Below, in pieces: positions 1-64,000 of a DNA stretch of 64,000 nucleotides. This DNA comes from an uncultured Actinomycetes bacterium (GTDB lineage: Bacteria > Actinomycetota > Thermoleophilia > Gaiellales > JAICJC01). Location of the stretch: positions 9,749-73,748 of the forward strand of contig CAWESH010000005.1 of NCBI GenBank assembly GCA_963811675.1. The letters are read 5' to 3'. The translations under genes were made by a program, and so were the position numbers. Position 1 is the first letter of the stretch. Every line of letters starts with the position of its first letter. The notes under the pieces are model-generated. The model ran no database searches. It had not been told where the DNA came from and saw only the letters and a list, made by a program, of their open reading frames with translations.

Positions 1-8757: not shown

Positions 8758-8770
8758 TGCCCGTGCCCGA

Positions 8771-9649
8771 GTGCCGTCGGCGGAGGTGCGCGACCGCTTC
8801 CGACTGACCACCGCGGAGCTGACCGAGCACCTCGATCTGCTCAACCTGGTCAACTTCGGCGGCGGTTGCTACGCCGTCTACTGCTCGACCGAGAACGGCT
8901 CGATCATCATCGACAAGGAGCTCTACGGCGATACCTTCCGGCGGCCGGCGCGGCTCTCCCCGTTGGAGGCCAAGGCGCTGCTGCGAGCGCTCGACGTGGT
9001 GGCGCCGCTGCTCGCCGCCGAGGCCCACAGCTCGCTGGACACCGTGCGCGCGAAGGTCGAAGCGTCGTTCGGCCGGTTTGCACTCGCCGACACCCCCACT
9101 CCGGTCCAGCCCAACGCCGAGGAGTCGGTCGTCACGGTGCTGAACGAGGGAGTGCGATCGCGGCGGCTGGTCGACATCACCTACCTCTCCCGCTCGTCGA
9201 GCGAACTCACCTCGCGCACGATCGAGCCGTACCTGCTGCGCCGCGACGAGCGCGGCTGGTACGTGGAGGCCTACGACGTCAGCCGCGACGCCCGGCGGAC
9301 ATTCAAGGTCGCCTACATCAAGGACGCAACGCTCCGCCAAGAGCTCTACCAGCCCCGGCCAGAGATGTCCGACCTGAACCGGGCCCTCGGCGGAGACGTC
9401 GGCATCGCCCGCGTCCGATTCTCACCCAAGCGCGCACGCTGGGAGCTGGAGGGTCGCCGCGACGCGGTGGCCACCACCGACGAGGCGGCCGTGGTCACGA
9501 TCACCTACGGCTCACCCGAGTGGCTGATCCCCGAGATCATGCGATACCGAGGCGACGCCGAGGTGCTGGAGCCGCCGGCGTTGCGCGACCGCATCAAGGC
9601 CGACGCCACGGCGCTGGTCGATCAGCTGCGGGCCGTGCCCGCCGGCTGA
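8771..9649 (+). CDS. PafC-like HTH-WYL transcriptional regulator (true N-terminus upstream of the first available start codon)
   Basis: RLVDITYLSRSS..RTIEPYLLRRDERGWYVEAYD is WYL-like. The same frame is open and homologous further upstream (..PERFALLQALLAFLLASCGDDARARV, from ~8690). I found no ATG/GTG/TTG in that stretch before the GTG at 8771. Confidence 0.75.
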   Translation: MPSAEVRDRFRLTTAELTEHLDLLNLVNFGGGCYAVYCSTENGSIIIDKELYGDTFRRPARLSPLEAKALLRALDVVAPLLAAEAHSSLDTVRAKVEASFGRFALADTPTPVQPNAEESVVTVLNEGVRSRRLVDITYLSRSSSELTSRTIEPYLLRRDERGWYVEAYDVSRDARRTFKVAYIKDATLRQELYQPRPEMSDLNRALGGDVGIARVRFSPKRARWELEGRRDAVATTDEAAVVTITYGSPEWLIPEIMRYRGDAEVLEPPALRDRIKADATALVDQLRAVPAG

Positions 9650-10591
9650 GAGTTGGCCAGCGCCACCCGGGCGTTTCGCTGCAGATACCTGCCGTCGCGC
9701 TCGGGCACGTACAGCCGCTCATACCTCGCGGCGAGGGCGTCACCGTCGCTCTCGAGCCAGTCGCTCAGCGGCGGGTACACGTCGTCGACGGCATCCGGTG
9801 AGAGGTGAGCCGCACGGCGCTCGGCGCCCCGGTTCCACGGGCACACCTCCTGGCAGATGTCGCAGCCGTAGACGCGATCGCCGAACGCCGCGGGGAACGG
9901 CAGCTGCTCGAGCCGCGACTGCGAGAGGTAGGAGAGGCAGCTCGAGGAATCGAGCACCCCTCCGTCCAGGATCGCGTCGGTCGGACAGGCATCGATACAG
10001 GCCGTGCACGAGCCGCACGCATCCCACGCGGGGCTCTCGGGATCCGCGGCGGTCGGTGCCAGCTCGACATCGGTGATGAGCGCTCCCAGCACCACCCACG
10101 AGCCGTGCTTGCGCGTGATCGCAAGCGTGTTCTTGCCGTACACCGCGATCCCCGCTCGGGCGGCGGCCTCTCGATCGACGTGGTGGTTGGAGTCGACGTG
10201 CACCACGAACCGCGCGCCCGGCCGACAGCGCCTTGAGGTGCTCGCCCAGCCGACCGAGGTCCTCGCGCAGCGGCTGGTACTCGTCTCGCCGGGTGTAGCG
10301 GGGAAGTCGCCCGCGGGGCAGGTCAGCGGGCTTCTCGGGCTCCGGACGGGCGTAGCTTCGGGCAGCGACCACCACCGACCGAGCGTTTCGCAGCAGCCGC
10401 TCGGGGTGACAGGAGCGGTCGGTGTTGGTCATCGTGAACCGCATGTCGGCAAACAGGCCCCGCGCCCGGCGCTCGCCGATCAGCTGCTCGGTGCGCTGGT
10501 ACGGCTCGGCCCGGCACACGCCGCAGGCGTCGATCCCAATCCGCTCGGCATGCTCGAGCACGGCGGCGGTCAGCTGCGCGGGGCTCGTCAC
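9622..10591 (-). pseudogene. queG: epoxyqueuosine reductase, one frame break
   Basis: The N-terminal half is in ORF 9740..10591 (..MRFTMTNTDRSCHPERLL..). The C-terminal half is in ORF 9622..10206 (VHVDSNHHVDREAAARAGI..YGKN..GSWVVLG..CGSCTACIDACPT..CDICQEVCPWN). The join is near 10205-10215 in the +1 direction. Length is 970 nt (3n+1). Confidence 0.85.
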
Positions 10592-10604
10592 GAACTGAAG
10601 TGGA

Positions 10605-10904
10605 TCAGAAGCCGAGCACGAACTTGGCGTCGTCCGACATCATCTCGGGCGTCCACGGGGGCGTCCAGGTGAGATCGGTGACGACCTCGCCGACACCCTC
10701 CAGGCTGCGCACGACCTCGCCGATCTGTTGCTCGATCTGGGCTCCGGCCGGGCATCCCATCGAGGTCAGCGAGTAGGTGACGGTGACCTTCTCGGGCTCG
10801 AGCCGCACGTCGTACACCAGTCCCAGATCGACGACATCCATGCCGAGCTCGGGATCCTCGACGGCCCGCAGGGCCTCGAACACGTCTTCTTCGGTAACGC
10901 TCAT
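10605..10904 (-). CDS. DUF59 / metal-sulfur cluster assembly factor family protein
   Basis: 99 aa from the internal Met. VFEALRAVEDPELGMDVVDLGLVYDV..TLTSMGCPAG is typical DUF59. The start overlaps the upstream stop (ATGA). Confidence 0.8.
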   Translation of the reverse strand: MSVTEEDVFEALRAVEDPELGMDVVDLGLVYDVRLEPEKVTVTYSLTSMGCPAGAQIEQQIGEVVRSLEGVGEVVTDLTWTPPWTPEMMSDDAKFVLGF

Positions 10905-11755
10905 GCCCTCATCGTAGCCTTGGATTCCCACAGACGCGCGAATTCCCGCTCGTGGGTGAGCAGATCGTCGTGGCCGCTGAGCAGCCGCTTGGTCACCGCC
11001 AGCGCCTCCCGATCGCTGCGGGCAACCCGCGATGCGAGCGACTCGACCCGCGACATGAGCTTCTGGGGCGCAACCACCTCGTCGACCAGACCGAGCGCAC
11101 GCGCCTCCTCGACCGGCAGCACCTCGCAGGTGGCGAACAGCCGCAGCGCGACGTGCCGGCCGATCAGGTCGCCCACCCGCGCGGCCGCGCCCCACGGCGG
11201 TGAATATCCCAGCTCGTTGTGGATGAAACGCAGCTTGGCGCCCTGGGCGGCGATCCGCCAGTCACACGCCAGCGCGAGGTCGATCCCGCCACCCACGGCG
11301 TGGCCGTTGAGCAGCGCCACGGTGGGCACCGGCAGCACGGCGATCCGGCGACAGGCATCGGTGCCGCGAGCGGTCACCTCAGCCCCGCCCAGACCCTCCA
11401 TCGAGGCCAGGTCGGCACCGGCTGAGAAGAGCCGCGGCCCCGCCCCGGTGATGGCGATCAGACGAACGTCGGCGTCCTCGCAGAGCTCCTCGCACACGGT
11501 CGCCAGCCGCTCGAGCGTGTCCAGTCCAAGCGCGTTGTCGTGCCCGCGCAGCGTGACGATCGCAAAGCCGTTGCGGCGGGCGACGTCCACCTCGGTCGGC
11601 CCGCTCGGAGGGGAGCTTACAGACACCTCGGGCGCCGGCTGATCCTGCCCGTCGAGCTCGATCTCGAGCGCCTCGGCCAGCTGCACCTTGGACATCCGCC
11701 GATAGCCCTTGATGCCCGCATCGCGGGCACGATCGTGCAGTTGGTAGAGCAGCAA
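10901..11755 (-). CDS. enoyl-CoA hydratase/isomerase with N-terminal Rho_N/SAP-like helix-hairpin
   Basis: Crotonase core (FAIVTLRG..ITGAGPRLFSAGADL..VALLNGHAVGGGIDLALACDWRIA). The N-terminus LLLYQLHDRARDAGIKGYRRMSKVQLAEALE resembles the Rho N-terminal domain. Start taken as the TTG at 11755, with GGAGA 5 nt upstream. Confidence 0.8.
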   Translation of the reverse strand: MLLYQLHDRARDAGIKGYRRMSKVQLAEALEIELDGQDQPAPEVSVSSPPSGPTEVDVARRNGFAIVTLRGHDNALGLDTLERLATVCEELCEDADVRLIAITGAGPRLFSAGADLASMEGLGGAEVTARGTDACRRIAVLPVPTVALLNGHAVGGGIDLALACDWRIAAQGAKLRFIHNELGYSPPWGAAARVGDLIGRHVALRLFATCEVLPVEEARALGLVDEVVAPQKLMSRVESLASRVARSDREALAVTKRLLSGHDDLLTHEREFARLWESKATMRA

Positions 11756-11787
11756 AACGAGTCTCCGTCCGGTTGGGGTTAGGAAGG

Positions 11788-12801
11788 CTAAAGCCTGATC
11801 TCGGCGTGGCGATCCTGCGAGAAGAGGTGGATCGAGTCGACGAACCGCACCCGGTTGCAGCGCGAGCACAGGACGATCGAGTGGCTGCGCGCGCCCTCGG
11901 CCATGTACCGCACTCCACGGAGCAGGTCGCCGTTTGAGATCCCCGACGCGACCACGATCACATCGCCGCGCACGAGGTCGTCGATGCCGAAGATCTGGGA
12001 GATGTCGGTGATGCCGTACTCCGCGGCCCGATCGATCTCGGTGCGGCTCATCGGCCACAGCTGGCCCTGGATCTCACCGCCGAGGCACCGCAGCGCCGCA
12101 GCCGAGATGATCCCGCCCAGCGCGCCGCCGATGCCGATCGCGAGGTGGTCGTTGGTGCCGCGCACCGCCGCGTCGATGGTGGCGGTGATGTCGCCGTCGG
12201 AGATCAGCTTGATGCGGGCGCCGGCATCTCGGATCTCGGCGATCAGATCGTCGTGGCGGGGACGATCAAGCACGATCGCGGTGACGTCGGCCACCCGCCG
12301 GCCGAACGCGTCGGCGATCGCCTCCAGGTTCTCGGTGACGCTCTTGCGCAGATCGATGCGCCCCTTCGCCACCGGGCCCACCGCCATCTTCTTCATGTAC
12401 ATGCGCGGAGCGCGGGTCATCCCGCCGGGAAGCGCCGCCGCCAGGATCGAGAGCGCACCGGACTGGCCGCGGGCCAGCACCGGACCGCCTTCGACCGGGT
12501 CGCACGCGAGTTCCAGCTCGATCCCCCCGCCGCCGCCGAGATGGCTGCCCTCGGCCAGCGGGTGGTCCGATTCGGGCCGGCCGATCACGACGTGACCGTC
12601 GAGCCGCAACCGTCCCAGCGCGTCCACCATCGCGTCGGTGGCCGCCTCATCGGCACCCCGGGCGTCGCCCCGGCCGAGATACCTGCCGGCCGCGAGCGCA
12701 CACCGCTCGGTGACCGACACCAGCTCGGTGCATGGACACGGCCATGCGTCTCCCGCAGAGGCATCGAACTCGGCCGCTGCATGCATTGAGGGAACCGCCA
12801 C
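11788..12801 (-). CDS. glpX: class II fructose-1,6-bisphosphatase
   Basis: VTERCALAAGRYLGRGD..ADEAATDAM, DPVEG and IGGALGG..RCLGGEIQG..ASGISNGDLLRGV are GlpX-like across the full 337 aa, uninterrupted. Confidence 0.9.
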   Translation of the reverse strand: MAVPSMHAAAEFDASAGDAWPCPCTELVSVTERCALAAGRYLGRGDARGADEAATDAMVDALGRLRLDGHVVIGRPESDHPLAEGSHLGGGGGIELELACDPVEGGPVLARGQSGALSILAAALPGGMTRAPRMYMKKMAVGPVAKGRIDLRKSVTENLEAIADAFGRRVADVTAIVLDRPRHDDLIAEIRDAGARIKLISDGDITATIDAAVRGTNDHLAIGIGGALGGIISAAALRCLGGEIQGQLWPMSRTEIDRAAEYGITDISQIFGIDDLVRGDVIVVASGISNGDLLRGVRYMAEGARSHSIVLCSRCNRVRFVDSIHLFSQDRHAEIRL

Positions 12802-12806
12802 GGAAC

Positions 12807-13778
12807 CTAGCCTAGCGCGACCGTCCGCCCTCCGGCGCGCTCCAGGATCAGGTCGATCACGTCGACCAGCGCGGCGTTCATGTCGCCCGCCTCGATCACC
12901 GGCACGCCTGTGCGCTCGGCCCGTCCGACCAGATAGTCCTGAATCCGGCGGATCTCGCCGAAGCGCTGGAGATAGCGTTCCATCGCCCGCGTCCCGCCCG
13001 ACTCGTAGTCGCGAAAAAGGAAGTGCGCCTGGTGCACGTCCTCGTCGCTGATGGCGAGCACCACCTGCACCACGACGGCCGCATGATGCCGCTCGGGAAC
13101 GACCAGACCCGGCACCAGATGGATACCCTCGACCACGGTCGAGAGCCCCTCCATCACGGCCCGCTCGATGATCGCGTTGGCGCCCACCGCAACCTGCTCG
13201 GCCTGTTGGATGAAGCCGTACAGCGCCCGATCCTCGGCGTCGGGATCGGGCATCGGGATGCGCAGGCCCTCGCCGGCCTCGAACGAGGAGAAATGCAGCG
13301 CCGGCATCAGCTCCTGGGCGAAGAACGCGCGCATGACCTGGCGAACGGCGTCGGTTGACGTGATCCGGCTGATCCCCAGCCGAAACGCGATGTCGGTCGC
13401 CAGCGAGCTCTTGCCGGTGCCGGTCGCACCTCCCAGCATCAGCACCAGCGGCCGGTCGAGGTGCATCACCTGATGCCAGCCGTGGTAGCGGGCGAGCATC
13501 GCCGGCGTGTCCTCGCGGCCCAGAACGCCCTCGACCAGCCGGTGGAGCTGGTCGATCGACATCTCGTCGGCCCCGGACTCTCCCACCTCACGTTCGATCA
13601 CCTGGGCAAGCTGGTAGGCACGCTCGGCCTCGAACCCCGACAGCATCAACGTCTGCGCCATCCTGCCCTTCGAGTACGGCAGGCCAGGTCCGCGGCCGCG
13701 GATGCGCGGCTCCGCCCGGGGTTGCGGCGGCGCCGGGTCAGGCTGGCTCTCGCCGCGCCAGAAGCGGAGATCACGCAT
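12807..13778 (-). CDS. 2-phosphoglycerate kinase
   Basis: P-loop LVLMLGGATGTGKSSLA followed by RLGISRITSTDAVRQVMRAFF..LMPALHFSSFEA, characteristic of archaeal-type 2PGK. The ATG at 13778 overlaps the corrected stop of the upstream cpgS by 8 nt. Uninterrupted. Confidence 0.85.
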   Translation of the reverse strand: MRDLRFWRGESQPDPAPPQPRAEPRIRGRGPGLPYSKGRMAQTLMLSGFEAERAYQLAQVIEREVGESGADEMSIDQLHRLVEGVLGREDTPAMLARYHGWHQVMHLDRPLVLMLGGATGTGKSSLATDIAFRLGISRITSTDAVRQVMRAFFAQELMPALHFSSFEAGEGLRIPMPDPDAEDRALYGFIQQAEQVAVGANAIIERAVMEGLSTVVEGIHLVPGLVVPERHHAAVVVQVVLAISDEDVHQAHFLFRDYESGGTRAMERYLQRFGEIRRIQDYLVGRAERTGVPVIEAGDMNAALVDVIDLILERAGGRTVALG

Positions 13779-15103
13779 ATGCCGCCACCGCCTGATCGGC
13801 GAGCGCCAGCAGCGCCGTGTCCAGCTCCCCACTCCCGAGAATCGAGCGCGGACGATTGTCGCAAAAGACGATCCGCTTGCCTCGCTGTTCAGCCGCGGCT
13901 GCCACGACGTCGATGGCGGCGGCCTTCAACTCGACCAGAAACACGTCCGCTCGATCGACGTCGGGCTGCTCCAGGGCCGTCCCGCAGAGCGGCGCGATTC
14001 GAGAGTGAGCCCACCACCGCGGTCACCTCGGCGCCACCGTCCTGAAGCGTTGCCCGCAGCCGATCGTGGATGGCAGCCGGGGCGGTGGTGAAGTAGGCAA
14101 CCCGCTGACCCGAGACGTCCTCGGCCGGAACCGGCTCGAGCACGGTTTCGATTACCGGAATCCCCGGCCTCACCGTCTCAACCGCGGCTCGCACCTGCTC
14201 GACCTGTTGTGCCGATGCCAGTGGGGGCTCGCACATCGTCAACACCACCATGTCCGACACCAATACCCGAAATGGACCCATGCCCGTCATCAACTCGTGT
14301 GACGGTCGGACAGCCGACGTTACCAGCAAGGTGCGCTCGGCCGCAACCGGCGGAATGGCCGCACCCGAACCTTCGAGCAGCAGCATGTCCGGGCGGTCGG
14401 CCGCCGCCAGTTCGGCGGCCGCCCACACATTCGAGTCGTAGGTCGTGCCCGCCAGCCCGCCCCCACACCGGCGCGCGCCCACAGTGGGAACGCCGGCCAG
14501 GACGGCGTCCTCGAGGTAGTCGGAGGCGGCGTGCTGGCCGGCGCGGGCGCGCACCAGCAACTCGCGCGCCCCCAGCGTCGCCTGCGGTCGGATCCACCGG
14601 CGTCGGCTGGGCAGGCCCGCCCCGCCCCATGGCCACCACCACCACGCGGCGGCCGGCGGCCGTCACCAGACGGGCGGTGTGCGCCGAGACGGCCGTCTTT
14701 CCGATCCGCTTGCCGGTACCGATCACCGCCATCGTCGGCGCATCGACCGGCGGGCGCGGCCGGGGCCGGAAGTCGAAATCGGGGCCACTGTAGGAGAGGC
14801 CCGCGGCCAGCGCATGGCTGACCAGCCAGAACCGTCCCTGCTCCGACAGCACCGGCTCATCGGAGAGGTCGAGCACGTGTCGCGCCCCGTGGGCGCGTGC
14901 CGCCGCCACCATCGCCGCCGCCGGATCGTCGGAGACGCGCTTCAGCGGAAAGCCGTATTCCGGGTCGCCGTCCAGCTTCTCTCCCCCACCCAGCAGCAGC
15001 ACCGCCACCACCTCGCACTCCTGGGCGGCTTGCCCAGCGCCGCTCGCACCACCTCGGGGTGATGCTCGCCGTCGACCAGCGCCAGTGTGCGCTCCACGGT
15101 CAC
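13771..15103 (-). pseudogene. cpgS: cyclic 2,3-diphosphoglycerate synthetase, frame-broken as sequenced
   Basis: The GTG at 15103 opens VTVERTLALVDGEHHPEVVRAALG. Reading passes to the ORF 14178..15884 frame (EVVAVLLLGGGEKL..VIGTGKRIGKTAVS..VVVVAMGRGGPAQP). It then passes to the ORF 13889..14560 frame (LLVRARAGQHAASDY..LLLEGSGAAIPPV). The final frame reads ALEQPDVDRADVFLVELKAAAIDVV..AVAAYA*. Joins are near 15040, 14600 and 13950. Length is 1333 nt (3n+1). Confidence 0.8.
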
Positions 15104-15880
15104 CGCCCCGGGGCGGGCGAGAACTTCTCGTAGGTGAGCGTGACAGGAGAGAAGCGCACGATCGGCTCGCGGCCGTGAAACGGGAACCTGCGGTAGACGT
15201 GCACCTCGTCGGACGAGATCTCGACCACGTTGTAACAGGGGCGGGTGTTGCCCGCGCAGCCGCAGCGAGGACACCGTGCCCGCGTTCACCACAAACAGAT
15301 CCTCCAGCCGCCACGCGTACGGCACGTGCTTGTGTCCCGACAGCACCAGGTTGACACCCGCCTGCTGCAGCACCTCGAGCGTGTCCCCGGCATCGTGGAC
15401 GACGTTTCGCTCGCGTCCCGTGCCGGGGATCGGAAGCAGGTGGTGGTGCAGCACGAACACCCGGAAATCCGCCGGGGGTGCGAACTGCTCGCTGATCCAC
15501 GTGTAGCGGCCCCGGCCGATCGTGCCGTGATCGAGATCCGGCTCGGACGAGTCGACCGCCACGAACGTGATGCCGGATTTGCGCAAGACTGTGGAACGCG
15601 GGCCGATCAATTGCTCGAAATGGGTGTATCCCACATTCCTGGAGTCGTGGTTGCCCGGAATCGTGATCACGTCGGGGCAGTCGAGCCGGTCGAGATACCC
15701 GCGGGCATCGCGGTACTCCTGCTTGTACCCGAAGGTGGTGAGATCGCCGGAACACACCACCACGTCGGGTTCGAGCCGGTTGATCTCCTTGATCGCACGC
15801 TCGAGCAGGTTGGCGACGAAGTAGGGCGACCCACAGTGCAAGTCGGAGAGATGCGCGATGGTGAACGGCTTGGAAGCCAC
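15100..15880 (-). pseudogene. metallophosphoesterase (calcineurin-like), one frame break
   Basis: FTIAHLSDLHCG, VCSGDLT, GNHD, VLHHHL and SGHKHV motifs in ORF 14942..15916. After ..TVSSLRLRG the homologous reading (NTRPCYNVVEISSDEVHVYRRFPF..APGR*) is in the +1 frame from ~15255. The corrected stop overlaps the cpgS start (GTGA). The start (GTG 15880 or 15916) is uncertain. Confidence 0.75.
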
Positions 15881-15940
15881 ACACCGATCATATGCGCGAG
15901 TCGGCGGCATCCGCACCCGGGACTACCATTTTGAAGCGGG

Positions 15941-16303
15941 ATGCAGGAACACCATAGCTTTCACGCGTTCGTGGGAACGAGCCCCCCACGGTTCGCCGAC
16001 CCCGCCGAGCGCGAGTGCGCGCTGCTGTTCGATTACCACGGCATCCCGTGGGTCTACGAGCCCCACACGTTCCCGCTGGAGGTCGACGAGGACGGCACGG
16101 TGCTGGAGGCCTTCACGCCGGATTTCTACCTACCCGAACAGGATCTCTATCTCGAAATCACCACCATGAAGCAGTCACTGGTCACCAAGAAGAACCGCAA
16201 GATGCGCCGGCTACGGGAACTCCACCCCGAGATCCGGATCAAGCTGTTCTACCGTCGTGACATCGACGCGCTGGTGCAGAAGTACGAACTCGGCGCCGCG
16301 TGA
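15941..16303 (+). CDS. hypothetical protein, possible PD-(D/E)XK nuclease-like fold
   Basis: 120-aa ORF. ..FTPDFYLPEQDLYLEITTMKQ.. is loosely PD..(D/E)xK-like. The stop overlaps the hpt start (GTGA). Confidence 0.55.
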   Translation: MQEHHSFHAFVGTSPPRFADPAERECALLFDYHGIPWVYEPHTFPLEVDEDGTVLEAFTPDFYLPEQDLYLEITTMKQSLVTKKNRKMRRLRELHPEIRIKLFYRRDIDALVQKYELGAA

Positions 16304-16851
16304 GTGCCGCCGCCGACCCGCTGGCGCCGTGCACACCGGGTGACGTCTACCTCGGCCGCGAGCTGATCGCCGATCGCGTCGCGGAGCTCGGGGAGGCCAT
16401 CAGCCGCGACTATCGAGGACGAGAGCTGGTGATGGTCACGGTGCTGAAAGGCGCGGTGGTGTTCCTGGCCGATCTCTCGCGTGCCATCGCCATCCCCCAC
16501 CGACTCGAGTTCATGGCCATCTCCGCCTACCGCGGGGCGACGGCCGGATCGACCGGACGAATCCGGCTGTTGAAGGATCTCGACCGGCCGGTACGGGGAG
16601 CGCACGTGGTGATCGTCGAGGACGTGATCGATACCGGCCTGACGCTGCACTCCTTGCTCAAGACCCTGCGCTTTCGCGGCCCCGCGTCGATCGAGGTGTG
16701 CACGCTGCTCGACCGGCCCTACCGGCGGTTGGTCGATATCCCGGTGCGCTACTCGGGCTTCACGGCGCTTGACGGTTTCGTGGTCGGATACGGTTTCGAC
16801 TACCGCCAGCAGTTCCGCGATCTGCCCGATATTCACGTGCTGGAGAGCTGA
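16300..16851 (+). CDS. hpt: hypoxanthine-guanine phosphoribosyltransferase
   Basis: VTVLKGAVVFLADL, the PRPP loop VVIVEDVIDTGLTL, and GFVVGYGFDY. Confidence 0.9.
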   Translation: MSAAADPLAPCTPGDVYLGRELIADRVAELGEAISRDYRGRELVMVTVLKGAVVFLADLSRAIAIPHRLEFMAISAYRGATAGSTGRIRLLKDLDRPVRGAHVVIVEDVIDTGLTLHSLLKTLRFRGPASIEVCTLLDRPYRRLVDIPVRYSGFTALDGFVVGYGFDYRQQFRDLPDIHVLES

Positions 16852-16904
16852 GCCTCATGTGCGCCGCGTGAGGACGCGGTTGGGAAGCGGGCTACGATTC
16901 GGCT

Positions 16905-17825
16905 ATGGCACGCAGAAATCCGCTCGGACGCGATCGCAAATTGTCTGCCCGGATCCTGACCACGGCCTTCCTGCTGGGATTGGTCTACGTGGTCGGTTTC
17001 GCGGTGCTGGCACACGTCTTCAACCTGGGCTTGATCCCGGTCGTGATCCTGGCCGCCGTGCTGCTCGGGGTGCAGTACTGGACGAGCGACAAGATCGCGC
17101 TGGCCACCGCCGGCGCCAAGATCGTGACTGCCGAGGAAGCCCCGGAGTTGCACGCCTCGATCCAGCGGCTGTGCATCAGCGCCGACCTGCCGATGCCCCG
17201 GGTGGCACTGATCGACGCCGACATGCCAAACGCCTTCGCCACCGGCCGCACTCCGAAACATGCCGCTGTCGCGGTCACCACCGGCCTGATCAAGCGACTC
17301 GAGCCGCATGAGCTGGAAGGCGTGATCGCACACGAGCTGAGCCACATCAAGAATCGCGACGTGGCGATCATGACGATTGCAAGCTTCTTCGCGATGATGG
17401 CCGGGATCATCGTCCGCTACGGCTTTTACTTCGGCGCGTTCGGCGGGTTCGGAGGGGGCCGCGACAACGACCGCGACGGCAGCGGAGCGTCTCTGATGGT
17501 GGTGATCCTGGTCTCGGTGGTCGTGTACGCACTGTCATTCGTGCTGATCCGAACGCTGTCTCGCTACCGCGAGTTCGCGGCCGATCGCGGCGCCGCCGTG
17601 CTCACCAAGTCGCCCTCCAGCCTTGCATCGGCGCTGGTCAAGATCTCGGGCACCATGAGCAAGATCCCGCAGAAGGATCTGCGCATGACCGAGGGCCTGA
17701 ACCAGTTCTTCATCATTCCCGGCAACGTCAAGGACGGCATCTCGAACCTGTTCTCGACGCATCCTCCGCTGGAAGCTCGGCTGGAGCAGCTGCGGCAGCT
17801 CGAGCGCGAGATCGAAGCACTCTAG
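16905..17825 (+). CDS. htpX: M48 family membrane zinc protease HtpX
   Basis: HELSHIKNRD zinc motif, four hydrophobic segments, and C-terminal HPPLEARL. Confidence 0.9.
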   Translation: MARRNPLGRDRKLSARILTTAFLLGLVYVVGFAVLAHVFNLGLIPVVILAAVLLGVQYWTSDKIALATAGAKIVTAEEAPELHASIQRLCISADLPMPRVALIDADMPNAFATGRTPKHAAVAVTTGLIKRLEPHELEGVIAHELSHIKNRDVAIMTIASFFAMMAGIIVRYGFYFGAFGGFGGGRDNDRDGSGASLMVVILVSVVVYALSFVLIRTLSRYREFAADRGAAVLTKSPSSLASALVKISGTMSKIPQKDLRMTEGLNQFFIIPGNVKDGISNLFSTHPPLEARLEQLRQLEREIEAL

Positions 17826-17854
17826 CTTCGACCTCTGTAGGATCATCCCTGCAA

Positions 17855-18412
17855 ATGGGCTTGCTGGACTCTCTGCTGGGCCGCACGAGACTCGAGCGGC
17901 CGTCTCTCGATCGGCTGTTCGCAGTATCCACTGCGCAGGTGACCCTCTCGACCGGACTCGGACTCGAGCCGACCGACCGTGCCGCCATCTGCTTCAAGCC
18001 GATGTCCTCGGCGCGCTTCCGGGAAAGCGGCAAGGACATCGAGGAGATGACCCGGCTGGCGTTCAAGGACGAGGGCATGAAGATCGACCGAAGCGTCGAC
18101 AGCTTTGGCTACGAGTGGCTGACGCTGACCAGCTCCGACTTCGAGAACCTGGTGACGACCGTCCACGTCACCGCCCAGTCGATGATCGACGAGGGTTTTG
18201 GGGAACAACTGTTGTGCGCCATGTTCGCCTTCGCCGAGAACGTCCACTTCATCTACAACTTCAAACGGGGGAAGTTCTACCCGTTCGTACCGAGCGGGCC
18301 GCAGACGCGTGACTCTGATCGTGAGCTCGAGCTGCAGGCCAAGCTCGAACAGGAACTTCCCATCGAACCCGAGCTGGAACGCTGGTTCCCGCTGTGGGAC
18401 GCTCCGGTCTGA
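17855..18412 (+). CDS. PspA-associated protein PspAB-like
   Basis: The MGLLDSLLGR..LDRLFAV..A..TL N-terminus and ~185-aa length match what I recall of the PspAB family. It lies beside htpX and near pspA. Confidence 0.65.
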   Translation: MGLLDSLLGRTRLERPSLDRLFAVSTAQVTLSTGLGLEPTDRAAICFKPMSSARFRESGKDIEEMTRLAFKDEGMKIDRSVDSFGYEWLTLTSSDFENLVTTVHVTAQSMIDEGFGEQLLCAMFAFAENVHFIYNFKRGKFYPFVPSGPQTRDSDRELELQAKLEQELPIEPELERWFPLWDAPV

Positions 18413-19377
18413 TGCTCGAGTACAACCGCGAAGCGGCCCGCGAAGCCAGACGCCGCCGAATCAGGCGGGAGCGGATGATCGGCGCAGGCACGCTGATCGC
18501 GGTCGTTCTCGGTGCCGGGGTGATGCTGTGGCCACACGGCTCCCAGACCCGCACGACCGCGGTCGTACCCCAGCCCAAGCCAAAGCCGCCGGCTAAGCTC
18601 CCACGGGGCGGGCGGCAGATCCTGCCGGATTACCGGGTGGTCGCCTACGACGGCGCTCCCCAGACACCCGTGCTGGGGCCACTGGGAGTCGGCACGCGTG
18701 ATCAGGCCGCCGCCAAGCTGAATCAGCAGGCGGAGGCATACGACACGCCGAAACGGCCGGTGCTGCCCGCGATGGAGCTGATCGCGACCATCGCCCAGCG
18801 CGACGCCGGCCTCGACGGCAACTACAACGCCCGCCAAGAGGACGACGTGATCGCCGACTACCTGGCCGCCGCCCGCCGGGCCAAGATGCTGCTGATCCTC
18901 GACATCCAGCCCGGCCAGTCCAGCTTCATGACCGAGGTGCACCACTTCGGCAAGTGGCTACGGCAGCCCGACGTCGGCATCGCGATGGATCCCGAGTGGA
19001 GCATGCAGCCCGGAGAGGTGCCCGGCACCGTGATCGGCTCGACCAGCGCCACCGTCGTCAATCAGGTCGCCGACTACATGGCCGGCTTCGTGCGCACGTA
19101 CAAGCTGCCCCAGAAGCTCCTGATGGTGCACCAGTTCACGTCCGACATGATCAAGAACCGAGGCCAGATCCAGACGGTGCCGGGGATCGCCACCGCGGTC
19201 ACGGTCGACGGTTGGGGCGGCCGCGCCGCCAAGCTCTCGAAGTACCACCTGTTTGCCCGCACCAAGCCGGGTCGGTACAACGGCCTCAAGCTGTTCTACA
19301 CGCAGGACACCAACCTGATGAAGCCGCGAGAGGTGATGCATCTGCATCCCTCGCCCGACGTGATCGTCTACCAGTAG
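18412..19377 (+). CDS. membrane-anchored hypothetical protein (extracytoplasmic alpha/beta domain)
   Basis: The ATG at 18412 overlaps the upstream stop (TGATG). Arg-rich N-terminus, one TM (MIGAGTLIAVVLGAGVML), a Pro/Lys linker and a ~260-aa domain. No family recognised. Confidence 0.6.
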   Translation: MLEYNREAAREARRRRIRRERMIGAGTLIAVVLGAGVMLWPHGSQTRTTAVVPQPKPKPPAKLPRGGRQILPDYRVVAYDGAPQTPVLGPLGVGTRDQAAAKLNQQAEAYDTPKRPVLPAMELIATIAQRDAGLDGNYNARQEDDVIADYLAAARRAKMLLILDIQPGQSSFMTEVHHFGKWLRQPDVGIAMDPEWSMQPGEVPGTVIGSTSATVVNQVADYMAGFVRTYKLPQKLLMVHQFTSDMIKNRGQIQTVPGIATAVTVDGWGGRAAKLSKYHLFARTKPGRYNGLKLFYTQDTNLMKPREVMHLHPSPDVIVYQ

Positions 19378-19378
19378 C

Positions 19379-19657
19379 TCAGCCGGGGACGGCGCCCTCG
19401 CCGGCGAACGCTTCGCGCGCCTCTTCGAGCGTGGTACCGGGATGCGGAAGCACGTGATCCGACGTCACCAGCTCAGCGTCGCCGACTCGCTCGCCGGTGG
19501 TCGACACGAACTCGATCAAGGCATCGAAGCTCGACCGAAAGGCGGCGTCGTCGCCCGCCGCGGCCGCATTGGCGACCGCATTGTCGAGTTCGTTGAGAGG
19601 GCCGATCTGGTCATCGTCGAGCCGGAACTGACCGTGTTCGAGGATCCGGACGATCAC
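19379..19657 (-). CDS. PspA-associated protein PspAA-like
   Basis: MIVRILEHGQF..LNELDNAV..GDDAAF..SDHVLP..EGAVPG, 92 aa. The GTG start overlaps the pspA stop (GTGA). Confidence 0.7.
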   Translation of the reverse strand: MIVRILEHGQFRLDDDQIGPLNELDNAVANAAAAGDDAAFRSSFDALIEFVSTTGERVGDAELVTSDHVLPHPGTTLEEAREAFAGEGAVPG

Positions 19658-20442
19658 TGTTCCGTGCCTTCCTTGGCCGGTTCCGCCGCGGCCTCTGCCG
19701 GGCCGTCGCCGGCCTCCAGCTCCGCCGCCGGGCCGGAGCCCTGACCAAGCTCTGCCTTCATCTTGGCGAGCTCCGCGTCGACCTGGGTGTCGGCGGTGAG
19801 GGCGGCGATCTGGCGGTCGAGATCGGAGCCGGCGGGCGCGGTCAGATCGTCGATGGCGCCGGTGTCGACCAGCTCGTTGACCGCGGCAGCCCGAGCCTGC
19901 ATCTGCTCGGTCTTGTCCTGTGCGCGGCTCAGCGCCATGCCGACGTCGGACATCTCCTCGCTGAGGCCGGTGGTGGCTTCACCGATCCGCACCGAGGCCT
20001 CGGCGGCGGAGTACTGCGCCTTGACGACCTCCTTCTGGGTGCGGAACGACTCGACCTTGGTGGACAGTCGCTGTTCCTGCTCGATCAAGCTCTGCTGCTG
20101 GGCTTCCAGTGCTGCGATCTGCTGGTCGAGCCCCTGCAGCTGACCCTGGATCAGGGCCTTGCGCTCGAGCGCGGTGCGGGCGAGATCCTCACGATTGGCG
20201 CCCAGCGCCTGCTTGGCCTGGCCGTCGAGCTTGACCACGCTCTCCTCGAGCTTGGCCGTCTGCAGCTGCAGTCGCTTCTTGGCAGTGACCACGTCCGCGA
20301 CGCCACGCTTGACCTTCTGCAGGCTTTCCAGCTGCTTCTGGTAGCTGTAGTCGAGCGTCTCTCCAGGGTCCTCGGCCTTGTCGAGCGCCTTGTTGGCCTT
20401 GACCTTGAAAAGCGTGGTAAATCGGGACATCAATCCAGCCAT
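19654..20442 (-). CDS. pspA: PspA/IM30 family protein
   Basis: FTTLFKVKANKALDKAEDP..TLDYSYQKQ, a long coiled coil and an acidic Ala/Glu tail. The ATG at 20442 shares one base with the upstream stop (gag gag gat TGATG). Confidence 0.9.
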   Translation of the reverse strand: MAGLMSRFTTLFKVKANKALDKAEDPGETLDYSYQKQLESLQKVKRGVADVVTAKKRLQLQTAKLEESVVKLDGQAKQALGANREDLARTALERKALIQGQLQGLDQQIAALEAQQQSLIEQEQRLSTKVESFRTQKEVVKAQYSAAEASVRIGEATTGLSEEMSDVGMALSRAQDKTEQMQARAAAVNELVDTGAIDDLTAPAGSDLDRQIAALTADTQVDAELAKMKAELGQGSGPAAELEAGDGPAEAAAEPAKEGTEQ

Positions 20443-20768
20443 CAATCCTCCTCGGACCCACCTCGGTGTTCGGGCAATTCTAACGCGTCCAACTCCTGCA
20501 GGGCGGCGGCCGCCTCGGCCCGCAGGCGAGAGCGCTCGAGCCGGCTGTCCTCGGGAGTCAGCTTGCCGGACGCGATGTCCTGTTCGAGCTCCTGAAGGGC
20601 GACATAGGCCTCGTCGCGGCGCTCCGCGGCCGCCAGCCGCCGACGTTCGACCTCGCTCAGCGCCGGCTCGACCGGTTGCGACTCCGGCACCACGAACGGC
20701 CAGGCCACGAACACCAGCACCGCGATCACCAGTCCCGCGGCCGCAAGCGCGGCCACCGCAGTGCTCAC
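20442..20768 (-). CDS. small single-TM protein resembling the N-terminal module of CcmI/CycH
   Basis: A TM helix (LAAAGLVIAVLVFVAW) followed by ERRDEAYVALQELEQDIASGKLTPED, as in CcmI N-termini. The GTG start overlaps the ccmF stop (GTGA). Confidence 0.5.
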   Translation of the reverse strand: MSTAVAALAAAGLVIAVLVFVAWPFVVPESQPVEPALSEVERRRLAAAERRDEAYVALQELEQDIASGKLTPEDSRLERSRLRAEAAAALQELDALELPEHRGGSEED

Positions 20769-22777
20769 GCGCGGCGAGCCGCTTCGGGCCCGACCGCCCG
20801 AGCGTACCGACGGGCGAGCATCCGCGCCTCGCGCGGATCGGGCCAGATCGTGATCGCCGCGCCCAGCAGGAACACCACTCCCGCCAGCCAGATCAGGCCG
20901 ACCATGGGGTTCACCAGCACCTTGACCTGGACGTCGCGACCCTGGATGCCCTGGAGGATCGCGTAGACGTCGGTGAGCGACGGATACACGGTGCGGATGT
21001 CAGCTTCGGCCGACTGGCGCTGATCGGCGTCGGTGAACTGGCGAATACCCGGCGAGATCGAGCCCGCCGGCTGGCCGTGATCGGTCACGTTCAAGCGCAC
21101 GCGCGCGGTGATCGAGTTCTGCTCGCGGGTCTGGAAGATACCGGCGTTGGTGAGCGTGTAGCCGTCCACCGACACCGACTGGCCGGGCTTGAGCAGTGCC
21201 TGGGTGGAGCTTCCGTACTCACCCGAGGCAACGACGCCGACCACCAGCAACACCACCGCCAGGTGCACCACATAGCCGCCGTACCGACGTCGGTTGCGGC
21301 CGATCAGCCCGATCAACGCGCGCGGATAGGAATCGCCGGAGAGCGCGCGCCGGGCCACGGTCCCGCGCGCGAACTCGAGCCCGATGCAGACCACCACGAA
21401 CACGCACAGCGAGAGCGCCGTGAGCCCCGCCGTACTCGACGCGAGGCCGAAGAACGACAGCACCACGGTGGCGGCCAGGGCGGAGACGATCGGCCAGCGA
21501 AAGGTGCGTATCAAGCTGCGCGGAGAGGCCCGCCGCCACGCGATCATCGGGCCGATCCCGATCAACAACAGCAGCGGCAGCCCGAACAGCACCAGAAAGA
21601 AGTTGTAGTAGGGGCTCGACACGGTCGACTGCACCCCCCGGGCGGCGTCACTCAGGATCGGGAAGATCACGCCCCAGATGACCGCGAACACCAGCGCCAG
21701 CAGCAGCAGATTGTTGAACAGGAAGGTGGCCTCCCGCGAGATCACCGACTCGAGCTTGTGGTCGGCGCGAAGCAGCGGCAGCCGCCACACGATCATCGAC
21801 GCGGCGAACACGAGCACCACTGCGATGAACCCGAGCAGAAACGGGCCGACCGACGACTGCACGAACGAATGAATCGAGTTGACGATGCCGCTGCGGGTCA
21901 GAAACGTCCCGAACAGGGCGAGGGCGAAGGTGGCCGACACCAGCGCCATGTTCCACACCTTGAGCATGCCCTTCTTCTCCTGCACCATCACCGAGTGCAG
22001 GAACGCGGTGGCCGCGAGCCACGGCATCAGCGCGGCGTTCTCGACCGGGTCCCACGCCCAGTAGCCACCCCACCCGATCTCGACGTACGCCCAATGGGCG
22101 CCCAGCAGCATGCCGATGCCCAGCGCCGTCCATGAGATCAGCGTCCAACGGCGCACGGACAGCAGCCAGCGAGCATCGGTACGGCCCGGTGACCAGCGCC
22201 GCCATCGCGAAGGCAAACGGCATCGCACACGACACGTAGCCGAGATAGAGCATCGGCGGGTGGATCGCCATGTAGGGGTTCTGCAGCGACGGATCGAGGC
22301 CCAAGGCCGGCCGTGGGCGTCGCGCCGGAGACCTTCTCGAACGGCGACGACACGAACGCCGTCATGCTGGCGAAGAACACCATCACCCCGCCGATCACCG
22401 CGGTCACCCACGGCATCAGCTCTCGGTTTCGATTGCGATTCTGGTAGGTCACCAGCGCCCCGCAGGCGGTCAGCACCGTCAGCCACAGAAGCAGCGACCC
22501 GGGCTGGCTGGCCCACAGCGACGTGATCGTGTACACCAGCGGCAAGCCGCGGCTGGTGTGGTCGACCACCTGCACCAGCGAGAAGTCGTGGGTCAGCAGC
22601 GCGTACTCGAGCGCAGCCACAGCCACCACCGCGCACGCGAGTGCGGCCACCAGCGCGTTACCGGCACTGCGGGCGAGCCGGCGGTCGTGGCGAAGGCCCG
22701 CCAAGCACCCCGGCGACGGTCGTGTAGATCGCCAGCGCAACCAGCACGTACAGGGCGACAGAACCGAGGGTGGTCAC
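20765..22777 (-). pseudogene. ccmF: cytochrome c heme lyase subunit CcmF, three frame breaks
   Basis: The GTG at 22777 (GGAGG upstream) opens VTTLGSVALYVLVALAIYTTVAG. Reading passes to the ORF 22138..22740 frame, then to the ORF 21648..22304 frame ([22 protein letters not shown]). It ends in the ORF 20765..22636 frame ([18 protein letters not shown]..). Each step is +1, with joins near 22690, 22310 and 22190. Length is 2013 nt (3n), so the three shifts cancel. Confidence 0.85.
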
Positions 22778-22928
22778 CGGCCTCCGGCGTCCGGGAGGGC
22801 GAGGGACATGGCCTGAACGGTACCGGCTTTGGACCGGCTGCTGCGCCGCGAGTTGGGCGGTCGAACGTCGCTTCTATTGCATCTTTCGTGTACGTTTCTT
22901 TTGGGGTTATTCCGGGCAAGGGGGAGAG

Positions 22929-24022
22929 ATGCGACGTTACGCTCCGCTCGCGCTGATTCTGGTAGCGAGCTTTACATTTTCTGTTGTTAGGGCTTCTGGC
23001 GCGGTTTCGGCGAACTCACAGCAGTTCGGTGGGACCAACGGACGGGTGAACTCGATCGTCAAGAGTCGGAAACGTGGTCTACGTCGGCGGCAAGTTCACG
23101 CAGGTGCGCGACAACAACGGCGATACCTTCCCGCGGAACAACCTGGCGGCGTTCAATCTCAGCGGTGGCAGCGTGACCGCCTGGAACCCCAACGCCAACG
23201 GTGAGGTGCGCGCCTTGACCTCGAACGGCAAGCGGATCTTCGCCGGCGGAGCCTTCACCACGATTCGCGGTCAGGGAGCCAAGCGGATTGCCGCGATCTC
23301 GTTCGCCGGCGGTCGCCTGTGGGGCGGAGGTGCGGGTAACGTGGTGCGCGCCATCCGTCTCGACAAGACGCGTCTGATCATCGGCGGCACGTTCAGAACG
23401 GTGCAGGGCAAGCGCCGCCACCGGGCGGCCGCGCTCAGCCCCAAGACCGGAGCCCTGCTGAAGTGGAGCCCCAACGTCAACCGCGCGGTTGACGCGATCG
23501 CGGTGTCCGCCAACCGCATCTACCTCGGCGGCGAGTTCACCGCAGTCAACGGCAAGACCGAGCGTCACATCGTCGCGCTCAATCGCGATCACAGGCACCC
23601 GGATTGCATTCCCTGACGTCACGTTCCCGGTGCTCTCGCTGGCGCTCTCGGGCAGGCTGTACGTCGGTGGCAGCGGTGCCGGCGGCTGGCTGACCGCATT
23701 CACGACCGCCGGCCACAAGGTGTGGCAGGTACGCACCGACGGCGGCTTCGCTGCGATCGCTGTGACGGCCCATCAGATCATCGCCGGAGGCCACTTCAAC
23801 AACGTCTGCTCGAAGGTCATCGGCTGCGGGACCAAGATCGTGCGGCACAAGATGTTCGCCGTCGGGCCCGGTGGCGCGCTGCAGCCGTTCGCGCCGACTG
23901 TCAACTCGGTGCTCGGAGTGTTCGCCTTGCGCGCGTCCAAGGGCAATCTCTGGGTCGGCGGCGACTTCACGGTGATCAACGGTGCAGCGCGCGAACACCT
24001 CGCCCGCTTCACGTACAGCTGA
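22929..24022 (+). pseudogene. secreted delta-60 / DUF5122-type beta-propeller repeat protein, two frame breaks
   Basis: Signal peptide MRRYAPLALILVASFTFSVVRASG with GGGGAG before the ATG. Repeats of the form VYVGGxFTxV..R..LAAF....G.....W.P..NG.V.AL. Reading passes through ORFs 22770.., 23074.. and 23489.., with joins near 23065 and 23585, both +1. Length is 3n+2. Confidence 0.65.
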
Positions 24023-24062
24023 CCGTGCGGGGCATCTGATCGCAGGGTCAACCCGACAGATT

Positions 24063-25193
24063 ATGAAACAGCATAGAATGCTCCGCGTGCCTCGCGTTCT
24101 CCAAGAATTGGGATCGCCCTGATCGGGATCGCTCTGCTGGCAACGAGTTCTGCCATGGCGGCAGTCGGCAGCACGCCGCCGTCGACCTGGCAGACCAACG
24201 GCCGGGTCGCGGCCATCGCGACAGTGAACGGCGTCACCTACGTCGGCGGCACGTTCACCAGGGTCACCGACCACTCCGGGCACTCCCTGACCGTGTCGAA
24301 TCTGGCCGCATTCAACGCGGCCGGCGACGCCATCTCGACCTTCCATCCGGTCGTCGGCGGTCAGGTCAAGGCCGTGGTCGCCACCAGCTCGATGGTGATC
24401 GCGGGCGGCGGCTTCACGACGGTCGGCGGGAAGACCCGGCTCCGGATCGCCGCGTTCTCCCGCGCCGGCGCTCTGCTGTCCTACCCCGCCCACACCAACG
24501 GCGAGGTGAGCGCACTCGCGATCGGCGACAACCGCCTGTACGTCGGCGGCACGTTCACCCAGGCCAACGGCCACCCGCGCTCGAACGCGGCCGCCTTCGT
24601 CCTCGAGGACCGGCGCCGTGTCTCGCTGGCGGGCAGACACCGATGGCCGGGTCACCGCGATGTTGACGCAGCCGAGGCGGATCATGCTGGGTGGGTTCTT
24701 CACGACGGTCCGCGGCGAGCGCTCGCGCCGCCTGGCCGCGGTCACTCCGGTGACCGGAGCCAAGCTGCCCTGGCGTGGCCATCCCAGCGGTCAGGTGCTG
24801 TCGCTGGCCCAGCAGGGTCGCCAGATCTATGCCGGCGTGTCCGGCTTGGGCGGAGCGATCAACCACTTCTCCGCGGTTGGGAACCGCGTGTGGGTGCGGC
24901 AGGTCAACGGCAACGTCAAGTCGATCACGGTGATCGGCAACCAGGTGTACGTCGGCGGCCACTTCAGCGGCATCTGCGTGCGCCGCCCGCACTGCCCCGC
25001 TCTGGTCACGCGCCGCCATCTGCTGTCGCTGAAGACCTCGAACGGCGATCTGACCGCGTGGAATCCCGAAGCCAATAGCGACCTGGGCGTGTACGTCCTG
25101 GCCCGAGCGCCCGCCTGGCTCTCGGTCGGAGGCGACTTCACGGTGATCGGCGGCGTCAGCCAGGCGCACTACGGCCGGTTCCCGATCAGCTGA
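24063..25193 (+). pseudogene. second delta-60 / DUF5122-type beta-propeller paralogue, frame-broken
   Basis: MKQHRMLRVPRVLQE then, after a shift, IGIALIGIALLATSSAMA (signal peptide; break near 24110). Repeats continue in ORF 24155.. and then ORF 24618.. (break near 24600). Same repeat architecture as the upstream gene. Confidence 0.65.
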
Positions 25194-25602
25194 TCAGGCG
25201 TTCCAGGTTGCGTCCTTGGACGCCGAGTACTTGCTCGGGCACTTGGTCAGAAGCGAGTCCGGCTTGCCCTGAAACACCCCGGTCGAGCTGAGCCTGCCGG
25301 TGACGATCACGCTGCGCCCCACGCGAAACGCATCCGGGACCGAGCCGGTGTAGGCCACGGTGACGGTTCGCGGCGAGCTGAAGTCGCGCAGCACGAACCT
25401 GCACCGGACTCTGATCGCCGGTCGCGGAGACGACCTTGCCGGTGAGCTGCACCGTCTTTTGCTGGGCTCCGTCCTTGTCGGCCATCAGCTGATTGACGCT
25501 CACCAGCAGCTGTCCCGCGCCCGCGAACACGAAGTACCCCATGAACGCGACCAGCATCATCGAGACGACGAGAGCTATCACCAGGCGAGGACGAGCGTTC
25601 AT
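25194..25602 (-). pseudogene. ccmE: heme chaperone CcmE, CXXXY variant, one frame break
   Basis: MNARPRLVIALVVSMMLVAFMGYFVF..TVQLTGKVV.. in ORF 25186..25758. Then RFVLRDFSS..VTVAYTGSVPDAFRVGRSVIVTGRL..LLTKCPSKY in ORF 25194..25394, with a +1 join near 25400. The heme-binding position reads C-P-S-K-Y instead of H-D-E-N-Y. Length is 409 nt (3n+1). Confidence 0.8.
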
Positions 25603-25630
25603 GACGGCCAGACTAGCGCGCTCGCGCGGT

Positions 25631-25888
25631 TCAGGCAGTCGGATCTGGCACAGCGAACCCGAGATCGAGGCAGAGCTGACCACGCTGGGTCTCGCGCAGC
25701 GCGTCGGTGTAGCCCTGGCCGTAGGCCGCCCGCAGGAACCAGCCCAGCAGCTCGGCATCCAGGCGATCGGGGTCGACCTCGAACACCTCGGCCCACAGAT
25801 CGGCCAGCCGCAGGTCGATCGTCATCGCAAGATTGTCGCGTTCGGACTCCATACTCGAATCGTACGAACGCGGTCGGACGTCAATCAT
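25631..25888 (-). CDS. small hypothetical protein
   Basis: 85-aa ORF directly upstream of ccmE on the same strand, acidic and helical-looking. An internal Met at 25852 is an alternative start. No family recognised. Confidence 0.4.
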   Translation of the reverse strand: MIDVRPRSYDSSMESERDNLAMTIDLRLADLWAEVFEVDPDRLDAELLGWFLRAAYGQGYTDALRETQRGQLCLDLGFAVPDPTA

Positions 25889-25901
25889 CTACGCTCCAGG
25901 G

Positions 25902-26097
25902 ATGCCCGACAACCGCCCAGCAGAACGACTGGCTCGAGTGGGAACGCGAGGTGAATGCAGCGATCGCGGCGCTGCGCGCCGACGGCGGCCACCCGCGGGT
26001 CGTGCAGCTGCTCGAGCACCAGGTGACGGTGGCGCTGCACAACGCCTACTGCGAACAGCCGATCGCGTTTCCCCGCTCCGGCGTGCCGCTCGGCTGA
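25902..26097 (+). pseudogene. small hypothetical ORF whose only start codon is out of frame
   Basis: The coding-looking reading ..QQNDWLEWEREVNAAIAALRADGGHPRVVQLLEHQV..* has no in-frame start. The ATG at 25902 (MPDNR) is one frame away, and the join lies in cgccc near 25915. Confidence 0.25.
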
Positions 26098-26136
26098 CGG
26101 TCGCTGAACCAGCCGAGTGCGAGCGCGGTCTAACCG

Positions 26137-26910
26137 ATGTCCGTAACCCGCTCGCAGGAGGTTGGAGATGTCGGTGTCCGTTCAACGGTTGGTCGTCTGG
26201 CCGCCGCGCTGGTGCTCGCCGTGTTCGCGTACAACACTCTGGCCGGGCCACACCCGCGGGCGGTGGCGGCCACGTCGCCCAAGCCCGACATGCCGAGCTT
26301 CCTGCGCTTCGACGGCGAGGGCGGCGTCGCCATCCGCCCCGACCGCGCCACCATCCACTTCACCACCAGTGGCGAGGCGAGCACACTGGTGGACGCCACC
26401 AACCAGGCCAGCAAGACCATGCGCGCAGTGATCTCCGCCATGCACGCCGGCGGGGTCGCGCGCATCAACATGGTCACCGACGGGGCCAACGGGTACCAGA
26501 CCTCGACGGGCTACCACGCCGACCAGAACCTGACCGTGACCGTGATGAAGGTGGGAACGACCGGCAAGCTGACCGCCGCCGGCCTCGACGCCGGGGCCAC
26601 CGCCAACTACGGCCCTGACTTCTCGTCCGGGGCGAAGCACGCCGGCCAGTCCCGGGCGATCCGATCGGCGGTCGCCGACGCCCGCTCCAAGGCGGACGCC
26701 GCCGCCGCGGCCGCCGGCCTCCACGTCACCGGCGTGATCTCGGTGTCGGAAGCGCATGTCGCATACGGCTACCCGACATACATGGGTGACACCGCCGCCA
26801 AGGCCGCCGCACCGGGAGCACTCGAGGTGCCGATCCGGCGCGGCTCACAGCGGGTAACCGCAAACGTGACGGTGGTGTTCGCCTATGCCACCGGCACAGC
26901 TACCGGGTAG
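26137..26910 (+). CDS. SIMPL (DUF541) domain secreted protein
   Basis: N-terminal hydrophobic segment LAAALVLAVFAY. The ~230-aa body, ending ..RVTANVTVVFAY, fits my recollection of SIMPL/DUF541 proteins. Uninterrupted. Confidence 0.55.
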   Translation: MSVTRSQEVGDVGVRSTVGRLAAALVLAVFAYNTLAGPHPRAVAATSPKPDMPSFLRFDGEGGVAIRPDRATIHFTTSGEASTLVDATNQASKTMRAVISAMHAGGVARINMVTDGANGYQTSTGYHADQNLTVTVMKVGTTGKLTAAGLDAGATANYGPDFSSGAKHAGQSRAIRSAVADARSKADAAAAAAGLHVTGVISVSEAHVAYGYPTYMGDTAAKAAAPGALEVPIRRGSQRVTANVTVVFAYATGTATG

Positions 26911-26919
26911 CCCGTGAGG

Positions 26920-27324
26920 TCAGTCGTCGGCCTTCTCGAGCTCGAGCGCGGCCGAGTTGATGCAGTACCGCAACCCGCCGGCCTCACGCGGCCCATCCTC
27001 GAAGACGTGGCCGAGGTGGCCACCGCAGTTGGAGCAGATGACCTCGGTGCGCCGCATGAAGAAGCTGCGGTCGTCGTGGGTCTCCACGCCGTCGGCGGAC
27101 ACCGGCTGGGTGAAGCTCGGCCAGCCCGTGCCCGAATCAAACTTGTCGTCTGACCGAAACAGCTCTGCGTGGCAGGCGGCGCAGCGGTACACGCCGTCGT
27201 CGTGACAGTCGTAGTAGGTGCCGGTGAAGGCCGGCTCGGTGCCCTTCTCGCGCAGCACCTGGTACTGCGCCGGGGTCAGCTCGGCTCGCCACTGCTCTTC
27301 GGTCTTGGTGATCTTGCTCGCCAT
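26920..27324 (-). CDS. msrB: peptide-methionine (R)-S-oxide reductase
   Basis: Two CxxC pairs (CAAC, CSNC), GTGWPSF, GHLGHVF and RYCINS. Confidence 0.9.
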   Translation of the reverse strand: MASKITKTEEQWRAELTPAQYQVLREKGTEPAFTGTYYDCHDDGVYRCAACHAELFRSDDKFDSGTGWPSFTQPVSADGVETHDDRSFFMRRTEVICSNCGGHLGHVFEDGPREAGGLRYCINSAALELEKADD

Positions 27325-27437
27325 ACGTTGGCTCCCATTTCTGGTCGAAGGTTCCCTGAAGAATACGCTCGATGTGGTCCCGGTATGGCGCGGATTGTTA
27401 CACCCCCGGGCGGGCGCCGGTCTGCGAGCATGCGTGT

Positions 27438-27932
27438 ATGACCAGCGCCGTCAGCATCGAGATCGCCGGGCCCGAGCGGATCCCCGACGTCGAGCCGCTC
27501 TACCGTGAACTTCACCGCCACCACCGTGAGGTGGCGACCTCACGGCTGGTTGAGGATGAGGATCTGTCGTGGTCGAGACGGGCGGCCTGGTACCGCGAGA
27601 TACTCACCGGTGGTGACGGGTTCATGGTGCTCGCACGCCGCGACCAAACGCCGGTGGGATACGCGGTGGTCGAGATCCACACCGGCCCTGACGACACCTG
27701 GCCGGTGGGAGACACCTACGCCGAGGTACAGTCACTGGCGGTCTCCCCCGGCGAACGCGGCTCTGGGTTGGGCAGCCGGCTGATGGACACCGTCGATGCC
27801 GAGCTGATCCACCGAGGTGTGCACGACCTCGCCGTCGGGGTGCTGGCCGGAAACGAGGACGCCATCCGCTTTTACGAGCGCCGCGGCCTCCGCCCCGGCG
27901 AGCTGCAGATGTGGAGGTTCGGTGACAAATGA
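27438..27932 (+). CDS. GNAT family N-acetyltransferase
   Basis: LAVSPGERGSGLGSRLM acetyl-CoA motif and ..AIRFYERRGL. Start taken at MTSAV (27438). Confidence 0.8.
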   Translation: MTSAVSIEIAGPERIPDVEPLYRELHRHHREVATSRLVEDEDLSWSRRAAWYREILTGGDGFMVLARRDQTPVGYAVVEIHTGPDDTWPVGDTYAEVQSLAVSPGERGSGLGSRLMDTVDAELIHRGVHDLAVGVLAGNEDAIRFYERRGLRPGELQMWRFGDK

Positions 27933-27937
27933 CTCGC

Positions 27938-27970
27938 GTGAATAATAGGTGCCTGGCACCAATTATTCAG
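27938..27970. repeat. palindrome family copy 2 (imperfect)
   Basis: gtgaataataggtgcc-t-ggcaccaattattcag has the same GGTGCC-T-GGCACC core and TGAATAA/TTATTCA ends. There is one internal A.A mismatch and one terminal mismatch. It starts 6 nt after the GNAT stop. Confidence 0.85.
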
Positions 27971-27985
27971 GATGGGGCTGCGATC

Positions 27986-28328
27986 GTGGTGTTCGCGGTG
28001 CTGGGCATGCTGTCGCACGATGGCTCGGTGTTTGTGGCGGGCTTTGTGCGGGATGCCGTGCCACTCTTGGTGGGCTGGTTTGGCGTGGCCGCTCGTGGTC
28101 GGGACGTACCGCCACCCCAGCCGCGGGAAGCTGCTGATCACCTGGGCGATCGGGATTCCGCTGGGAGTCGCGATCCGAGCGGTGGCGCTGGGGCGGCATG
28201 CCGACGGCAAGCAGGCGGCCTTTCTGATCACCACCATGGTGTTCACGCTGGCGCTGGTGCTCGCGTTTCGCGCCGCGGGGGCGTACCTGGCTCAGCGATC
28301 GCCGGAGCGAAGCCAGAGTGACACCTGA
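27986..28328 (+). pseudogene. DUF3054-like small membrane protein, one frame break
   Basis: ..AAIVVFAVLGMLSHDG..FVRDAVPLLVGWFGVAA in the ORF 27929.. frame. Then LVVGTYRHPSRGKLLITWAIGIPLG.. in the ORF 27972.. frame, with a +1 join near 28085. Start is the GTG at 27986, or the ATG at 27929, which would translate through the palindrome. Confidence 0.5.
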
Positions 28329-29422
28329 CCGGGCTGAAGTGTCGATCCCACCACTCCCACCAGCTCGGTCGGACAGCGCGTCGAGATCGATCTGCTGACG
28401 CAGCCGGGTGCTGAACTCGTCCAGCGTCCTGGTGGCGTCGTAGCTGCTGCGGTAGAAGCGGTGGTCGACCAGCCGCTGCACCCGCCGGCGCACGGGGTGA
28501 AACGCGAGCGCGACCGCCAGCGTCGAGAGCGTCACCGCCACCGAATCCGACCAGCCCACCACGCTGCGAAAGCCCGTCGACAACAGCACCACCGCCCCCA
28601 GATAGAGGGCGCCCAGCGTGACCGCAACGCCTGCGTACACCAGCGTGCGCCGGATGATCACGTCGATCTCGTACAACCGGTAGCGAAAGATCGAGATGGC
28701 AAACGCGATCGGCAAGAGCGACCACGACGAGAACCACACGATCTCGGGGACCATCGTCGCTCGCCACGCCGATGATGACCATCACGACGAACGCGGCGAT
28801 GATCCATTTCAGCTGCTGGCGTTCGACGATCGTGCCGTGGCGGTAGCGCACCACCACTGCCGTAACCCCCGCTGCGAGTAATCCGAGCAGTGCGAACGCT
28901 GCAACGTTGAACGACGTACCCGGCCCCCGCGATGTACACAGGGTTGGGGATTCGCTCGTCGATCTGCGACTCCCCGAACACCGTCCCCAGCGTGGCGGCG
29001 GCGAGCGCGGCGCCTGCCACCCACGCCACCGGGCGCCAGCGCCGGGACGGGAGGTGGCCGTCCGGAATCAGCAGACCCAGGAAACACGCCGGCAACCCGA
29101 TCCCGACGATCCAGCCGGTGTCTCCGACCAGCCCCAGGGGCGTGGTGGCCGGCCAGCCCGTACCGGCGTTTTCGAAGTACGTCGCGCTCACGGCAGACAC
29201 GGAAATGATGAACGGCGTGACGCACAGGATCCACGCGAGGGCGTTCTTGGGTTGGCGCCCCACCACCAGGGTGCCCACGACCCCGTAGGACATCACGGCA
29301 AGCACGCCCGAGATCCCCGAGGCCACTCCGCTGGTGTCCCCGGCGGCGGCGAACACCACCAGGTTGATCAAGGTGACAACCGTCAACACGACGCCGATGC
29401 AGGTCGCGGTTCGGCCTGTCAT
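28292..29422 (-). pseudogene. multi-pass membrane protein resembling the N-terminal sensor part of a histidine kinase, three frame breaks
   Basis: Reading passes from ORF 28658..29422 to ORF 28243..28857 (VVRYRHGTIVERQQLKWII). It then passes to ORF 27963..28754 (IFRYRLYEIDVIIRRTLVYAG..VDHRFYRSSYDATRTLDEFSTRLRQQIDLDAL). The final frame reads ELVGVVGSTLQPGQVSLWLRSGDR*. No kinase core follows. All steps are +1 and the length is 3n. Confidence 0.55.
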
Positions 29423-29498
29423 GAGAGTGCTGGAGCGGATTGGTTCACCACGCTAAGTCTCCCACCGGACCGTTCCGGAGTCGTTACGGACGTCCGCG

Positions 29499-31586
29499 TT
29501 AGCAGTGGTCGCGGGGAAACTCATGCGTCCACGTGCGCGCGAACACCCGATGCCCACGTTCGCGCACGTCCAGCTCGGATGTGACCAGGAAGTGGGTGGC
29601 GGAGCTGGTCATCACCCCGGTCGCGCGGATGTCGACCCGGGAGTCCTCACGGCCGCCCACCGAGGTGTTCTCGACCCGCACCTCGGCCGACAGCGGATCG
29701 CCCTCAACCACGCTGTATGAGGCGACCGACGTGTCCTGATAGAGCAGCCCGTTGGGTATCCGGGTCAACGCCGCCCATGTCCCAGTCGAACGACAGCTCG
29801 GCGCGACCGCTGCCGAGGTCGCGGGTGACTGTTCGCGCCCCTCCGGGCCGGCCCTCGACCTGCTCGGTGGCAAGCGGCGCGGGCTCCTGCGGTGGATCGG
29901 GTGGCCGCGACGGGCCATCGTTCGGCCCTCGCCGGCCGCACGGGCAGCACCAGCTCGCTGCCCGCGCCGAGGTGCAGGGTGAGCGTCACAGGCTCGGGCG
30001 ACGGCCACGCCAGCGGCCAGTAGCACGGCGAGATCGACGAGCCGGATGCGGCTGCCGGCCTCGAATCGATGGGCGATCGAGTCGAGCTTGACGGTGATCG
30101 GATACTCCTGCCCCGGTTCCAGCAGGTGCCGGGTGTGCGTGGGAATCGCGATGGCAGAGGTTGAGCTGAGCGCGGGTCACCATGAGCGACGAACCGTCGG
30201 CGCGCAGCTCGCACAGCCGGACAGAGATCAGCGCCACCGGCCGGTCGGAGGACACCCCGACCGTGACCACCGGGAAGCCCAGGATCTCGAGCGGCTCTGG
30301 CAGCGGCGCGCCGGTGAACGTGAGCGAGCGGGCGTCGTCCACCGGCTGGTCGACCGGCAGGTCGGCCGAGCGGCCGTCGGCGCACCACGCGCCGCCGTCG
30401 AGACCGACGGTCTGGACGCTGCCGATGCTGCGCGTCAGCCCGTGCGACGCCGGATCGCCCAGCTCGCCGTCACCGAGCGCGAGCGTCAGCGGCTCGACTC
30501 AGCGGCGACGGCCACCGCTGCTCTGCCACCCACCGCCCCGGTCGCTGCTCCAGGTTGGCGCTGGGCGGCACCGAGTCCTGCATCCAGGCCACCACCATCG
30601 GCTCATGCGTCGATCCCGTTCTCGATGCCCTTCAGCCACCGATCCCACCAGCGCACGAACTCGCTCAGGATGCCGACCGCCGGGCCGGGGTTGCCGTGCA
30701 CCGGATCGTTGTGGCCCCACGGCCCGATCAGCGCCCGGCGCGGCACGTCGAGGCCCTCCATCAGCCGCAGCGCGGCGTCGTTGTAGCCGTCCGTCCAGCC
30801 GGCCACACACATCACCGCACACTCGATCTGGTCGTAGGCGCTCGCGCACCGCTGCCGTTCTCCCAGTACGCGTCGCGGCGCTGGTGCGCAAGCCAGTGCT
30901 CGATCCACGGCGGCTGCTCGAGCCGCTCCAGCCACATCTCACGCCAGCGCTCGCCGACCACCTCGGGGTCCGGCGGGCGGGCCTGCCAGGCGTGCATGCA
31001 GGTCGACCAGTGCACCATGTCCATCGGCTCGACCAGCCCGCCGCGGTAGTGCACGTCGTCGGCGAAGCGGTCGTCGGAGGCAAAGCACGAGGCGATCGCC
31101 TTCAACGCCGGCGGCCGCAGCGCCGCGACCTGGAGCGCATTGAAGCCGCTCCAGGAGTAGCCCATCATGCCGACCGCTGCCGGTGCACCACGGCTGAGCT
31201 GCCAGCCATGCGATCACCTCGACGCAGTCGGCCTGCTCTTGCGCGGTGTACTCGTCGCTGAGGATGCCCGTCGGACTCGCCACTGCCGCGGATGTCGACG
31301 CGCACACCGGCGTAGCCGTGACCCGGCGAACCAGGTCATCTGCTGGTGGTCGCCGGCGACCGTGCCGTCGTTGAGCCGGTAGGGCACCGCCTCGAGCACC
31401 GCGGGCACGGGATCGGCGATCGGCGTCGTCGGGCAGCCACACCCGCGCGGCCAGCCGGGTGCCGTCGCTCATGGGGATGAAGAGGCCGGTGCGGACGGTC
31501 GGGGTGCGGGGAAACGAGGTGACGGTGAGGGGGCGGTCAAGAGCGGGAGGATCCCAGAAACCGGCGATCACGCGGCGGCGCGGCAA
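29499..31586 (-). pseudogene. CocE/NonD (S15 X-Pro dipeptidyl-peptidase-like) hydrolase, at least six frame breaks
   Basis: Fragments spread over ORFs 30939..31586, 31214..31408, 30812..31168 (MMGYSWSGFNALQVAAL), 30603..30935 (VAGWTDGYND..GPWGH), 29986..30342, 29765..30388 and 29499..30026. The successive steps I could follow are all +1. Confidence 0.75.
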
Positions 31587-31610
31587 AGCCGATCAGGTAG
31601 GTTCTCGCGC

Positions 31611-33103
31611 ATGGAGCGGCCACCGACCCGTACGCGACCTGGACTGGGACGCCGACCGCGCTCGTGACCTGACCGAGCGGATGCTGGGCATCTGGAGCGA
31701 GCTGCTCGACGGCATGCGCGACCTGCCCGTCGAGCCGGGTCGAGCCGGCGGCCGACGTCGCCGAGGCGATGCGGCTGCCGATCGGTCTCCGAGCCGCTGG
31801 CGCCCGAGCAGATCGAGACGTCTGATGCGCGAGTTGGTGTTCGACCACTCCGCGCTGTGCGGCCACCCGGGATTCCTGGCGTACGTCTCCGGTGCCGGCA
31901 CCGTTCCCGGCGCCGCTGCCGACCTGCTGGCGTCGCGACTCAATCCCAACGTGGGCGGCTGGGTGCTATCGCCCGCGGCCACCGAGCTCGAGCTCCACCT
32001 GATGCGGTGGATGGCCGAACTGTTCGGACTGCCAGCCGGGCCGGCGGCCTGATGACGAGCGGCGGCGCCACCTCCAACCTGACTGCACTCAAGGCCGCGC
32101 GCGACAGCCGAGCCACCGGCGACATCCGCCGCGACGGGATCACCGAGCGGCTTGGCGATCTACACCTCCGCGGAGGCGCACGCCACGATCGAGGAGGCCG
32201 GGGACATGCTCGGCCTGGGGTCGCGGGCGGTGCGGCCGTCCCCACCGACGAGCGCCAGCAGATGCGCGTCGACCTGCTCGAGCAGGCTATCGAGGCGGAC
32301 ATCGCCGACGGTGTGCGGCCGATCGCCGTGGCCGCGACCGCCGGCACCACCGCCACCGGCTCGATCGATCCGCTGGACCAGGTCGCGCAGTGATCTGCCG
32401 CCGCCACGACCTGTGGTTCCACGTTGATGCCGCCTACGGTGGTGCGGCGATGTTCGCGCCGGCGCTGCGGCCCTTGCTGCGCGGCATCGAGCTGGCCGAC
32501 TCGATCACGTTTCGATCCGCACAAGTGGCTCTACACCCCCCACGCCAGCGGCTGCCTGCTGGTGCGAGACCCGCGCATCTGGGTCGCAAGCTACGGCTCC
32601 GACGCCGCCTACGTGTACGAGGATCGCGACCTCACCGGGCGCCGGCCGAGCTTCGGCGAGCTGGGACCGTCGTGGTCTCGGCCGTTCGTCGCGCTCAAGG
32701 TGTGGATGTCACTGGCCGCCCACGGACTGGACGCCTACGCCCGTCGGATCGCCCACGACGTGGATCTGGCCAGGTATCTCCACGCCGAGGCGACCCGCCG
32801 GGCGAACTCGAGCCGATGGCGCCGGTGGCGCTCTCGATCGCGTGCTTCCGATACGTGCCCGCCGACCTGCCGCCCGCCGCCGGTCGTGAGACGTACCTGA
32901 ATCGATCTCAACGAACGCCTGCTGCACGAGATCCGCGTGCACGGCCGGACCTTCCCCAGCAACGCCGAGATCGACGGCGCCTACTGCCTGCGGGCCTGCA
33001 TCGTCAACTACCGGGCCGAGGCCGACACATCGACGCTCTGCTTGACACCGCCGTGACCCTCGGACGGCAGCTGGATCAGCAGCTGCGCCCGTCAGTCGGG
33101 TAG
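31611..33103 (+). pseudogene. group II pyridoxal-phosphate-dependent decarboxylase, at least six frame breaks
   Basis: HPGFLAYVSGAGT.., [58 protein letters not shown] and ..FRYVPADL lie on different frames (ORFs 31459, 31857, 32152, 32390, 32424 ..). Confidence 0.75.
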
Positions 33104-34292
33104 CAGCGGCACCGACCAGCCCTGGTCGCGGCCCAGCAGCACCGCTCGCGTGATCGCCGCCGTGCCGAACCGCGCGCGCACCTGATCGACCGCCGCATCG
33201 AGCGCGCTGTCGCGGGCGCGCTCGAATGGGAGCATCAGCTGCATCGGGGTCTCGTTGTCCAGATTGGCCACCGCCACGCCGATCAGCGTCAGGCCGCGGT
33301 GACTGATCATGGGCGCGGCGAATGCCAGCAGCTGCCGGGCGGTGGACAGCACCAGCTGCGTCTCGGCGGTCGCAAACGGCAGCGTGTGCGACCGCGTCGC
33401 CCGCGAGAAGTCGTCGAAGCGAAAGCGCAGGACGACGGTGCGACCCGACCCGACCGGCGAGTCGCATCCGCCGGGTGACCCGGTCGACCAGCGAGATCAG
33501 GATGGCGTCGATCTCCTCCATCGACCGCCTCGATCGGCCCAGTGCCCGCTGCGAGCCGATCGAACGCCGCCGCCGCCTGGTCTGCACCGGCCGGGGATCG
33601 CGATTGTGGGCGAGCGCATGCAGATGCCTCCCCGAGGCCGCGCCCCAGCAGCGACACCAGCGCGGCCTCGTCCAGCCGGGCGACCTGGGCCACGGTCACG
33701 ATCCCCCGCTCGCGCAGCTTCCTCGACAGTCACCGGCCCCACGCCCCACAGCCGCTCCACCGGCAGCGGGTGCAGGAACTCGAGCTCTCCGTCGGGCGGC
33801 ACCACCAGCAGGCCGTCGGGCTTGGCCACCCCGCTCGCCACCTTGGCCAGAAACTTGGTGCGAGCGATGCCGACGGTGATCGGCAGTCCCACCCGTTCCA
33901 GCACCGCCCGCGCGCAGCCGCACAGCGATGTCGACCGGCGATCCGGCGATCCGCCGCATCCCGCGCACGTCCAGAAACGCCTCGTCGATCGAGAGCCCCT
34001 CCACCAGCGGCGAGGTGTCGTCGAAGACTCGGTAGACCGCCTTGCTTGCCTCGGAGTAGGCGGTCATGCGCGGCCGCACCACGATCGCGTGCGGACACAG
34101 CCCGCGGGCCTGCCGACCGCTCATCGCGGTGCGGACGCCGTGGGCCTTGGCCTCGTAGCTGGCTGCCAGCACCACACCGCCGCCGACGATCACCGCCCGT
34201 CCACGCAGGCGGGGATCGTCTCGCTGCTCGACCGACGCGTAGAACGCATCCAGGTCGGCGTGGAGAATGGTCGCCTCGGCCATATCGAACAT
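33092..34292 (-). pseudogene. dinB: second Y-family DNA polymerase IV copy, four frame breaks
   Basis: ILHADLDAFYASVEQRDDP..ASYEAKAHGVRTAM..SIDEAFLDV in ORF 33696..34292. Then GIARTKFLAKVASGVAKPDGLLVV..ERLWGVGP (33497..33904), then 33307..33699, then 32709..33587, then 33092..33352 (..RARFGTAAITRAVLL). Each step is +1. Length is 1201 nt (3n+1). Confidence 0.8.
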
Positions 34293-34360
34293 ATGTTCGC
34301 ATACACCGGCGGTCTACCGCAAAGATTGCGGCCGCGGCGGCACGTTCGGCCAGCCGGTCG

Positions 34361-35161
34361 TCACCCCAGCTGCTCGACCCAGCCGGCGAAGTCGGCCGTC
34401 GGGCCGGCCCAGCGCAAGATCGTCATCCTCGCTGAACAGCTCGGCACCGTCTCGGAGCGTGGCCAGATCCTTGAACAGCAGCGCCAGTTCGCGGCGTGTC
34501 GTCGCTGAGCACCTCGTCGGGGAACTGCCTCGATCGGCCCGTGCTGGTTCACCAGGCGCGCGGCCGTCACCCGGCCGATCCCGGGAATCCCCGGGTAGCC
34601 GTCGGCCGAGTCACCCACCAGCGCCAGCAGGTCGGGGATCAGCACGGGATCCACACCGAACTTCTCGCGCACCCCCTCGGCATTTCGGATCGCCTTGGCG
34701 CGACGGTCGACCTGCACCACCCGGTCGCCGCGAACGGACTGTCCCAGATCCTTGTCCGGCGTCCAGATCCGCACCTGCTCGACGGCGTCGTCGGCGTCTG
34801 CGATGCGAGCCGCCGAGGCCAGCCCGTCATCGGCTTCCAGCTCGATCATCGGCCAGATCGCGACCCCCATCGCGGCCACCGCCTGCTCCAGCGGCTGAAA
34901 CTGCGAGAACAGCGCGATCGACCCCCGCCCGGTCTTGTACCCCGCCCACAGATCGTTTCGGAAGGACTCGATCACGTGGTCGGTTGCCACCCCGATGTGG
35001 GTCGCGCCCTCCTCGATCATCTGCAAGAGCGAATGCAGAACACCGATGACTGCGCCGAACTCCACGTCCTCCGAAGCGCCCCTGCGCCTGCCGTAGAACT
35101 GGCGGAAGAGCTCGTAGGTGCCGTCGATGAGGTGGATGACCATCACCTGCGATGGTGCCAC
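34361..35161 (-). CDS. 5'-3' exonuclease / flap endonuclease (PIN-like), open but with an internally scrambled segment
   Basis: VIHLIDGTYELFR.., ELEADDGLA and GDSADGYPGIPGIG are FEN-like. Between ~34523 and ~34415 the expected sequence (DEVLSDDTP / RELALLFKDLATLRDGAELFSEDDDL) reads in the two other frames, and the listed frame returns for ..RWAGPTADFAGWVEQLG*. Confidence 0.75.
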   Translation of the reverse strand: MAPSQVMVIHLIDGTYELFRQFYGRRRGASEDVEFGAVIGVLHSLLQMIEEGATHIGVATDHVIESFRNDLWAGYKTGRGSIALFSQFQPLEQAVAAMGVAIWPMIELEADDGLASAARIADADDAVEQVRIWTPDKDLGQSVRGDRVVQVDRRAKAIRNAEGVREKFGVDPVLIPDLLALVGDSADGYPGIPGIGRVTAARLVNQHGPIEAVPRRGAQRRHAANWRCCSRIWPRSETVPSCSARMTILRWAGPTADFAGWVEQLG

Positions 35162-35165
35162 AGAA

Positions 35166-35496
35166 TCAATCGTCGGCGAACAGGATGAGGGCCAGCACGG
35201 CCCACATCAACAGCTCGGTCACGGCGTAGTCCAGCCACAGAAGCGCGATTGCGGGCGAGGCTGCCGGCGGCCCGCCGATGCAGTTCCAGGTGGCCCCGCT
35301 CGGCGCGAGCCCAGATATAGCCCCCGTCCTCGAGATCACCCGACTGGTAGCGGCACAGGAGCTTCACGAAGCTGTCCCTGCGGCCGCGTCCGGGACTGTG
35401 TGTGCGGGTGGTTGCCTGTCGGTCATGCACATAGTCGACCAGGAATCCCCGCCGCTGACCTCCGGCATTCTCCCAGTCCGGGTAGTATTGGGGCAC
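35166..35496 (-). pseudogene. small hypothetical protein with possible C-terminal TM tail in another frame
   Basis: ORF 35143..35496 starts MPQYYPDWENAGG... From ~35255 an alternative frame gives WNCIGGPPAASPAIALLWLDYAVTELLMWAVLALILFADD* (stop 35166-35168), which looks more protein-like than the Arg-rich listed tail. Confidence 0.25.
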
Positions 35497-35577
35497 GCGC
35501 GATGAGGCTCGCGCCTAACCGCCCTCAGGGGCTGATGGCCTCTACCACTCGGTAGAACCACGTCCTGGAGGTGTGCG

Positions 35578-36958
35578 GTGAGCGATCTAGCCCTGGCAGC
35601 GCTGCTGACGACGGCGATTCTTTTGGCGAGCATGGTGTCGATCGAGGCCGGCCTCTCGGTCGCGCTGATCGAGCTGGCCGCCGGCGTCGCGGTGGGAAAC
35701 CTGTTCACGGTGAGCGTGCCCGACTGGCTCTCGTTCATCGGCACGTTCGCGGGTGTGCTGCTGACGTTCCTGGCCGGCGCGGAGGTCGACGTGCCCCAGT
35801 TTCGCCGCGAGTGGCGGGCCAGCGTCCTGATCGGCGCGGTCTCGTTTGCCGCGCCGTTCGTGGTCGCACTCGGAGCCTGCTACTGGCTGGCCGGGTGGAA
35901 CCGAGACCAGGCCGAGATCGGCGGGTCTGGCACTCTCCACCACCAGCCTGGCAGTCGTGTACGCGGTGCTGGTCGAGACCGGCCTCAACCGCTCGATCAT
36001 CGGCAAGCGGATCATGTCGGCGACGTTCATCACCGACATCCTCACGGTGATCGGCCTGTCGGTGCTGTTCGTCACCCCCAACCTGTGGGTGATCCCGTTC
36101 GTGGTGCTCTCGATCGCGTTCATCTGGGGCCTCCCCAAGATCGCGCCGTGGTTCTTCGGCCGCTACGGCGACCGGGTGATCGAACCCGAGATCAAGCTGG
36201 TGTTCGCCGCGCTCTTCGTCCTGATCTACTTCGGCACCAAGGCCGACAGCCAACCGGTGCTGCCGGCGTTCATCCTCGGCCTGGCGATGAGCGGCCACTA
36301 CGCCCAGCACCGCCAGGAGCAGGAGCGCCTGCGCGTGGTCGCATTCGCGTTTCTGACGCCGTTCTTCTTCATCAAGGGCGGCCTCAACGTGTCGCTCTCG
36401 GCGGTGTGGGCAAACCTGGGCGTGCTGGCCCTGCTGATCGTGGCCAAGATCGCGCCCAAGTTCGCCGGCGTCTACCCGCTGGCGCGTCGCTACACCAAAC
36501 CGCACGCGGCGTTCACGACGCTGCTGATGTCGACCGGCCTGACATTCGGCACGATCACGTCGTTGTACGGACTCCAGGCGGGGATCATCGACGAGACCCA
36601 GTTCTCGCTGCTGGTGACGGTGGTCGTGCTGTCGGCGATCGTGCCCACCGCGATCGCCCAGCACTTCTTCAGCCCCACCGCGGAGCAGGTCGCCGCTGAG
36701 GTCGACCCCAGCGAGCGAGGCGCACCCAGCCTCGCGCGAGAGAGCGCTACCGAGCCGGCAACGGCGGTGGGAGGCGCACCGTCGCGACCGTGCCACCGCC
36801 CGGCCGATCCGCGAGCGAGATCGATCCCTGCTGAACCTCGGCCAGCGCCTGGGAAATCGCGAGGCCGAGCCCGATGCCCTCGCCGTCATGGGCGAAGCGT
36901 TCAAACAGGTGGTCGCGCACCTTGGGGTCGATGCCCGTGCCACGATCGGCGACCGTGA
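35578..36958 (+). pseudogene. cation:proton antiporter (CPA family), one frame break, 3' end uncertain
   Basis: GTG at 35578 with GGAGG 7 nt upstream. TM-rich MSDLALAALLTTAILLASMVS..LTFLAGAEVD.. in ORF 35578.., then ALSTTSLAVVYAVLVETGL..FFFIKGGLNV.. in ORF 35846.., with a +1 join near 35920. The last ~70 codons overlap the convergent kinase gene and are probably not genuine. Confidence 0.75.
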
Positions 36959-38103
36959 TCTCGACATGCTCACCGCGGGTCGTCGCCGAAAACTCGATGG
37001 GCGAGCCGACAGGGCTGTGTTCCTGAGCATTTCGGGCAAGGTTGAGCACGATCTGGCGCAGCACGTCCTCGTCGGCCGATGCGGTGCTGCCGTCCCCCGC
37101 AACGACCGCCCACTCCCGGTCACCTAGCCGTGAAAGCTGGGAGGCGACCGACTGGAGCAGCGGCTCGACCGGCACGGCCACGATGTTGAGTCGCTCGACC
37201 TCACTCGCGCGGGCCAGCTGCAGCAGTCCGTCCACCAGCCGGCCCATCCGGTCGATCTCGGCGATCGCCACGTCCACCGCCTCATCGCGCTGCTCCGTGG
37301 TGGCGTCGGGATTCTCTGCCAGCAGCTCCAGGTGGCCGCGAGCGATCGTCAGCGGTGTGCGCAGTTCGTGGGACGCATCTTCGAGGAACCGCTTCTGCGA
37401 GTCGAAGGCCGTCTCCAACCGGTTGAGCATGCGGTCGATGGCAGCCGCCACTGCACCGATCTCGTCGCGGTTTTCGAGTCCTGTCCGCAGCCCCATGGCA
37501 TCTGGCGCGACTTCGTTCGCCAACGTCGTGATCGACTCCAGCGGCCGCAGGCCGCGGCGCGCCGCGAACCACGCGCCCACCGTGGTCAGGACCACGCCGA
37601 CGGCGCCGGCCAGGAGCGTGGCGTGAAGCAGGCTCTCCATCGATTCCAACACCGGCTGAAGCGGGGCCGCTGCCAACGCGTATTCACCACTGTCGATCGG
37701 CACCACGCTGACTCGGAACTTCCCCGACGGAAGCTGCAGCGTGGCCACATGTGCTCTCTGGGAGAACAGCCCCGACTCCGCGCGCCCGGGTTGCGAGCAC
37801 ACGCGCATCAGCGTTTGGGGCGATCACGCGGTGGTCGTCATACAAGGCAAGCAGGTGGCCCGAGGCGACCGCTTCGCGCGCGTTCACGAATCGCTCACTC
37901 GAGCCCGGCTCATCCCCGTGTTCGGCTCCCTCCGCACGACCGCCGAGCTTGTCGGCGTCGGCTCGGAGTGAGCTGTCGACTCGGTTGAGCGCGTTGCGGT
38001 GGGCGTACTCGTACACGGTCAGCAGGCTGATGGCGAGCACGATCATCGCCAGGCCGGCATAGAGCAGCGCCAGCCGCGTGCGCAGGGACACGTGCCTGAT
38101 CAT
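36747..38103 (-). pseudogene. sensor histidine kinase (HAMP-HisKA-HATPase), one frame break
   Basis: The N-terminal TM/sensor part is in ORF 37684..38103. The rest is in ORF 36747..37808 (FLEDASHELRTPLT, NLARNAQEH, DRGTGI, GIGLGLAI). The +1 join is near 37790. Length is 1357 nt (3n+1). Confidence 0.8.
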
Positions 38104-38759
38104 TCAGGCGAGAGGCGGTAGCCGACACCCCGGACAGTCTCGATCGTGCCCGGCGCGAGCTTCTGTCGCAGCGAGGCGATATACACATCGATCATGTTCG
38201 AACGCACGTTAGAAAGGCTGTCCCACGCGCCCTCGGCCAACTGAGACCTGGTCAGCACCTGACCGGGATTTCGCATCAGATGGGCGAGCAGCGTGAACTC
38301 CCGGTTTGAGAGCGTGAAAACTCCCAGCGGTGATTCGAGTTCGCGTTTGTACACGTCCAGACGCGTGCTTCCGGCGCTCAAAAGCTCCACCGGCGGCTCG
38401 GCGCTACGGCGGATCTGGGCGCGGATGCGGGCGGTCAGCTCCCGAAAGGAGAACGGCTTGACAACGTAGTCGACCGCCCCCAGCTCGAGGCCGTGGATCC
38501 TGTCCTCCACGCCCGACCGAGCGGTCAGCATGATCACCGGTACGCCCGGTACCACCCCCCGGAGCGCTTCCAGCAGCTCGAAGCCGTCCGCCCCCGGCAT
38601 CATCACGTCCAGCACGGCCAGCGTGGGCGGATCGGAGCGGGCGAGTGAGAGTGCCTCATCGGCGCTCGCCGCTGTCTGCACGTCGAATCCCTGTGTGCGA
38701 AGGCCGCGCTCCAGCAGGCTCAGGAGCCGCGGTTCATCGTCAACCACGAGCAGATGCAT
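38100..38759 (-). CDS. OmpR-family response regulator
   Basis: MHLLVVDDEP..LDVMMPGADG..DYVVKPF receiver, plus a winged-helix C-terminus (..IDVYIASLRQKL..VRGVGYRL). The stop overlaps the kinase start (ATGA). The long N-terminal extension of listed ORF 38100..39314 is not supported. Confidence 0.9.
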   Translation of the reverse strand: MHLLVVDDEPRLLSLLERGLRTQGFDVQTAASADEALSLARSDPPTLAVLDVMMPGADGFELLEALRGVVPGVPVIMLTARSGVEDRIHGLELGAVDYVVKPFSFRELTARIRAQIRRSAEPPVELLSAGSTRLDVYKRELESPLGVFTLSNREFTLLAHLMRNPGQVLTRSQLAEGAWDSLSNVRSNMIDVYIASLRQKLAPGTIETVRGVGYRLSPE

Positions 38760-38760
38760 G

Positions 38761-38795
38761 GTTTGACGGTATCGCGACGTCGTGTGACTCGCGAC
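38761..38795. promoter_or_regulatory. imperfect direct repeat in the divergent regulator/redox-operon intergenic region
   Basis: gtttgac-ggta-tcgcgac (38761-38778) and gtgtgac-tcgcgac (38782-38795). The GTnTGAC units are 21 nt apart and TCGCGAC occurs twice. This is a candidate response-regulator site only. Confidence 0.2.
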
Positions 38796-38838
38796 CGGGC
38801 ATGAAGAACCATTCATCTTCCGCGGCCACAGTGAAGTC

Positions 38839-39144
38839 ATGAGACACCACCGGATACGCCACCGCGACCTCGGGCGCGCTCGCATCTCCCGGCTCACCAG
38901 GGTGGCCGCCGCTGCCGCCGCGACAGGGGCGCTGGTGATATCGGTGGCGGCTGCACGCTCGAATCCCGGCCGGTTCACGTCCCCGCCGCAGCCGGCGAGT
39001 GTTGCACACCAGGTGCACAGGGCGCAGAGTACCCCCAGCAGCCCGCCGGCTTCGACCGGGAGCGCGGGAGCAGCCACACAATCGTCTCCGCCACCGGTCA
39101 CCTCGACCTCCACTCCACCGGTCATCGTCACGGGTGGATCATGA
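38839..39144 (+). CDS. small membrane-anchored Pro/Ser/Thr-rich protein (function unknown)
   Basis: 101-aa ORF with a basic N-terminus, a hydrophobic segment VAAAAAATGALVISVAAA and a P/S/T-rich tail. The stop overlaps the apbE start (ATGA). Low-complexity sequence, so coding status is uncertain. Confidence 0.35.
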   Translation: MRHHRIRHRDLGRARISRLTRVAAAAAATGALVISVAAARSNPGRFTSPPQPASVAHQVHRAQSTPSSPPASTGSAGAATQSSPPPVTSTSTPPVIVTGGS

Positions 39145-40070
39145 GCGGCGGGCCTGTCAGCACCCGATTCGCCGCACTGGGGACAACCGCGGTGGTGGCG
39201 GTCACCCGTCCCCGTCAGCTGGCTGCGGCGGTCGCCGAGGTCGAAGCTGAAATCGCCGACATCGACCGCACCTGCAGCCGGTTTCGGCCGGACTCCGAAC
39301 TCATGCAGCTGCACCGCACCCCTGGCCGCCCGGCCACGGTCAGCGCACTCCTGGCTGAGGCGCTAAGCGTGGCGTTGGACGCCGCCGCGGCAACCGACGG
39401 CCTGGTCGATCCCACGGTCGGGGCGGCTGTCTCGGCGATTGGATATGACCGCGACTACGAACAGCTGGTGCCGCTGGATCATCCGCTGCCCTGCGAGCGC
39501 CCGGTTCCCGGCACCAAAGCAATCTGGTTTGACGGAACCCGACGGGAGGTGCGTCTTCGTCCGGGCACCAGCCTCGATCTGGGCGCGACAGGCAAAGCGC
39601 TGGCGGTCGATCGGGCGGTCGTGCGAGCGGTCAAGGTCATCGGCTGCGGCGTCTTGGTGAGCATCGGCGGAGACCTCGCTACCGCAGGGCCCGCGCCGGC
39701 GGGAGGATGGTCGATCGGTATCGCCGACGACCACCGGGCGGAGCGCGAGCAGATCGAGCAGGCAGTGGCGATCACCAGAGGGGCGATCGCCACGTCCAGC
39801 ACCACGACTCGCGTTTGGGACCGAGCCGGAGAGCGATGCCACCACATCATCGACCCCCGGCGCGGCCGCTCCGCCGAGGTCGTGTGGCGAACGGTCACTG
39901 TGGCTGCCGGTACGTGTGTCGCCGCCAACGCTGCCAGCACCGCCGCCATCGTCGATGGGCGTGGCGCCTTAGCGCGTCTCACCCGGGCGGGACTCCCCTG
40001 CAGGCTGGTGACCGCCGCTGGTGACGTGACCAGCGTGGGCGGCTGGCCGAACTCCGCGGAGAGCGCGTGA
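39141..40070 (+). CDS. apbE: FAD:protein FMN transferase (ApbE family)
   Basis: RFAALGTTAVVAV, SRFRPDSEL, VDPTVG, LDLGATGKALAVDRA, AIATSS and HHIIDPRRG. Confidence 0.85.
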   Translation: MSGGPVSTRFAALGTTAVVAVTRPRQLAAAVAEVEAEIADIDRTCSRFRPDSELMQLHRTPGRPATVSALLAEALSVALDAAAATDGLVDPTVGAAVSAIGYDRDYEQLVPLDHPLPCERPVPGTKAIWFDGTRREVRLRPGTSLDLGATGKALAVDRAVVRAVKVIGCGVLVSIGGDLATAGPAPAGGWSIGIADDHRAEREQIEQAVAITRGAIATSSTTTRVWDRAGERCHHIIDPRRGRSAEVVWRTVTVAAGTCVAANAASTAAIVDGRGALARLTRAGLPCRLVTAAGDVTSVGGWPNSAESA

Positions 40071-40741
40071 GCACGATCGGGCTGGACACCCGCACGCTGT
40101 GGTACCTGACCCGCGGCACAGGGATCGTCACGCTCATGCTCCTGACCATCACGTTCCTCCTGGGACTCGTGAGTATGAGTCCGGGACCGATGCTGAGCAT
40201 GCCGCGGTTCGTAGTCGCCGGACTCCATCGCAACCTGTCGCTTCTGGTCGTGGCGTTCGTGTGCGTACACATCGCCACGGCAGTTGCAGACCCCTATGCG
40301 GGAATCCGGCTGATCGACGCAGTCGTGCCGCTCGCGTCGTCCTACCGGCCGGTGTGGATCGGCCTGGGGGCGGTGGCTGTCGATCTCCTGGCTGCCGTAA
40401 TTGTCACGAGTCTCGTGCGGGTCAGGCTGGGTCATCGAGCATGGCGGGCGGTGCACTGGGCCGTGTACGTGATCTGGCCGGTGGCTGTGATCCACGCGCT
40501 TGGCTCCGGCTCAGACGTGCGCTCGAGAATCCTGCCGGTGGTCGCCGCCGTGTGCACCGCTCTGGTGCTCGTTGCCTCCGGCTGGAGGGTGGCGACCGCC
40601 GACATTCCCGCGTGGCAGCGCGGAGCTTGGGGAACCGTCGGCGTCGGCGTGATGCTGGCCGTCACCGCCTGGACGCTCAACGGGCCGCTTCAGCCGGGAT
40701 GGGCGAAGTCTGCGTCGTTCGCGCTGGCGGGCATCCGGTGA
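40067..40741 (+). CDS. ferric-reductase-like transmembrane (MsrQ/YedZ-type, putative di-heme) protein
   Basis: LWYLTRGTGIVTLMLLTITFLLGL, LHRNLSLLVVAFVCVHI and HWAVYVIWPVAVIHAL give six hydrophobic segments with conserved His pairs. The GTG overlaps the apbE stop (GTGA). Confidence 0.8.
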   Translation: MSTIGLDTRTLWYLTRGTGIVTLMLLTITFLLGLVSMSPGPMLSMPRFVVAGLHRNLSLLVVAFVCVHIATAVADPYAGIRLIDAVVPLASSYRPVWIGLGAVAVDLLAAVIVTSLVRVRLGHRAWRAVHWAVYVIWPVAVIHALGSGSDVRSRILPVVAAVCTALVLVASGWRVATADIPAWQRGAWGTVGVGVMLAVTAWTLNGPLQPGWAKSASFALAGIR

Positions 40742-42057
40742 GCGCCGCCGCCACCGCCTACGACCGACCGCGCACGGCAGCTCCCCCCGCTGGAGTGCCG
40801 CGGTTGCTGGCCGGTCATCGGGCGCATCGAGGTCGAATGAATTTGCACGACCACCTCGACTACTACGGCGATCCGCGCACGGCGGCGTACGCGGCTCCAC
40901 TTTGGGCGACCGTCGAGCGGTCGGGACTGGTCGGCCGGGGCGGGGCCGGGTTCCCGACCGCCCGCAAGCTGGACGCCGTCAGGCGTGGCCGCGGCCGGCC
41001 GATCGTGGTGGTGAACGGGATGGAGGGTGAACCGGCCAGCGCGAAAGACCGGTACTTGCTCTCGGTCGTCCCCCACCTCGTCCTGGACGGAGCCGCTCTG
41101 GCGGCGGCCGAGGTAGGTGCCGACGTGGTCAAGGTGGCTGTCCGCCGCGACCGCGTCGATGCGGTGCACTCGCTCATCCGTGCTGTCTCCGAGCGTCACC
41201 AGGTCGGGCTCGATCAGATCGAGACGAGCATCCATCAGGGACCGCCGCGATACGTCGGCGGTGAGGAGACGGCGGTCGTCCACTGGCTCGACGGCGGCCC
41301 GATCCGGCCCCTGGCGGTTCCCCCTCGGCCCTTTGAACGGGGAGTTGGCGGGCGGCCCACGCTGGTGCTGAACGTCGAGACGCTGGCCCATATCGCTCTG
41401 ATCGCCCGCTACGGAGATGCATGGTTTCGCGCTCTCGGCCCCTCCCACGCTCCGGGAACGACGCTGATGACCGTGACCGGCGCTGTCGCAAACGGCGGGG
41501 TCGCGGAGGTCGCCATGGGTTCCTCCCTGAACGCGGTCGTGGAGGCATGTGATCCCCGCTCCAGGCCGGCGATGGTGTTGGCCGGCGGCTACTTCGGCGG
41601 GTGGATTCCCTGGGAGTCATGTGCGGGGCTTCGGGTCGATCCTCACCAGCTGAAGCAGGCGGGGGCCGGGCTCGGCGCCGGAATTCTGATCGCGGCGCCG
41701 CAAGGCACCTGCGTGATCGCGGAGACGGCCAGGATCGTTTCGTACCTCGCGGGTGAGAGCGCCGGCCAGTGTGGCCCGTGCTTCAACGGGGTGGCCGCGG
41801 TGGCCGACGATCTCGCACGGCTGTGCTCGAGGCCGACCGGAGGCATCATCACGGCGCGGCTGCGCTCGCGCATCAGCGTGATCGACGGGCGCGGTGCGTG
41901 CGCCCTGCCCGACGGCGTCCGCCGGCTGGTGGCAAGCGTGCTCGACGGCTTTCCTGAACACGTCGCCCAGCACGAGCGCCACGGTGGCTGCGTTGATGCA
42001 CAGCCGCTCGCCTTGCCACTGAGCTCACGTCCGCTGACAGAAGCCGACTGGCGATGA
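40738..42057 (+). CDS. NuoF-like NAD(H)-binding flavo-iron-sulfur protein
   Basis: GLVGRGGAGFPTARK, VVNGMEGEPASAKD, YVGGEETA and ESAGQCGPCFNG correspond to the NuoF/51-kDa nucleotide, FMN and 4Fe-4S regions. The GTG at 40738 overlaps the upstream stop. The first ~213 codons of listed ORF 40099.. are an off-frame reading of the previous gene. Confidence 0.8.
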   Translation: MSAAATAYDRPRTAAPPAGVPRLLAGHRAHRGRMNLHDHLDYYGDPRTAAYAAPLWATVERSGLVGRGGAGFPTARKLDAVRRGRGRPIVVVNGMEGEPASAKDRYLLSVVPHLVLDGAALAAAEVGADVVKVAVRRDRVDAVHSLIRAVSERHQVGLDQIETSIHQGPPRYVGGEETAVVHWLDGGPIRPLAVPPRPFERGVGGRPTLVLNVETLAHIALIARYGDAWFRALGPSHAPGTTLMTVTGAVANGGVAEVAMGSSLNAVVEACDPRSRPAMVLAGGYFGGWIPWESCAGLRVDPHQLKQAGAGLGAGILIAAPQGTCVIAETARIVSYLAGESAGQCGPCFNGVAAVADDLARLCSRPTGGIITARLRSRISVIDGRGACALPDGVRRLVASVLDGFPEHVAQHERHGGCVDAQPLALPLSSRPLTEADWR

Positions 42058-42260
42058 AGCAGCGTCAGTTGCACGTCGACCCGATTGCGTGCGACGGACA
42101 CGGACTGTGCGCCGACCTTCTACCTGAGCGAATCGAGCTGGACGAATGGGGGTACCCGGTGATCGATCGATCACCTGTGCACGGCATCACCGCGGTGCAC
42201 GCCCGGCGGGCAGTGGCCGCATGTCCCAAGCTCGCGCTCCGCCTGGTGCGCGCCCAATGA
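42054..42260 (+). CDS. small ferredoxin (single-cluster type)
   Basis: 68 aa; VDPIACDGHGLCADLLPE....AVAACPKLAL fits the CxxHxxC...CP ferredoxin pattern. ATGA overlaps on both sides. Confidence 0.75.
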   Translation: MKQRQLHVDPIACDGHGLCADLLPERIELDEWGYPVIDRSPVHGITAVHARRAVAACPKLALRLVRAQ

Positions 42261-42868
42261 TCACCTTGCAGCAGGTCGACACAGACGATCGCTCCGCTCG
42301 CAGGCAGGACACGGGCGTAGAGGGCAATCGCCGGCTTACCGCCGCGCTCGGCGCGGTGTTGTTGGTGCTGCTCGCGATCGAGGGCGGAACGATCCCGTTT
42401 CTGGGGCAGCTGGAGGTTGTGCACGTGCTTGTGGGGCTGGTGCTGATCCCCATCGTGCTGCTCAAACTCGGCACCACCTTCTACCGGTTTGTCCGGTATT
42501 ACACCGGCAACCCGGCGTATCGGCGTGCCGGAGCCCCCCATCCGGTATTGCGAGTCGCCGGGCCGTTCGTGGTACTCACCACTGTCGCGCTGTTCGCCTC
42601 GGGCGTGGCGTTGGCAATCGTCGGCCGTCACTCCCAGACCGTGTACACGATCCACAAGCTCAGCTTCATCGTGTGGTTTGGGTCGATGACGATCCATGTG
42701 CTCGGGCACGTGTGGTCGCTGCCTGCGATGGCCGGCCGCGACTGGCACGAGGCCAACCGGATCCGCGGGTCACGTGTGCGGCAACTCTCGGTGGTGGGAA
42801 TCGCCGGGCTGGGGGTGCTCATGACGGTGTTCGTATTCCCGCTGCTCCCCGCCTGGGGGCACGGTTAG
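42257..42868 (+). CDS. four-TM membrane protein with conserved histidines (cytochrome-b-like)
   Basis: MITLQQ.. start by ATGA overlap. Helices contain VVHVLVG, TIHKLSF and TIHVLGHVW. Family not firmly recognised. Confidence 0.55.
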   Translation: MITLQQVDTDDRSARRQDTGVEGNRRLTAALGAVLLVLLAIEGGTIPFLGQLEVVHVLVGLVLIPIVLLKLGTTFYRFVRYYTGNPAYRRAGAPHPVLRVAGPFVVLTTVALFASGVALAIVGRHSQTVYTIHKLSFIVWFGSMTIHVLGHVWSLPAMAGRDWHEANRIRGSRVRQLSVVGIAGLGVLMTVFVFPLLPAWGHG

Positions 42869-42898
42869 CCGCGCGCGCGGTCGCGGTACGATCGCACC

Positions 42899-43604
42899 GT
42901 GACCGCACCGGCCCGCAATCCGGAGCGACACCTCGGCCACCGCACCGGCTGGCTACGCGCAGCCGTGCTCGGCGCCAACGACGGGATCGTTTCGGTCGCG
43001 GCCATCATCGTGGGTGTCGCAGCGGCCGATTCGAGCCGCTCCGCGATCATCACCGCGGGAGTGGCAGGCCTCGTCGCAGGCGCGGCATCGATGGCCGCCG
43101 GGGAATACGTGTCGGTCAGCTCCCAAGCAGACGCCGAGCGGGCTGACCTCGCGCTCGAGCAGCAGGAGCTGCGCAGCGACCCAATCGGCGAACGAGCCGA
43201 ACTCGCTGAGATCTACCGCGCCCGTGGCCTTTCTCCCGAGGCTCGCAGAGCAGGTTGCAGGCGAACTGAGCGCCGGTGACGACCTGCTCGGGGTGCATGC
43301 CCGGGATGAACTGGGCATGACCGAGCTCTCCCATGCCCGGCCGTTTCAGGCAGCCGGTGCGTCAGCTGCATCCTTCACCGTCGGCGCGGCCCTGCCGCTG
43401 TTGGCGGTGATTTTGGCGCCGTCCTCGTGGCGGATCGAGGCGACTGTGGCAGCGACGCTGGTAGCGCTTGCTGTGACCGGCTGGGCGGGTGCCCGCTTGG
43501 GTGGGGCGCCGGTCGTGCGCGGAACGCTGCGCGTCACCGTGTGGGGTGTCGCTGCGATGCTACTGACCATGATGGTGGGTCGCTTGGTCGGCAACACCGT
43601 GTGA
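42899..43604 (+). pseudogene. VIT1/CCC1-family iron/manganese transporter, one frame break
   Basis: LRAAVLGANDGIVSVAAIIVG..SMAAGEYVSVSSQ in ORF 42899... Then LAEQVAGEL..HARDELGMTELSHARPFQAAGASAASF.. in ORF 43014.., with a +1 join near 43240. Length is 706 nt (3n+1). Confidence 0.8.
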
Positions 43605-46265
43605 CCCAGGTGCCGATGTCTGATGCAGGTGGTGGCGGTGGGGCCATGCACTCCAGCGCGCCGCCCGGCGGATGATCCTGCGCCCCTGGACGGGCCGGCT
43701 GAGGGCACGATGCCGCCGCGGCCGGGGTTTGAAGAAGATGCTCTTGCCGAGTTCGGCGAGAGCGAGGTAGGTGATCACCATCACCCCGAGCACCAGCAGG
43801 AACGTTGGCGGGAGGCTGGTGAACCCCAGCGGCTCGGCGATCAACGGGATGTAGGGAATCGCCACGGCAACGGCCGCGCAGGCGACGGTGGTGACCAGCA
43901 GCGGGGTGCTCGGCCGGCTTCTGAAGAACGGCACTCGACGGGTGCGGATGACGAAGATGACGAGCGTCTGCGTCGCCAGCGACTCGACGAACCAGCCCGA
44001 GCGAAACAGCGTCGGGCCGGCGTCGAAGACCTTGAGCATGACCGCGAAGGTGAGGAAGTCATAGATGCTCGAGATCGGTCCGAAGAAGCCCATGAACCGG
44101 CGGATCATGCCGATGTCCCACTGTGACGGACGGGCCAGCAGCTCCTCGTCGACGTTGTCGGTGGGGATGGTCAGCTCGCTGACGTCGTAAAGCAGGTTAT
44201 TCAGCAGGATCTGTGTTGGCAGCATCGGCAGGAACGACAGAAACAGCGACGCACCTGCGGCGGAGAACATGTTGCCGAAGTTGGATGACGTCCCCATCAG
44301 CACGTACTTGATGGTGTTGGCAAACACGCGCCGCCCCTCCGCCACGCCGTCGGCGAGGATGTCGAGATCCTTGGTCATCAGCACCACGTCAGCGGCGTCC
44401 TTGGCGACCTCGACTCCGGTGTCGACGGAGATTCCAATGTCGGCCTTGTGCAGAGCGATCGCGTCGTTTACCCCGTCGCCGAGGAATCCGACGTCCGATC
44501 CAAGTGCGCGCTGGCGCACGATCACGCGTGACTTCTGGTCGGGGGTGACGCGGGCGAAGATGGTGGTCTCCGCGAGCGCCGCATCCAGCTGGGGATCGCT
44601 CATCTGATCGAGGTCGTTGCCGGTGAGAATGCCCCCGCCGCCGAGTCCGATCTGATCGCACACGTGCTGGGCGACGAGGCCGTTGTCGCCGGTGATCACC
44701 TTGACGGTGACGCCGAGCCGGTCAAGCCGCCGCAGCGACTCGGTGACACGTGGTTTCGGCGGATCGGAAAAACACAGGAAGCCGTCAAGTCGCAGATCGC
44801 GCTCGTCCTCGGCGCTGATGTGGTCGATCGACACCGCACGGCTGGCCACAGCGACCACGCGCGTGCCCGATTGAAACAGCCGGGTAAGCACCGGCGCGGC
44901 CTCGTCCGGTATGTCGTCACACCGGCTCAGCACGCGTTCTGGTGCCCCCTTGGTGATGACCCGCAACTCCTGGCCCCAACGCGCAAGCACCGACGCGATC
45001 TGGCGTTCGTGATCGAACGGCAACCGATCCAGCGCTTCCCACTCGACATGCCCGCCAGAGTCGGGCGGCGGCGCGTCCCACAGTGCCGAGTCAAGCTCGT
45101 TGCCCGCTCGATCGCTACATGCAAGCCCAAGGTCGAACACACGGCCGCATCTGCTGCCGTCGGGCCCGAGCGCAGCGGCGAAGCGGATCTGGCCGTCGGT
45201 AAGCGTGCCGGTCTTGTCGGTGAAGAGCACGCGGATGTTGCCGAGGTCCTCGATGCAGACGAGTCGCTTGACGATCACCTTCTTCTGAGCGAGCCGGCGG
45301 CTGCCGGCAGCAAGGCTCACGGTCACGATCGCCGGCAGCAGCTGCGGGGTCAGGCCAACCGCGATCGCGAGTGCGAACAGCGCAGATTGGAGCACCGATC
45401 GCCCGAGCAGGACGTTGATCACGAAGATCGATCCCGCCAGCCCCCCGGCCACGATCGCGATCATGCGTGAGAAGTCCTGCAGGCCGTGCTGGAACGCGGT
45501 TTGCTCGTGGCGTTCCCCCAGGCTGAGCGCGATGCCACCGAACGCGGTGTGCGCGCCGGTTGTGACAACCACTCCCCGCCCGGCGCCTGAGCGCACGATG
45601 GTGCCCATGAATGCACACATGGGCAGGTCGAGTGAGAACTCGCCCGACTCGGCCGCAACCGTCGTCTTGAAAGCAGCCTCGGCCTCGCCCGTCAACACCG
45701 ATTCGTCGCACTCGAGCCCGTGTACCTCGAGCAACCGGAGATCAGCGGGAACCACATCGCCGACCCGCAGATGGACGACATCGCCGGGCACCAGACTCGA
45801 AACGTCGCGACGAACGGAGGCGCCGTCACGATCTACGGCCGTTTGATGGCGGATCTGGGAATGAAGCGCCTCGACCGCCTTCTCGGAGCGATACTCGTTG
45901 ACAAAGCTGAGGCCGATGCTCATCGTCATGATCGCGCCGATGATCAACGCCTCGTTGCCGTCACCGACCACCGCCGACACCACCGCAGCGGCGAGCAAGA
46001 GCAGTAAGAGGTAGCTTCGAAGCTGGCGAACCAGCACGTCGAGGACGTGAACTCCGTGGGTGCGAAGCACGTTCGGCCCGTACTCCACCAGCCGCGCAGA
46101 CGCCTCGGCGCCGGTGAGCCCCGCGTCTCGTGTGTCGAGTCTGGTCAGGGTCTCGGCCGGGGAGAGCGTTGCCGACTGGGCGAGATCGAGCCGAGCAGCG
46201 AGCAGCGTCGCCGTTTCCCTCATGCCGTCACGGTCACAACGATTTCCGAGCCCTGCCTTGGACAT
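43560..46265 (-). CDS. mgtA: magnesium-translocating P-type ATPase
   Basis: DKTGTLT, GDGVNDA and NLLYDVSELTIPTDNVDEE..GPISSIYDFLTF are typical of MgtA. Uninterrupted over 2.7 kb. The ~55-aa Arg/His-rich C-terminal tail overlaps the convergent VIT1 3' end. A second ATG at 46223 is an alternative start, because the ATG at 46265 is embedded in the palindrome. Confidence 0.9.
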   Translation of the reverse strand: MSKAGLGNRCDRDGMRETATLLAARLDLAQSATLSPAETLTRLDTRDAGLTGAEASARLVEYGPNVLRTHGVHVLDVLVRQLRSYLLLLLLAAAVVSAVVGDGNEALIIGAIMTMSIGLSFVNEYRSEKAVEALHSQIRHQTAVDRDGASVRRDVSSLVPGDVVHLRVGDVVPADLRLLEVHGLECDESVLTGEAEAAFKTTVAAESGEFSLDLPMCAFMGTIVRSGAGRGVVVTTGAHTAFGGIALSLGERHEQTAFQHGLQDFSRMIAIVAGGLAGSIFVINVLLGRSVLQSALFALAIAVGLTPQLLPAIVTVSLAAGSRRLAQKKVIVKRLVCIEDLGNIRVLFTDKTGTLTDGQIRFAAALGPDGSRCGRVFDLGLACSDRAGNELDSALWDAPPPDSGGHVEWEALDRLPFDHERQIASVLARWGQELRVITKGAPERVLSRCDDIPDEAAPVLTRLFQSGTRVVAVASRAVSIDHISAEDERDLRLDGFLCFSDPPKPRVTESLRRLDRLGVTVKVITGDNGLVAQHVCDQIGLGGGGILTGNDLDQMSDPQLDAALAETTIFARVTPDQKSRVIVRQRALGSDVGFLGDGVNDAIALHKADIGISVDTGVEVAKDAADVVLMTKDLDILADGVAEGRRVFANTIKYVLMGTSSNFGNMFSAAGASLFLSFLPMLPTQILLNNLLYDVSELTIPTDNVDEELLARPSQWDIGMIRRFMGFFGPISSIYDFLTFAVMLKVFDAGPTLFRSGWFVESLATQTLVIFVIRTRRVPFFRSRPSTPLLVTTVACAAVAVAIPYIPLIAEPLGFTSLPPTFLLVLGVMVITYLALAELGKSIFFKPRPRRHRALSRPVQGRRIIRRAARWSAWPHRHHLHQTSAPGSHGVADQATHHHGQ

Positions 46266-46293
46266 GAATAACGGTGCCTGGCACCGTTATTCA
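46265..46293. repeat. palindrome family copy 3
   Basis: tgaataacggtgcc-t-ggcaccgttattca, identical in core and arms to copy 1. Its first base is the A of the first mgtA ATG on the opposite strand. Confidence 0.9.
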
Positions 46294-46300
46294 CCGCGGC

Positions 46301-46333
46301 GTGAATAAAAGGTGCCTGGCACCTTTTATTCAC
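46301..46333. repeat. palindrome family copy 4 (tandem to copy 3, 7-nt spacer)
   Basis: gtgaataaaaggtgcc-t-ggcaccttttattcac is a perfect palindrome. The inner arm is AAAAGG/CCTTTT, versus AACGG/CCGTT in copies 1 and 3, so both arms changed together. It overlaps the stop (46330-46332) of the upstream minus-strand ORF. Confidence 0.9.
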
Positions 46334-46623
46334 AACGAGAGATCTTCGACGAGCCTCATGGCCGCTCCGCGGCCGCCCGAGAGGATCTCGACCCGGTACA
46401 CGGTGTGCTTGGTGGTGATTCTGACCGCGGGCCATTCATCCGCGCGCTCGACGAGCACGCTGTTGACGTGCACCCGCTGGACGATCACCACCCGTCTCGG
46501 TCGAGACGGTTCGGTGGCTGTCCCGTCGAGTTCGAACTCGTCTGGACGCAAGGTGAGCTTGCCGACGAACCGCAGCGCGTCCTCGGCTTCCCACGCGATT
46601 GGAAACGGCGCAACCATGAACAC
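46330..46623 (-). CDS. hypothetical protein
   Basis: 97-aa ORF with coding-like composition between the NarL-type regulator and mgtA on the same strand. No family recognised. Confidence 0.4.
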   Translation of the reverse strand: MFMVAPFPIAWEAEDALRFVGKLTLRPDEFELDGTATEPSRPRRVVIVQRVHVNSVLVERADEWPAVRITTKHTVYRVEILSGGRGAAMRLVEDLSL

Positions 46624-46684
46624 AGTGTGAGAGCACAGAGACGTCGTGACATGGGCGGATTTGCGGAACCGGTGCGGCGGGAAA

Positions 46685-47318
46685 TTACGGACGTTTCAGC
46701 AGTCCGTGATCCATCGCGTAGCGCACCAGCTCGGCTCGGGTGGAGAGCCTCAGCTTGGTGAAGATGTGCGAGCGATGCGACTCGACCGTGCGAACACTGA
46801 CCACCAGTTGCTCGGCGATCTCGGGGTTGGTGTACCCCAGCGCGAGCAGCGAGAGCACCTCCCGCTCACGGTCGGAAAGCGCCTCCCCGTCGGCGTCGCC
46901 CGGTGATGGCGGGCGAGACCAGCCGTGCTCCCAGCGCCGGATGCACGTACTGCTCCCCGGCCGCCACTCGGCGGATCGCGTCGACCACCTCGGTGTCGGC
47001 CGCCTCCTTGAGCACGTAGCCGCGAGCGCCGGCCGCAAACGACTGACGAACGTAGGCGGGGTCGTCCTCCATCGACAGCATCACGACTCGTGACTCGGGC
47101 GACTCGGTGAGCAGTTCAGCGATCACGTCAACGCCACTTCTCCCCGGCATTGTGACGTCCAGCAGGATCACATCCGGCTTGTGCCGGCGGGTCAGAAACA
47201 CCGCATTGCGGGCATCGGCGGCGTCGCCGACGACCTCGAGGTCGTCCTCTCGCTCGAGCAAAAGCCGAATACCCGATCGGACGACCGCGTGGTCATCGAC
47301 GATCAGCACTCCGATCAC
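46685..47318 (-). pseudogene. NarL/LuxR-family response regulator, one frame break
   Basis: The receiver (VLIVDDHAVVRSG..VILLDVTMPG..) is in ORF 46866..47318. The HTH (LSDREREVLSLLALGYTNPEIAEQLVVSVRTVESHRSHIFTKL) is in ORF 46685..47038. The +1 join is near 46900. The GTG overlaps the kinase stop (GTGA). Confidence 0.8.
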
Positions 47319-49040
47319 AGCGACACCTCGACGGCGACCGTGGTGCCGAAGCCCTCGGTGGATTCGACGCGAAGGTTCCCGCCGACCAGTTCGACTCGAT
47401 CACGCATCGAGACCAGCCCCAGGCCGCCGAGCGCCGCGGTGGTTTCGAACCCTCGCCCGTCGTCTTCGATCACGACCACCGCTCGACCCGCGTGGTGTTG
47501 GGCGACGACGCTGACGGTGCCGGCACCCGCGTGTTTGGCCACATTGGTGAGCGATTCCTGCACGATCCGGTAGAGGGCAGTCTCCACCGGGTCGGGCAGC
47601 CGCTCCTCCAGCCCCGACGTCTGCAGGTCGATCTGCAGACCGGTGCGCCGGCCAAACGTCTCGGTCAGGCGCTCGAGCGCAGCCTTGAGACCGAAGTCGT
47701 CGAGCGCGGTGGATCGCAGCTCCACCGCCAGGGCGCGGAGATCGCGAATCGACCCGGTGATCGTCTCGCGCAGCTCGGTGAGGATTCGGGCGGTTTCGGC
47801 GGGGTCACGTGATTCCTCGGCACGCCGCAGCCCCATCAACACCGACGCCAGCGACTGCCCGGTGTCATCGTGCAGCTCGCGGGCGATCCGGCGGCGCTCC
47901 GCCTCCTGTGCCTCGACCACCCGTCGAAGCGTCTCGCGGCGAGCTTTCTCTCGCTCCTCGGCGCCCAGCAGGAGCGCCTCGGCGTCGGAGCGATCGCGCT
48001 CGGACTGAAGCGAGCGCGCCATGCCCAGCGCCAGAGTCGCACGAGCCGCAAAGAGCCCCATCACCTGTTCGTCGTCCTCATTGAAGACCGGCCGCTCGAG
48101 GCTGTCGACCGCAATCAGGACACCGTCGGCGGCATCGCGTCGAATCAGCGGAAAGATCAGCACCGCCTTACCACCGATGATGTCGGTTGCCACCGGGTTG
48201 AACTGAGGATCCCCGCGCACGTCGTCGATCCTCACGGGCCTGCGAGCGCGTAACGCGATTCCCGATTTGGAGGCGGCCACCGGAATCTCGACTCCGACAA
48301 CGGCCGCAGCTCCTTCACCGCTGGCCGCCTCGACCCGCAACATGGCTTCCCCCGGCCGAGCCAGAGCGACCATCACCACGCGTGCGTGCAAGCCGGCACA
48401 CGCCTGGGCTGCGACCAGCTCCAAGACGTGCCGTTGGGGCTGTCCGGAGACAATCGCATCGTTCACCTCGCGCACCGACGAGAGCTCCGAGACCGCCCGC
48501 TCGAGCGCGAGCAAGTGTTCCTGCGCGTCGGCGTAGAGTCCGCGCGTTCTGGATGGCGACACCGGCTTGTGCGGCCAGCGTGGTCGCCAGCCGTTCATCG
48601 GTCTCGGTGAACTCGCCCCCGTGCTTTTCGGTCAGGTAGAGATTGCCGAACACGCTGCCGCCCGCCACCACCGGCACCCCCAGAAAGCTCGTCATCGGTG
48701 GATGGTTCGGCGGAAACCCGGCCGAGCGAGGATCGGCCTGGATGTTTGTCAAGCGCAGGGGGCGGGCGTCGCTGATCAGCACTCCCAGGATGCCGCGTCC
48801 GATCGGCTCGGGTCCGATGGCCCTACGGGTTTCGGGGTCGAGCCCATGGGTGATAAATCGGTCGAGCCGGTTCCCCGACTGGTCGATCACCCCGAGCGCC
48901 CCGTACTGGGCGTCGGTCACACGGCAGGCGAGTTCGACCAGCCTGGTCAGGACCGCCTCGAGATCCAAGCCACTACCGATCGTTATGCCCGCATCGAGGA
49001 GGAGCTCGAGCCGCGAAGCATCGGTGATACCGGCGTTCAC
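47315..49040 (-). pseudogene. GAF-GAF-HisKA_3-HATPase sensor kinase (DevS/DosT-like architecture), one frame break
   Basis: GAF-1 is in ORF 48315..49040 (..GALGVID..FLGVPV..GNLYLTEK..). From ..AIQNAR the reading LYADAQEHLLALERAV.. continues in ORF 47315..48598 (GAF-2, ARELHDDTGQSL, LTNVAKHAGA, DDGRGF, GLGLVSMRDR). An apparently extra base at 48539 (minus-strand cgg-A-ctc) accounts for the shift. Confidence 0.8.
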
Positions 49041-49159
49041 TCGGCCATTCTAGATCGGGCGGACTTCGGAGAACCCGCGATGCGATTCAGTGGCGACCCC
49101 GATTCGCCGGTGACAGACGGCTCCTAGATTGACGTGACACCACCACAGCGGAGGACGTC

Positions 49160-49654
49160 GTGTCGACCATGTTGATTGCAACCGATGGCTCGAAGGCCGC
49201 CCAGAAGGCCTCTGAACTCGGGTTGGAGATCGCAAGCGCCGCCGGAGACGACGTCGTCTTCGTGTCGGTGTGGGACATCGTCAAGAGCAACTTCGGCCAG
49301 TTCAGCGCGACCATCGAGCAGCGCTACCTCGAAGGCGACAAGGAGCGGGCCGAGGCGGTACTGGTCGCGTCCAAGGCCCTCGCCACGCGCTACGGGATCG
49401 ACGCGGACACGGTGTCGCGGTCGGGTGACGCCGTGGAGGAGATCTGCAAGGTCGCCGCCGAGCGAGACGCGCGGCTGATCGTGCTCGGGTCGCACGGCTG
49501 GGGTGCGATCCGCGGATTCATGTCCGCAAGCGTCGCTGCCGGCGTGCTTCGCCACGCGCCGTGCGCGGTGTTGAGCGGCACGCCCCAACCGCCGGGCCTA
49601 CTCGATCCAGAGGAACTGGTCGGGGAGACCGCGTCGGGCCGACAGCATGAGTAG
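49160..49654 (+). CDS. universal stress protein
   Basis: MLIATDGS..A...A..IA......V.FV.V, then [33 protein letters not shown]. The GTG is preceded by GGAGGA. Confidence 0.85.
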
Positions 49655-52030
49655 CTCATCCACGGATGTACGTTTGACATCCGCCCAGGCCCAGGCGATC
49701 GACGCCTACTGGCGGGCCGCGAATTACCTGTCGGTGGGCCAGATCTACCTGCTCGACAATCCGCTTTTGCGAGAGGCGCTGGTGCCTGCCCATGTCAAGC
49801 CGCGGCTCTTGGGCCACTTCGGAACGGCACCGGGCCTCAACCTGATCTACGCACATCTCAATCGCGTGATCTGTGAGCGCGACCTGAACATGATCTACGT
49901 CGCCGGCCCCGGCCACGGCGGCCCGGCGCTGGTGGCCAACGCCTACCTCGAGGGCACCTACTCCGAGGTCTACCCCGATATCGGTCGAAACATCGACGGA
50001 CTGCGCAAGCTGTTCCGCCAATTCTCGTTCCCGGGCGGCATTCCCAGCCACGTCGCACCCGAGACGCCGGGATCGATCCACGAAGGCGGAGAGCTCGGCT
50101 ACTCGCTCGCACACGCGTTCGGCGCGGCCTTCGACAATCCCGACCTGGTGGTCGCCTGCGTGGTCGGAGACGGAGAGGCCGAGACCGGCGCGCTGGCCGC
50201 GAGCTGGCACTCCAACAAGTTCCTCAACCCCCGCAATGACGGCGCGGTGCTCCCGATCCTTCACCTCAACGGCTACAAGATCGCGAACCCGGCGGTGCTG
50301 GCGCGCATCCCCGAGCACGAGCTGGTGTCGCTGTTCGAGGGCTATGGATGGCATCCGCTGGTGGTCACCTGCGAGATCTCCGACCCCCACGAGGTCGTGC
50401 ACCAGTCGATGGCCGCCGCGCTCGACCAGGCGTTCGACGAGATCGCCGCGATCCAGCACGCGGCCCGCGAGGAGGGGGCGGTGAGTCGGCCCACCTGGCC
50501 GATGCTGATCCTGCGATCGCCGAAAGGATGGACGTGCCCCAGCGAGGTCGACGGACTGCCGGTCGAGGGGACGTGGCGGTCGCACCAGGTGCCGGTGGCC
50601 AACGCCCGGGGAACCTCGAACACCTGGCGATTCTGGAGACATGGCTGCGAAGCTACCGGCCGAACGAGCTGTTCGACGTGGGCGGGGCACCGAACCGCGA
50701 GTTCGACCGGCTCCACCCGCAGGGCGAGCGGCGGATGAGCGCCAACCCCCACGCCAACGGGGGCTGCCTGCTGAAGGATCTCGATCTGCCCGACTTCCGC
50801 CGCTATGCCGTTGCCGGTCACGGCTCCGGGGACCACCTCCAGCGAGGCGACTCGCGTGCTGGGAGAGTTCCTGCGAGATGTGATCACCAAGAATCCCGAA
50901 CACGTTTCGGCTGTTCGGGCCGGACGAGACCGCCTCGAACCGGCTTTCGGCGGTGTTCGAGGCGACCAGCCGCGCGTGGGACGCCGAGACGCTCGCGGTC
51001 GACGTGGAGCGCACCCCTGACGGCCGGGTGATGGAGGTGCTGTCCGAGCAGCTCTGCGAAGGCTGGTTGGAGGGCTATCTGCTGACCGGGCGCCACGGCC
51101 TCTTCAACTCGTACGAGGCGTTCATCCACATCGTCGATTCGATGTTCAACCAGCACGCCAAGTGGCTCAAGGTGAGTCGCCAGATCCCATGGCGACAGCC
51201 GGTGGCGTCGCTCAACTATCTGCTCAGCTCCCACGTCTGGCGGCAGGATCACAACGGCTTCTCGCATCAGGATCCCGGGATTCATCGACCACGTCGTGAA
51301 CAAACGTGCCGAGGTGGTGCGCGTGTATCTGCCGCCGGACGCAAACACGCTGCTGTCGGTCGCCGCCCACTGCCTGGCAAGCCGCGACTACGTCAACGTG
51401 ATCGTGGCGGGCAAGCAGCCCACTCTCAACTACCTCTCGATGGACGATGCGGTCGATCACTGCACACGCGGAGCCGGCATCTGGGACTGGGCCTCGAACG
51501 ACGGCGACGCCCAGGAGCCGGACGTGGTGATGGCGTGCTGCGGCGACACCCCCACCCTCGAGACGCTGGCCGCGGTCGCCGTTCTCCGTGAGCGGCTTCC
51601 GGATCTGCGCGTGCGCGTCGTGAACGTGGTTGACCTGATGCGCCTGCAACCAGAGACGGTGCATCCGCACGGGATGTCCGACGCCGAGTTCGATGCGCTC
51701 TTCACCACCGATCGGCCGGTGATCTTCGCCTACCACGGCTACCCCGCACTGATCCACCGGCTCACGTACCGGCGCACCAACCATCGCAACATCCACGTGC
51801 GCGGCTACAACGAGGAGGGAACCACGACCACGCCGTTCGACATGGTGATCCTGAACGACCTCGACCGCTTCCATCTGGTGATGGACGTGATTGATCGCGT
51901 GCCCGGCCTCGAATCGAGTGCCGGCCACATTCGGCAGGACATGGTCAGCAAGCGGCTGCGCTGCCGCCAGTGGACGCGCGACCACGGTGAGGATCCCGCG
52001 GAGATCACCGATTGGGCGTGGCCGTACTGA
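49647..52030 (+). pseudogene. xfp: phosphoketolase (xylulose-5-P/fructose-6-P), four frame breaks
   Basis: [34 protein letters not shown] and GDGEAETG in ORF 49647... Reading continues in ORFs 50348.., 50805.., 50953.. ([22 protein letters not shown]) and 51296.. (..VIFAYHGYP..). Joins are near 50620 (-1), 50810, 50900 and 51285 (+1 each). Length is 2384 nt (3n+2). Confidence 0.85.
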
Positions 52031-53089
52031 CCGACGGCGACATCCTGGTGGTGAACGCCGGCTCGACCAGCCTCAAGCTGCGCGTGGTCGCACGCGACGG
52101 GCAGGCGACGGCGGTCGACTCACTGGACGGCGTTCGCGGCGAATCGATCGCGGCAGTCGGACATCGCATCGTTCACGGCGGGTCGCGCTACCGCGATCCG
52201 GTGCTGGTGGATGAGACGGTGCGGCGCCAGATGATCGAGCTGGAGGAACTCGCGCCGCTGCACAACGCGCCGGCCCTCGCAGCGCTGGACGACGCCCGCG
52301 CGCGGTTCCCCGACATCCCCCATGTCGCGGTGTTCGACACCGGTTTCCATGCGACCATCCCGCCCGAAGCGGCGATCTACGCGGTGCCGCGGGAGTGGCG
52401 CGAGCAATGGGGGATTCGCCGCTTCGGCTTCCACGGCCTCTCGGTCGCCTGGTCGGCCCAACGCGCCGCAGAGCTGCTGCAACCTCCGCCGTCTCCGCTT
52501 CGGCTGGTGGTGTGCCATCTCGGCGGAGGCTCGTCGGTGACCGCGGTGGTGGACGGGCGCTCGGTGGACACCACCATGGGCTTCACGCCGCTCGAGGGCG
52601 TACCGATGACCACACGCTCGGGCTCGGTCGATCCCGGGCGCGGTGCTGCACGTGCTGCGCCGTTCGGGCATGACGGTGGACGCACTCGAGCATCAGCTGG
52701 AACGCGAATCCGGCCTGCACGCCCTGACCGGCACCAGCGGAGACGTCCGCGATCTCGAAGCCGCAATCCGCAGCGGAGACGTCAACGCCAGACTCCCGCT
52801 CGACCACCTCAGCCTGCGTGTCGCGGGAGCGGTCGCCGCGATGGCCGTGTCGGCCGGTGGCATCGAGGCGCTCGTGTTCACCGCCGGCGTCGGCGAAAAC
52901 TCCTCGTTGGTGCGCGCGGCGGTGTGCGACCGGCTCAGATTCCTCGGCGTGCACCTCGAGCCGACTCGAAATCGGGACGCCGTGCCCGACTGTGACATCG
53001 CAGACGACAAATCGCCCGCTCGGATCCTGGTGGTGCACGCCCGGGAGGAACTGATCGCTGCCAGACTCATTCGCGCGTATCTGGGCTGA
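52012..53089 (+). pseudogene. ackA: acetate kinase, one frame break
   Basis: ILVVNAGSTSLK, VGHRIVHGG, LAPLHNP-like, FDTGFH, RFGFHG and HLGGGSS in ORF 52012... Then AVLHVLRRSGMTVDALEHQL..ESGL..GTSGDVRDL..FTAGVGENS in ORF 52643... The join is near 52635, where ccc ggg C gcg gtg has an apparent extra C. Confidence 0.85.
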
Positions 53090-54948
53090 GCGCGCGCAAG
53101 CGCGTTGAGGATGACGCCGACGTCGATCACCTCTTGGGCAATCGCGCCCGCCACCGGCGGGAGGTAGCCGAAGGCCGCAAACGCCATCCCGGTGACGCTC
53201 AGGCCGATACCGATCAGCACGCTCTGGCGGGCGATCGCGACCGACCGCCGGCCGATCCGGATCGCGTCCACCACGCGGTCGATGCGGTCATCCACAATCA
53301 CGACGTCGGCAGTCTCGGCCGCAGCCGAACCGCCGCGGGTGCCGATCGCAATGCCCACGTCCGCACCGGCCAGGGCGGGCGCGTCGTTGACACCGTCGCC
53401 GACCATCGCCACGGGTCCGCCCCACTCTGCCGCCCGCACTGTTGCACACACATCCAGCTTCTCGCTGGGAGAGAGGCCGGCGTGCACCGCATCGACCTCC
53501 AGCTGTCGGCCGATCCGTTCGGTCACCCCGGCGCGGTCGCCACTGACGATGGCAACGTGCCGCACCCCGCTGCGGTGCAGCCGATCGACCAGGCCGCCGG
53601 CGTCGATGCGCAGGTCGTCACTCATCACGACCACGCCTTCGACGTGGCCGTTGACTGCGACGAATACCCGAGCGCTGTCCTCTTCGACACCCAGCGCTGT
53701 GGTGTCAGGCAGATCATCGATACCACGGTCACGGAGAAACGCCGGGCTGCCCAGCGCCACTCGCTCAGCGCCCACCCGGCCCGCGATCCCCTCACCGACA
53801 CCCTCGTCGGTGTCGTGCGGCAGTTCCAGCGGCACCCCGTCCTCAGTCGCCGCCGCGACCAGGGATGCGGCCACGCCATGCAGCGAGACCTGGTCGAGCG
53901 ACGCCGCCAGCCGCAGGATGTCTGTGTCTGACCGCCCGTTCAGCGCGACGATTCGCTCCACTGTGGGCACGCCCAGAGTGACGGTGCCGGTCTTGTCGAA
54001 CAGCACCGCGCGGACAGATCCAAGCGCCTCGATCGCGGCCGCGCCTTTGACAATCACGCCCCGGCGAGCGGCAGCCGACACCCCCGACACCAGCGCGACC
54101 GGTGCGGCCAGAATCAGCGGGCAGGGCGTCGCCACCACCAACACCGCCAGCGCACGCACCGGATCGCCACTTCCGATCCAGGCCACCGCAGCGGCGATCA
54201 GGGTGATCGCAAGAAACCGGGTCGCATACCGGTCGGCGAGCCGCTCGAACGGTGCGCGACGAAGCTCAGCGGCTTTGACCAGCCTGATGATCGAGGCGAA
54301 GGTACTGTCGGCAGCCGGTCGGGTGACAGCCATCTCGAACACCGCACCGAGGTTGGTGGTTCCCGATCGGATATCACCACCACGGCTCATCTCCACGGGG
54401 AACGACTCGCCGGTCAACGCCGCCTCGTTGAGAGTGGCGTGGTCGGAGTGGAGCGTTCCGTCGGTCGGCACCACCTCTCCGGTGCGTACAACCACCACCT
54501 CACCCACCACAACCGCGTCGATCGCCACTGCTTCGATCGAGCTTCCGCGGCGCACGTTGGCGGTGCGTGGTGCCCGGCCCAAGAGAGCCGAGAGCTCTCG
54601 CCGCGCGCGCCGCGCGGCATAGGCCTCAAGCGCATTGCCGCCACTGAGCATGACCGCGACGACCGCACCCGCCAGGTACTGCCCCAGGATCAGCGAGCCC
54701 GCCATCGCCAGCAGCGCGATCGCATCAACGCCGACATCTCCCCGAGCAAGCGATTTCACCACCGACCACGTCAGCGGTACCAGCAGGGCGGCGGTCGTGA
54801 CCACCCAGATCGCGTCTGCGGCGGACGAGCGACCCGCGAGGCTGAGCCCGATGCCTGCCAGCAACGCAAGCAGGGCGGCGCCGGCCACGATCGTGGCCGA
54901 GATGTCTGTGCTGGTCGCGCGGCCGGCCGCGTGGTCTGTGCGTGCCAT
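53067..54948 (-). pseudogene. P1B-type heavy-metal ATPase (TPCP transmembrane motif, no N-terminal metal-binding domain), frame break near the 3' end
   Basis: DKTGTVT, GDGVNDAPALA, VVATPCPLILAAP and TGESFPV. After ..VILNAL the expected ending RALSPDTRE* (stop 53067-53069) is one frame away, with an apparent extra G near 53105. As sequenced, the ORF instead reads on to 52693 across ackA. Start taken at Met-43 (54948). Confidence 0.8.
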
Positions 54949-55116
54949 ACCAGGCGAATTCTGGTCGCCGGCCCCGGTGGCGGCATCCGTACCGGCACCG
55001 CCAGAGTTGCGTAGTTTCCCGCGCCGCTGACCAGCACATCCACCCATGCCCCCGAGGCGGTGTGCGCGGTGCAATAGGACCGCATTCCTAAACGGACTCT
55101 GATCAGGAGGAACGTC

Positions 55117-56562
55117 ATGGCTTCGGTACCTGAGGGCGCCAACCGCCCCAAGCTCAAGCGCTCACTGGGTCTCTCGATGGCCACGGCGCTTGTCGTCGGA
55201 AATATGGTCGGCTCTGGCGTCTTCGGCCTACCGTCCGCACTGGCCGGCACCGGCCCGATCGCACTGCTCGCCTGGGTGTTCACCGGCGCCGGTGCGATCC
55301 TGCTGGCACTGGTGTTCGCGAACCTCGGCCGGGCCTATCCACGCACCGGCGGGCCGTACGCCTACACGCGTATCGCCTTCGGCGACTTCGCCGGATTCTG
55401 GACGGCCTGGGGCTACTGGATTGCGGCGTGGGCCGGTAACGCCGCGATCGCGGTGATCTTCGTCAGCTACGCCAGCGTGTTCTGGCCCAGTCTCGCCACG
55501 AACAACGCGCTCGCCTTCGCGCTGGGGTTGTCGGTGATCTGGGGGCTGACGCTCTTGAACATGGCCGGCGTACGCGAGTCCGGTGTGATGCAGGTCGTCA
55601 CCACCGTGCTCAAGTTCGTGCCGCTGCTCTTGATCGGCGTGATCGGCCTGTTCTACATCAACACCGCCAACTTCTCTCCGTTTGACCCGGCCCATGGCAG
55701 CCTGGTGGGCCACTTCCACGCCATCTCGTTCGCAGCCACGTTGACGCTGTGGGCGTTCCTGGGACTGGAGTCGGCCACCGTGCCGGCCGAGGAGATCAAG
55801 GACGTCAAGCGCACCCTGCCGCGGGCCACCATCTTCGGAACGCTCGCAGTCACGGTGCTGTATGTGATCTCGACCGTGGCGGTCATGGGCGTGATCCCCA
55901 GCGCAAAGCTGGCCGACTCGCCGGCCCCGTTTGCCGACGCCGCTCAGGTCATGTTCGGTAACTCGGTGCTCGGGATGTCACCCAGCAAGCTGATCGCCGC
56001 GGTCGCGATGATCTCGACGTTCGGTGCACTCAACGGCTGGATCCTGATCCAGGGGCGCATCCCTCTGGCCGCCGCGCAGGACGGGCTCTTCCCGCGTCAG
56101 TTCGCGCAGGTCAGCGGCGTGCGTAAGACGCCGATCGTCGGTCTGGTTGCCTCGTCGGTGCTGCTGACGGGTCTGATGGCGATGAACTACCAGTCGTCTC
56201 TGACCGACACGTTCACCAAGGTCATCATCCTGGCCACCCTGACCACGCTGGTGCCCTACGCCTTCGCGGCAGCTGCGCAGCTGATGCAGATGTTCAACGA
56301 TCGCGAGAACTTCACCGGGCGCCGGGTGGCGCGCGACGCCACCATCGCGATCCTCGCCTTCGCCTACTCCTTCTGGATGATCTACGGCGCGGGCCAGGAG
56401 TACATCGCGCAGGGCTTCCTGCTGCTGATGGCAGGCATCCCGGTGTACGTGTACATCAAGTGGCGCAACGCCAAGAACGCCGCCGAGGCCGCTCGGGCGA
56501 TCCCACCGGGCGTACCGGAGACGGCCGAGCCTCGACAGACGCTCGAGACGGTGGGTGGATGA
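55117..56562 (+). CDS. arcD: APC-superfamily basic amino acid antiporter (arginine/ornithine antiporter-like)
   Basis: 12-TM permease; [30 protein letters not shown]. First gene of an arcA-arcB-arcC cluster, with AGGAGG before the ATG. Uninterrupted over 1.45 kb. Confidence 0.75.
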
Positions 56563-57822
56563 CGCGCATGATCAATCACCTCCACCCCACGCACACCACC
56601 CTGGGGAGTGCAACCGCTCCCCAGGTGGGGGTCGCATCCGAGGTTGGCACGCTGCGGCGAGTGATGCTGCACCGGCCCGGGAACGAGCTGAAGCGGCTCA
56701 CGCCGACCAACAAGGATGACCTCCTGTTCGACGACGTACTGTGGGTCAAGCGCGCTCGTCAAGAGCACGACGCGTTCGCCGATGCGCTCGTCGAACGGGG
56801 GGTCGAGGTGCTCTACCTCAACGAGCTGCTGACCGAGACACTCTCGGCTGAAGCCGCCCGCACCGAGCTGATCGACGGCATGTTGCGCGTCGGCGGCACT
56901 CGGGATGCGGTTCACCGCAGAGCTCAGAGACTGGCTTGGAGAGCTCTCGCCCGAGACGCTGACGGAGGTCGCGATCGCGGGTGTGACGTATGACGAGTTG
57001 CCGCGATTGGGTCGCTCGCTGGCCGCACAGGTTGCGGCACCGGACGAGTTCGTGCTGCCGCCGCTGCCCAACCACCTGTTCACCCGCGACACCTCGGCCT
57101 GGATCTACGACGGGGTGACCGTGAACGCGATGGCCAAGCCGGCGCGTGTGCGTGAGGCCGTGAACGTGAATCTGATCTATCGCCACCACCCGGCATTCCA
57201 GTCCGCCGCCCCGAACTTCTGGAGCGACGATCTGGGCGAAGCCGCGACTCTCGAAGGCGGCGACGTGCTGGTGGTCGGCAAGGGCTGCGTGCTGATCGGG
57301 ATGGGCGAGCGCACCCGTCCGGCTGCGGTCGAGGCGATGGCGGGACGGCTGTTCGAGGCGGGTGCGGCCCGGCAGGTGATCGCGGTGGTGCTGCCCAAAC
57401 AACGATCGGCCATGCACCTGGACACGGTCATGACCATGATCGACCGAGACGCGTTCACGATCTACCCCGAGCTTCGCCACAGCCTGAGCGCGTACTCGCT
57501 GGTGCCGGGTCGAGATGCGCTTTCGATCACCCCGGTGCCCGATCTCTTCGCCGCGCTGGCCGAGGCACTCGACGTCGAGCAGCTGCGTCTGATCGAAACC
57601 GGCGGCGACCGCTACGAGGCCGCCCGCGAACAGTGGGACGACGGCAACAACGTGCTCGCCGTGGCTCCCGGGGTCGTGGTCGCGTACGAGCGAAACGTCG
57701 ACACCAACACCCGCCTTCGCCACGAGGGCATCGAGGTCATCACCATCGCGGGAGCCGAACTCGGCCGCGGCCGAGGCGGTCCCCGCTGCATGTCGTGCCC
57801 GATCCTCCGCGACCCTGCGTGA
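56559..57822 (+). pseudogene. arcA: arginine deiminase, one frame break
   Basis: [26 protein letters not shown] in ORF 56460... Then ..[33 protein letters not shown] in ORF 56905... The +1 join is near 56895 (gtc ggc G gca ctc). The ATG overlaps the arcD stop (ATGA). Confidence 0.85.
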
Positions 57823-57841
57823 CCACCAAGGAGCGCCACAA

Positions 57842-58802
57842 ATGACCGAGACACTCACCGCCAAAGTCACCCCCCGACGATCTGCTGCGGATCAGCGATC
57901 TCGACGAGCACCAGTTCGAGCATCTGCTGTACCAGGCGGCGTGCATGAAGGCTCGGCCGTTCGAGTACCGCACCCAGCTGCCGGGCAGGATGATCTCCTG
58001 CTACTTCGAGAAGCCGTCGACCCGCACGCGGGTGTCGTTCGCCGGCGCCGCAGCTCGGCTGGGGATGACCGCGCTGTGGCTGCGGCCGGATGAGCTGCAG
58101 CTGGGCCGCGGCGAGCCGATCGCCGACACCGCCCGCGTGCTCGCCGGGTACTCGGCCGCAATCGTGGTGCGCACGTTCGATCAGGCGGTGGTGCAGCAGA
58201 TCGCCGATGCCAGCGACGTGCCCGTGATCAACGCCCTCACCGACCAGCACCACCCCTGCCAGGCGCTGGCGGACTTCCTGACGCTGCGCGAGCGGTTTGG
58301 TGAGATCCACGGCTTGCGGCTCGCATACATCGGCGACGGCGACAACGTCGCCCGGTCGTTGATGGAGGCCGGCGCGCTGGCCGGCGTCGAGATCGTGGTC
58401 GCCTCTCCCAAGCACTATCGGATTGGCGCCGGGGAGACCCAGCGGCTGGAACGCGTCGCCCGTGAACACGGAAGCCACGTGACGGTGGTCGACGATCCGC
58501 GCGAGGCGGTGCGAGGCGCCGACGCCGTCTACACCGATGTGTGGGTGTCGATGGGCGAGGAGTCCGAACGAGCCGCGCGGCTGCGGGAGCTGGAGCCGTT
58601 CCGAGTCACCCCAGAGCTGATGGCACTGGCCAACCCCCATGCGGTGTTCATGCACTGCCTTCCCGCGCATCGCGGCGAGGAGGTGTCGGCCGCGGTCATC
58701 GACGGGCCGACCAGCGTTGTCTGGCAGCAGGCGGCAAACCGGCTGCCGACCGAGCAGGCGCTGCTGCACTCACTGATCAGGGGAAACTGGGTGGCACCAT
58801 GA
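57842..58802 (+). pseudogene. arcB: ornithine carbamoyltransferase, frame break after codon 11
   Basis: MTETLTAKVTP is followed by a run of six C (57870-57875). With five C the reading continues DDLLRISDLDEHQFEHLL..FEKPSTRTRVSF..HPCQALAD..HCLPAH, which is ORF 57945... Confidence 0.85.
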
Positions 58803-59764
58803 CCACCCCGCAGGAACGCCCGCTGGTCGTGCTCGCTCTCGGCGGCAACGCCCTGCTTCGCCGGGGTGAGCCGATGGACGCCGAGCACCAGCGCCGAAAC
58901 GTCGGCATCGCGGCTGAGGCGATCGCCGCACTCGACCGGGACTACCGGCTCGTCGTCACCCACGGAAACGGCCCCCAGGTTGGCCTGCTGGCGTTGCAGG
59001 CCGAGGCCATGCCCGACACAGAGCCCTACCCACTCGACGTGCTGGGAGCAGAGAGCGAAGGCATGATCGGCTACCTGATCGAACAGGCGCTGGGCAACCA
59101 CCTCGGCGATCGGCCGATCGCGACGCTGCTGACCCAGGTCGTGGTCGACGCGGACGATCCGGCGTTCGACAACCCGACCAAGCCGATCGGCCCCATCTAC
59201 GACGAGGTCACCGCCCACAAGCTCGCGAGAGCGCGGCGATGGGCGGTGGCAGCCGACGGGGCGAACTTCCGCCGGGTGGTTCCCTCACCCCAACCGCACC
59301 AGGTGGTGGAAATCGACACCATCCGGATCCTGCTGGACGCGGGGGTCGTGGTCGTCTGCGCGGGCGGCGGCGGCATCCCGGTGGTGGCCGACGAGATCGG
59401 TCGCCACGGCGTCGAGGCGGTGATCGACAAGGATCTCTCGGCCGCGCTGCTCGCCGAGGAGCTCGACGCGGACGAGCTTGTGATGGTCACCGACGTCGAC
59501 GTCGTCCAGGCCGGCTGGGGCACCGCATGCGCCTATCCGATCCACACCGCCCACCCGGACGAGCTGCGCGACCTGCAGTTCGCCGCGGGGTCGATGGCTC
59601 CCAAGGTCGAGGCGGCGTGTCGATTCGTGGAACACACCGGCCATGCCGCGGTGATCGGCTCGCTGGACGAGATCGGAAGCTTGGTGAGACAACGCGCGGG
59701 CACCGTCGTCACCGGTCACCCCACATCAGTCGTCACCACAACTCCCAACGGAAGGAGATCATGA
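58799..59764 (+). CDS. arcC: carbamate kinase
   Basis: VVLALGGNALL, VVTHGNGPQVG, GGGGIPV and DKDLSAALLA. The ATG overlaps the arcB stop (ATGA). Uninterrupted. Confidence 0.9.
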   Translation: MTTPQERPLVVLALGGNALLRRGEPMDAEHQRRNVGIAAEAIAALDRDYRLVVTHGNGPQVGLLALQAEAMPDTEPYPLDVLGAESEGMIGYLIEQALGNHLGDRPIATLLTQVVVDADDPAFDNPTKPIGPIYDEVTAHKLARARRWAVAADGANFRRVVPSPQPHQVVEIDTIRILLDAGVVVVCAGGGGIPVVADEIGRHGVEAVIDKDLSAALLAEELDADELVMVTDVDVVQAGWGTACAYPIHTAHPDELRDLQFAAGSMAPKVEAACRFVEHTGHAAVIGSLDEIGSLVRQRAGTVVTGHPTSVVTTTPNGRRS

Positions 59765-60240
59765 TGTTCTCGAAAATCGTGATTGCGCTGGACGGCTCGG
59801 AGCACTCGCTCAAGGCGGTTGAGTACGCAAAGCGGTTGTCGCCGGACAAGAGCGCCCGGATCGAGGTCGTCCACGTCCGCGAGCTGCTGATGGGCCGCGG
59901 CGTCGGCGGAGCGCCGGTGAAGCTGGACGAGGCGGCAGTGGTCGAGCAGGTGCAGGGCACGGTTCACAGCCTCAGTGAGGCGGGATATGACGTGCACCTG
60001 CAGGTGGTGTCCACAGTGCGCGACGGGCCGGCGCAGATTATCGCCGAGACCGCGAAGTTGATCCACGCCGACGTGATCATCGTGGGCACGCGCGGCCACG
60101 GCCCGGTGTCGGGCCTGCTGGTCGGATCCGTGGCCCAGCGACTGCTTCACCTCGCACCCTGTCCGGTGCTCGTGATTCCCGTCGCGGCGTCGGCCGGTGA
60201 GAAGCAGGAGTCCGCGGCTGCCGCCGCGACCACCGCTTGA
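59761..60240 (+). CDS. universal stress protein
   Basis: KIVIALDGSEHS.., VIIVGTRGHGPVSGLLVGSVAQRLLHLAPCPVLVI. The ATG overlaps the arcC stop, and GGAGA lies upstream. Confidence 0.85.
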   Translation: MMFSKIVIALDGSEHSLKAVEYAKRLSPDKSARIEVVHVRELLMGRGVGGAPVKLDEAAVVEQVQGTVHSLSEAGYDVHLQVVSTVRDGPAQIIAETAKLIHADVIIVGTRGHGPVSGLLVGSVAQRLLHLAPCPVLVIPVAASAGEKQESAAAAATTA

Positions 60241-60295
60241 GCGAGCAGGCGATTTCACCACGAGAGGCTGTCCAGGTGATATCTAAGGGGCGTCG

Positions 60296-61249
60296 ATGCG
60301 CGCAATGGTGCTCACACAGCCCGGCGACTTGGCGCTGAGGACGGTCGCCGATCCGATCGCCTGTGATGGTCAGGTGGTGATCGATGTGTCGGCGTGCGCC
60401 GTCTGCCGCACCGACCTGCAGATCGTACGGGGAGACCTGCCGATGCGCCGCGCGCCGCTGATTCCCGGCCACCAGGTGGTCGGTCGGCTGCCCTCCGGCG
60501 AACGCGTGGGGCTGGCGTGGCTGGGAGGAGCCGACGGGACGTGCAACTACTGCAGAGCCGGGCTGGAGAATCTCTGCGAGCACGCCGACTTCACCGGTTG
60601 GACGCTGAACGGCGGGTACGCCGAACGGGTGGCGGCCCGCAGCGACTTTGTGTTCCCGCTGCCCGACCAGCTCTCGGACGAGGAGGCCGCGCCGCTCCTC
60701 TGTGGTGGCATCATCGGATACCGATCGCTGATGCTCAGCCGGGTCGAGCCGGGACAGCGGCTGGGTCTGTTCGGGTTCGGATCATCCGCGCACCTGGCGA
60801 TCCAGGTCGCCAAGCATTGGGGCTGCGAGGTGTGCGTGTTTTCACGGTCAGCCGGCGAGCACGATCTGGCCCGCGACCTCGGAGCCGATTGGGTCGGCGG
60901 CTACGACGACTCGCCTCCGGCACCGCTGGACGCGGCGGTCACATTCGCTCCTGTGGGCTCGGTGGTCGTGTCCGCGTTGGCGGTGCTCGCGCCCGGCGGG
61001 ACGGTGGCGATCAACGCCATCCATCTGGACAAGATGCCCGAGTTCTCTTACGACCTGCTGTGGGGGGAGCGAAGCCTGCGCTCGGTCGCGAACTTCACCC
61101 GCGAGGACGCCCGCGAGTTCCTCGAACTGGCCGCCGAGATCCCGATACGCGCCCAGACGACGGTGTTCGACCTGGACGCCGCCGGCGAGGCGCTGGACGA
61201 GCTGGAGGGCGGGCGGATCCAGGGGACGGCGGTGCTGCGGGTGGGTTAG
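60296..61249 (+). CDS. zinc-dependent alcohol dehydrogenase family protein
   Basis: CAVCRTDLQIVRGD, the structural-zinc Cys cluster (CNYCRAGLENLC), and GFGSSAHLAIQ Rossmann motif. Confidence 0.85.
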   Translation: MRAMVLTQPGDLALRTVADPIACDGQVVIDVSACAVCRTDLQIVRGDLPMRRAPLIPGHQVVGRLPSGERVGLAWLGGADGTCNYCRAGLENLCEHADFTGWTLNGGYAERVAARSDFVFPLPDQLSDEEAAPLLCGGIIGYRSLMLSRVEPGQRLGLFGFGSSAHLAIQVAKHWGCEVCVFSRSAGEHDLARDLGADWVGGYDDSPPAPLDAAVTFAPVGSVVVSALAVLAPGGTVAINAIHLDKMPEFSYDLLWGERSLRSVANFTREDAREFLELAAEIPIRAQTTVFDLDAAGEALDELEGGRIQGTAVLRVG

Positions 61250-61689
61250 ACGTCAGGCGGCACCACCAGCACAGGCCTGTGGCTGTGGTTCACCAGGCCG
61301 TGCGAGACGCTCCCGAGCACGGTTGACTTGAAGCCGCCCAGACCGCGGGCGCCGACCACGATCACCGATCCGTCGTGAGCATCTGCGAAGCCGAGGATCG
61401 ACTGCCACACCGAGCCGTTCGACTTCACCGCCGCCGCCGTCGCATCGGGCACGAGAGCTGCTCCTTCGGCGGCGAGGGCAGCCGCCGCGCCCGCGGACGC
61501 CCGATCGACCGCATCGACGTTCTCGGGCGGAAGGATTCCGTGTGTGAGTCCGGCGGTCGCCACCCACGCCGATCGCCAGACGGTGATCACGATCGCTGGG
61601 CAGCCGGAGAGGGTCCTCGGCGCAGTGGCCAGTGCATGCTTGGCGGGCTCTGAGCCGTCGTAGCAGTAGATCGCAGGCCGATTGGTCAT
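61246..61689 (-). CDS. universal stress protein
   Basis: 147 aa from MTNRPAIYCYDGSE..; VIVVGARGLGGFKSTVLGSVSHGLVNHSHRPVLVV. The upstream part of listed ORF 61246..62007 is Arg-rich and unsupported. Confidence 0.8.
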   Translation of the reverse strand: MTNRPAIYCYDGSEPAKHALATAPRTLSGCPAIVITVWRSAWVATAGLTHGILPPENVDAVDRASAGAAAALAAEGAALVPDATAAAVKSNGSVWQSILGFADAHDGSVIVVGARGLGGFKSTVLGSVSHGLVNHSHRPVLVVPPDV

Positions 61690-62579
61690 GCTGGTGCCGA
61701 CCACGAGAGGACGAGCTGGCCGGCATCGGGAACTACGACGTCGGCGAAGCGATCCAGACGGCCGCCGGTGGCCGATCGGTCGATCCCAACCACCAGCCCG
61801 AACTCCCCACGCCTGGCAGCTTCGACTCCGGCCTCTGCGTCCTCCACCACGACGGCGTCGGCGGGCTCCACCCCGAGCCGTCGAGCCGCCTCGAGAAACC
61901 CGCCCGGGTGTGGTTTCCCCGGCATACCGAGCGCCCGGATCTCGACGCCACTGAGCCGAACGTCGAACGCGTCGGCGACGCCGGCAGCGTGAGTGACCGT
62001 GTCGCAATCCATGCTCGACGACACCAACGCGGTCGGGATACCCGCGCTGCGAAGTTCACGCAGCAGGCCGACGGTGGACGGATACGGCCGAACACCCTCG
62101 ATACCCACGAGCCGCAGAAATTCCCGGTTCTTGGCGTTCGCAAGGGCGCAGACGGTCGCCGTCCCGGGCGAATCGGTCGGCTCGCCAAAAGGCAGCGAAA
62201 TGCCACGTGCAGTGAGAACGTCTCTGGTGGCGTCGAACCGCGGCCGCCCGTCGAGGTACTTGCGGTAGTCGATTTCGGAGTCAAATCTCACCGCATGGCG
62301 GTCGAAGATCGTCTGCCATGCGCGCCTGTGCAGCCCCGTGGTATCGGTCACAACGCCGTCGAGATCGAACACGAACGCCCGGAACGTGCCCAGCGACTCA
62401 CCTCTGACGGTGACGCTGACCCATGCAGTGTCCGCGGTTGTTCCCATCATCGCAGTCTCGCTCGCATCGACCGTGCCCGAATCGGGGACGGCACGCACGC
62501 TGGTGCGGCGAACCTCGTATGCACGATCGGGCTGCACACGGATGCCGGAGCCACCGCCCCGGATGACGATGTCAATCAT
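61686..62579 (-). CDS. HAD-superfamily hydrolase (beta-phosphoglucomutase-like), start uncertain
   Basis: FVFDLDGVVTDT, ..ALVSSS.., GKPHPGGFLEAA and VVVEDAEAGVEAA. Starts are possible at 62579 or 62450. The start at 62621 would overlap the divergent DUF1918 gene. Confidence 0.75.
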   Translation of the reverse strand: MIDIVIRGGGSGIRVQPDRAYEVRRTSVRAVPDSGTVDASETAMMGTTADTAWVSVTVRGESLGTFRAFVFDLDGVVTDTTGLHRRAWQTIFDRHAVRFDSEIDYRKYLDGRPRFDATRDVLTARGISLPFGEPTDSPGTATVCALANAKNREFLRLVGIEGVRPYPSTVGLLRELRSAGIPTALVSSSMDCDTVTHAAGVADAFDVRLSGVEIRALGMPGKPHPGGFLEAARRLGVEPADAVVVEDAEAGVEAARRGEFGLVVGIDRSATGGRLDRFADVVVPDAGQLVLSWSAPA

Positions 62580-62602
62580 CAGCGCCCAATCAGGAGGAAG
62601 AC

Positions 62603-62830
62603 ATGTCCACCGAGAGTTCACTGCCGACGGTGGCCGTCGGCGACCGACTCGTCGTTCATGCCCATCACCAAGGGGCCATCCCGCTTGACGCCGAGATCAT
62701 CGAGGTGCTCGGAGACCACGGACCGTACCGGGTGCGCTGGCAGTCAGACGGCCACGAGAGCATCATCTATCCAGGCTCCGATGCGAGCATCGAACACTTC
62801 CCCGGCTCCCGCGAAACCGGAGCCTCATGA
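62603..62830 (+). CDS. DUF1918 domain protein
   Basis: VGDRLVVHAH.....DAEIIEV.G..GPYRVRW..DGHESIIYPGSDA, with AGGAGGA before the ATG. Confidence 0.7.
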   Translation: MSTESSLPTVAVGDRLVVHAHHQGAIPLDAEIIEVLGDHGPYRVRWQSDGHESIIYPGSDASIEHFPGSRETGAS

Positions 62831-64000
62831 GCGCTGCGGTTGGGTCGAACACACCGGCGTCCGGCGGCGCCACGGGCCGGCGGTCGGAGGGGGTGTTTGC
62901 GTCGACCGTGACGCTTGGCCGCGTGGGCGGCGTCGAGATCGGCATCAACTGGACGTGGATCGGGATTTTCGCGCTGATCGTGTGGTCGCTTGCAGCCGTG
63001 CAATTCCCCAGAGACGCTCCCGGCCGGTCATGGACTGTCTACTGCGCGATGGCAGTGGTCGCCACGGCGGCGTTCTTCGCGTCGTTGATCCTGCACGAAC
63101 TCGGCCACGCATTCCAGGCACGCCGCGAGGGTGTACGGATCGAGGGAATCACCCTGTGGCTGTTCGGCGGAGTCGCCAAGATCGTCGGAGAGATCCCGTC
63201 CGCCGGCGCCGAGTTTCGGATCGCCATCGCCGGCCCCGCGGTGACGCTCGTCATCGGCGGTGTGTGCATCCTTGCCGCAGTGACACTGCCGCTGCCGGGG
63301 GCCGCCGAGTCGGTGATCGCGTGGCTTGGGTACATCAACGCCGCACTGCTTTTGTTCAACCTCCTGCCGGCCCTGCCGCTCGACGGCGGAAGGGTGCTGC
63401 GAGCGGCGCTGTGGGCACGATCGGGCGATCTCTCGTCGGCCACCCGACGGGCGGCTCGGGTGGGGACGGTGCTGGCCGCGGTTCTTATCGGAGTGGGCAT
63501 CTTCGAGGTGCTCGGAGGAGCGGTCACGGGGCTGTGGCTTGCCGTGATCGGCTGGTTCGTGCTCGAAGCGGGACGGGCTGAGGAGCGCCACGTCACCACC
63601 CAGGAGGCGCTGGGCAGGCTCGATGTGAGACGGCTGATGACCCTCGATCCGATCTCTGTGGACGCGTCGTCGTCGCTTGCAGTGGTCGCCGCACAGCTGC
63701 ACGGAAGCTCCCGACACACCTCCTATCCGGTCGTCGACGACGGTCTGGTCGTGGGGTTGTTTCCGCTGCGAGCGTTCGTCGATAGCTCCCCTTCCGACTG
63801 GGGGCTGCGGACGGTCAGGCAGACCATGATCCCGGCCGGACGGGTACCGGTGTTCGCCGGCTCGACACCGGCAATCGAGGCGGCCGACACGCTGATGACC
63901 ACACCTGTCGGCCGCGGCTTGGTGTTCGAGCAGGGCGAGCTGGTCGGAATCCTGTCGCTCACCGACGTCGCCCGAGCGCTGGCGATGGGAGACGCGGTTT
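62827..64000 (+). CDS. M50 (site-2 protease family) metalloprotease with C-terminal CBS pair, 3' end outside the window
   Basis: Not in the ORF table because it has no stop inside the window. My hand translation from the ATG at 62827 (ATGA overlap) reads ..ASLILHELGHAFQARREG..LFNLLPALPLDGGRVL..MTLDPISV..SYPVVDDG..GILSLTDVARAL with no stop to nt 64000. Confidence 0.8.
   Translation, partial: MSAAVGSNTPASGGATGRRSEGVFASTVTLGRVGGVEIGINWTWIGIFALIVWSLAAVQFPRDAPGRSWTVYCAMAVVATAAFFASLILHELGHAFQARREGVRIEGITLWLFGGVAKIVGEIPSAGAEFRIAIAGPAVTLVIGGVCILAAVTLPLPGAAESVIAWLGYINAALLLFNLLPALPLDGGRVLRAALWARSGDLSSATRRAARVGTVLAAVLIGVGIFEVLGGAVTGLWLAVIGWFVLEAGRAEERHVTTQEALGRLDVRRLMTLDPISVDASSSLAVVAAQLHGSSRHTSYPVVDDGLVVGLFPLRAFVDSSPSDWGLRTVRQTMIPAGRVPVFAGSTPAIEAADTLMTTPVGRGLVFEQGELVGILSLTDVARALAMGDAV

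Follow-up and report, generated by a model that had tools for sequence, protein, structure and literature searches.

A conserved operon of cyclic 2,3-diphosphoglycerate synthetase and 2-phosphoglycerate kinase homologues in Gaiellales and related Actinomycetota, and the probable technical origin of its frame breaks in one assembly

Cyclic 2,3-diphosphoglycerate (cDPG), whose accepted role is thermoprotection, is described in the literature as exclusive to thermophilic methanogens (PMC10690619). [quoted passage not shown] 2023, PMC10690619). A distant relative of cDPGS, ArcE (TK2200), catalyzes the reaction arginine + ADP + Pi <-> citrulline + NH3 + ATP; it is widespread in bacteria, where it was formerly unannotated or mis-annotated, its similarity to cDPGS is called “low”, with cDPGS used as an outgroup, and it rarely co-occurs with arginine deiminase (Michimori et al. 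2024, PMC11032458). Here we examine a cDPGS homologue encoded in a 64-kb stretch of DNA from an uncultured bacterium of the Gaiellales (contig CAWESH010000005.1), which in its full length we refer to as the window.

Gene content and homology of the locus

The cDPGS homologue is the second of four genes that follow one another on the same strand (Table 1). The TGA stop codon of the metallophosphoesterase gene shares bases with the GTG start codon of the synthetase gene (GTGA), and the ATG of the 2-phosphoglycerate kinase (2PGK) gene lies inside the 3' end of the synthetase gene, giving an overlap of 8 nt. A promoter and terminator scan of positions 11500-16400, of a kind poorly suited to a high-GC organism, returned no match.

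Table 1. Genes of the cDPGS locus (positions in the window)
Feature	Position	Strand	Remarks
Metallophosphoesterase (calcineurin-like; class III phosphodiesterase / GpdQ-like)	15100-15910	-	Cluster gene 1; Pfam Metallophos
cDPG synthetase homologue (cDPGS), 443 codons after correction	13771-15103	-	Four frame pieces; match to 8ORK/8ORU
2-phosphoglycerate kinase homologue (2PGK), 323 aa	12807-13778	-	Intact; NCBIfam PRK12337/PRK04220, Pfam ATP-cone
glpX, class II fructose-1,6-bisphosphatase, 337 aa	11788-12801	-	Intact; Pfam FBPase_glpX, TIGR00330

When the synthetase pieces are stitched together, phmmer aligns the resulting protein with the M. fervidus enzyme over its full length (query residues 5-442 against chain residues 6-453; E 7.7e-89 against the PDB) at about 40% identity. 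The Walker A motif, GTGKRIGKT, which follows the P-loop pattern GxxGxGK[T/S], is identical in the two proteins and includes K145, R146, K149 and T150. The equivalents of E45, K46, D208, E305, T353, E404 and K406 are all kept, and conserved blocks are found at GGGEKL, HAASD, MCEP, FTTAP and VELKAAA. One further residue, P335 in the numbering of the structural study, could not be placed, as the deposited sequence has F at 335; all residues that can be checked are conserved. Neither the pieces nor the corrected protein matched Pfam (in a copy without PF27272) or NCBIfam, while PF27272 (CpgS_N) is precomputed on database matches of the synthetase.

The kinase homologue combines an N-terminal ATP-cone (28.7 bits against a cutoff of 25.8, 1.9e-06, residues 52-116) with a P-loop kinase domain whose motif, GGATGTGKS, is visible in the translation. 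It matches PRK12337 (8.7e-87) and PRK04220 (2.7e-82, profile positions 13-292 of 306) with 292 and 277 bits, which lie under the equivalog cutoffs of 603 and 343. It also matches mevalonate-3-phosphate 5-kinase at 8.2e-20, and a search of the PDB with this protein gave no match. Because the superfamily holds members of other function, we infer the substrate of the kinase from the neighboring synthetase gene.

The flanking genes are assigned by standard profiles. GlpX matches the Pfam family at 6.5e-105 and exceeds the equivalog cutoff of TIGR00330 (274.3 bits against 259.3). The phosphoesterase matches PF00149 with 69.9 bits (cutoff 21.5; 5.1e-19), and in the PDB it comes closest to Rv0805 (5e-13) and GpdQ (7e-10). 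Taken together, the sequence and profile matches bear out the gene calls and overlaps of the preliminary description, as well as its proposal that homologues of archaeal cDPG pathway enzymes sit beside glpX in a bacterial setting, here one of Gaiellales type.

Distribution of the operon among Actinomycetota

Relatives of the synthetase are encoded in at least 595 species genomes. We counted gene neighborhoods in the best 80 of these relatives, which comprise 61 bacterial loci, from Gaiellales, Thermoleophilia and Coriobacteriia, and 19 archaeal loci. A metallophosphoesterase gene lies directly upstream of the synthetase gene in all 61 bacterial loci and a 2PGK gene directly downstream in 60, the exception being a locus that ends right after the synthetase; glpX follows the kinase in 46 of the 61, or 46 of the 55 that have enough downstream sequence. 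None of the three neighbors is found at any of the 19 archaeal loci among the best 80. The four-gene operon is thus real and common, being conserved across Gaiellales and Thermoleophilia and in some other Actinomycetota, many of them soil-dwelling, and the genomic association suggests that cDPGS and 2PGK are functionally paired. The preliminary description had regarded the bacterial role of cDPG as essentially unexplored and had named, as something that would count against it, the finding that the pair is common and already functionally characterized in this lineage. Common it is, but functional characterization is another matter: a literature search on cDPG synthetase in Gaiellales, Thermoleophilia and Actinomycetota located no study of the bacterial genes or their role, even though JGI and NCBI pipelines routinely annotate the relatives as cDPG synthetase.

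Synteny with the closest relatives extends beyond the operon, taking in CcmF, PspA, HtpX and HPRT, then the operon itself, and ECH, QueG, PafBC and DinB, and all operon genes are intact in the syntenic loci L083, L084 and L085. Among the operon genes the synthetase evolves fastest, with 81% amino acid identity to its L084 orthologue, compared with 92-97% for its neighbors. The phosphodiesterase gene at the operon head is strictly co-conserved and very slowly evolving. In a crude neighbor-joining tree the bacterial synthetases form several deep clades; identities between bacterial sequences fall to 45%, hardly above the roughly 40% shared with archaeal ones, and on the strength of this tree we rejected a recent horizontal transfer from archaea.

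Origin of the frame breaks

In the sequence as given, the reading frame of the synthetase is interrupted. Compared with the intact gene of L001, it carries exactly three frame-breaking one-base indels (-1 at about 15029, +1 at about 14583 and +1 at about 13979), and the metallophosphoesterase gene carries one +1 insertion at about 15250, its 95% identity to the intact 269-aa L084 orthologue being spread over two frames. The kinase matches the 325-aa L084 orthologue at 92% in one HSP and a single frame, and GlpX is 97% identical to its orthologue. Alignment to the intact relatives L001 and L084 therefore upholds the corrections that had been proposed earlier, three for the synthetase and one for the phosphoesterase, and the kinase and glpX are clean as described.

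Once its three indels are removed, the synthetase gene has the length of its intact relatives and no internal stops, and the protein is 93% identical to that of an intact relative (P0001). The window's own branch carries 33 synonymous and 5 non-synonymous changes, a pN/pS of 0.058, whereas the branches of the intact genes have values of 0.13 and 0.16. The synthetase is under strong purifying selection on this branch, with no relaxation. Programmed frameshifting was rejected as an explanation of the breaks, as these share no common slippery context, are of both signs and are absent in relatives 81-93% identical at the protein level.

The frame breaks are not restricted to the operon but recur in many genes of the window, among them unrelated and important ones. 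A codon-usage Viterbi scan trained on the window, used in place of an earlier GC3-based frame plot that was too noisy, gave 52 candidate frame junctions over the 64 kb, and these are crowded at 28-35 kb; the calls were checked by homology, and some of the 52 are probably false positives. Over the approximately 20 kb that are syntenic with L084, 13 frame changes fall in 7 of 21 genes, including those for CcmF, QueG, PafBC and DinB, and further out the genes for phosphoketolase, acetate kinase and arginine deiminase are broken as well. Of these broken genes, CcmF is located at 20790-22775, QueG at 9636-10605 and phosphoketolase at 49681-52025. When ten stitched genes were compared with NCBIfam, seven gave a single continuous near-full-length match across their junctions (two copies of DinB, QueG, CcmF, phosphoketolase, acetate kinase and arginine deiminase), and the other three, consisting of CocE/NonD hydrolase and PLP decarboxylase fragments, gave partial matches. 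Relative to L084 we count 18 one-base insertions and 4 one-base deletions, mostly outside homopolymers. A scan of the nucleotide alignment for in-frame stops found only two, in HPRT (an intact gene) and DinB, and both may stem from the alignment itself, close to an indel or to where a gene ends. Comparable breaks occur in related assemblies: L083 and L084, assemblies of the same species from two samples, are about 20 clustered one-base insertions apart, which fragment DUF5122 and CcmF in L083 only, and in the long-read metagenome-assembled genomes L008, L014 and L020 the kinase gene, glpX or both lie in several frames. The claim that only the synthetase is broken among its neighbors thus does not hold, and a selective decay of this gene is not supported.

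Because the breaks are mostly one-base insertions outside homopolymers, premature stops are lacking, selection on the synthetase is strong and errors of this type also distinguish the L083 and L084 assemblies, we consider the breaks in the synthetase and phosphoesterase genes to be most likely assembly errors rather than biological inactivation. The window very probably holds a functional copy of the phosphoesterase-cDPGS-2PGK-glpX operon, with breaks that would be single-base consensus errors introduced by an indel-prone assembly, probably of a long-read metagenome.

It is very improbable that the synthetase, perhaps along with the phosphoesterase, is instead a true recent pseudogene in a lineage that is losing cDPG synthesis and has retained the kinase and glpX. 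The breaks are, after all, present in the sequence as given and spare the latter two genes; the four that fall in the 2.1 kb of synthetase and phosphoesterase somewhat exceed what the local background would give (P = 0.02-0.09, uncorrected), as do the three in the 1.33 kb of the synthetase alone (P = 0.02-0.09 before correction for the roughly 55 genes of the window); and the synthetase lies apart from the kinase in L001 and L002, such that the module is not always whole. However, breaks of this type also affect six other genes in the 10 kb to each side and many further genes of the window, some of them with three, four or more breaks, and the synthetase shows neither relaxed selection nor nonsense mutations nor damage specific to it, while retaining all of its catalytic residues. 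The nearest relatives are intact. Natural indels in bacteria are biased towards deletions, unlike the non-homopolymer insertions that prevail here.

The abundance of candidate breaks, some 50 in all, and their density at 28-35 kb would also fit a genome-wide decay in which every break is real and the synthetase is one casualty of many. This we judge very improbable, since purifying selection on the broken genes resembles that on the intact ones (pairwise pN/pS of 0.21 and 0.15), there is no convincing nonsense mutation, no large deletion is found in the syntenic 20 kb, the corrected genes have the lengths of their relatives, and the clustered +1 insertions between L083 and L084, which are of the identical kind, are a technical signature. 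The apparent loss of the synthetase beside an intact kinase is thus best regarded as a likely artefact of an indel-rich assembly, and all other apparent pseudogenes of the window should be viewed with the same caution.

A possible cDPG cycle and its relation to described systems

That the synthetase belongs elsewhere in the P-loop superfamily, for instance as an ArcE-type arginine synthetase, or acts on a different phosphorylated acid, we consider very improbable: cDPG is reported solely from thermophilic methanogens (PMC10690619), ArcE is a recognized and widespread bacterial relative (PMC11032458) and the kinase partner scores under its equivalog cutoffs, but the protein is full-length homologous to the M. 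fervidus enzyme down to E45, K46 and K145/R146, similarity between ArcE and cDPGS is low, the conserved neighbor is a 2PGK homologue instead of arcB or arcC, and the window encodes a conventional arginine deiminase at 56554-57769.

If the assignments from homology hold in bacteria, the kinase would convert 2-phosphoglycerate to 2,3-diphosphoglycerate, and the synthetase would use ATP to close the intramolecular pyrophosphate of cDPG. The coupled phosphodiesterase-type enzyme would most plausibly reopen or dephosphorylate cDPG, and GlpX would tie the pool to gluconeogenesis, with cDPG serving as a solute, as a reserve of phosphate and carbon, or as both. A cDPG hydrolase activity has been reported in Methanothermobacter; we know of no gene assigned to it. 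We tentatively raise the possibility that mesophilic soil Actinomycetota (Gaiellales and relatives, along with some Coriobacteriia) make cDPG and run it as a cycle, in which the phosphodiesterase at the operon head is the cDPG hydrolase and GlpX feeds the released carbon to gluconeogenesis, so that cDPG would act as a buffer of phosphate, energy and carbon rather than as a thermoprotectant.

Were bacteria to make cDPG, its accepted role would need widening, and the operon would offer mesophilic enzymes for cDPG production as well as a candidate gene for cDPG breakdown. The operon, which unites the cDPGS and 2PGK pair with phosphodiesterase and glpX genes and is conserved in the genomes of at least 61 bacterial species, is real, widespread and little studied, and its value belongs to the whole clade and not to the window.

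Compared with the described systems, the window's putative synthetase shares with that of M. fervidus its two-domain length, Walker A motif, catalytic residues and full-length homology, but it comes from a mesophilic-type, high-GC actinobacterial lineage, and its gene stands in an operon with phosphoesterase, 2PGK and glpX genes. The kinase has the ATP-cone and P-loop architecture of archaeal 2PGK and a profile match near full length, although its scores stay below the equivalog level. Both ArcE and cDPGS are P-loop proteins of distantly related families; the window protein is set apart from TK2200 by the 2,3-DPG-contacting residues that it keeps, by a context of phosphoesterase, 2PGK and glpX in place of arcB/arcC, and by the low similarity to cDPGS that is published for ArcE. 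The phosphoesterase matches the class III metallophosphodiesterases Rv0805 and GpdQ distantly, over the catalytic domain, and differs from them in its strict operon coupling to cDPGS. Closest of all are the clusters of other Gaiellales and Thermoleophilia (e.g. L003, L004, L084 and L085), which have the same four genes in the same order and on the same strand, with identities of 81-93% for cDPGS and 92-97% for its neighbors in the nearest of them, and from which the window copy differs only by one-base indels.

Gene content of the cluster and identity of the synthetase homologue

Four genes of the window, which has a G+C content of ~68%, abut or overlap in the same direction on the minus strand (11788-15910). 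We found that profile and structure-database matches support the identities and coordinates assigned to them in the preliminary description, and that the overlaps it reported, GTGA between the phosphoesterase and synthetase genes and 8 nt between the synthetase and kinase genes, can be read in the sequence. The 2-phosphoglycerate kinase (2PGK) homologue matches NCBIfam models at 8.7e-87 and 2.7e-82, both under the curated equivalog cutoffs, and the nearest solved relatives of the phosphoesterase are Rv0805 and GpdQ. The co-directional run goes on beyond glpX after just 33 nt (10608-11755 and 9628-10591, minus strand), with genes for an enoyl-CoA hydratase, an Fe-S assembly P-type protein and QueG.

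Features of the cluster and of other genes with frame breaks
Feature	Position	Strand	Remarks
PafBC gene	7522-9646	+	split by frame change near 8630
glpX, class II fructose-1,6-bisphosphatase	11788-12801	-	intact; Pfam 6.5e-105; TIGR00330 over its cutoff
2PGK homologue (archaeal type)	12807-13778	-	intact; ATP-cone, then P-loop kinase domain
cDPG synthetase homologue	13771-15103	-	four frame pieces; joined protein vs 8ORK/8ORU, E 7.7e-89
cDPG synthetase frame break	near 13979	-	one base extra (alignment to L001)
cDPG synthetase frame break	near 14583	-	one base extra (alignment to L001)
cDPG synthetase frame break	near 15029	-	one base missing (alignment to L001)
Calcineurin-like metallophosphoesterase	15100-15910	-	two frame pieces; upstream of synthetase
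Phosphoesterase frame break	near 15250	-	one base extra (vs 269-aa orthologue)
CocE/NonD hydrolase	29515-31576	-	dense-break zone
PLP-dependent decarboxylase	31781-33026	+	dense-break zone
Second DinB	33093-34294	-	dense-break zone; 4 junctions, yet 1-395 match to 399-position profile
Phosphoketolase and acetate kinase pair	49681-53084	+	4 and 1 frame junctions; full-length family matches once stitched
Arginine deiminase	56554-57769	+	1 junction; full-length family match once stitched

No single open reading frame spans the synthetase gene, and its four joined pieces align full-length to the crystallised cDPG synthetase (cDPGS) of Methanothermus fervidus, to which it is homologous. From the structure of that enzyme, its binding residues for 2,3-DPG, Mg and nucleotide have been named (PMC10690619). 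The catalytic residues are conserved: in an alignment to 8ORK, E45, K46, K145, R146, K149, T150, D208, E305, T353, E404 and K406 are all kept, and the P-loop, GTGKRIGKT, is identical to that of M. fervidus. We also considered whether the protein could be ArcE, an arginine synthetase widely distributed among bacteria and distantly related to cDPGS (PMC11032458), but the similarity of ArcE to cDPGS is called low (PMC11032458), whereas the window protein is ~40% identical to authentic cDPGS and keeps the substrate-contacting residues; in addition, what is conserved next to it is a 2PGK homologue and neither arcB nor arcC, and the window contains a conventional arginine deiminase.

Frame breaks in the cluster and across the window

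The closest intact synthetase among the protein matches listed (P0001, 93% identity) is encoded on the metagenome contig L001. Aligned to its gene, the window's cDPGS has exactly three frame-changing differences, each of a single base, and with these removed it has 443 codons, the same as P0001, and no internal stops. Such alignments to intact relatives confirm the count of three breaks in the synthetase and one in the phosphoesterase made in the preliminary description. Its claim that only the synthetase is broken did not survive comparison with relatives. The contigs encoding the cDPGS proteins P0003 and P0005 (0.8-1.9 Mb) are syntenic with the window over >20 kb, and all genes there are intact. 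A tblastn search of the window with 21 proteins from L084, an intact syntenic locus, revealed 13 frame changes in 7 of the 21 genes: DUF5122 (2), CcmF (3), phosphoesterase (1), cDPGS (3), QueG (1), PafBC (1) and DinB (2). The remaining 14 are in one frame, among them 2PGK and glpX, which are thus clean, as had been described. PafB and PafC form one fused 709-aa WYL/WCX gene in L084 and in L085, a second intact syntenic locus. With 0.44-0.78 breaks per kb as background, finding three within 1.33 kb has P = 0.02-0.09 (uncorrected) and finding none in 2PGK plus glpX P = 0.21-0.42; neither is remarkable given the ~55 genes in the window.

Breaks occur window-wide. Six-frame Viterbi decoding with a codon-usage model trained on the window recovered the known breaks and gave 52 same-strand frame switches, none of them at a stop codon. 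Ten affected genes were stitched and compared with the NCBIfam profiles. Of these, two DinB paralogues, QueG, CcmF, phosphoketolase, acetate kinase and arginine deiminase each matched their family in one uninterrupted alignment that covers practically the entire length and crosses the junctions; for phosphoketolase, residues 3-776 of 777 match profile positions 19-794 of 799 across four junctions. Approximately 25 candidate junctions fall within 7 kb at 28000-35300, compared to ~0.44 per kb elsewhere in the window; a poor consensus sequence is the probable cause, with real decay a possible alternative.

The breaks could reflect genuine decay or errors of assembly. The cDPGS is under purifying selection: when substitutions were polarised with L001 and a second such metagenome contig, L002, the window's own branch carried 33 synonymous and 5 non-synonymous changes (pN/pS 0.058), and the intact branches were looser (0.13 and 0.16). 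For the syntenic block as a whole, mean pN/pS is 0.21 in broken genes and 0.15 in intact ones. The damage consists nearly entirely of one-base indels, and corrected gene lengths equal those of orthologues. A nucleotide-alignment scan found no convincing nonsense mutation; the two in-frame stops flagged, in HPRT (an intact gene) and DinB, may have arisen from the alignment itself, close to an indel or the end of a gene. Compared with L084, one-base insertions in the window number 18 and one-base deletions 4, mostly outside homopolymers, while natural bacterial indels lean to deletions and homopolymer slippage. L083 is from the same species as L084 but another sample (99.3% identical), and carries ~20 clustered one-base insertions (L083 1-1700, mostly non-homopolymer) that fragment DUF5122 and CcmF in L083 and not in L084, which shows directly how assemblies of this family go wrong. 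In three other relatives (L008, L014, L020) the kinase and/or glpX lie in several frames and the synthetase is clean. Contig and MAG names suggest that the relatives' contigs are long-read metagenome assemblies, and we infer the same origin for the window. Because of the selection, the lack of convincing nonsense mutations, the direction and context of the indels and the same signature between the L083 and L084 assemblies, the breaks do not appear biological, and the contrast between a broken synthetase and intact neighbours is very likely an assembly artefact.

Distribution and conservation of the operon

Window cDPGS has at least 7989 protein matches at E <= 1e-10, many named cDPG synthetase by JGI; among the matches listed, the named NCBI ones are from Gaiellales. 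With each GTDB species represented by one genome, relatives turned up in at least 595 genomes. The best 80 of these at least 595 loci comprise 19 from Methanobacteriales and 61 from bacteria (Gaiellales, Gaiellaceae, Thermoleophilia, unclassified Actinomycetes, Coriobacteriia and one "Eubacteriales" MAG). The operon is conserved among the latter: the phosphoesterase is immediately upstream of cDPGS in all 61, the 2PGK homologue immediately downstream in 60 (the exception is a truncated locus), and glpX next after 2PGK in 46 of the 55 with enough sequence. None of the phosphoesterase, 2PGK or glpX neighbours was found at the 19 archaeal loci examined. The phosphoesterase is the most conserved of the four genes (95% to L084); among the window and L003-L009 its amino acid identity is 83-95% where that of cDPGS is 57-81%, and 83-86% where cDPGS is 57-66%, which suggests that constraint is tightest on this gene and that its place in the operon is not incidental.

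In a crude neighbour-joining tree, archaeal cDPGS form one clade and bacterial cDPGS several deep clades, with identities down to 45% among bacteria versus ~40% to archaea. The term "archaeal-type" used in the preliminary description is accurate as to homology; given this tree, it is a matter of the hosts in which the enzyme was first studied and not of recent transfer.

Intact cDPGS genes 92% and 85% identical in nucleotides to the window's (15114-13745) occur at 7990-9358 of both L001 and L002 in an unrelated context, with a polysaccharide deacetylase and a formyltransferase upstream and neither phosphoesterase nor 2PGK nearby on these contigs. Homology to the window runs from ~10 nt upstream of the start codon to 26 nt into the 2PGK gene. 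Since these copies nest within the operon clade, it seems that the cDPGS gene was excised or moved with endpoints that nearly coincide with its own limits.

A possible bacterial cDPG cycle

In archaea, 2PGK converts 2-PG to 2,3-DPG, and cDPGS then transfers the gamma-phosphate of ATP, with closure of the cyclic pyrophosphate (PMC10690619, PMC12136491). By analogy with this biochemistry, the bacterial 2PGK and cDPGS homologues would catalyse the same two steps. Gene order further suggests that the phosphodiesterase could reopen or trim the product and that GlpX might couple the cDPG pool to gluconeogenesis. A cDPG-hydrolysing activity has reportedly been described in Methanothermobacter in older literature. 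We consider it a tentative and rather unlikely proposal that bacteria run a cDPG cycle in which the phosphoesterase is the hydrolase.

The window operon is one more copy of a widespread, pipeline-annotated, experimentally untouched bacterial cDPG module. No study of these genes in bacteria emerged from literature searches by enzyme name and actinobacterial terms, and within that literature the earlier statement that their role is unexplored stands. Two recent cDPGS papers place cDPG only in (hyper)thermophilic methanogens and leave bacterial homologues unmentioned (PMC10690619, PMC12136491). Methanobrevibacter and Methanobacterium MAGs also carry cDPGS relatives (L039, L042, L049-L062 and other archaeal loci), which in L042 and L055 share 67-69% identity with the M. 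fervidus enzyme, and several of these MAGs are from gut or rumen samples. The hosts in these samples are thus presumably mesophilic; in the literature, cDPG is tied to (hyper)thermophiles.

Follow-up and report, generated by a model that had tools for sequence, protein, structure and literature searches.

The DNA analysed here (the window) is a 64,000-nucleotide stretch of contig CAWESH010000005.1 from an uncultured Actinomycetes bacterium. Between 27.8 and 35.1 kb it encodes a DUF3054 protein, a multi-pass membrane protein, a CocE/NonD-type hydrolase, a PLP-dependent decarboxylase, a Y-family polymerase (the second dinB of the window) and a 5'-3' exonuclease, and the reading frames of all of these are interrupted (Table 1). 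Protein families were assigned by running Pfam on the orthologues in a close relative, L002, and on single-frame segments of the window. The L002 orthologues matched DUF3054 for the first gene, Peptidase_S15 (4.6e-67) and PepX_C (1e-18) for the hydrolase, placing it in the CocE/NonD family, Pyridoxal_deC for the decarboxylase, and 5_3_exonuc_N plus 5_3_exonuc for the exonuclease. The second dinB showed IMS, IMS_HHH and IMS_C in order and is a DNA polymerase IV (DinB). These assignments agree with the first-pass annotation, which had been made from the letters of the DNA, except for its description of the membrane protein as sensor-like. That protein matched no Pfam family at E<=0.001 and gave sub-threshold noise alone at E<=1, and a Pfam search of it for a sensor, HisKA or HATPase domain found none. 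The protein spans the membrane several times and belongs to no family recognisable in Pfam, and the sensor-like label is not confirmed.

Table 1. Frame-broken genes of the window, with coordinates in the window and the breaks found in each
Gene	Position	Strand	Breaks
First dinB	6413..7472	-	split over three frames; outside the block
QueG-like epoxyqueuosine reductase	9637..10606	-	split at ~10218
DUF3054 gene	27808..28328	+	extra base at start (27927) and one internal (28092)
Multi-pass membrane protein	28243..29452	-	3-4 extra bases: 28367/28371, 28754, 28913
CocE/NonD-type hydrolase (Peptidase_S15 + PepX_C)	29499..31478	-	12 private single-base insertions near 29765, 29925, 30037, 30130, 30499, 30609, 30838, 30853, 31175, 31266, 31321, 31416; one in-frame 3-nt insertion (30447-30449)
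PLP-dependent decarboxylase (group II, aromatic-amino-acid-type)	31601..33103	+	~7 insertion events, near 31731, 31817-31822, 32152, 32388-9, 32510, 32904; 4 single-base deletions near 32031, 32238, 32801, 33028
Second dinB (Y-family polymerase)	33092..34313	-	four single-base insertions: 33443, 33638, 33727, 33911
5'-3' exonuclease	34314..35143	-	five single-base insertions at 3' end, all in last 200 nt: 34330, 34363, 34413, 34497, 34528; three deleted bases (1+2) at 34911-34929, spanning ~18 nt, net in-frame
Phosphoketolase + acetate kinase	49683..53083	+	split over four and two frames, respectively

The breaks were counted by aligning each gene to its orthologue in L002 or in the outgroup L001. 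Multiple breaks had been claimed for four genes between 28.2 and 34.3 kb (the block), and this is what the alignments show, with 3-4 frame corrections in the membrane protein, 12 in the hydrolase, about 11 in the decarboxylase and 4 in the second dinB. The coding sequence contains about one break per 185 nt, a higher density than the earlier figure of one per 250-300 nt; the decarboxylase has the highest break density of the whole window. The breaks are also evident from the window sequence itself, where their presence is confirmed: the GC3 phase shifts abruptly every 100-500 nt over 28.3-34.3 kb, and the codon-usage Viterbi path over the block changes frame repeatedly on the same strand. Within each fragment of the block genes, the GC3 periodicity is preserved. 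Once the frames are corrected, no stop codon is left in the genes of the block, which confirms the first-pass remark that all stops there result from the shifts. Identity of the corrected proteins to their orthologues is 83-98.5%: the second dinB 98.5%, the membrane protein 97.5% and the DUF3054 protein 96.5% to L002, the hydrolase 88.3% to L001 across 656 aa, and the decarboxylase 83% to L002 and 87% to L001.

The breaks in the block are very uniform in size. One nucleotide is gained or lost in 44 of the 48 indel events, insertions outnumber deletions 33:15, and deletions of more than 5 nt are absent from the block. When the left flank and the block are pooled, the bias toward insertion is significant (48 versus 22, p=0.0025). 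The inserted bases have the composition of the background, and the run lengths in which they lie (42/21/3, against background fractions of 0.59/0.30/0.08) are like those of random positions. A natural indel spectrum, with mixed sizes, a deletion bias, a preference for repeats and homopolymers, and indels much rarer than substitutions, was therefore not found in the block. Nanopore consensus errors classically fall in homopolymers, as indels that are often deletions, and the homopolymer association that constitutes this signature was likewise not found. The position of the insertions outside homopolymers speaks to some degree against the explanation favoured below, whose error process would not be the classical one.

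The same kind of defect extends across the whole window. A reference-free analysis identified 37 frame switches, 31 of which are +1 (p=4e-5), and the bias is present both within 28-36 kb (12:2) and outside it (19:4). Pfam domains of single genes are accordingly distributed over different frames far from the block. In the first dinB, IMS and IMS_HHH lie in 6887-7471, IMS_C residues 3-69 in 6549-6884 and residues 72-107 in 6415-6546; in the QueG-like gene, QueG_DUF1730 occupies 10220-10606, and Fer4_16 occupies 9637-10218. The phosphoketolase (49683-52012) is distributed as XFP_N 8-312, XFP_N 318-363, XFP 15-140, and XFP 142-177 with XFP_C, and the acetate kinase is split near 52627 into Acetate_kinase 81-242 and 245-391. 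At a shift rate of 0.6-0.8 per kb, about every second gene would be broken, central metabolism included.

Against this background the block does have a statistical excess of breaks. Indel events relative to L002 number 8.0 per kb in the block, 3.4 in the left flank and 3.0 in the right flank (binomial p=5.6e-6), and reference-free frame switches number 1.75 per kb in 28-36 kb and 0.41 elsewhere (p=8e-5). The block is thus a 2.5- to 4-fold local hotspot on a window-wide background. The statement that its break rate is far above that of the rest of the window was correct as to the excess but overstated its degree, as frameshifts are abundant elsewhere too. The idea of the block as a distinct entity does not survive this comparison, since +1 shifts with a common signature are scattered over the whole window and are merely most concentrated here.

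Comparison with relatives provides a way to assign the breaks to a lineage. L002, a Nanopore-only Microflora Danica MAG, is 93.5% identical to the window in DNA over 21801-35144, and the gene order of the block is identical in the two. Unbroken open reading frames are present in L002 for the decarboxylase (498 aa), the second dinB (405 aa) and the exonuclease (304 aa), while its hydrolase and membrane protein have a single shift each; the check for synteny and largely intact genes in close relatives that had been proposed for the block therefore came out positive. In a three-way alignment, nearly all gaps that break a frame occur in the window alone, with L002 and L001 agreeing at those positions. 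L002 has frameshifts of its own, and all five of its +1 shifts are at sites that are intact in the window. A copy from the same species with intact genes at >98% identity was not found among JGI metagenome contigs (best match 71% at the amino acid level) or in a collection of 5.8 billion proteins (best 85%). Three intact proteins of the window, looked up by exact sequence, had no record either.

If the extra bases were mutations, they should be accompanied by substitutions. The private branch of the window is very short, with substitutions at about 0.5% of positions (2-3 in every 500 nt), and over 29500-33100 it carries about 25 indels and about 30 substitutions. Bacterial mutation spectra lead one to expect about one indel per 10 substitutions, and on that expectation even fully neutral evolution on this branch would yield only a handful of indels in 6 kb, whereas over 30 are present. 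The private substitutions number 8 in the hydrolase (3/0/5 at the three codon positions) and 22 in the decarboxylase (5/5/12), and the test for relaxed selection on the window branch revealed neither an even codon-position excess nor in-frame nonsense codons. Pairwise dN/dS between the window and L002 is 0.05-0.24, but this mostly reflects the L002 branch and has little power on recent decay. A relative-rate test places about 90% of the window-versus-L002 differences on the L002 branch, and pairwise dN/dS was downgraded as a test of decay for this reason.

These data bear directly on the possibility of a very recent and true pseudogenisation, in which the block and many other genes were inactivated by single-base insertions, as in a lineage entering genome reduction or a frameshift-prone mutator. 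The breaks are unquestionable in the sequence and significantly clustered, the affected genes are dispensable-looking accessory enzymes and a redundant second dinB, and pairwise dN/dS would be blind to decay limited to the short private branch. We nevertheless regard such decay as very improbable. The private branch has roughly one indel for every substitution, nonsense mutations and deletions of more than 5 nt are lacking, and the insertions lie outside homopolymers, unlike slippage mutations. Moreover, phosphoketolase, acetate kinase and QueG are broken in the same way, with about one shift per 1.5-2.5 kb over the window, so that roughly half the genome would be disabled while codon bias stays perfect, and the independent related MAG L002 has a matching +1 signature at other sites. 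The first-pass annotation had weighed true decay against artefact without choosing between them, but it had found the lack of in-frame stops odd for an old pseudogene cluster. Its doubt about old decay is supported by the ordered and largely intact genes of the relatives, the 83-98.5% identity of the corrected proteins, the lack of stops and the near equality of private indels and substitutions.

Comparison with known systems leads in the same direction. In decay of the Mycobacterium leprae type, adjacent genes on both strands also suffer several disruptions each, with the orthologues of relatives in order and largely intact. However, such decay also brings nonsense mutations, a non-synonymous excess, larger deletions and an erosion of codon bias. 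The window shows none of these, and the roughly 1:1 ratio of indels to substitutions on the private branch is unlike it as well. Programmed ribosomal frameshifting and transcriptional slippage likewise yield a product encoded over two frames, but these processes involve a single shift in a gene, at a specific slippery motif, whereas genes in the window have up to 12 shifts at unrelated sites without a motif. Programmed frameshifting was rejected because the shifts in each gene are too many and no motif accompanies them.

The closest parallel is provided by the consensus-indel artefacts of long-read (Nanopore or PacBio CLR) assemblies, as revealed by truncated-protein tests of the IDEEL type, in which single-base indels fragment conserved genes (PMC9262707). 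There, as in the window, indels greatly outnumber substitution errors, affect genes of any function, differ between assemblies of relatives, and vanish on frame correction. Textbook Nanopore errors are indels in homopolymers, whereas the window has mostly insertions outside homopolymers. The only close relatives of the window are Nanopore-only Microflora Danica MAGs, assembled by Flye --meta and polished once with Medaka, from a catalogue that was screened by its authors for Nanopore-associated errors (PMC12313526). Assemblies of this kind are known to carry frameshifts from consensus indels when coverage is below about 40x (PMC9262707).

The breaks in the window are private, nearly all one nucleotide long and biased toward insertion; the relatives are intact at the affected sites, and one signature recurs throughout the window regardless of gene function, core metabolic genes included. 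With high confidence, we take them to be consensus errors of an error-prone metagenome assembly rather than mutations of the organism; the assembly was most likely a long-read one. Stray single bases, mainly insertions, would have remained throughout the consensus of the contig, most densely at about 27.9-34.6 kb with a peak at 31-32.5 kb. We infer that both the breaks and their local excess have a technical origin, the hotspot probably being the stretch of lowest effective read support or quality, that is, a coverage or quality trough. The density of insertions varies along the contig, with two in 35.5-43 kb and none in 26.3-27.8 kb, where mismatch counts are similar or higher; clean stretches despite divergence fit a regional variation of consensus quality. 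The underlying membrane protein, CocE/NonD hydrolase, PLP decarboxylase, DinB and 5'-3' exonuclease would then be ordinary and functional.

One variant of this explanation invokes strain collapse, in which diverged co-occurring strains were merged at a recombination-prone, strain-variable locus to give an indel-riddled consensus. The locus is indeed a mosaic among relatives: dS from L002 differs strongly from gene to gene (0.03-0.47), the decarboxylase is nearer to L001 than to L002, and L001 has no gene for the membrane protein. The error peak coincides with the most divergent gene, and within 21.8-35.1 kb insertion and mismatch counts are weakly correlated (rho=0.44, p=0.02). Over the whole aligned span, however, insertions do not follow divergence (rho=-0.09), and conserved genes of low divergence are frameshifted too, making strain collapse a possible but rather unlikely source of the errors. 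Mismatches to L002 are not enriched beside the insertion gaps, and a doubling of alleles at strain-variable sites was rejected on this ground.

A second variant replaces random low-coverage noise with systematic errors of base calling in specific contexts, such as methylated motifs. Two of the frameshifts private to L002 are within about 7 nt of insertions in the window, one in the hydrolase gene (30123-30130) and the other, a 1-nt deletion in the membrane-protein gene, at a GTCGACC site (28367-28371); a rough estimate of the joint chance of both near-coincidences is about 0.4%. The k-mers TCGA, TCG and GAC are mildly enriched near insertions, with 10 TCGA-containing contexts observed and 3.7 expected (raw p=0.003). 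None of these enrichments survives correction for multiple testing (153 tests), 40 of the 50 insertions lack a TCGA context, and a motif alone would explain neither the regional hotspot nor why 26.3-27.8 and 35.5-43 kb are clean. Systematic error of this kind is therefore improbable.

The remaining reading takes the extra bases as real products of a recent genome-wide burst of +1 insertions outside homopolymers, with a regional hotspot, in a soil actinobacterial lineage. Aberrant polymerase or repair activity, for example, could cause such a burst, and the lineage would have been sampled ahead of any effect of substitutions or selection. An insertion-only mutational burst would be without precedent and the evidence is strongly against it; we find this reading scarcely credible.

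The value of these results is in quality control, because apparent pseudogene clusters on contigs of uncultured lineages can be consensus artefacts. They can be recognised without reads by polarising indels with two relatives, comparing private indels with private substitutions, considering indel size and direction, and asking whether core genes elsewhere are broken alike. Judged from its sequence, the block is most likely not a true biological feature, and the frameshifts, if taken literally, would distort what is concluded on the gene content of this genome, its number of pseudogenes and its completeness.

Since the window has a GC content of ~68%, coding frames are clearly visible as GC3 periodicity, and over 28.3-34.3 kb the phase of that periodicity shifts once per 100-500 nt. 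A codon-usage Viterbi path, with the window's long ORFs as its training set, likewise makes repeated same-strand frame changes along the block. These two signals show that the multiply broken genes described in the first-pass annotation are real. Alignment of 21801-35144 with the closest relative (L002) shows 78 gaps, mostly single extra bases on the window side. Once the extra bases are removed, the five block and flank proteins contain no in-frame stops, in agreement with the earlier remark that the only stops are those made by the shifts.

Features of the block, its right flank and the wider window (identities are for the corrected protein against its orthologue)
Feature	Window position	Pfam or Rfam match	Frame disruption	L002 protein	Identity
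First dinB	6413-7472		Pfam domains cut mid-profile into different frames		
Tandem WYL+WCX proteins	7582-9634 (+)	WYL+WCX; second also HTH_PafC			
QueG-like reductase			cut at ~10218, Pfam domains in different frames		
Membrane protein	28280-29499		3-4 extra bases	401 aa	97.5%
CocE/NonD hydrolase		Peptidase_S15+PepX_C	12 single insertions, one in-frame triplet	637 aa, open frame	88.3% (vs L001)
PLP decarboxylase		Pyridoxal_deC	~7 insertion events, 4 single-base deletions	498 aa	83-87% (orthologues)
Second dinB		IMS/IMS_HHH/IMS_C	4 single insertions	405 aa	98.5%
5'-3' exonuclease		confirmed	5 insertions close to 3' end	304 aa	95.3%
Unmatched segment, 343 nt	35145-35487				
Fluoride riboswitch	35489-35551 (+)	RF01734, 42.6 bits (gathering score 34)			
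Na_H_Exchanger-family gene	about 35590-36769		one extra T at ~35926		
Phosphoketolase-acetate kinase pair	49683-53083 (+)				
Phosphoketolase	49683-52012	XFP_N/XFP/XFP_C	Pfam domains over four frames		
Acetate kinase		Acetate_kinase	cut at ~52627, Pfam domain in different frames		

A scan over one genome per GTDB species, with the hand-reconstructed decarboxylase as query, turned up two closely related MAGs, each labelled 'uncultured Actinomycetes' and produced by the Microflora Danica (MFD) long-read project. L002 is 93.5% identical to the window in nucleotides at 21801-35144 and 90.7% at 35488-43382; the outgroup L001 is 76-87% identical in three segments. No same-species sequence was found in JGI metagenome contigs or in a 5.8-billion-protein collection. 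The synteny of the block, which had been proposed as a check, is borne out in L002, where gene order is identical. Pfam upholds the earlier calls of hydrolase, decarboxylase, dinB, exonuclease and the flanking DUF3054 gene, and also confirms a GNAT gene there, but the 'sensor-like' label is not confirmed, as the membrane protein matches no Pfam family.

The block had also been said to break far more often than the rest of the window. It is indeed a hotspot, with 8.0 indel events per kb against L002 versus ~3.2 in the flanks (p=5.6e-6), and 1.75 versus 0.41 switches per kb elsewhere when same-strand frame switches away from stop codons are counted without a reference (p=8e-5). However, the same +1 breaks occur window-wide: 31 of the 37 reference-free switches are +1 (p=4e-5), the ratio of +1 to other switches being 12:2 within 28-36 kb and 19:4 outside. 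The block is thus not special in kind. The observed density would mean that about every second gene is broken, central metabolism included, which is not credible given the pristine codon bias of the genome. Insertions are nearly absent from 26.3-27.8 kb and 35.5-43 kb despite similar or higher divergence, an unevenness to be expected if consensus quality differs from region to region.

Among the other genes of the window, the phosphoketolase-acetate kinase pair of this uncultured soil actinobacterium is fragmented in both members by +1 shifts. The tandem WYL+WCX genes, with HTH_PafC in the second, form a PafB/PafC-like regulator pair; their junction at ~8631, flagged by the Viterbi path as a possible frameshift, may be a simple gene boundary. 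To the right of the block, L002 homology restarts exactly at the fluoride riboswitch, directly upstream of the Na_H_Exchanger-family gene, which is also frame-broken. The segment that separates the riboswitch from the start codon of the exonuclease corresponds to ~50 unrelated nt in L002. It has coding-like minus-strand GC3 in two frames and a small ORF whose C-terminal end is hydrophobic; it has no Pfam match and no repeat copy elsewhere in the window or the loci.

In the three-way alignment L002 and L001 agree at nearly all break sites of the block, and therefore the indels are private to the window. With L001 as outgroup, window-private substitutions amount to ~0.5% (2-3 per 500 nt), versus 4-15% on the L002 branch; because substitutions lie mostly on that branch, the pairwise dN/dS of 0.05-0.24 is mostly a record of L002 history and is weak evidence. 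In bacteria about one indel is expected for every ten substitutions, mostly within a homopolymer or a short repeat, and the deletions that build up in pseudogenes vary in size. Real, very recent pseudogenisation is very improbable: against the ten-fold rarity expected, the window-private branch carries ~25 indels and ~30 substitutions over 29500-33100. Moreover, 44 of the 48 block events involve just one nucleotide, there are 33 insertions to 15 deletions, inserted bases lie in runs of 1, 2 and 3 (42/21/3) as at random positions and have background composition, and no nonsense codons, large deletions or codon-bias loss accompany the block indels.

The block breaks are very probably assembly consensus errors: spurious single-base insertions would have persisted in the consensus when the metagenome was assembled by an error-prone method, probably from long reads, and the peak at 31-32.5 kb probably reflects a local drop in effective read support. 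Textbook Nanopore error differs, however, from this insertion-biased, non-homopolymer profile. A contribution from strain collapse is plausible, the locus being mosaic among relatives (dS per gene 0.03-0.47), but the mismatch-adjacency test lends it no support. L002 has putative frameshifts of its own; the strong ones are +1 in 5/5 cases, at sites intact in the window, and further private shifts lie in its hydrolase and the C-terminus of its membrane protein. MFD long-read MAGs are Nanopore-only, assembled with Flye --meta and one round of Medaka, and the catalogue was checked by its authors for Nanopore-associated sequencing errors (PMC12313526). When coverage falls under about 40x, assemblies of this kind are known to carry consensus indels that break genes up (PMC9262707). 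At 30123-30130 and 28367-28371 (L002 8306 and about 6557-6560), private frameshifts of window and L002 lie within ~7 nt of each other, one site in a GTCGACC context, with a roughly estimated joint chance of ~0.4%; a context- or methylation-dependent systematic error may be common to both assemblies.

The membrane-protein gene, present in the window and L002, is missing from L001, whose homologous segments on either side lie only ~23 nt apart, and is accessory in this group. Over 21801-33100 branch lengths are strongly asymmetric (window-private ~0.5% throughout, L002-private 0.4-15% by region), and the decarboxylase is nearer L001 than L002. This pattern points to an L002 lineage that is mosaic or has recombined heavily, or else to a window lineage that is central or very slow.

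Follow-up and report, generated by a model that had tools for sequence, protein, structure and literature searches.

A conserved actinobacterial operon for a putative NOX-/MsrQ-like electron-export module, with an overlooked small anchored protein as candidate flavin carrier

The locus described here joins a gene for an ApbE-family FAD:protein FMN transferase to a set of genes for redox proteins, and the question that it raises is which protein, if any, receives the flavin. Clusters of this kind have already been catalogued. In the survey of Méheust et al. (2021, eLife, PMC8238504), which was restricted to ApbE and FMN-binding genes predicted to carry a signal peptide, the typical acceptor is an FMN_bind protein, and MsrQ-like flavinylation clusters are recorded, of which 31 include a NuoF-like gene and some have VIT1 genes. 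We found no experimental characterisation of this MsrQ-like/NuoF-like group in the literature, so the original prediction, which knew of no characterised example with a NuoF-like plus ferredoxin donor, stands as far as characterisation goes, yet clusters with a NuoF-like gene were on record (PMC8238504). What is new here is the existence and conservation of a small protein, g1, and of its C-terminal motif, and we propose that g1 serves in place of the usual FMN_bind domain.

The window, which is the whole 64,000-nucleotide stretch of DNA that was analysed, contains a genuine operon of six plus-strand genes (g1 to g6) of an uncultured soil actinobacterium. All five junctions are 4-nt start/stop overlaps of the ATGA/GTGA type, exactly where they had been claimed, at 39141 (g1/g2, TCATGAG), 40067 (g2/g3, GCGTGAG), 40738 (g3/g4, CGGTGAG), 42054 (g4/g5, CGATGAA) and 42257 (g5/g6, CAATGAT), and the gene calls of L165 and L166, two close relatives, show the same overlaps. 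The six genes are as first described, but the unit does not begin at 38761, which is intergenic; the ATG of g1 lies at 38839. Profile searches also confirmed the proposed ApbE, ferric-reductase-like, NuoF-like and ferredoxin families.

As predicted, the operon is divergent from an OmpR/PhoB-type two-component pair. The response regulator (38100..38759, minus strand; Response_reg 4.8e-29, Trans_reg_C 6.8e-22) is intact, combines a receiver with a winged-helix domain and is 37% identical to E. coli HprR; behind it lies a sensor histidine kinase (36747..38103, minus strand) with Pfam matches to HAMP, HisKA and HATPase_c. The 79-bp divergent intergenic region holds an inverted repeat, ATGAAGAACCATTCAT (38801..38816), a candidate operator whose arms show partial conservation when the region is aligned between the window (WIN), L165, L167 and L001. 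The kinase frame is broken once in the window, near 37771, where tblastn alignments of the unbroken L001 and L165 orthologues jump from frame -2 to -3 (37771/37772). Downstream of g6, a gene for a VIT1/CCC1-family iron/manganese transporter (42899..43604, plus strand) is likewise split by one frameshift near 43236, the VIT1 of L167 jumping frame at 43236/43237; VIT1 adjoins the operon in the window, L097 and L167, and is possibly linked to it functionally. Each break is a single clean frameshift next to a short homopolymer, the sequence on either side is 67-80% identical to intact orthologues, and related assemblies are visibly indel-rich. The contrast between an unbroken operon plus response regulator and broken surroundings, which had been singled out at the start, is therefore there to be seen but carries little weight, and is probably an assembly artefact.

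Gene order, which the original prediction had suggested surveying, proved to be conserved in relatives. The genes for g3, g4 and g5 are colinear in 55 of the 56 loci that hold all three, which places the order far above chance, and g5 always lies immediately 3' of g4. The cluster is found in Kitasatospora, Streptomyces, Gaiellaceae, Solirubrobacteraceae, Acidimicrobiaceae and Chloroflexi, among other taxa. Among 14 well-flanked loci, g3 and the ferredoxin are present in all, g1 in 13, the response regulator in 12 and ApbE in 11 (the other three have no ApbE nearby), while g6 occurs in six, at variable positions.

The ApbE-family protein g2 (39141..40070, plus strand; PF02424, 6.8e-51) has the FAD-binding and catalytic motifs of the domain, DPTVG, GGD and HHI(I/L)DP, and keeps them (the last as HHIIDP) when aligned to the solved ApbEs 1vrm, 4xgw and 3pnd. 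At the metal-binding Asp of the 'ADA-x-STA' segment, the window reads AANAASTA, its Asn aligning with the Asp, and relatives read (D/A)AN-x-AST. No signal peptide was predicted for ApbE in any locus, and g2 cannot be extended at its 5' end to an in-frame upstream start codon; orthologues carry in-frame stops 2-16 codons upstream. Pfam searches found no FMN_bind match in the operon, and none occurs among the recurrent neighbours. Outside g1, no operon product has a conserved [ST]G[AG][ST] site, the 'SGAV' of the NuoF-like protein never ending in Ser or Thr.

The first gene, g1 (38839..39144, plus strand), encodes 101 amino acids: after an Arg-rich N-terminus come a single hydrophobic helix, a linker rich in Pro, Ser, Thr and Ala, and a C-terminus reading PPVIVTGGS. 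It has no Pfam or NCBIfam match, was not found in the protein database and is usually missed by gene callers. Homologous open reading frames nevertheless lie upstream of ApbE or g3 in about 40 loci, and across about 90 loci of Actinomycetota and Chloroflexota g1 is conserved on a par with the core genes. The original prediction saw no clear flavinylation acceptor in the operon, pointing at most to a degenerate STGSAGAAT within g1; that stretch falls in unconserved linker, and the candidate acceptor that it passed over is the VTGGS-COOH tail, which belongs to a C-terminal motif, [ST]G[GA]S, that is strongly conserved. The strict motif ends 29 of 39 g1 homologues and the looser [ST][GAR][GAS]S ends 33, so that the hydroxyl-bearing residue Ser is terminal in 33 of 39 loci; at the same loci, the strict motif ends just 39 of 4796 open reading frames of at least 60 amino acids, mostly the g1 homologues themselves. 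The family consensus is P-P-[VQH]-[VAT]-[VTS]-S-G-G-S-COOH, with SGAS at the end in five loci. Three ApbE-adjacent loci end in SHGGG or GGGGG, without the serine, and two others end differently. The Ser and Gly codons of the motif vary synonymously and three different stop codons follow it, and it is retained whether the next gene is ApbE or g3 and whether the genes overlap or are separated by up to 137 nt. In close relatives both termini of g1 are kept while the linker diverges with indels.

These four terminal residues (codons 39130..39141, plus strand) look like the ApbE motif [ST]GA[ST], which makes the last serine a candidate site of flavin attachment and is the reason why we propose g1 as a domain-less flavin carrier. 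The full ApbE motif is D-x-x-[ST]-G-A-[ST], of which the last residue is modified; seven residues suffice, tags perform best at a terminus, and changing the Asp to Ala has a minor effect (PMC12052999). Against this motif, the V-I-V-T-G-G-S of the window lacks the Asp and has Gly at the Ala position, a change on which the literature on motif variants holds no report (PMC12052999). Unstructured C-terminal extensions bearing flavinylation motifs have been demonstrated in FMN_red proteins (PMC11334425). The tail of g1 is predicted to lie outside the cell, the flanks of the helix having net charges of +3.6 (N-terminal) and +1.1 (C-terminal), with the N-flank the more positive in 31 of 35 homologues. 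As ApbE is signal-less, either g1 would be modified before export or the topology prediction is wrong.

The remaining products point to a route for electrons. The ferric-reductase/MsrQ-like g3 (40067..40741, plus strand; PF01794, 8.4e-10, 39.2 bits against a cut-off of 28) is a six-helix membrane protein of 224 amino acids, comprising the membrane domain only, with no fused FAD/NAD(P)H-binding dehydrogenase domain. All 54 orthologues keep H54, H68, H130 and H143, which form two His pairs on two helices; g3 is probably a di-haem b protein, and the arrangement of the four histidines, with spacings of 13 and 12 residues, suggests a stack of two haems b. Residues D75, P88, Y93, W97 and D150 are conserved in its predicted outer loops. 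The stand-alone NuoF-like protein g4 (40738..42057, plus strand) matches Complex1_51K (PF01512, 6e-34) and NADH_4Fe-4S (PF10589, 3.4e-12) and keeps the FMN/NADH motifs of Thermus Nqo1 (2fug_1, E = 6.7e-47). Its GTG start at 40738 is backed by R22, L23 and L24, which precede the alternative Met34 and are invariant in 25 homologues. In its cluster motif, ESAGQCGPC, the first Cys of CxxCxxC...C (the N3 ligands) is Ala in 25 of 25 homologues; C325, C345, C348, C388 and C418 are invariant, and the C-terminus ends in a conserved WR. We rejected a genuine NuoF: the TIGR01959 score is 202 bits against an equivalog cut-off of 558.65, and neither NuoE nor other nuo genes lie nearby. The ferredoxin g5 (42054..42260, plus strand; Fer4_15, 2.9e-11) is a 68-aa single-cluster protein with the motif CxxHxxC...CP.

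The last product, g6 (42257..42868, plus strand; 203 amino acids), had been described as a 4-TM protein; its AF2 model (pLDDT 85) instead has five long helices, and five membrane helices are predicted. H56, H133, H147 and H151 are invariant among homologues. The protein of the window matches no Pfam or NCBIfam family, PF01292 included; 17 of 38 homologues weakly match PF01292 (cytochrome b561; best 7.4e-6), hhalign against YodB gave a probability of 0.2, with no detectable relation, and a Foldseek search of the PDB found nothing. We consider g6 a possible cytochrome b. Of the haem-b membrane proteins that had been supposed, g3 is supported by its histidines, and g6 is only weakly linked to cytochrome b561.

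At a probability of about 50%, our main reading is that the operon encodes a NOX-/MsrQ-like transmembrane electron-export module under two-component control, with g1 as flavin carrier at the outer face. NAD(P)H would be oxidised in the cytoplasm by g4, through FMN and then a [4Fe-4S] cluster, and electrons would pass through g5 to the two stacked haems b of g3; the motifs of g4 and the histidines of g3 uphold the earlier general idea of an ApbE-linked path from cytoplasmic NAD(P)H through haem b. At the outer face, the electrons would probably reach FMN that ApbE had linked covalently to the serine at the C-terminus of g1, which would act as a membrane anchor, a disordered tether of 40-130 residues and a terminal [ST]G[GA]S tag, substituting for the FMN_bind domain of ordinary MsrQ-like clusters. 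Reduced flavin or the outer haem would pass the electrons on to a small acceptor outside the cytoplasm; Fe(III) is best hinted at, with O2 as an alternative, and neither a dedicated terminal reductase nor a constant neighbour points to the acceptor. The protein g6 may be an accessory membrane partner, probably haem-binding. Counterpoints to the scheme are the signal-less ApbE beside a tail predicted to lie outside, the Gly for Ala and the missing Asp in the motif, the tails without a terminal serine, the three loci with no ApbE nearby, the weak similarity behind a haem-binding g6, and the kinase that is frame-broken in the window.

The export module might operate as proposed with g1 not flavinylated. 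On this view the conserved tail would make a structural or regulatory subunit, such as an assembly factor or a peptide that plugs or docks onto the outer face of g3 or g6, and ApbE would modify another, cytoplasmic or distantly encoded target or supply FMN. An ApbE without export signal would then resemble the cytoplasmic ApbE of K. pneumoniae, which serves a soluble fumarate reductase (PMC12052999); the deviant motif and the homologues that end in GGG fit this reading too, and the conserved outer-loop residues of g3 could bind a peptide. We regard it as rather doubtful, given that no other operon product offers a conserved site, that g1 lies directly 5' of ApbE, overlapping it or near-adjacent, in most loci, and that the terminal Ser is so widely kept. 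The compartment conflict with ApbE would disappear if the C-terminus of g1 lay inside, where a cytoplasmic ApbE could flavinylate it and the flavin could relay ferredoxin electrons to the inner haem of g3, mimicking the NOX dehydrogenase flavin or the Fre/flavin that partners MsrQ in E. coli; RefSeq annotates this MsrQ as a membrane-bound flavocytochrome. Several homologues do have strongly basic segments after the helix (L007, +13 over 25 residues; L003, +6), but the N-in/C-out charge bias speaks for the opposite orientation, and a ferredoxin could dock directly on the membrane protein. Linkers rich in Pro, Thr and Ser are, moreover, typical of extracytoplasmic actinobacterial proteins, and we think an inside tail unlikely.

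It is far less plausible that g1 is no separate protein and that programmed frameshifting at the ATGA overlap joins it to g2 as one anchored, exported ApbE. Its signal anchor-like helix and linker are what an extracytoplasmic ApbE would require, and in several loci the relative frame of ApbE is the same; against this, the motif is kept where g3 comes next and ApbE follows the ferredoxin or is absent (L083, L086, L096, L106, L118, L127 and others), gaps of 8-92 nt separate g1 from ApbE in several loci, and the codons vary, with no conserved slippery sequence. The suspicion that the genes lie together by chance, or that g1 is a spurious reading frame of high-GC DNA, could draw on the weak GC3 signal of g1 (0.75, against 0.79-0.84 in neighbouring genes) and on its absence from gene calls and databases. 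The comparative data effectively refute it: both ends of g1 are conserved at the amino-acid level, with synonymous codon variation, over phylum-level distances, and the gene order is conserved.

The preferred reading, an export module with g1 as flavin carrier, finds its closest likeness in the MsrQ-like/NuoF-like sub-group of Méheust et al. (2021). In both, a PF01794 protein is encoded beside apbE (here g3, directly 3' of g2), a NuoF-like protein matching PF10589 (here g4) is the presumed entry point of NAD(P)H, the distribution is mainly actinobacterial and VIT1 is at times a neighbour. The present cluster differs in its signal-less ApbE, in having no FMN_bind gene or match, in its unannotated, domain-less small partner with a C-terminal [ST]G[GA]S, and in the ferredoxin and two-component system as constant members.

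The E. coli hprRS/hiuH-msrP-msrQ locus likewise has an OmpR-type regulator-kinase pair divergent from an operon with an MsrQ-family haem membrane protein, and the cytochrome b561 gene yodB lies nearby. There, a separate cytoplasmic NAD(P)H-dependent flavoprotein reportedly feeds MsrQ, and MsrQ-Fre is said to form a 'two-component NOX-like' system. In the window the donor is NuoF-like protein plus ferredoxin rather than Fre, no MsrP-type molybdoenzyme is encoded, and the similarity of g3 to E. coli MsrQ is weak (E = 0.007 over 56 residues). The g4 protein shares FMN/NADH motifs and a fold-level alignment with NuoF/Nqo1, the 51-kDa subunit of complex I, and with HoxF/HydB-type diaphorases; it differs from NuoF/Nqo1 in its score far below the equivalog level, in occurring without NuoE, in the Ala at the first cluster Cys and in the extra C325 and C418. 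With the engineered 'Flavin-tag' and the FMN_red extensions, g1 has in common a short unstructured terminal peptide ending in Ser/Thr; there, such a peptide, modified at that last residue, suffices for ApbE. The tags have the full D-x-x-[ST]-G-A-[ST], and in FMN_red proteins the tail folds onto a flavin-binding domain of its own protein, whereas the g1 family has [VTS]-S-G-G-S, with neither the Asp nor a flavin-binding domain in cis. With the NOX/FRE family the module shares four His on two helices, their spacing and, probably, NAD(P)H as ultimate donor; separate Fe-S proteins would here replace the fused FAD/NADPH domain, and ApbE and a candidate carrier of covalent flavin are added.

Six plus-strand open reading frames, running from 38839 to 42868, form an overlap-coupled operon as the original prediction proposed, with each junction consisting of a 4-nt start/stop overlap. 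The overlap is ATGA between g1 (a 101-aa small anchor protein, 38839..39144) and g2 (ApbE) at 39141, GTGA between g2 and g3 (FRD, a ferric-reductase/MsrQ-like membrane protein) at 40067 and between g3 and g4 (a NuoF-like flavoprotein) at 40738, and ATGA between g4 and g5 (a ferredoxin) at 42054 and between g5 and g6 (a 203-aa multi-helix membrane protein) at 42257. Gene calls in two close relatives, L165 and L166, show identical overlaps. The operon start, previously placed at 38761, has to be moved, because a 79-bp intergenic region begins at that position and the first codon of g1 is at 38839. The response regulator gene (38100-38759, minus strand) starts at 38759, and the divergent promoter region contains an inverted repeat, ATGAAGAACCATTCAT (38801-38816), which the response regulator may bind and whose arms show partial conservation in related loci L165, L167 and L001. 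The GTG start of g4 is supported because 25 homologues all keep Arg22, Leu23 and Leu24, which precede the alternative Met34. The window has a GC content of ~68% and its best relatives are uncultured soil Actinomycetota.

Family assignment of the operon products by Pfam and NCBIfam searches identified g2 as ApbE (6.8e-51), g3 as Ferric_reduct (39.2 bits, cut-off 28, with weak MsrQ similarity), g4 as Complex1_51K (6e-34) plus NADH_4Fe-4S (3.4e-12) and g5 as a Fer4_15 ferredoxin (2.9e-11), while g1 and g6 had no match in either collection. Residues His54, His68, His130 and His143 of g3, invariant among 54 orthologues, correspond in the alignment to the two-haem signature of the NOX/FRE/MsrQ family. 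The g4 protein can be aligned to Thermus Nqo1 (E = 6.7e-47) and retains the FMN/NADH motifs GRGGAGFPT, EGEP..KDR, GEETA and NVET; it scores far under the NuoF equivalog cut-off, is encoded without a NuoE partner and has Ala in place of the first cluster cysteine (ESAGQCGPC). Five cysteines (C325, C345, C348, C388 and C418) are invariant across all 25 NuoF-like homologues (alignment A1), nearly all of which share a conserved ...W-R C-terminus. The motif of g5, CxxHxxC...CP, is a pattern typical of [3Fe-4S] actinobacterial ferredoxins. The divergent response regulator and histidine kinase are OmpR-type, with best NCBIfam matches that include the heavy-metal CopRS/CusRS and HprR groups.

The AlphaFold2 model of g6 is confident (pLDDT 85) and contains five long helices, and H56, H133, H147 and H151 are conserved. 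PF01292 (cytochrome b561) is matched by 17 of 38 g6 homologues and not by g6 of the window, hhalign of g6 against E. coli YodB was negative and a Foldseek search of the PDB with g6 found nothing, so that any link to cytochrome b561 would be a weak one. In the alignment of g6 with its homologues (A3), a cytoplasmic motif at the N-terminus, G-V-E-G-N-x-R-L-T, and Glu42 of helix 1 are also invariant, and these may be docking or ligand residues. Apparent NuoF-like/ferredoxin (P0022) and ferredoxin/g6 (L164 1851-2666) fusions were considered as Rosetta-stone evidence and ruled out on account of frameshift scars; the apparent fusions in P0022, P0038 and L164 are frameshift artefacts, and several of these long-read-style public assemblies are indel-rich.

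True NuoF genes dominated a first scan of the genome collection with the full NuoF-like alignment, which yielded only ~6 useful loci. A sub-alignment lacking the generic FMN loop, that is, a subfamily-specific NuoF-like fragment, identified 80 specific soil-metagenome loci. This gene arrangement is shared by an uncultured relative (L001), Kitasatospora (L002), metagenome-assembled genomes of Gaiellaceae, Solirubrobacteraceae, Acidimicrobiaceae, another Actinomycetota lineage and Chloroflexi, and the 80 soil-metagenome contigs; soil Actinomycetota, among them Streptomyces and Kitasatospora, commonly carry the operon type. The order FRD-NuoF-ferredoxin is colinear in 55/56 loci having all three genes. 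When component presence was scored in 14 loci with ample flanks, FRD and the ferredoxin were found in all 14, g1 in 13, the response regulator in 12, ApbE in 11 and g6 in six; ApbE is placed after the ferredoxin in L083, L086 and L090, and the position of g6 varies between loci.

No recurrent extra partner emerged from a Pfam neighbourhood census of 90 flanking genes (maximum 3/90). A VIT1/CCC1-family iron/manganese transporter gene (42899-43604, plus strand) directly follows the operon in the window, and VIT1 also adjoins it in L097 and L167; metal transporters (VIT1, Nramp, P-type ATPase) are only occasional neighbours of the cluster. A 901-aa P-type cation ATPase gene (43560-46265, minus strand) converges on the operon, and L001 and L113 have similar ATPases close to the cluster. 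Usp, DUF1918, Pyridox_ox_2 and nitroreductase-like genes are present in the flanks of L002 and L167, a combination which recalls the stress or dormancy islands of actinobacteria and is inconsistent across loci.

The integrity of the operon had been presented as a contrast to broken surroundings, an argument to which we give little weight: at about one break per 2-3 kb nearby, an unbroken stretch of 4.8 kb is unremarkable. The sensor histidine kinase gene (36747-38103, minus strand) has a single frameshift near 37771, by a CCCGGG stretch, and VIT1 has one near 43236; each is a clean break beside a short homopolymer, with 67-80% identity to intact orthologues on either side, and related assemblies carry obvious frameshift scars. 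Both breaks may be assembly errors, the kinase being either a very recent pseudogene or the product of an assembly indel. A Na+/H+-exchanger-like membrane protein gene (35578-36958, plus strand), present as overlapping frames 35578-36699 and 35846-36958, is likely another frame break.

Gene finders mostly overlook the gene for g1, and a search of a 5.8-billion-protein database with g1 found nothing. Because the gene is mostly uncalled, family statistics were obtained by six-frame analysis of the loci, which in ~40 loci placed a g1-homologous reading frame immediately before ApbE, or before FRD if ApbE was located elsewhere. Its architecture is constant, with four segments in fixed order: an Arg-rich N-terminus with a G-L-R-R-V-x-R-L-T-like motif; a single Ala/Gly-rich hydrophobic helix (mean Kyte-Doolittle score 1.76); a low-complexity Pro/Thr/Ser/Ala linker of ~40-130 residues, variable in length and sequence; and a conserved end, P-P-[VQH]-[VAT]-[VTS]-S-G-G-S, followed by the stop codon. 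Among the closest relatives both ends are conserved and the linker has diverged with indels. The internal STGSAGAAT, which the original prediction regarded as a degenerate flavinylation motif, lies in this unconserved linker. In the window, g1 ends in ...PPVIVTGGS. A C-terminal [ST]G[GA]S is present in 29/39 homologues, and a slightly looser pattern in 33/39; the strict motif ends only 39 of 4796 reading frames of 60 aa or more in these loci, most of them g1 homologues themselves.

The serines of the tail are encoded by TCG, TCC, TCA, TCT or AGC, the glycines by all four GGN codons, and all three stop codons are used; the motif persists whether ApbE or FRD is the next gene, overlapping or up to 137 nt away. 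Because codons vary synonymously and the motif persists regardless of the next gene or the gap, the tail is constrained as protein and not as DNA, and we ruled out that the terminal GGS merely reflects the ribosome-binding site of the following gene or an overlap with it. Homologues in L126, L143 and L152, where ApbE adjoins, end in SHGGG or GGGGG and not in SGGS, and two other loci end differently; in L126, L143 and L152 the terminal g1 codons share bases with a GGAGG-like ApbE ribosome-binding site.

We propose that g1 is the missing acceptor of the system, a membrane-anchored disordered tether which would carry FMN on its terminal serine, and which would replace the FMN_bind protein of ordinary MsrQ-like clusters. 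The proposal is based on short terminal ApbE motifs being sufficient and on a precedent in FMN_red proteins. ApbE recognises D-x-x-[ST]-G-A-[ST] and places FMN on the last residue, seven residues are enough, engineered tags work best at a protein terminus, and replacing the Asp with Ala makes little difference (PMC12052999); in FMN_red proteins, natural flavinylation sites have been shown on an unstructured C-terminal extension (PMC11334425). The C-terminal [ST]G[GA]S is a strong candidate for the attachment site. Against this reading stand the variant ends lacking SGGS in three loci with an adjacent ApbE, the Gly that mostly occupies the position of the canonical Ala, the absence of the Asp, and the Asn that, by alignment, g2 has at the position of the metal-binding Asp in solved ApbEs.

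There is also a conflict of compartments, as the tail of g1 is predicted to lie outside whereas the ApbE has no signal peptide. Charge bias predicts an outside location for the tail (N-flank +3.6, C-flank +1.1; N > C in 31/35 homologues). A possible Tat signal in g1 was considered, as an Arg-Arg pair precedes the Ala/Gly-rich helix in approximately two-thirds of homologues, as judged by eye; the residues which follow it do not conform to the usual Tat consensus, and g1 of the window has RAR instead. No ApbE of this cluster type has a signal peptide, and four loci have in-frame stop codons 2-16 codons before the ApbE start. Flavinylation of g1 may precede export of the tail, the tail may work on the cytoplasmic side, or ApbE may modify a target other than g1. 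The boldest reading takes the first course: because the cognate ApbE is cytoplasmic, the tail would be modified before being exported unfolded, and hence there would be no need to export FAD. Electrons would pass from NAD(P)H to the FMN and Fe-S cluster of the NuoF-like protein, from this cluster through the ferredoxin to the two haems of g3, and from there to the FMN tethered on g1 and an external acceptor. Occasional VIT1 and other metal-transporter neighbours, together with the published association of MsrQ-like clusters with VIT1 (PMC8238504), hint at iron as that acceptor; alternatively, by analogy with NOX enzymes, O2 could be reduced instead.

This boldest reading, to which we give a probability of about 0.3, is that g1 is a natural 'flavin tag', with FMN on the last residue of an anchored disordered peptide that has no flavin-binding fold. 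Modified before tail export, it would act as a swinging-arm carrier, docking on the MsrQ-like protein at its outer haem site and feeding extracellular acceptors. It would thus be a new kind of ApbE substrate and a novel layout for extracytoplasmic electron transfer, one that would be widespread among soil Actinomycetota and Chloroflexota and would have escaped notice because the g1 gene is unannotated. In many bacteria, flavinylated extracytoplasmic electron carriers contribute to respiration, iron uptake and envelope repair, and the ApbE substrates known to us are all folded domains. If the g1 tail is a flavin carrier, the substrate rules of ApbE widen, the biotechnological Flavin-tag gains a natural precedent and how a cofactor-bearing tail crosses the membrane becomes a testable question. 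Even without flavinylation of its tail, g1 is a conserved, unannotated core subunit of an uncharacterised electron-export system, and the operon type has culturable hosts usable for genetics.

The locus resembles the E. coli hprRS / hiuH-msrP-msrQ / yodB locus in having a divergent OmpR-type pair and an MsrQ gene, with a cytochrome b561 gene nearby in E. coli, but differs from it in having no MsrP, and the sequence relationships are weak. MsrQ-like flavinylation clusters were defined by Méheust et al. 2021, are broadly actinobacterial, and include 1437 with a fused NAD-binding domain, 31 with a NuoF-like gene and 153 with VIT1 (PMC8238504). That survey discarded ApbE/FMN-binding genes without a predicted signal peptide and depended on called genes (PMC8238504), which plausibly explains both the low NuoF-like count and why g1 went unseen. 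The impression that a NuoF-like donor was without precedent holds for experimental characterisation only, because the 31 clusters had already been catalogued (PMC8238504). The operon is real, conserved and of a catalogued but uncharacterised kind. Unlike ordinary MsrQ-like clusters, it has a NuoF-like protein and a ferredoxin as donor in place of the usual fused NAD-binding domain, and what is new is this donor together with the signal-less ApbE, the regularly present two-component partner and, above all, the unannotated g1.
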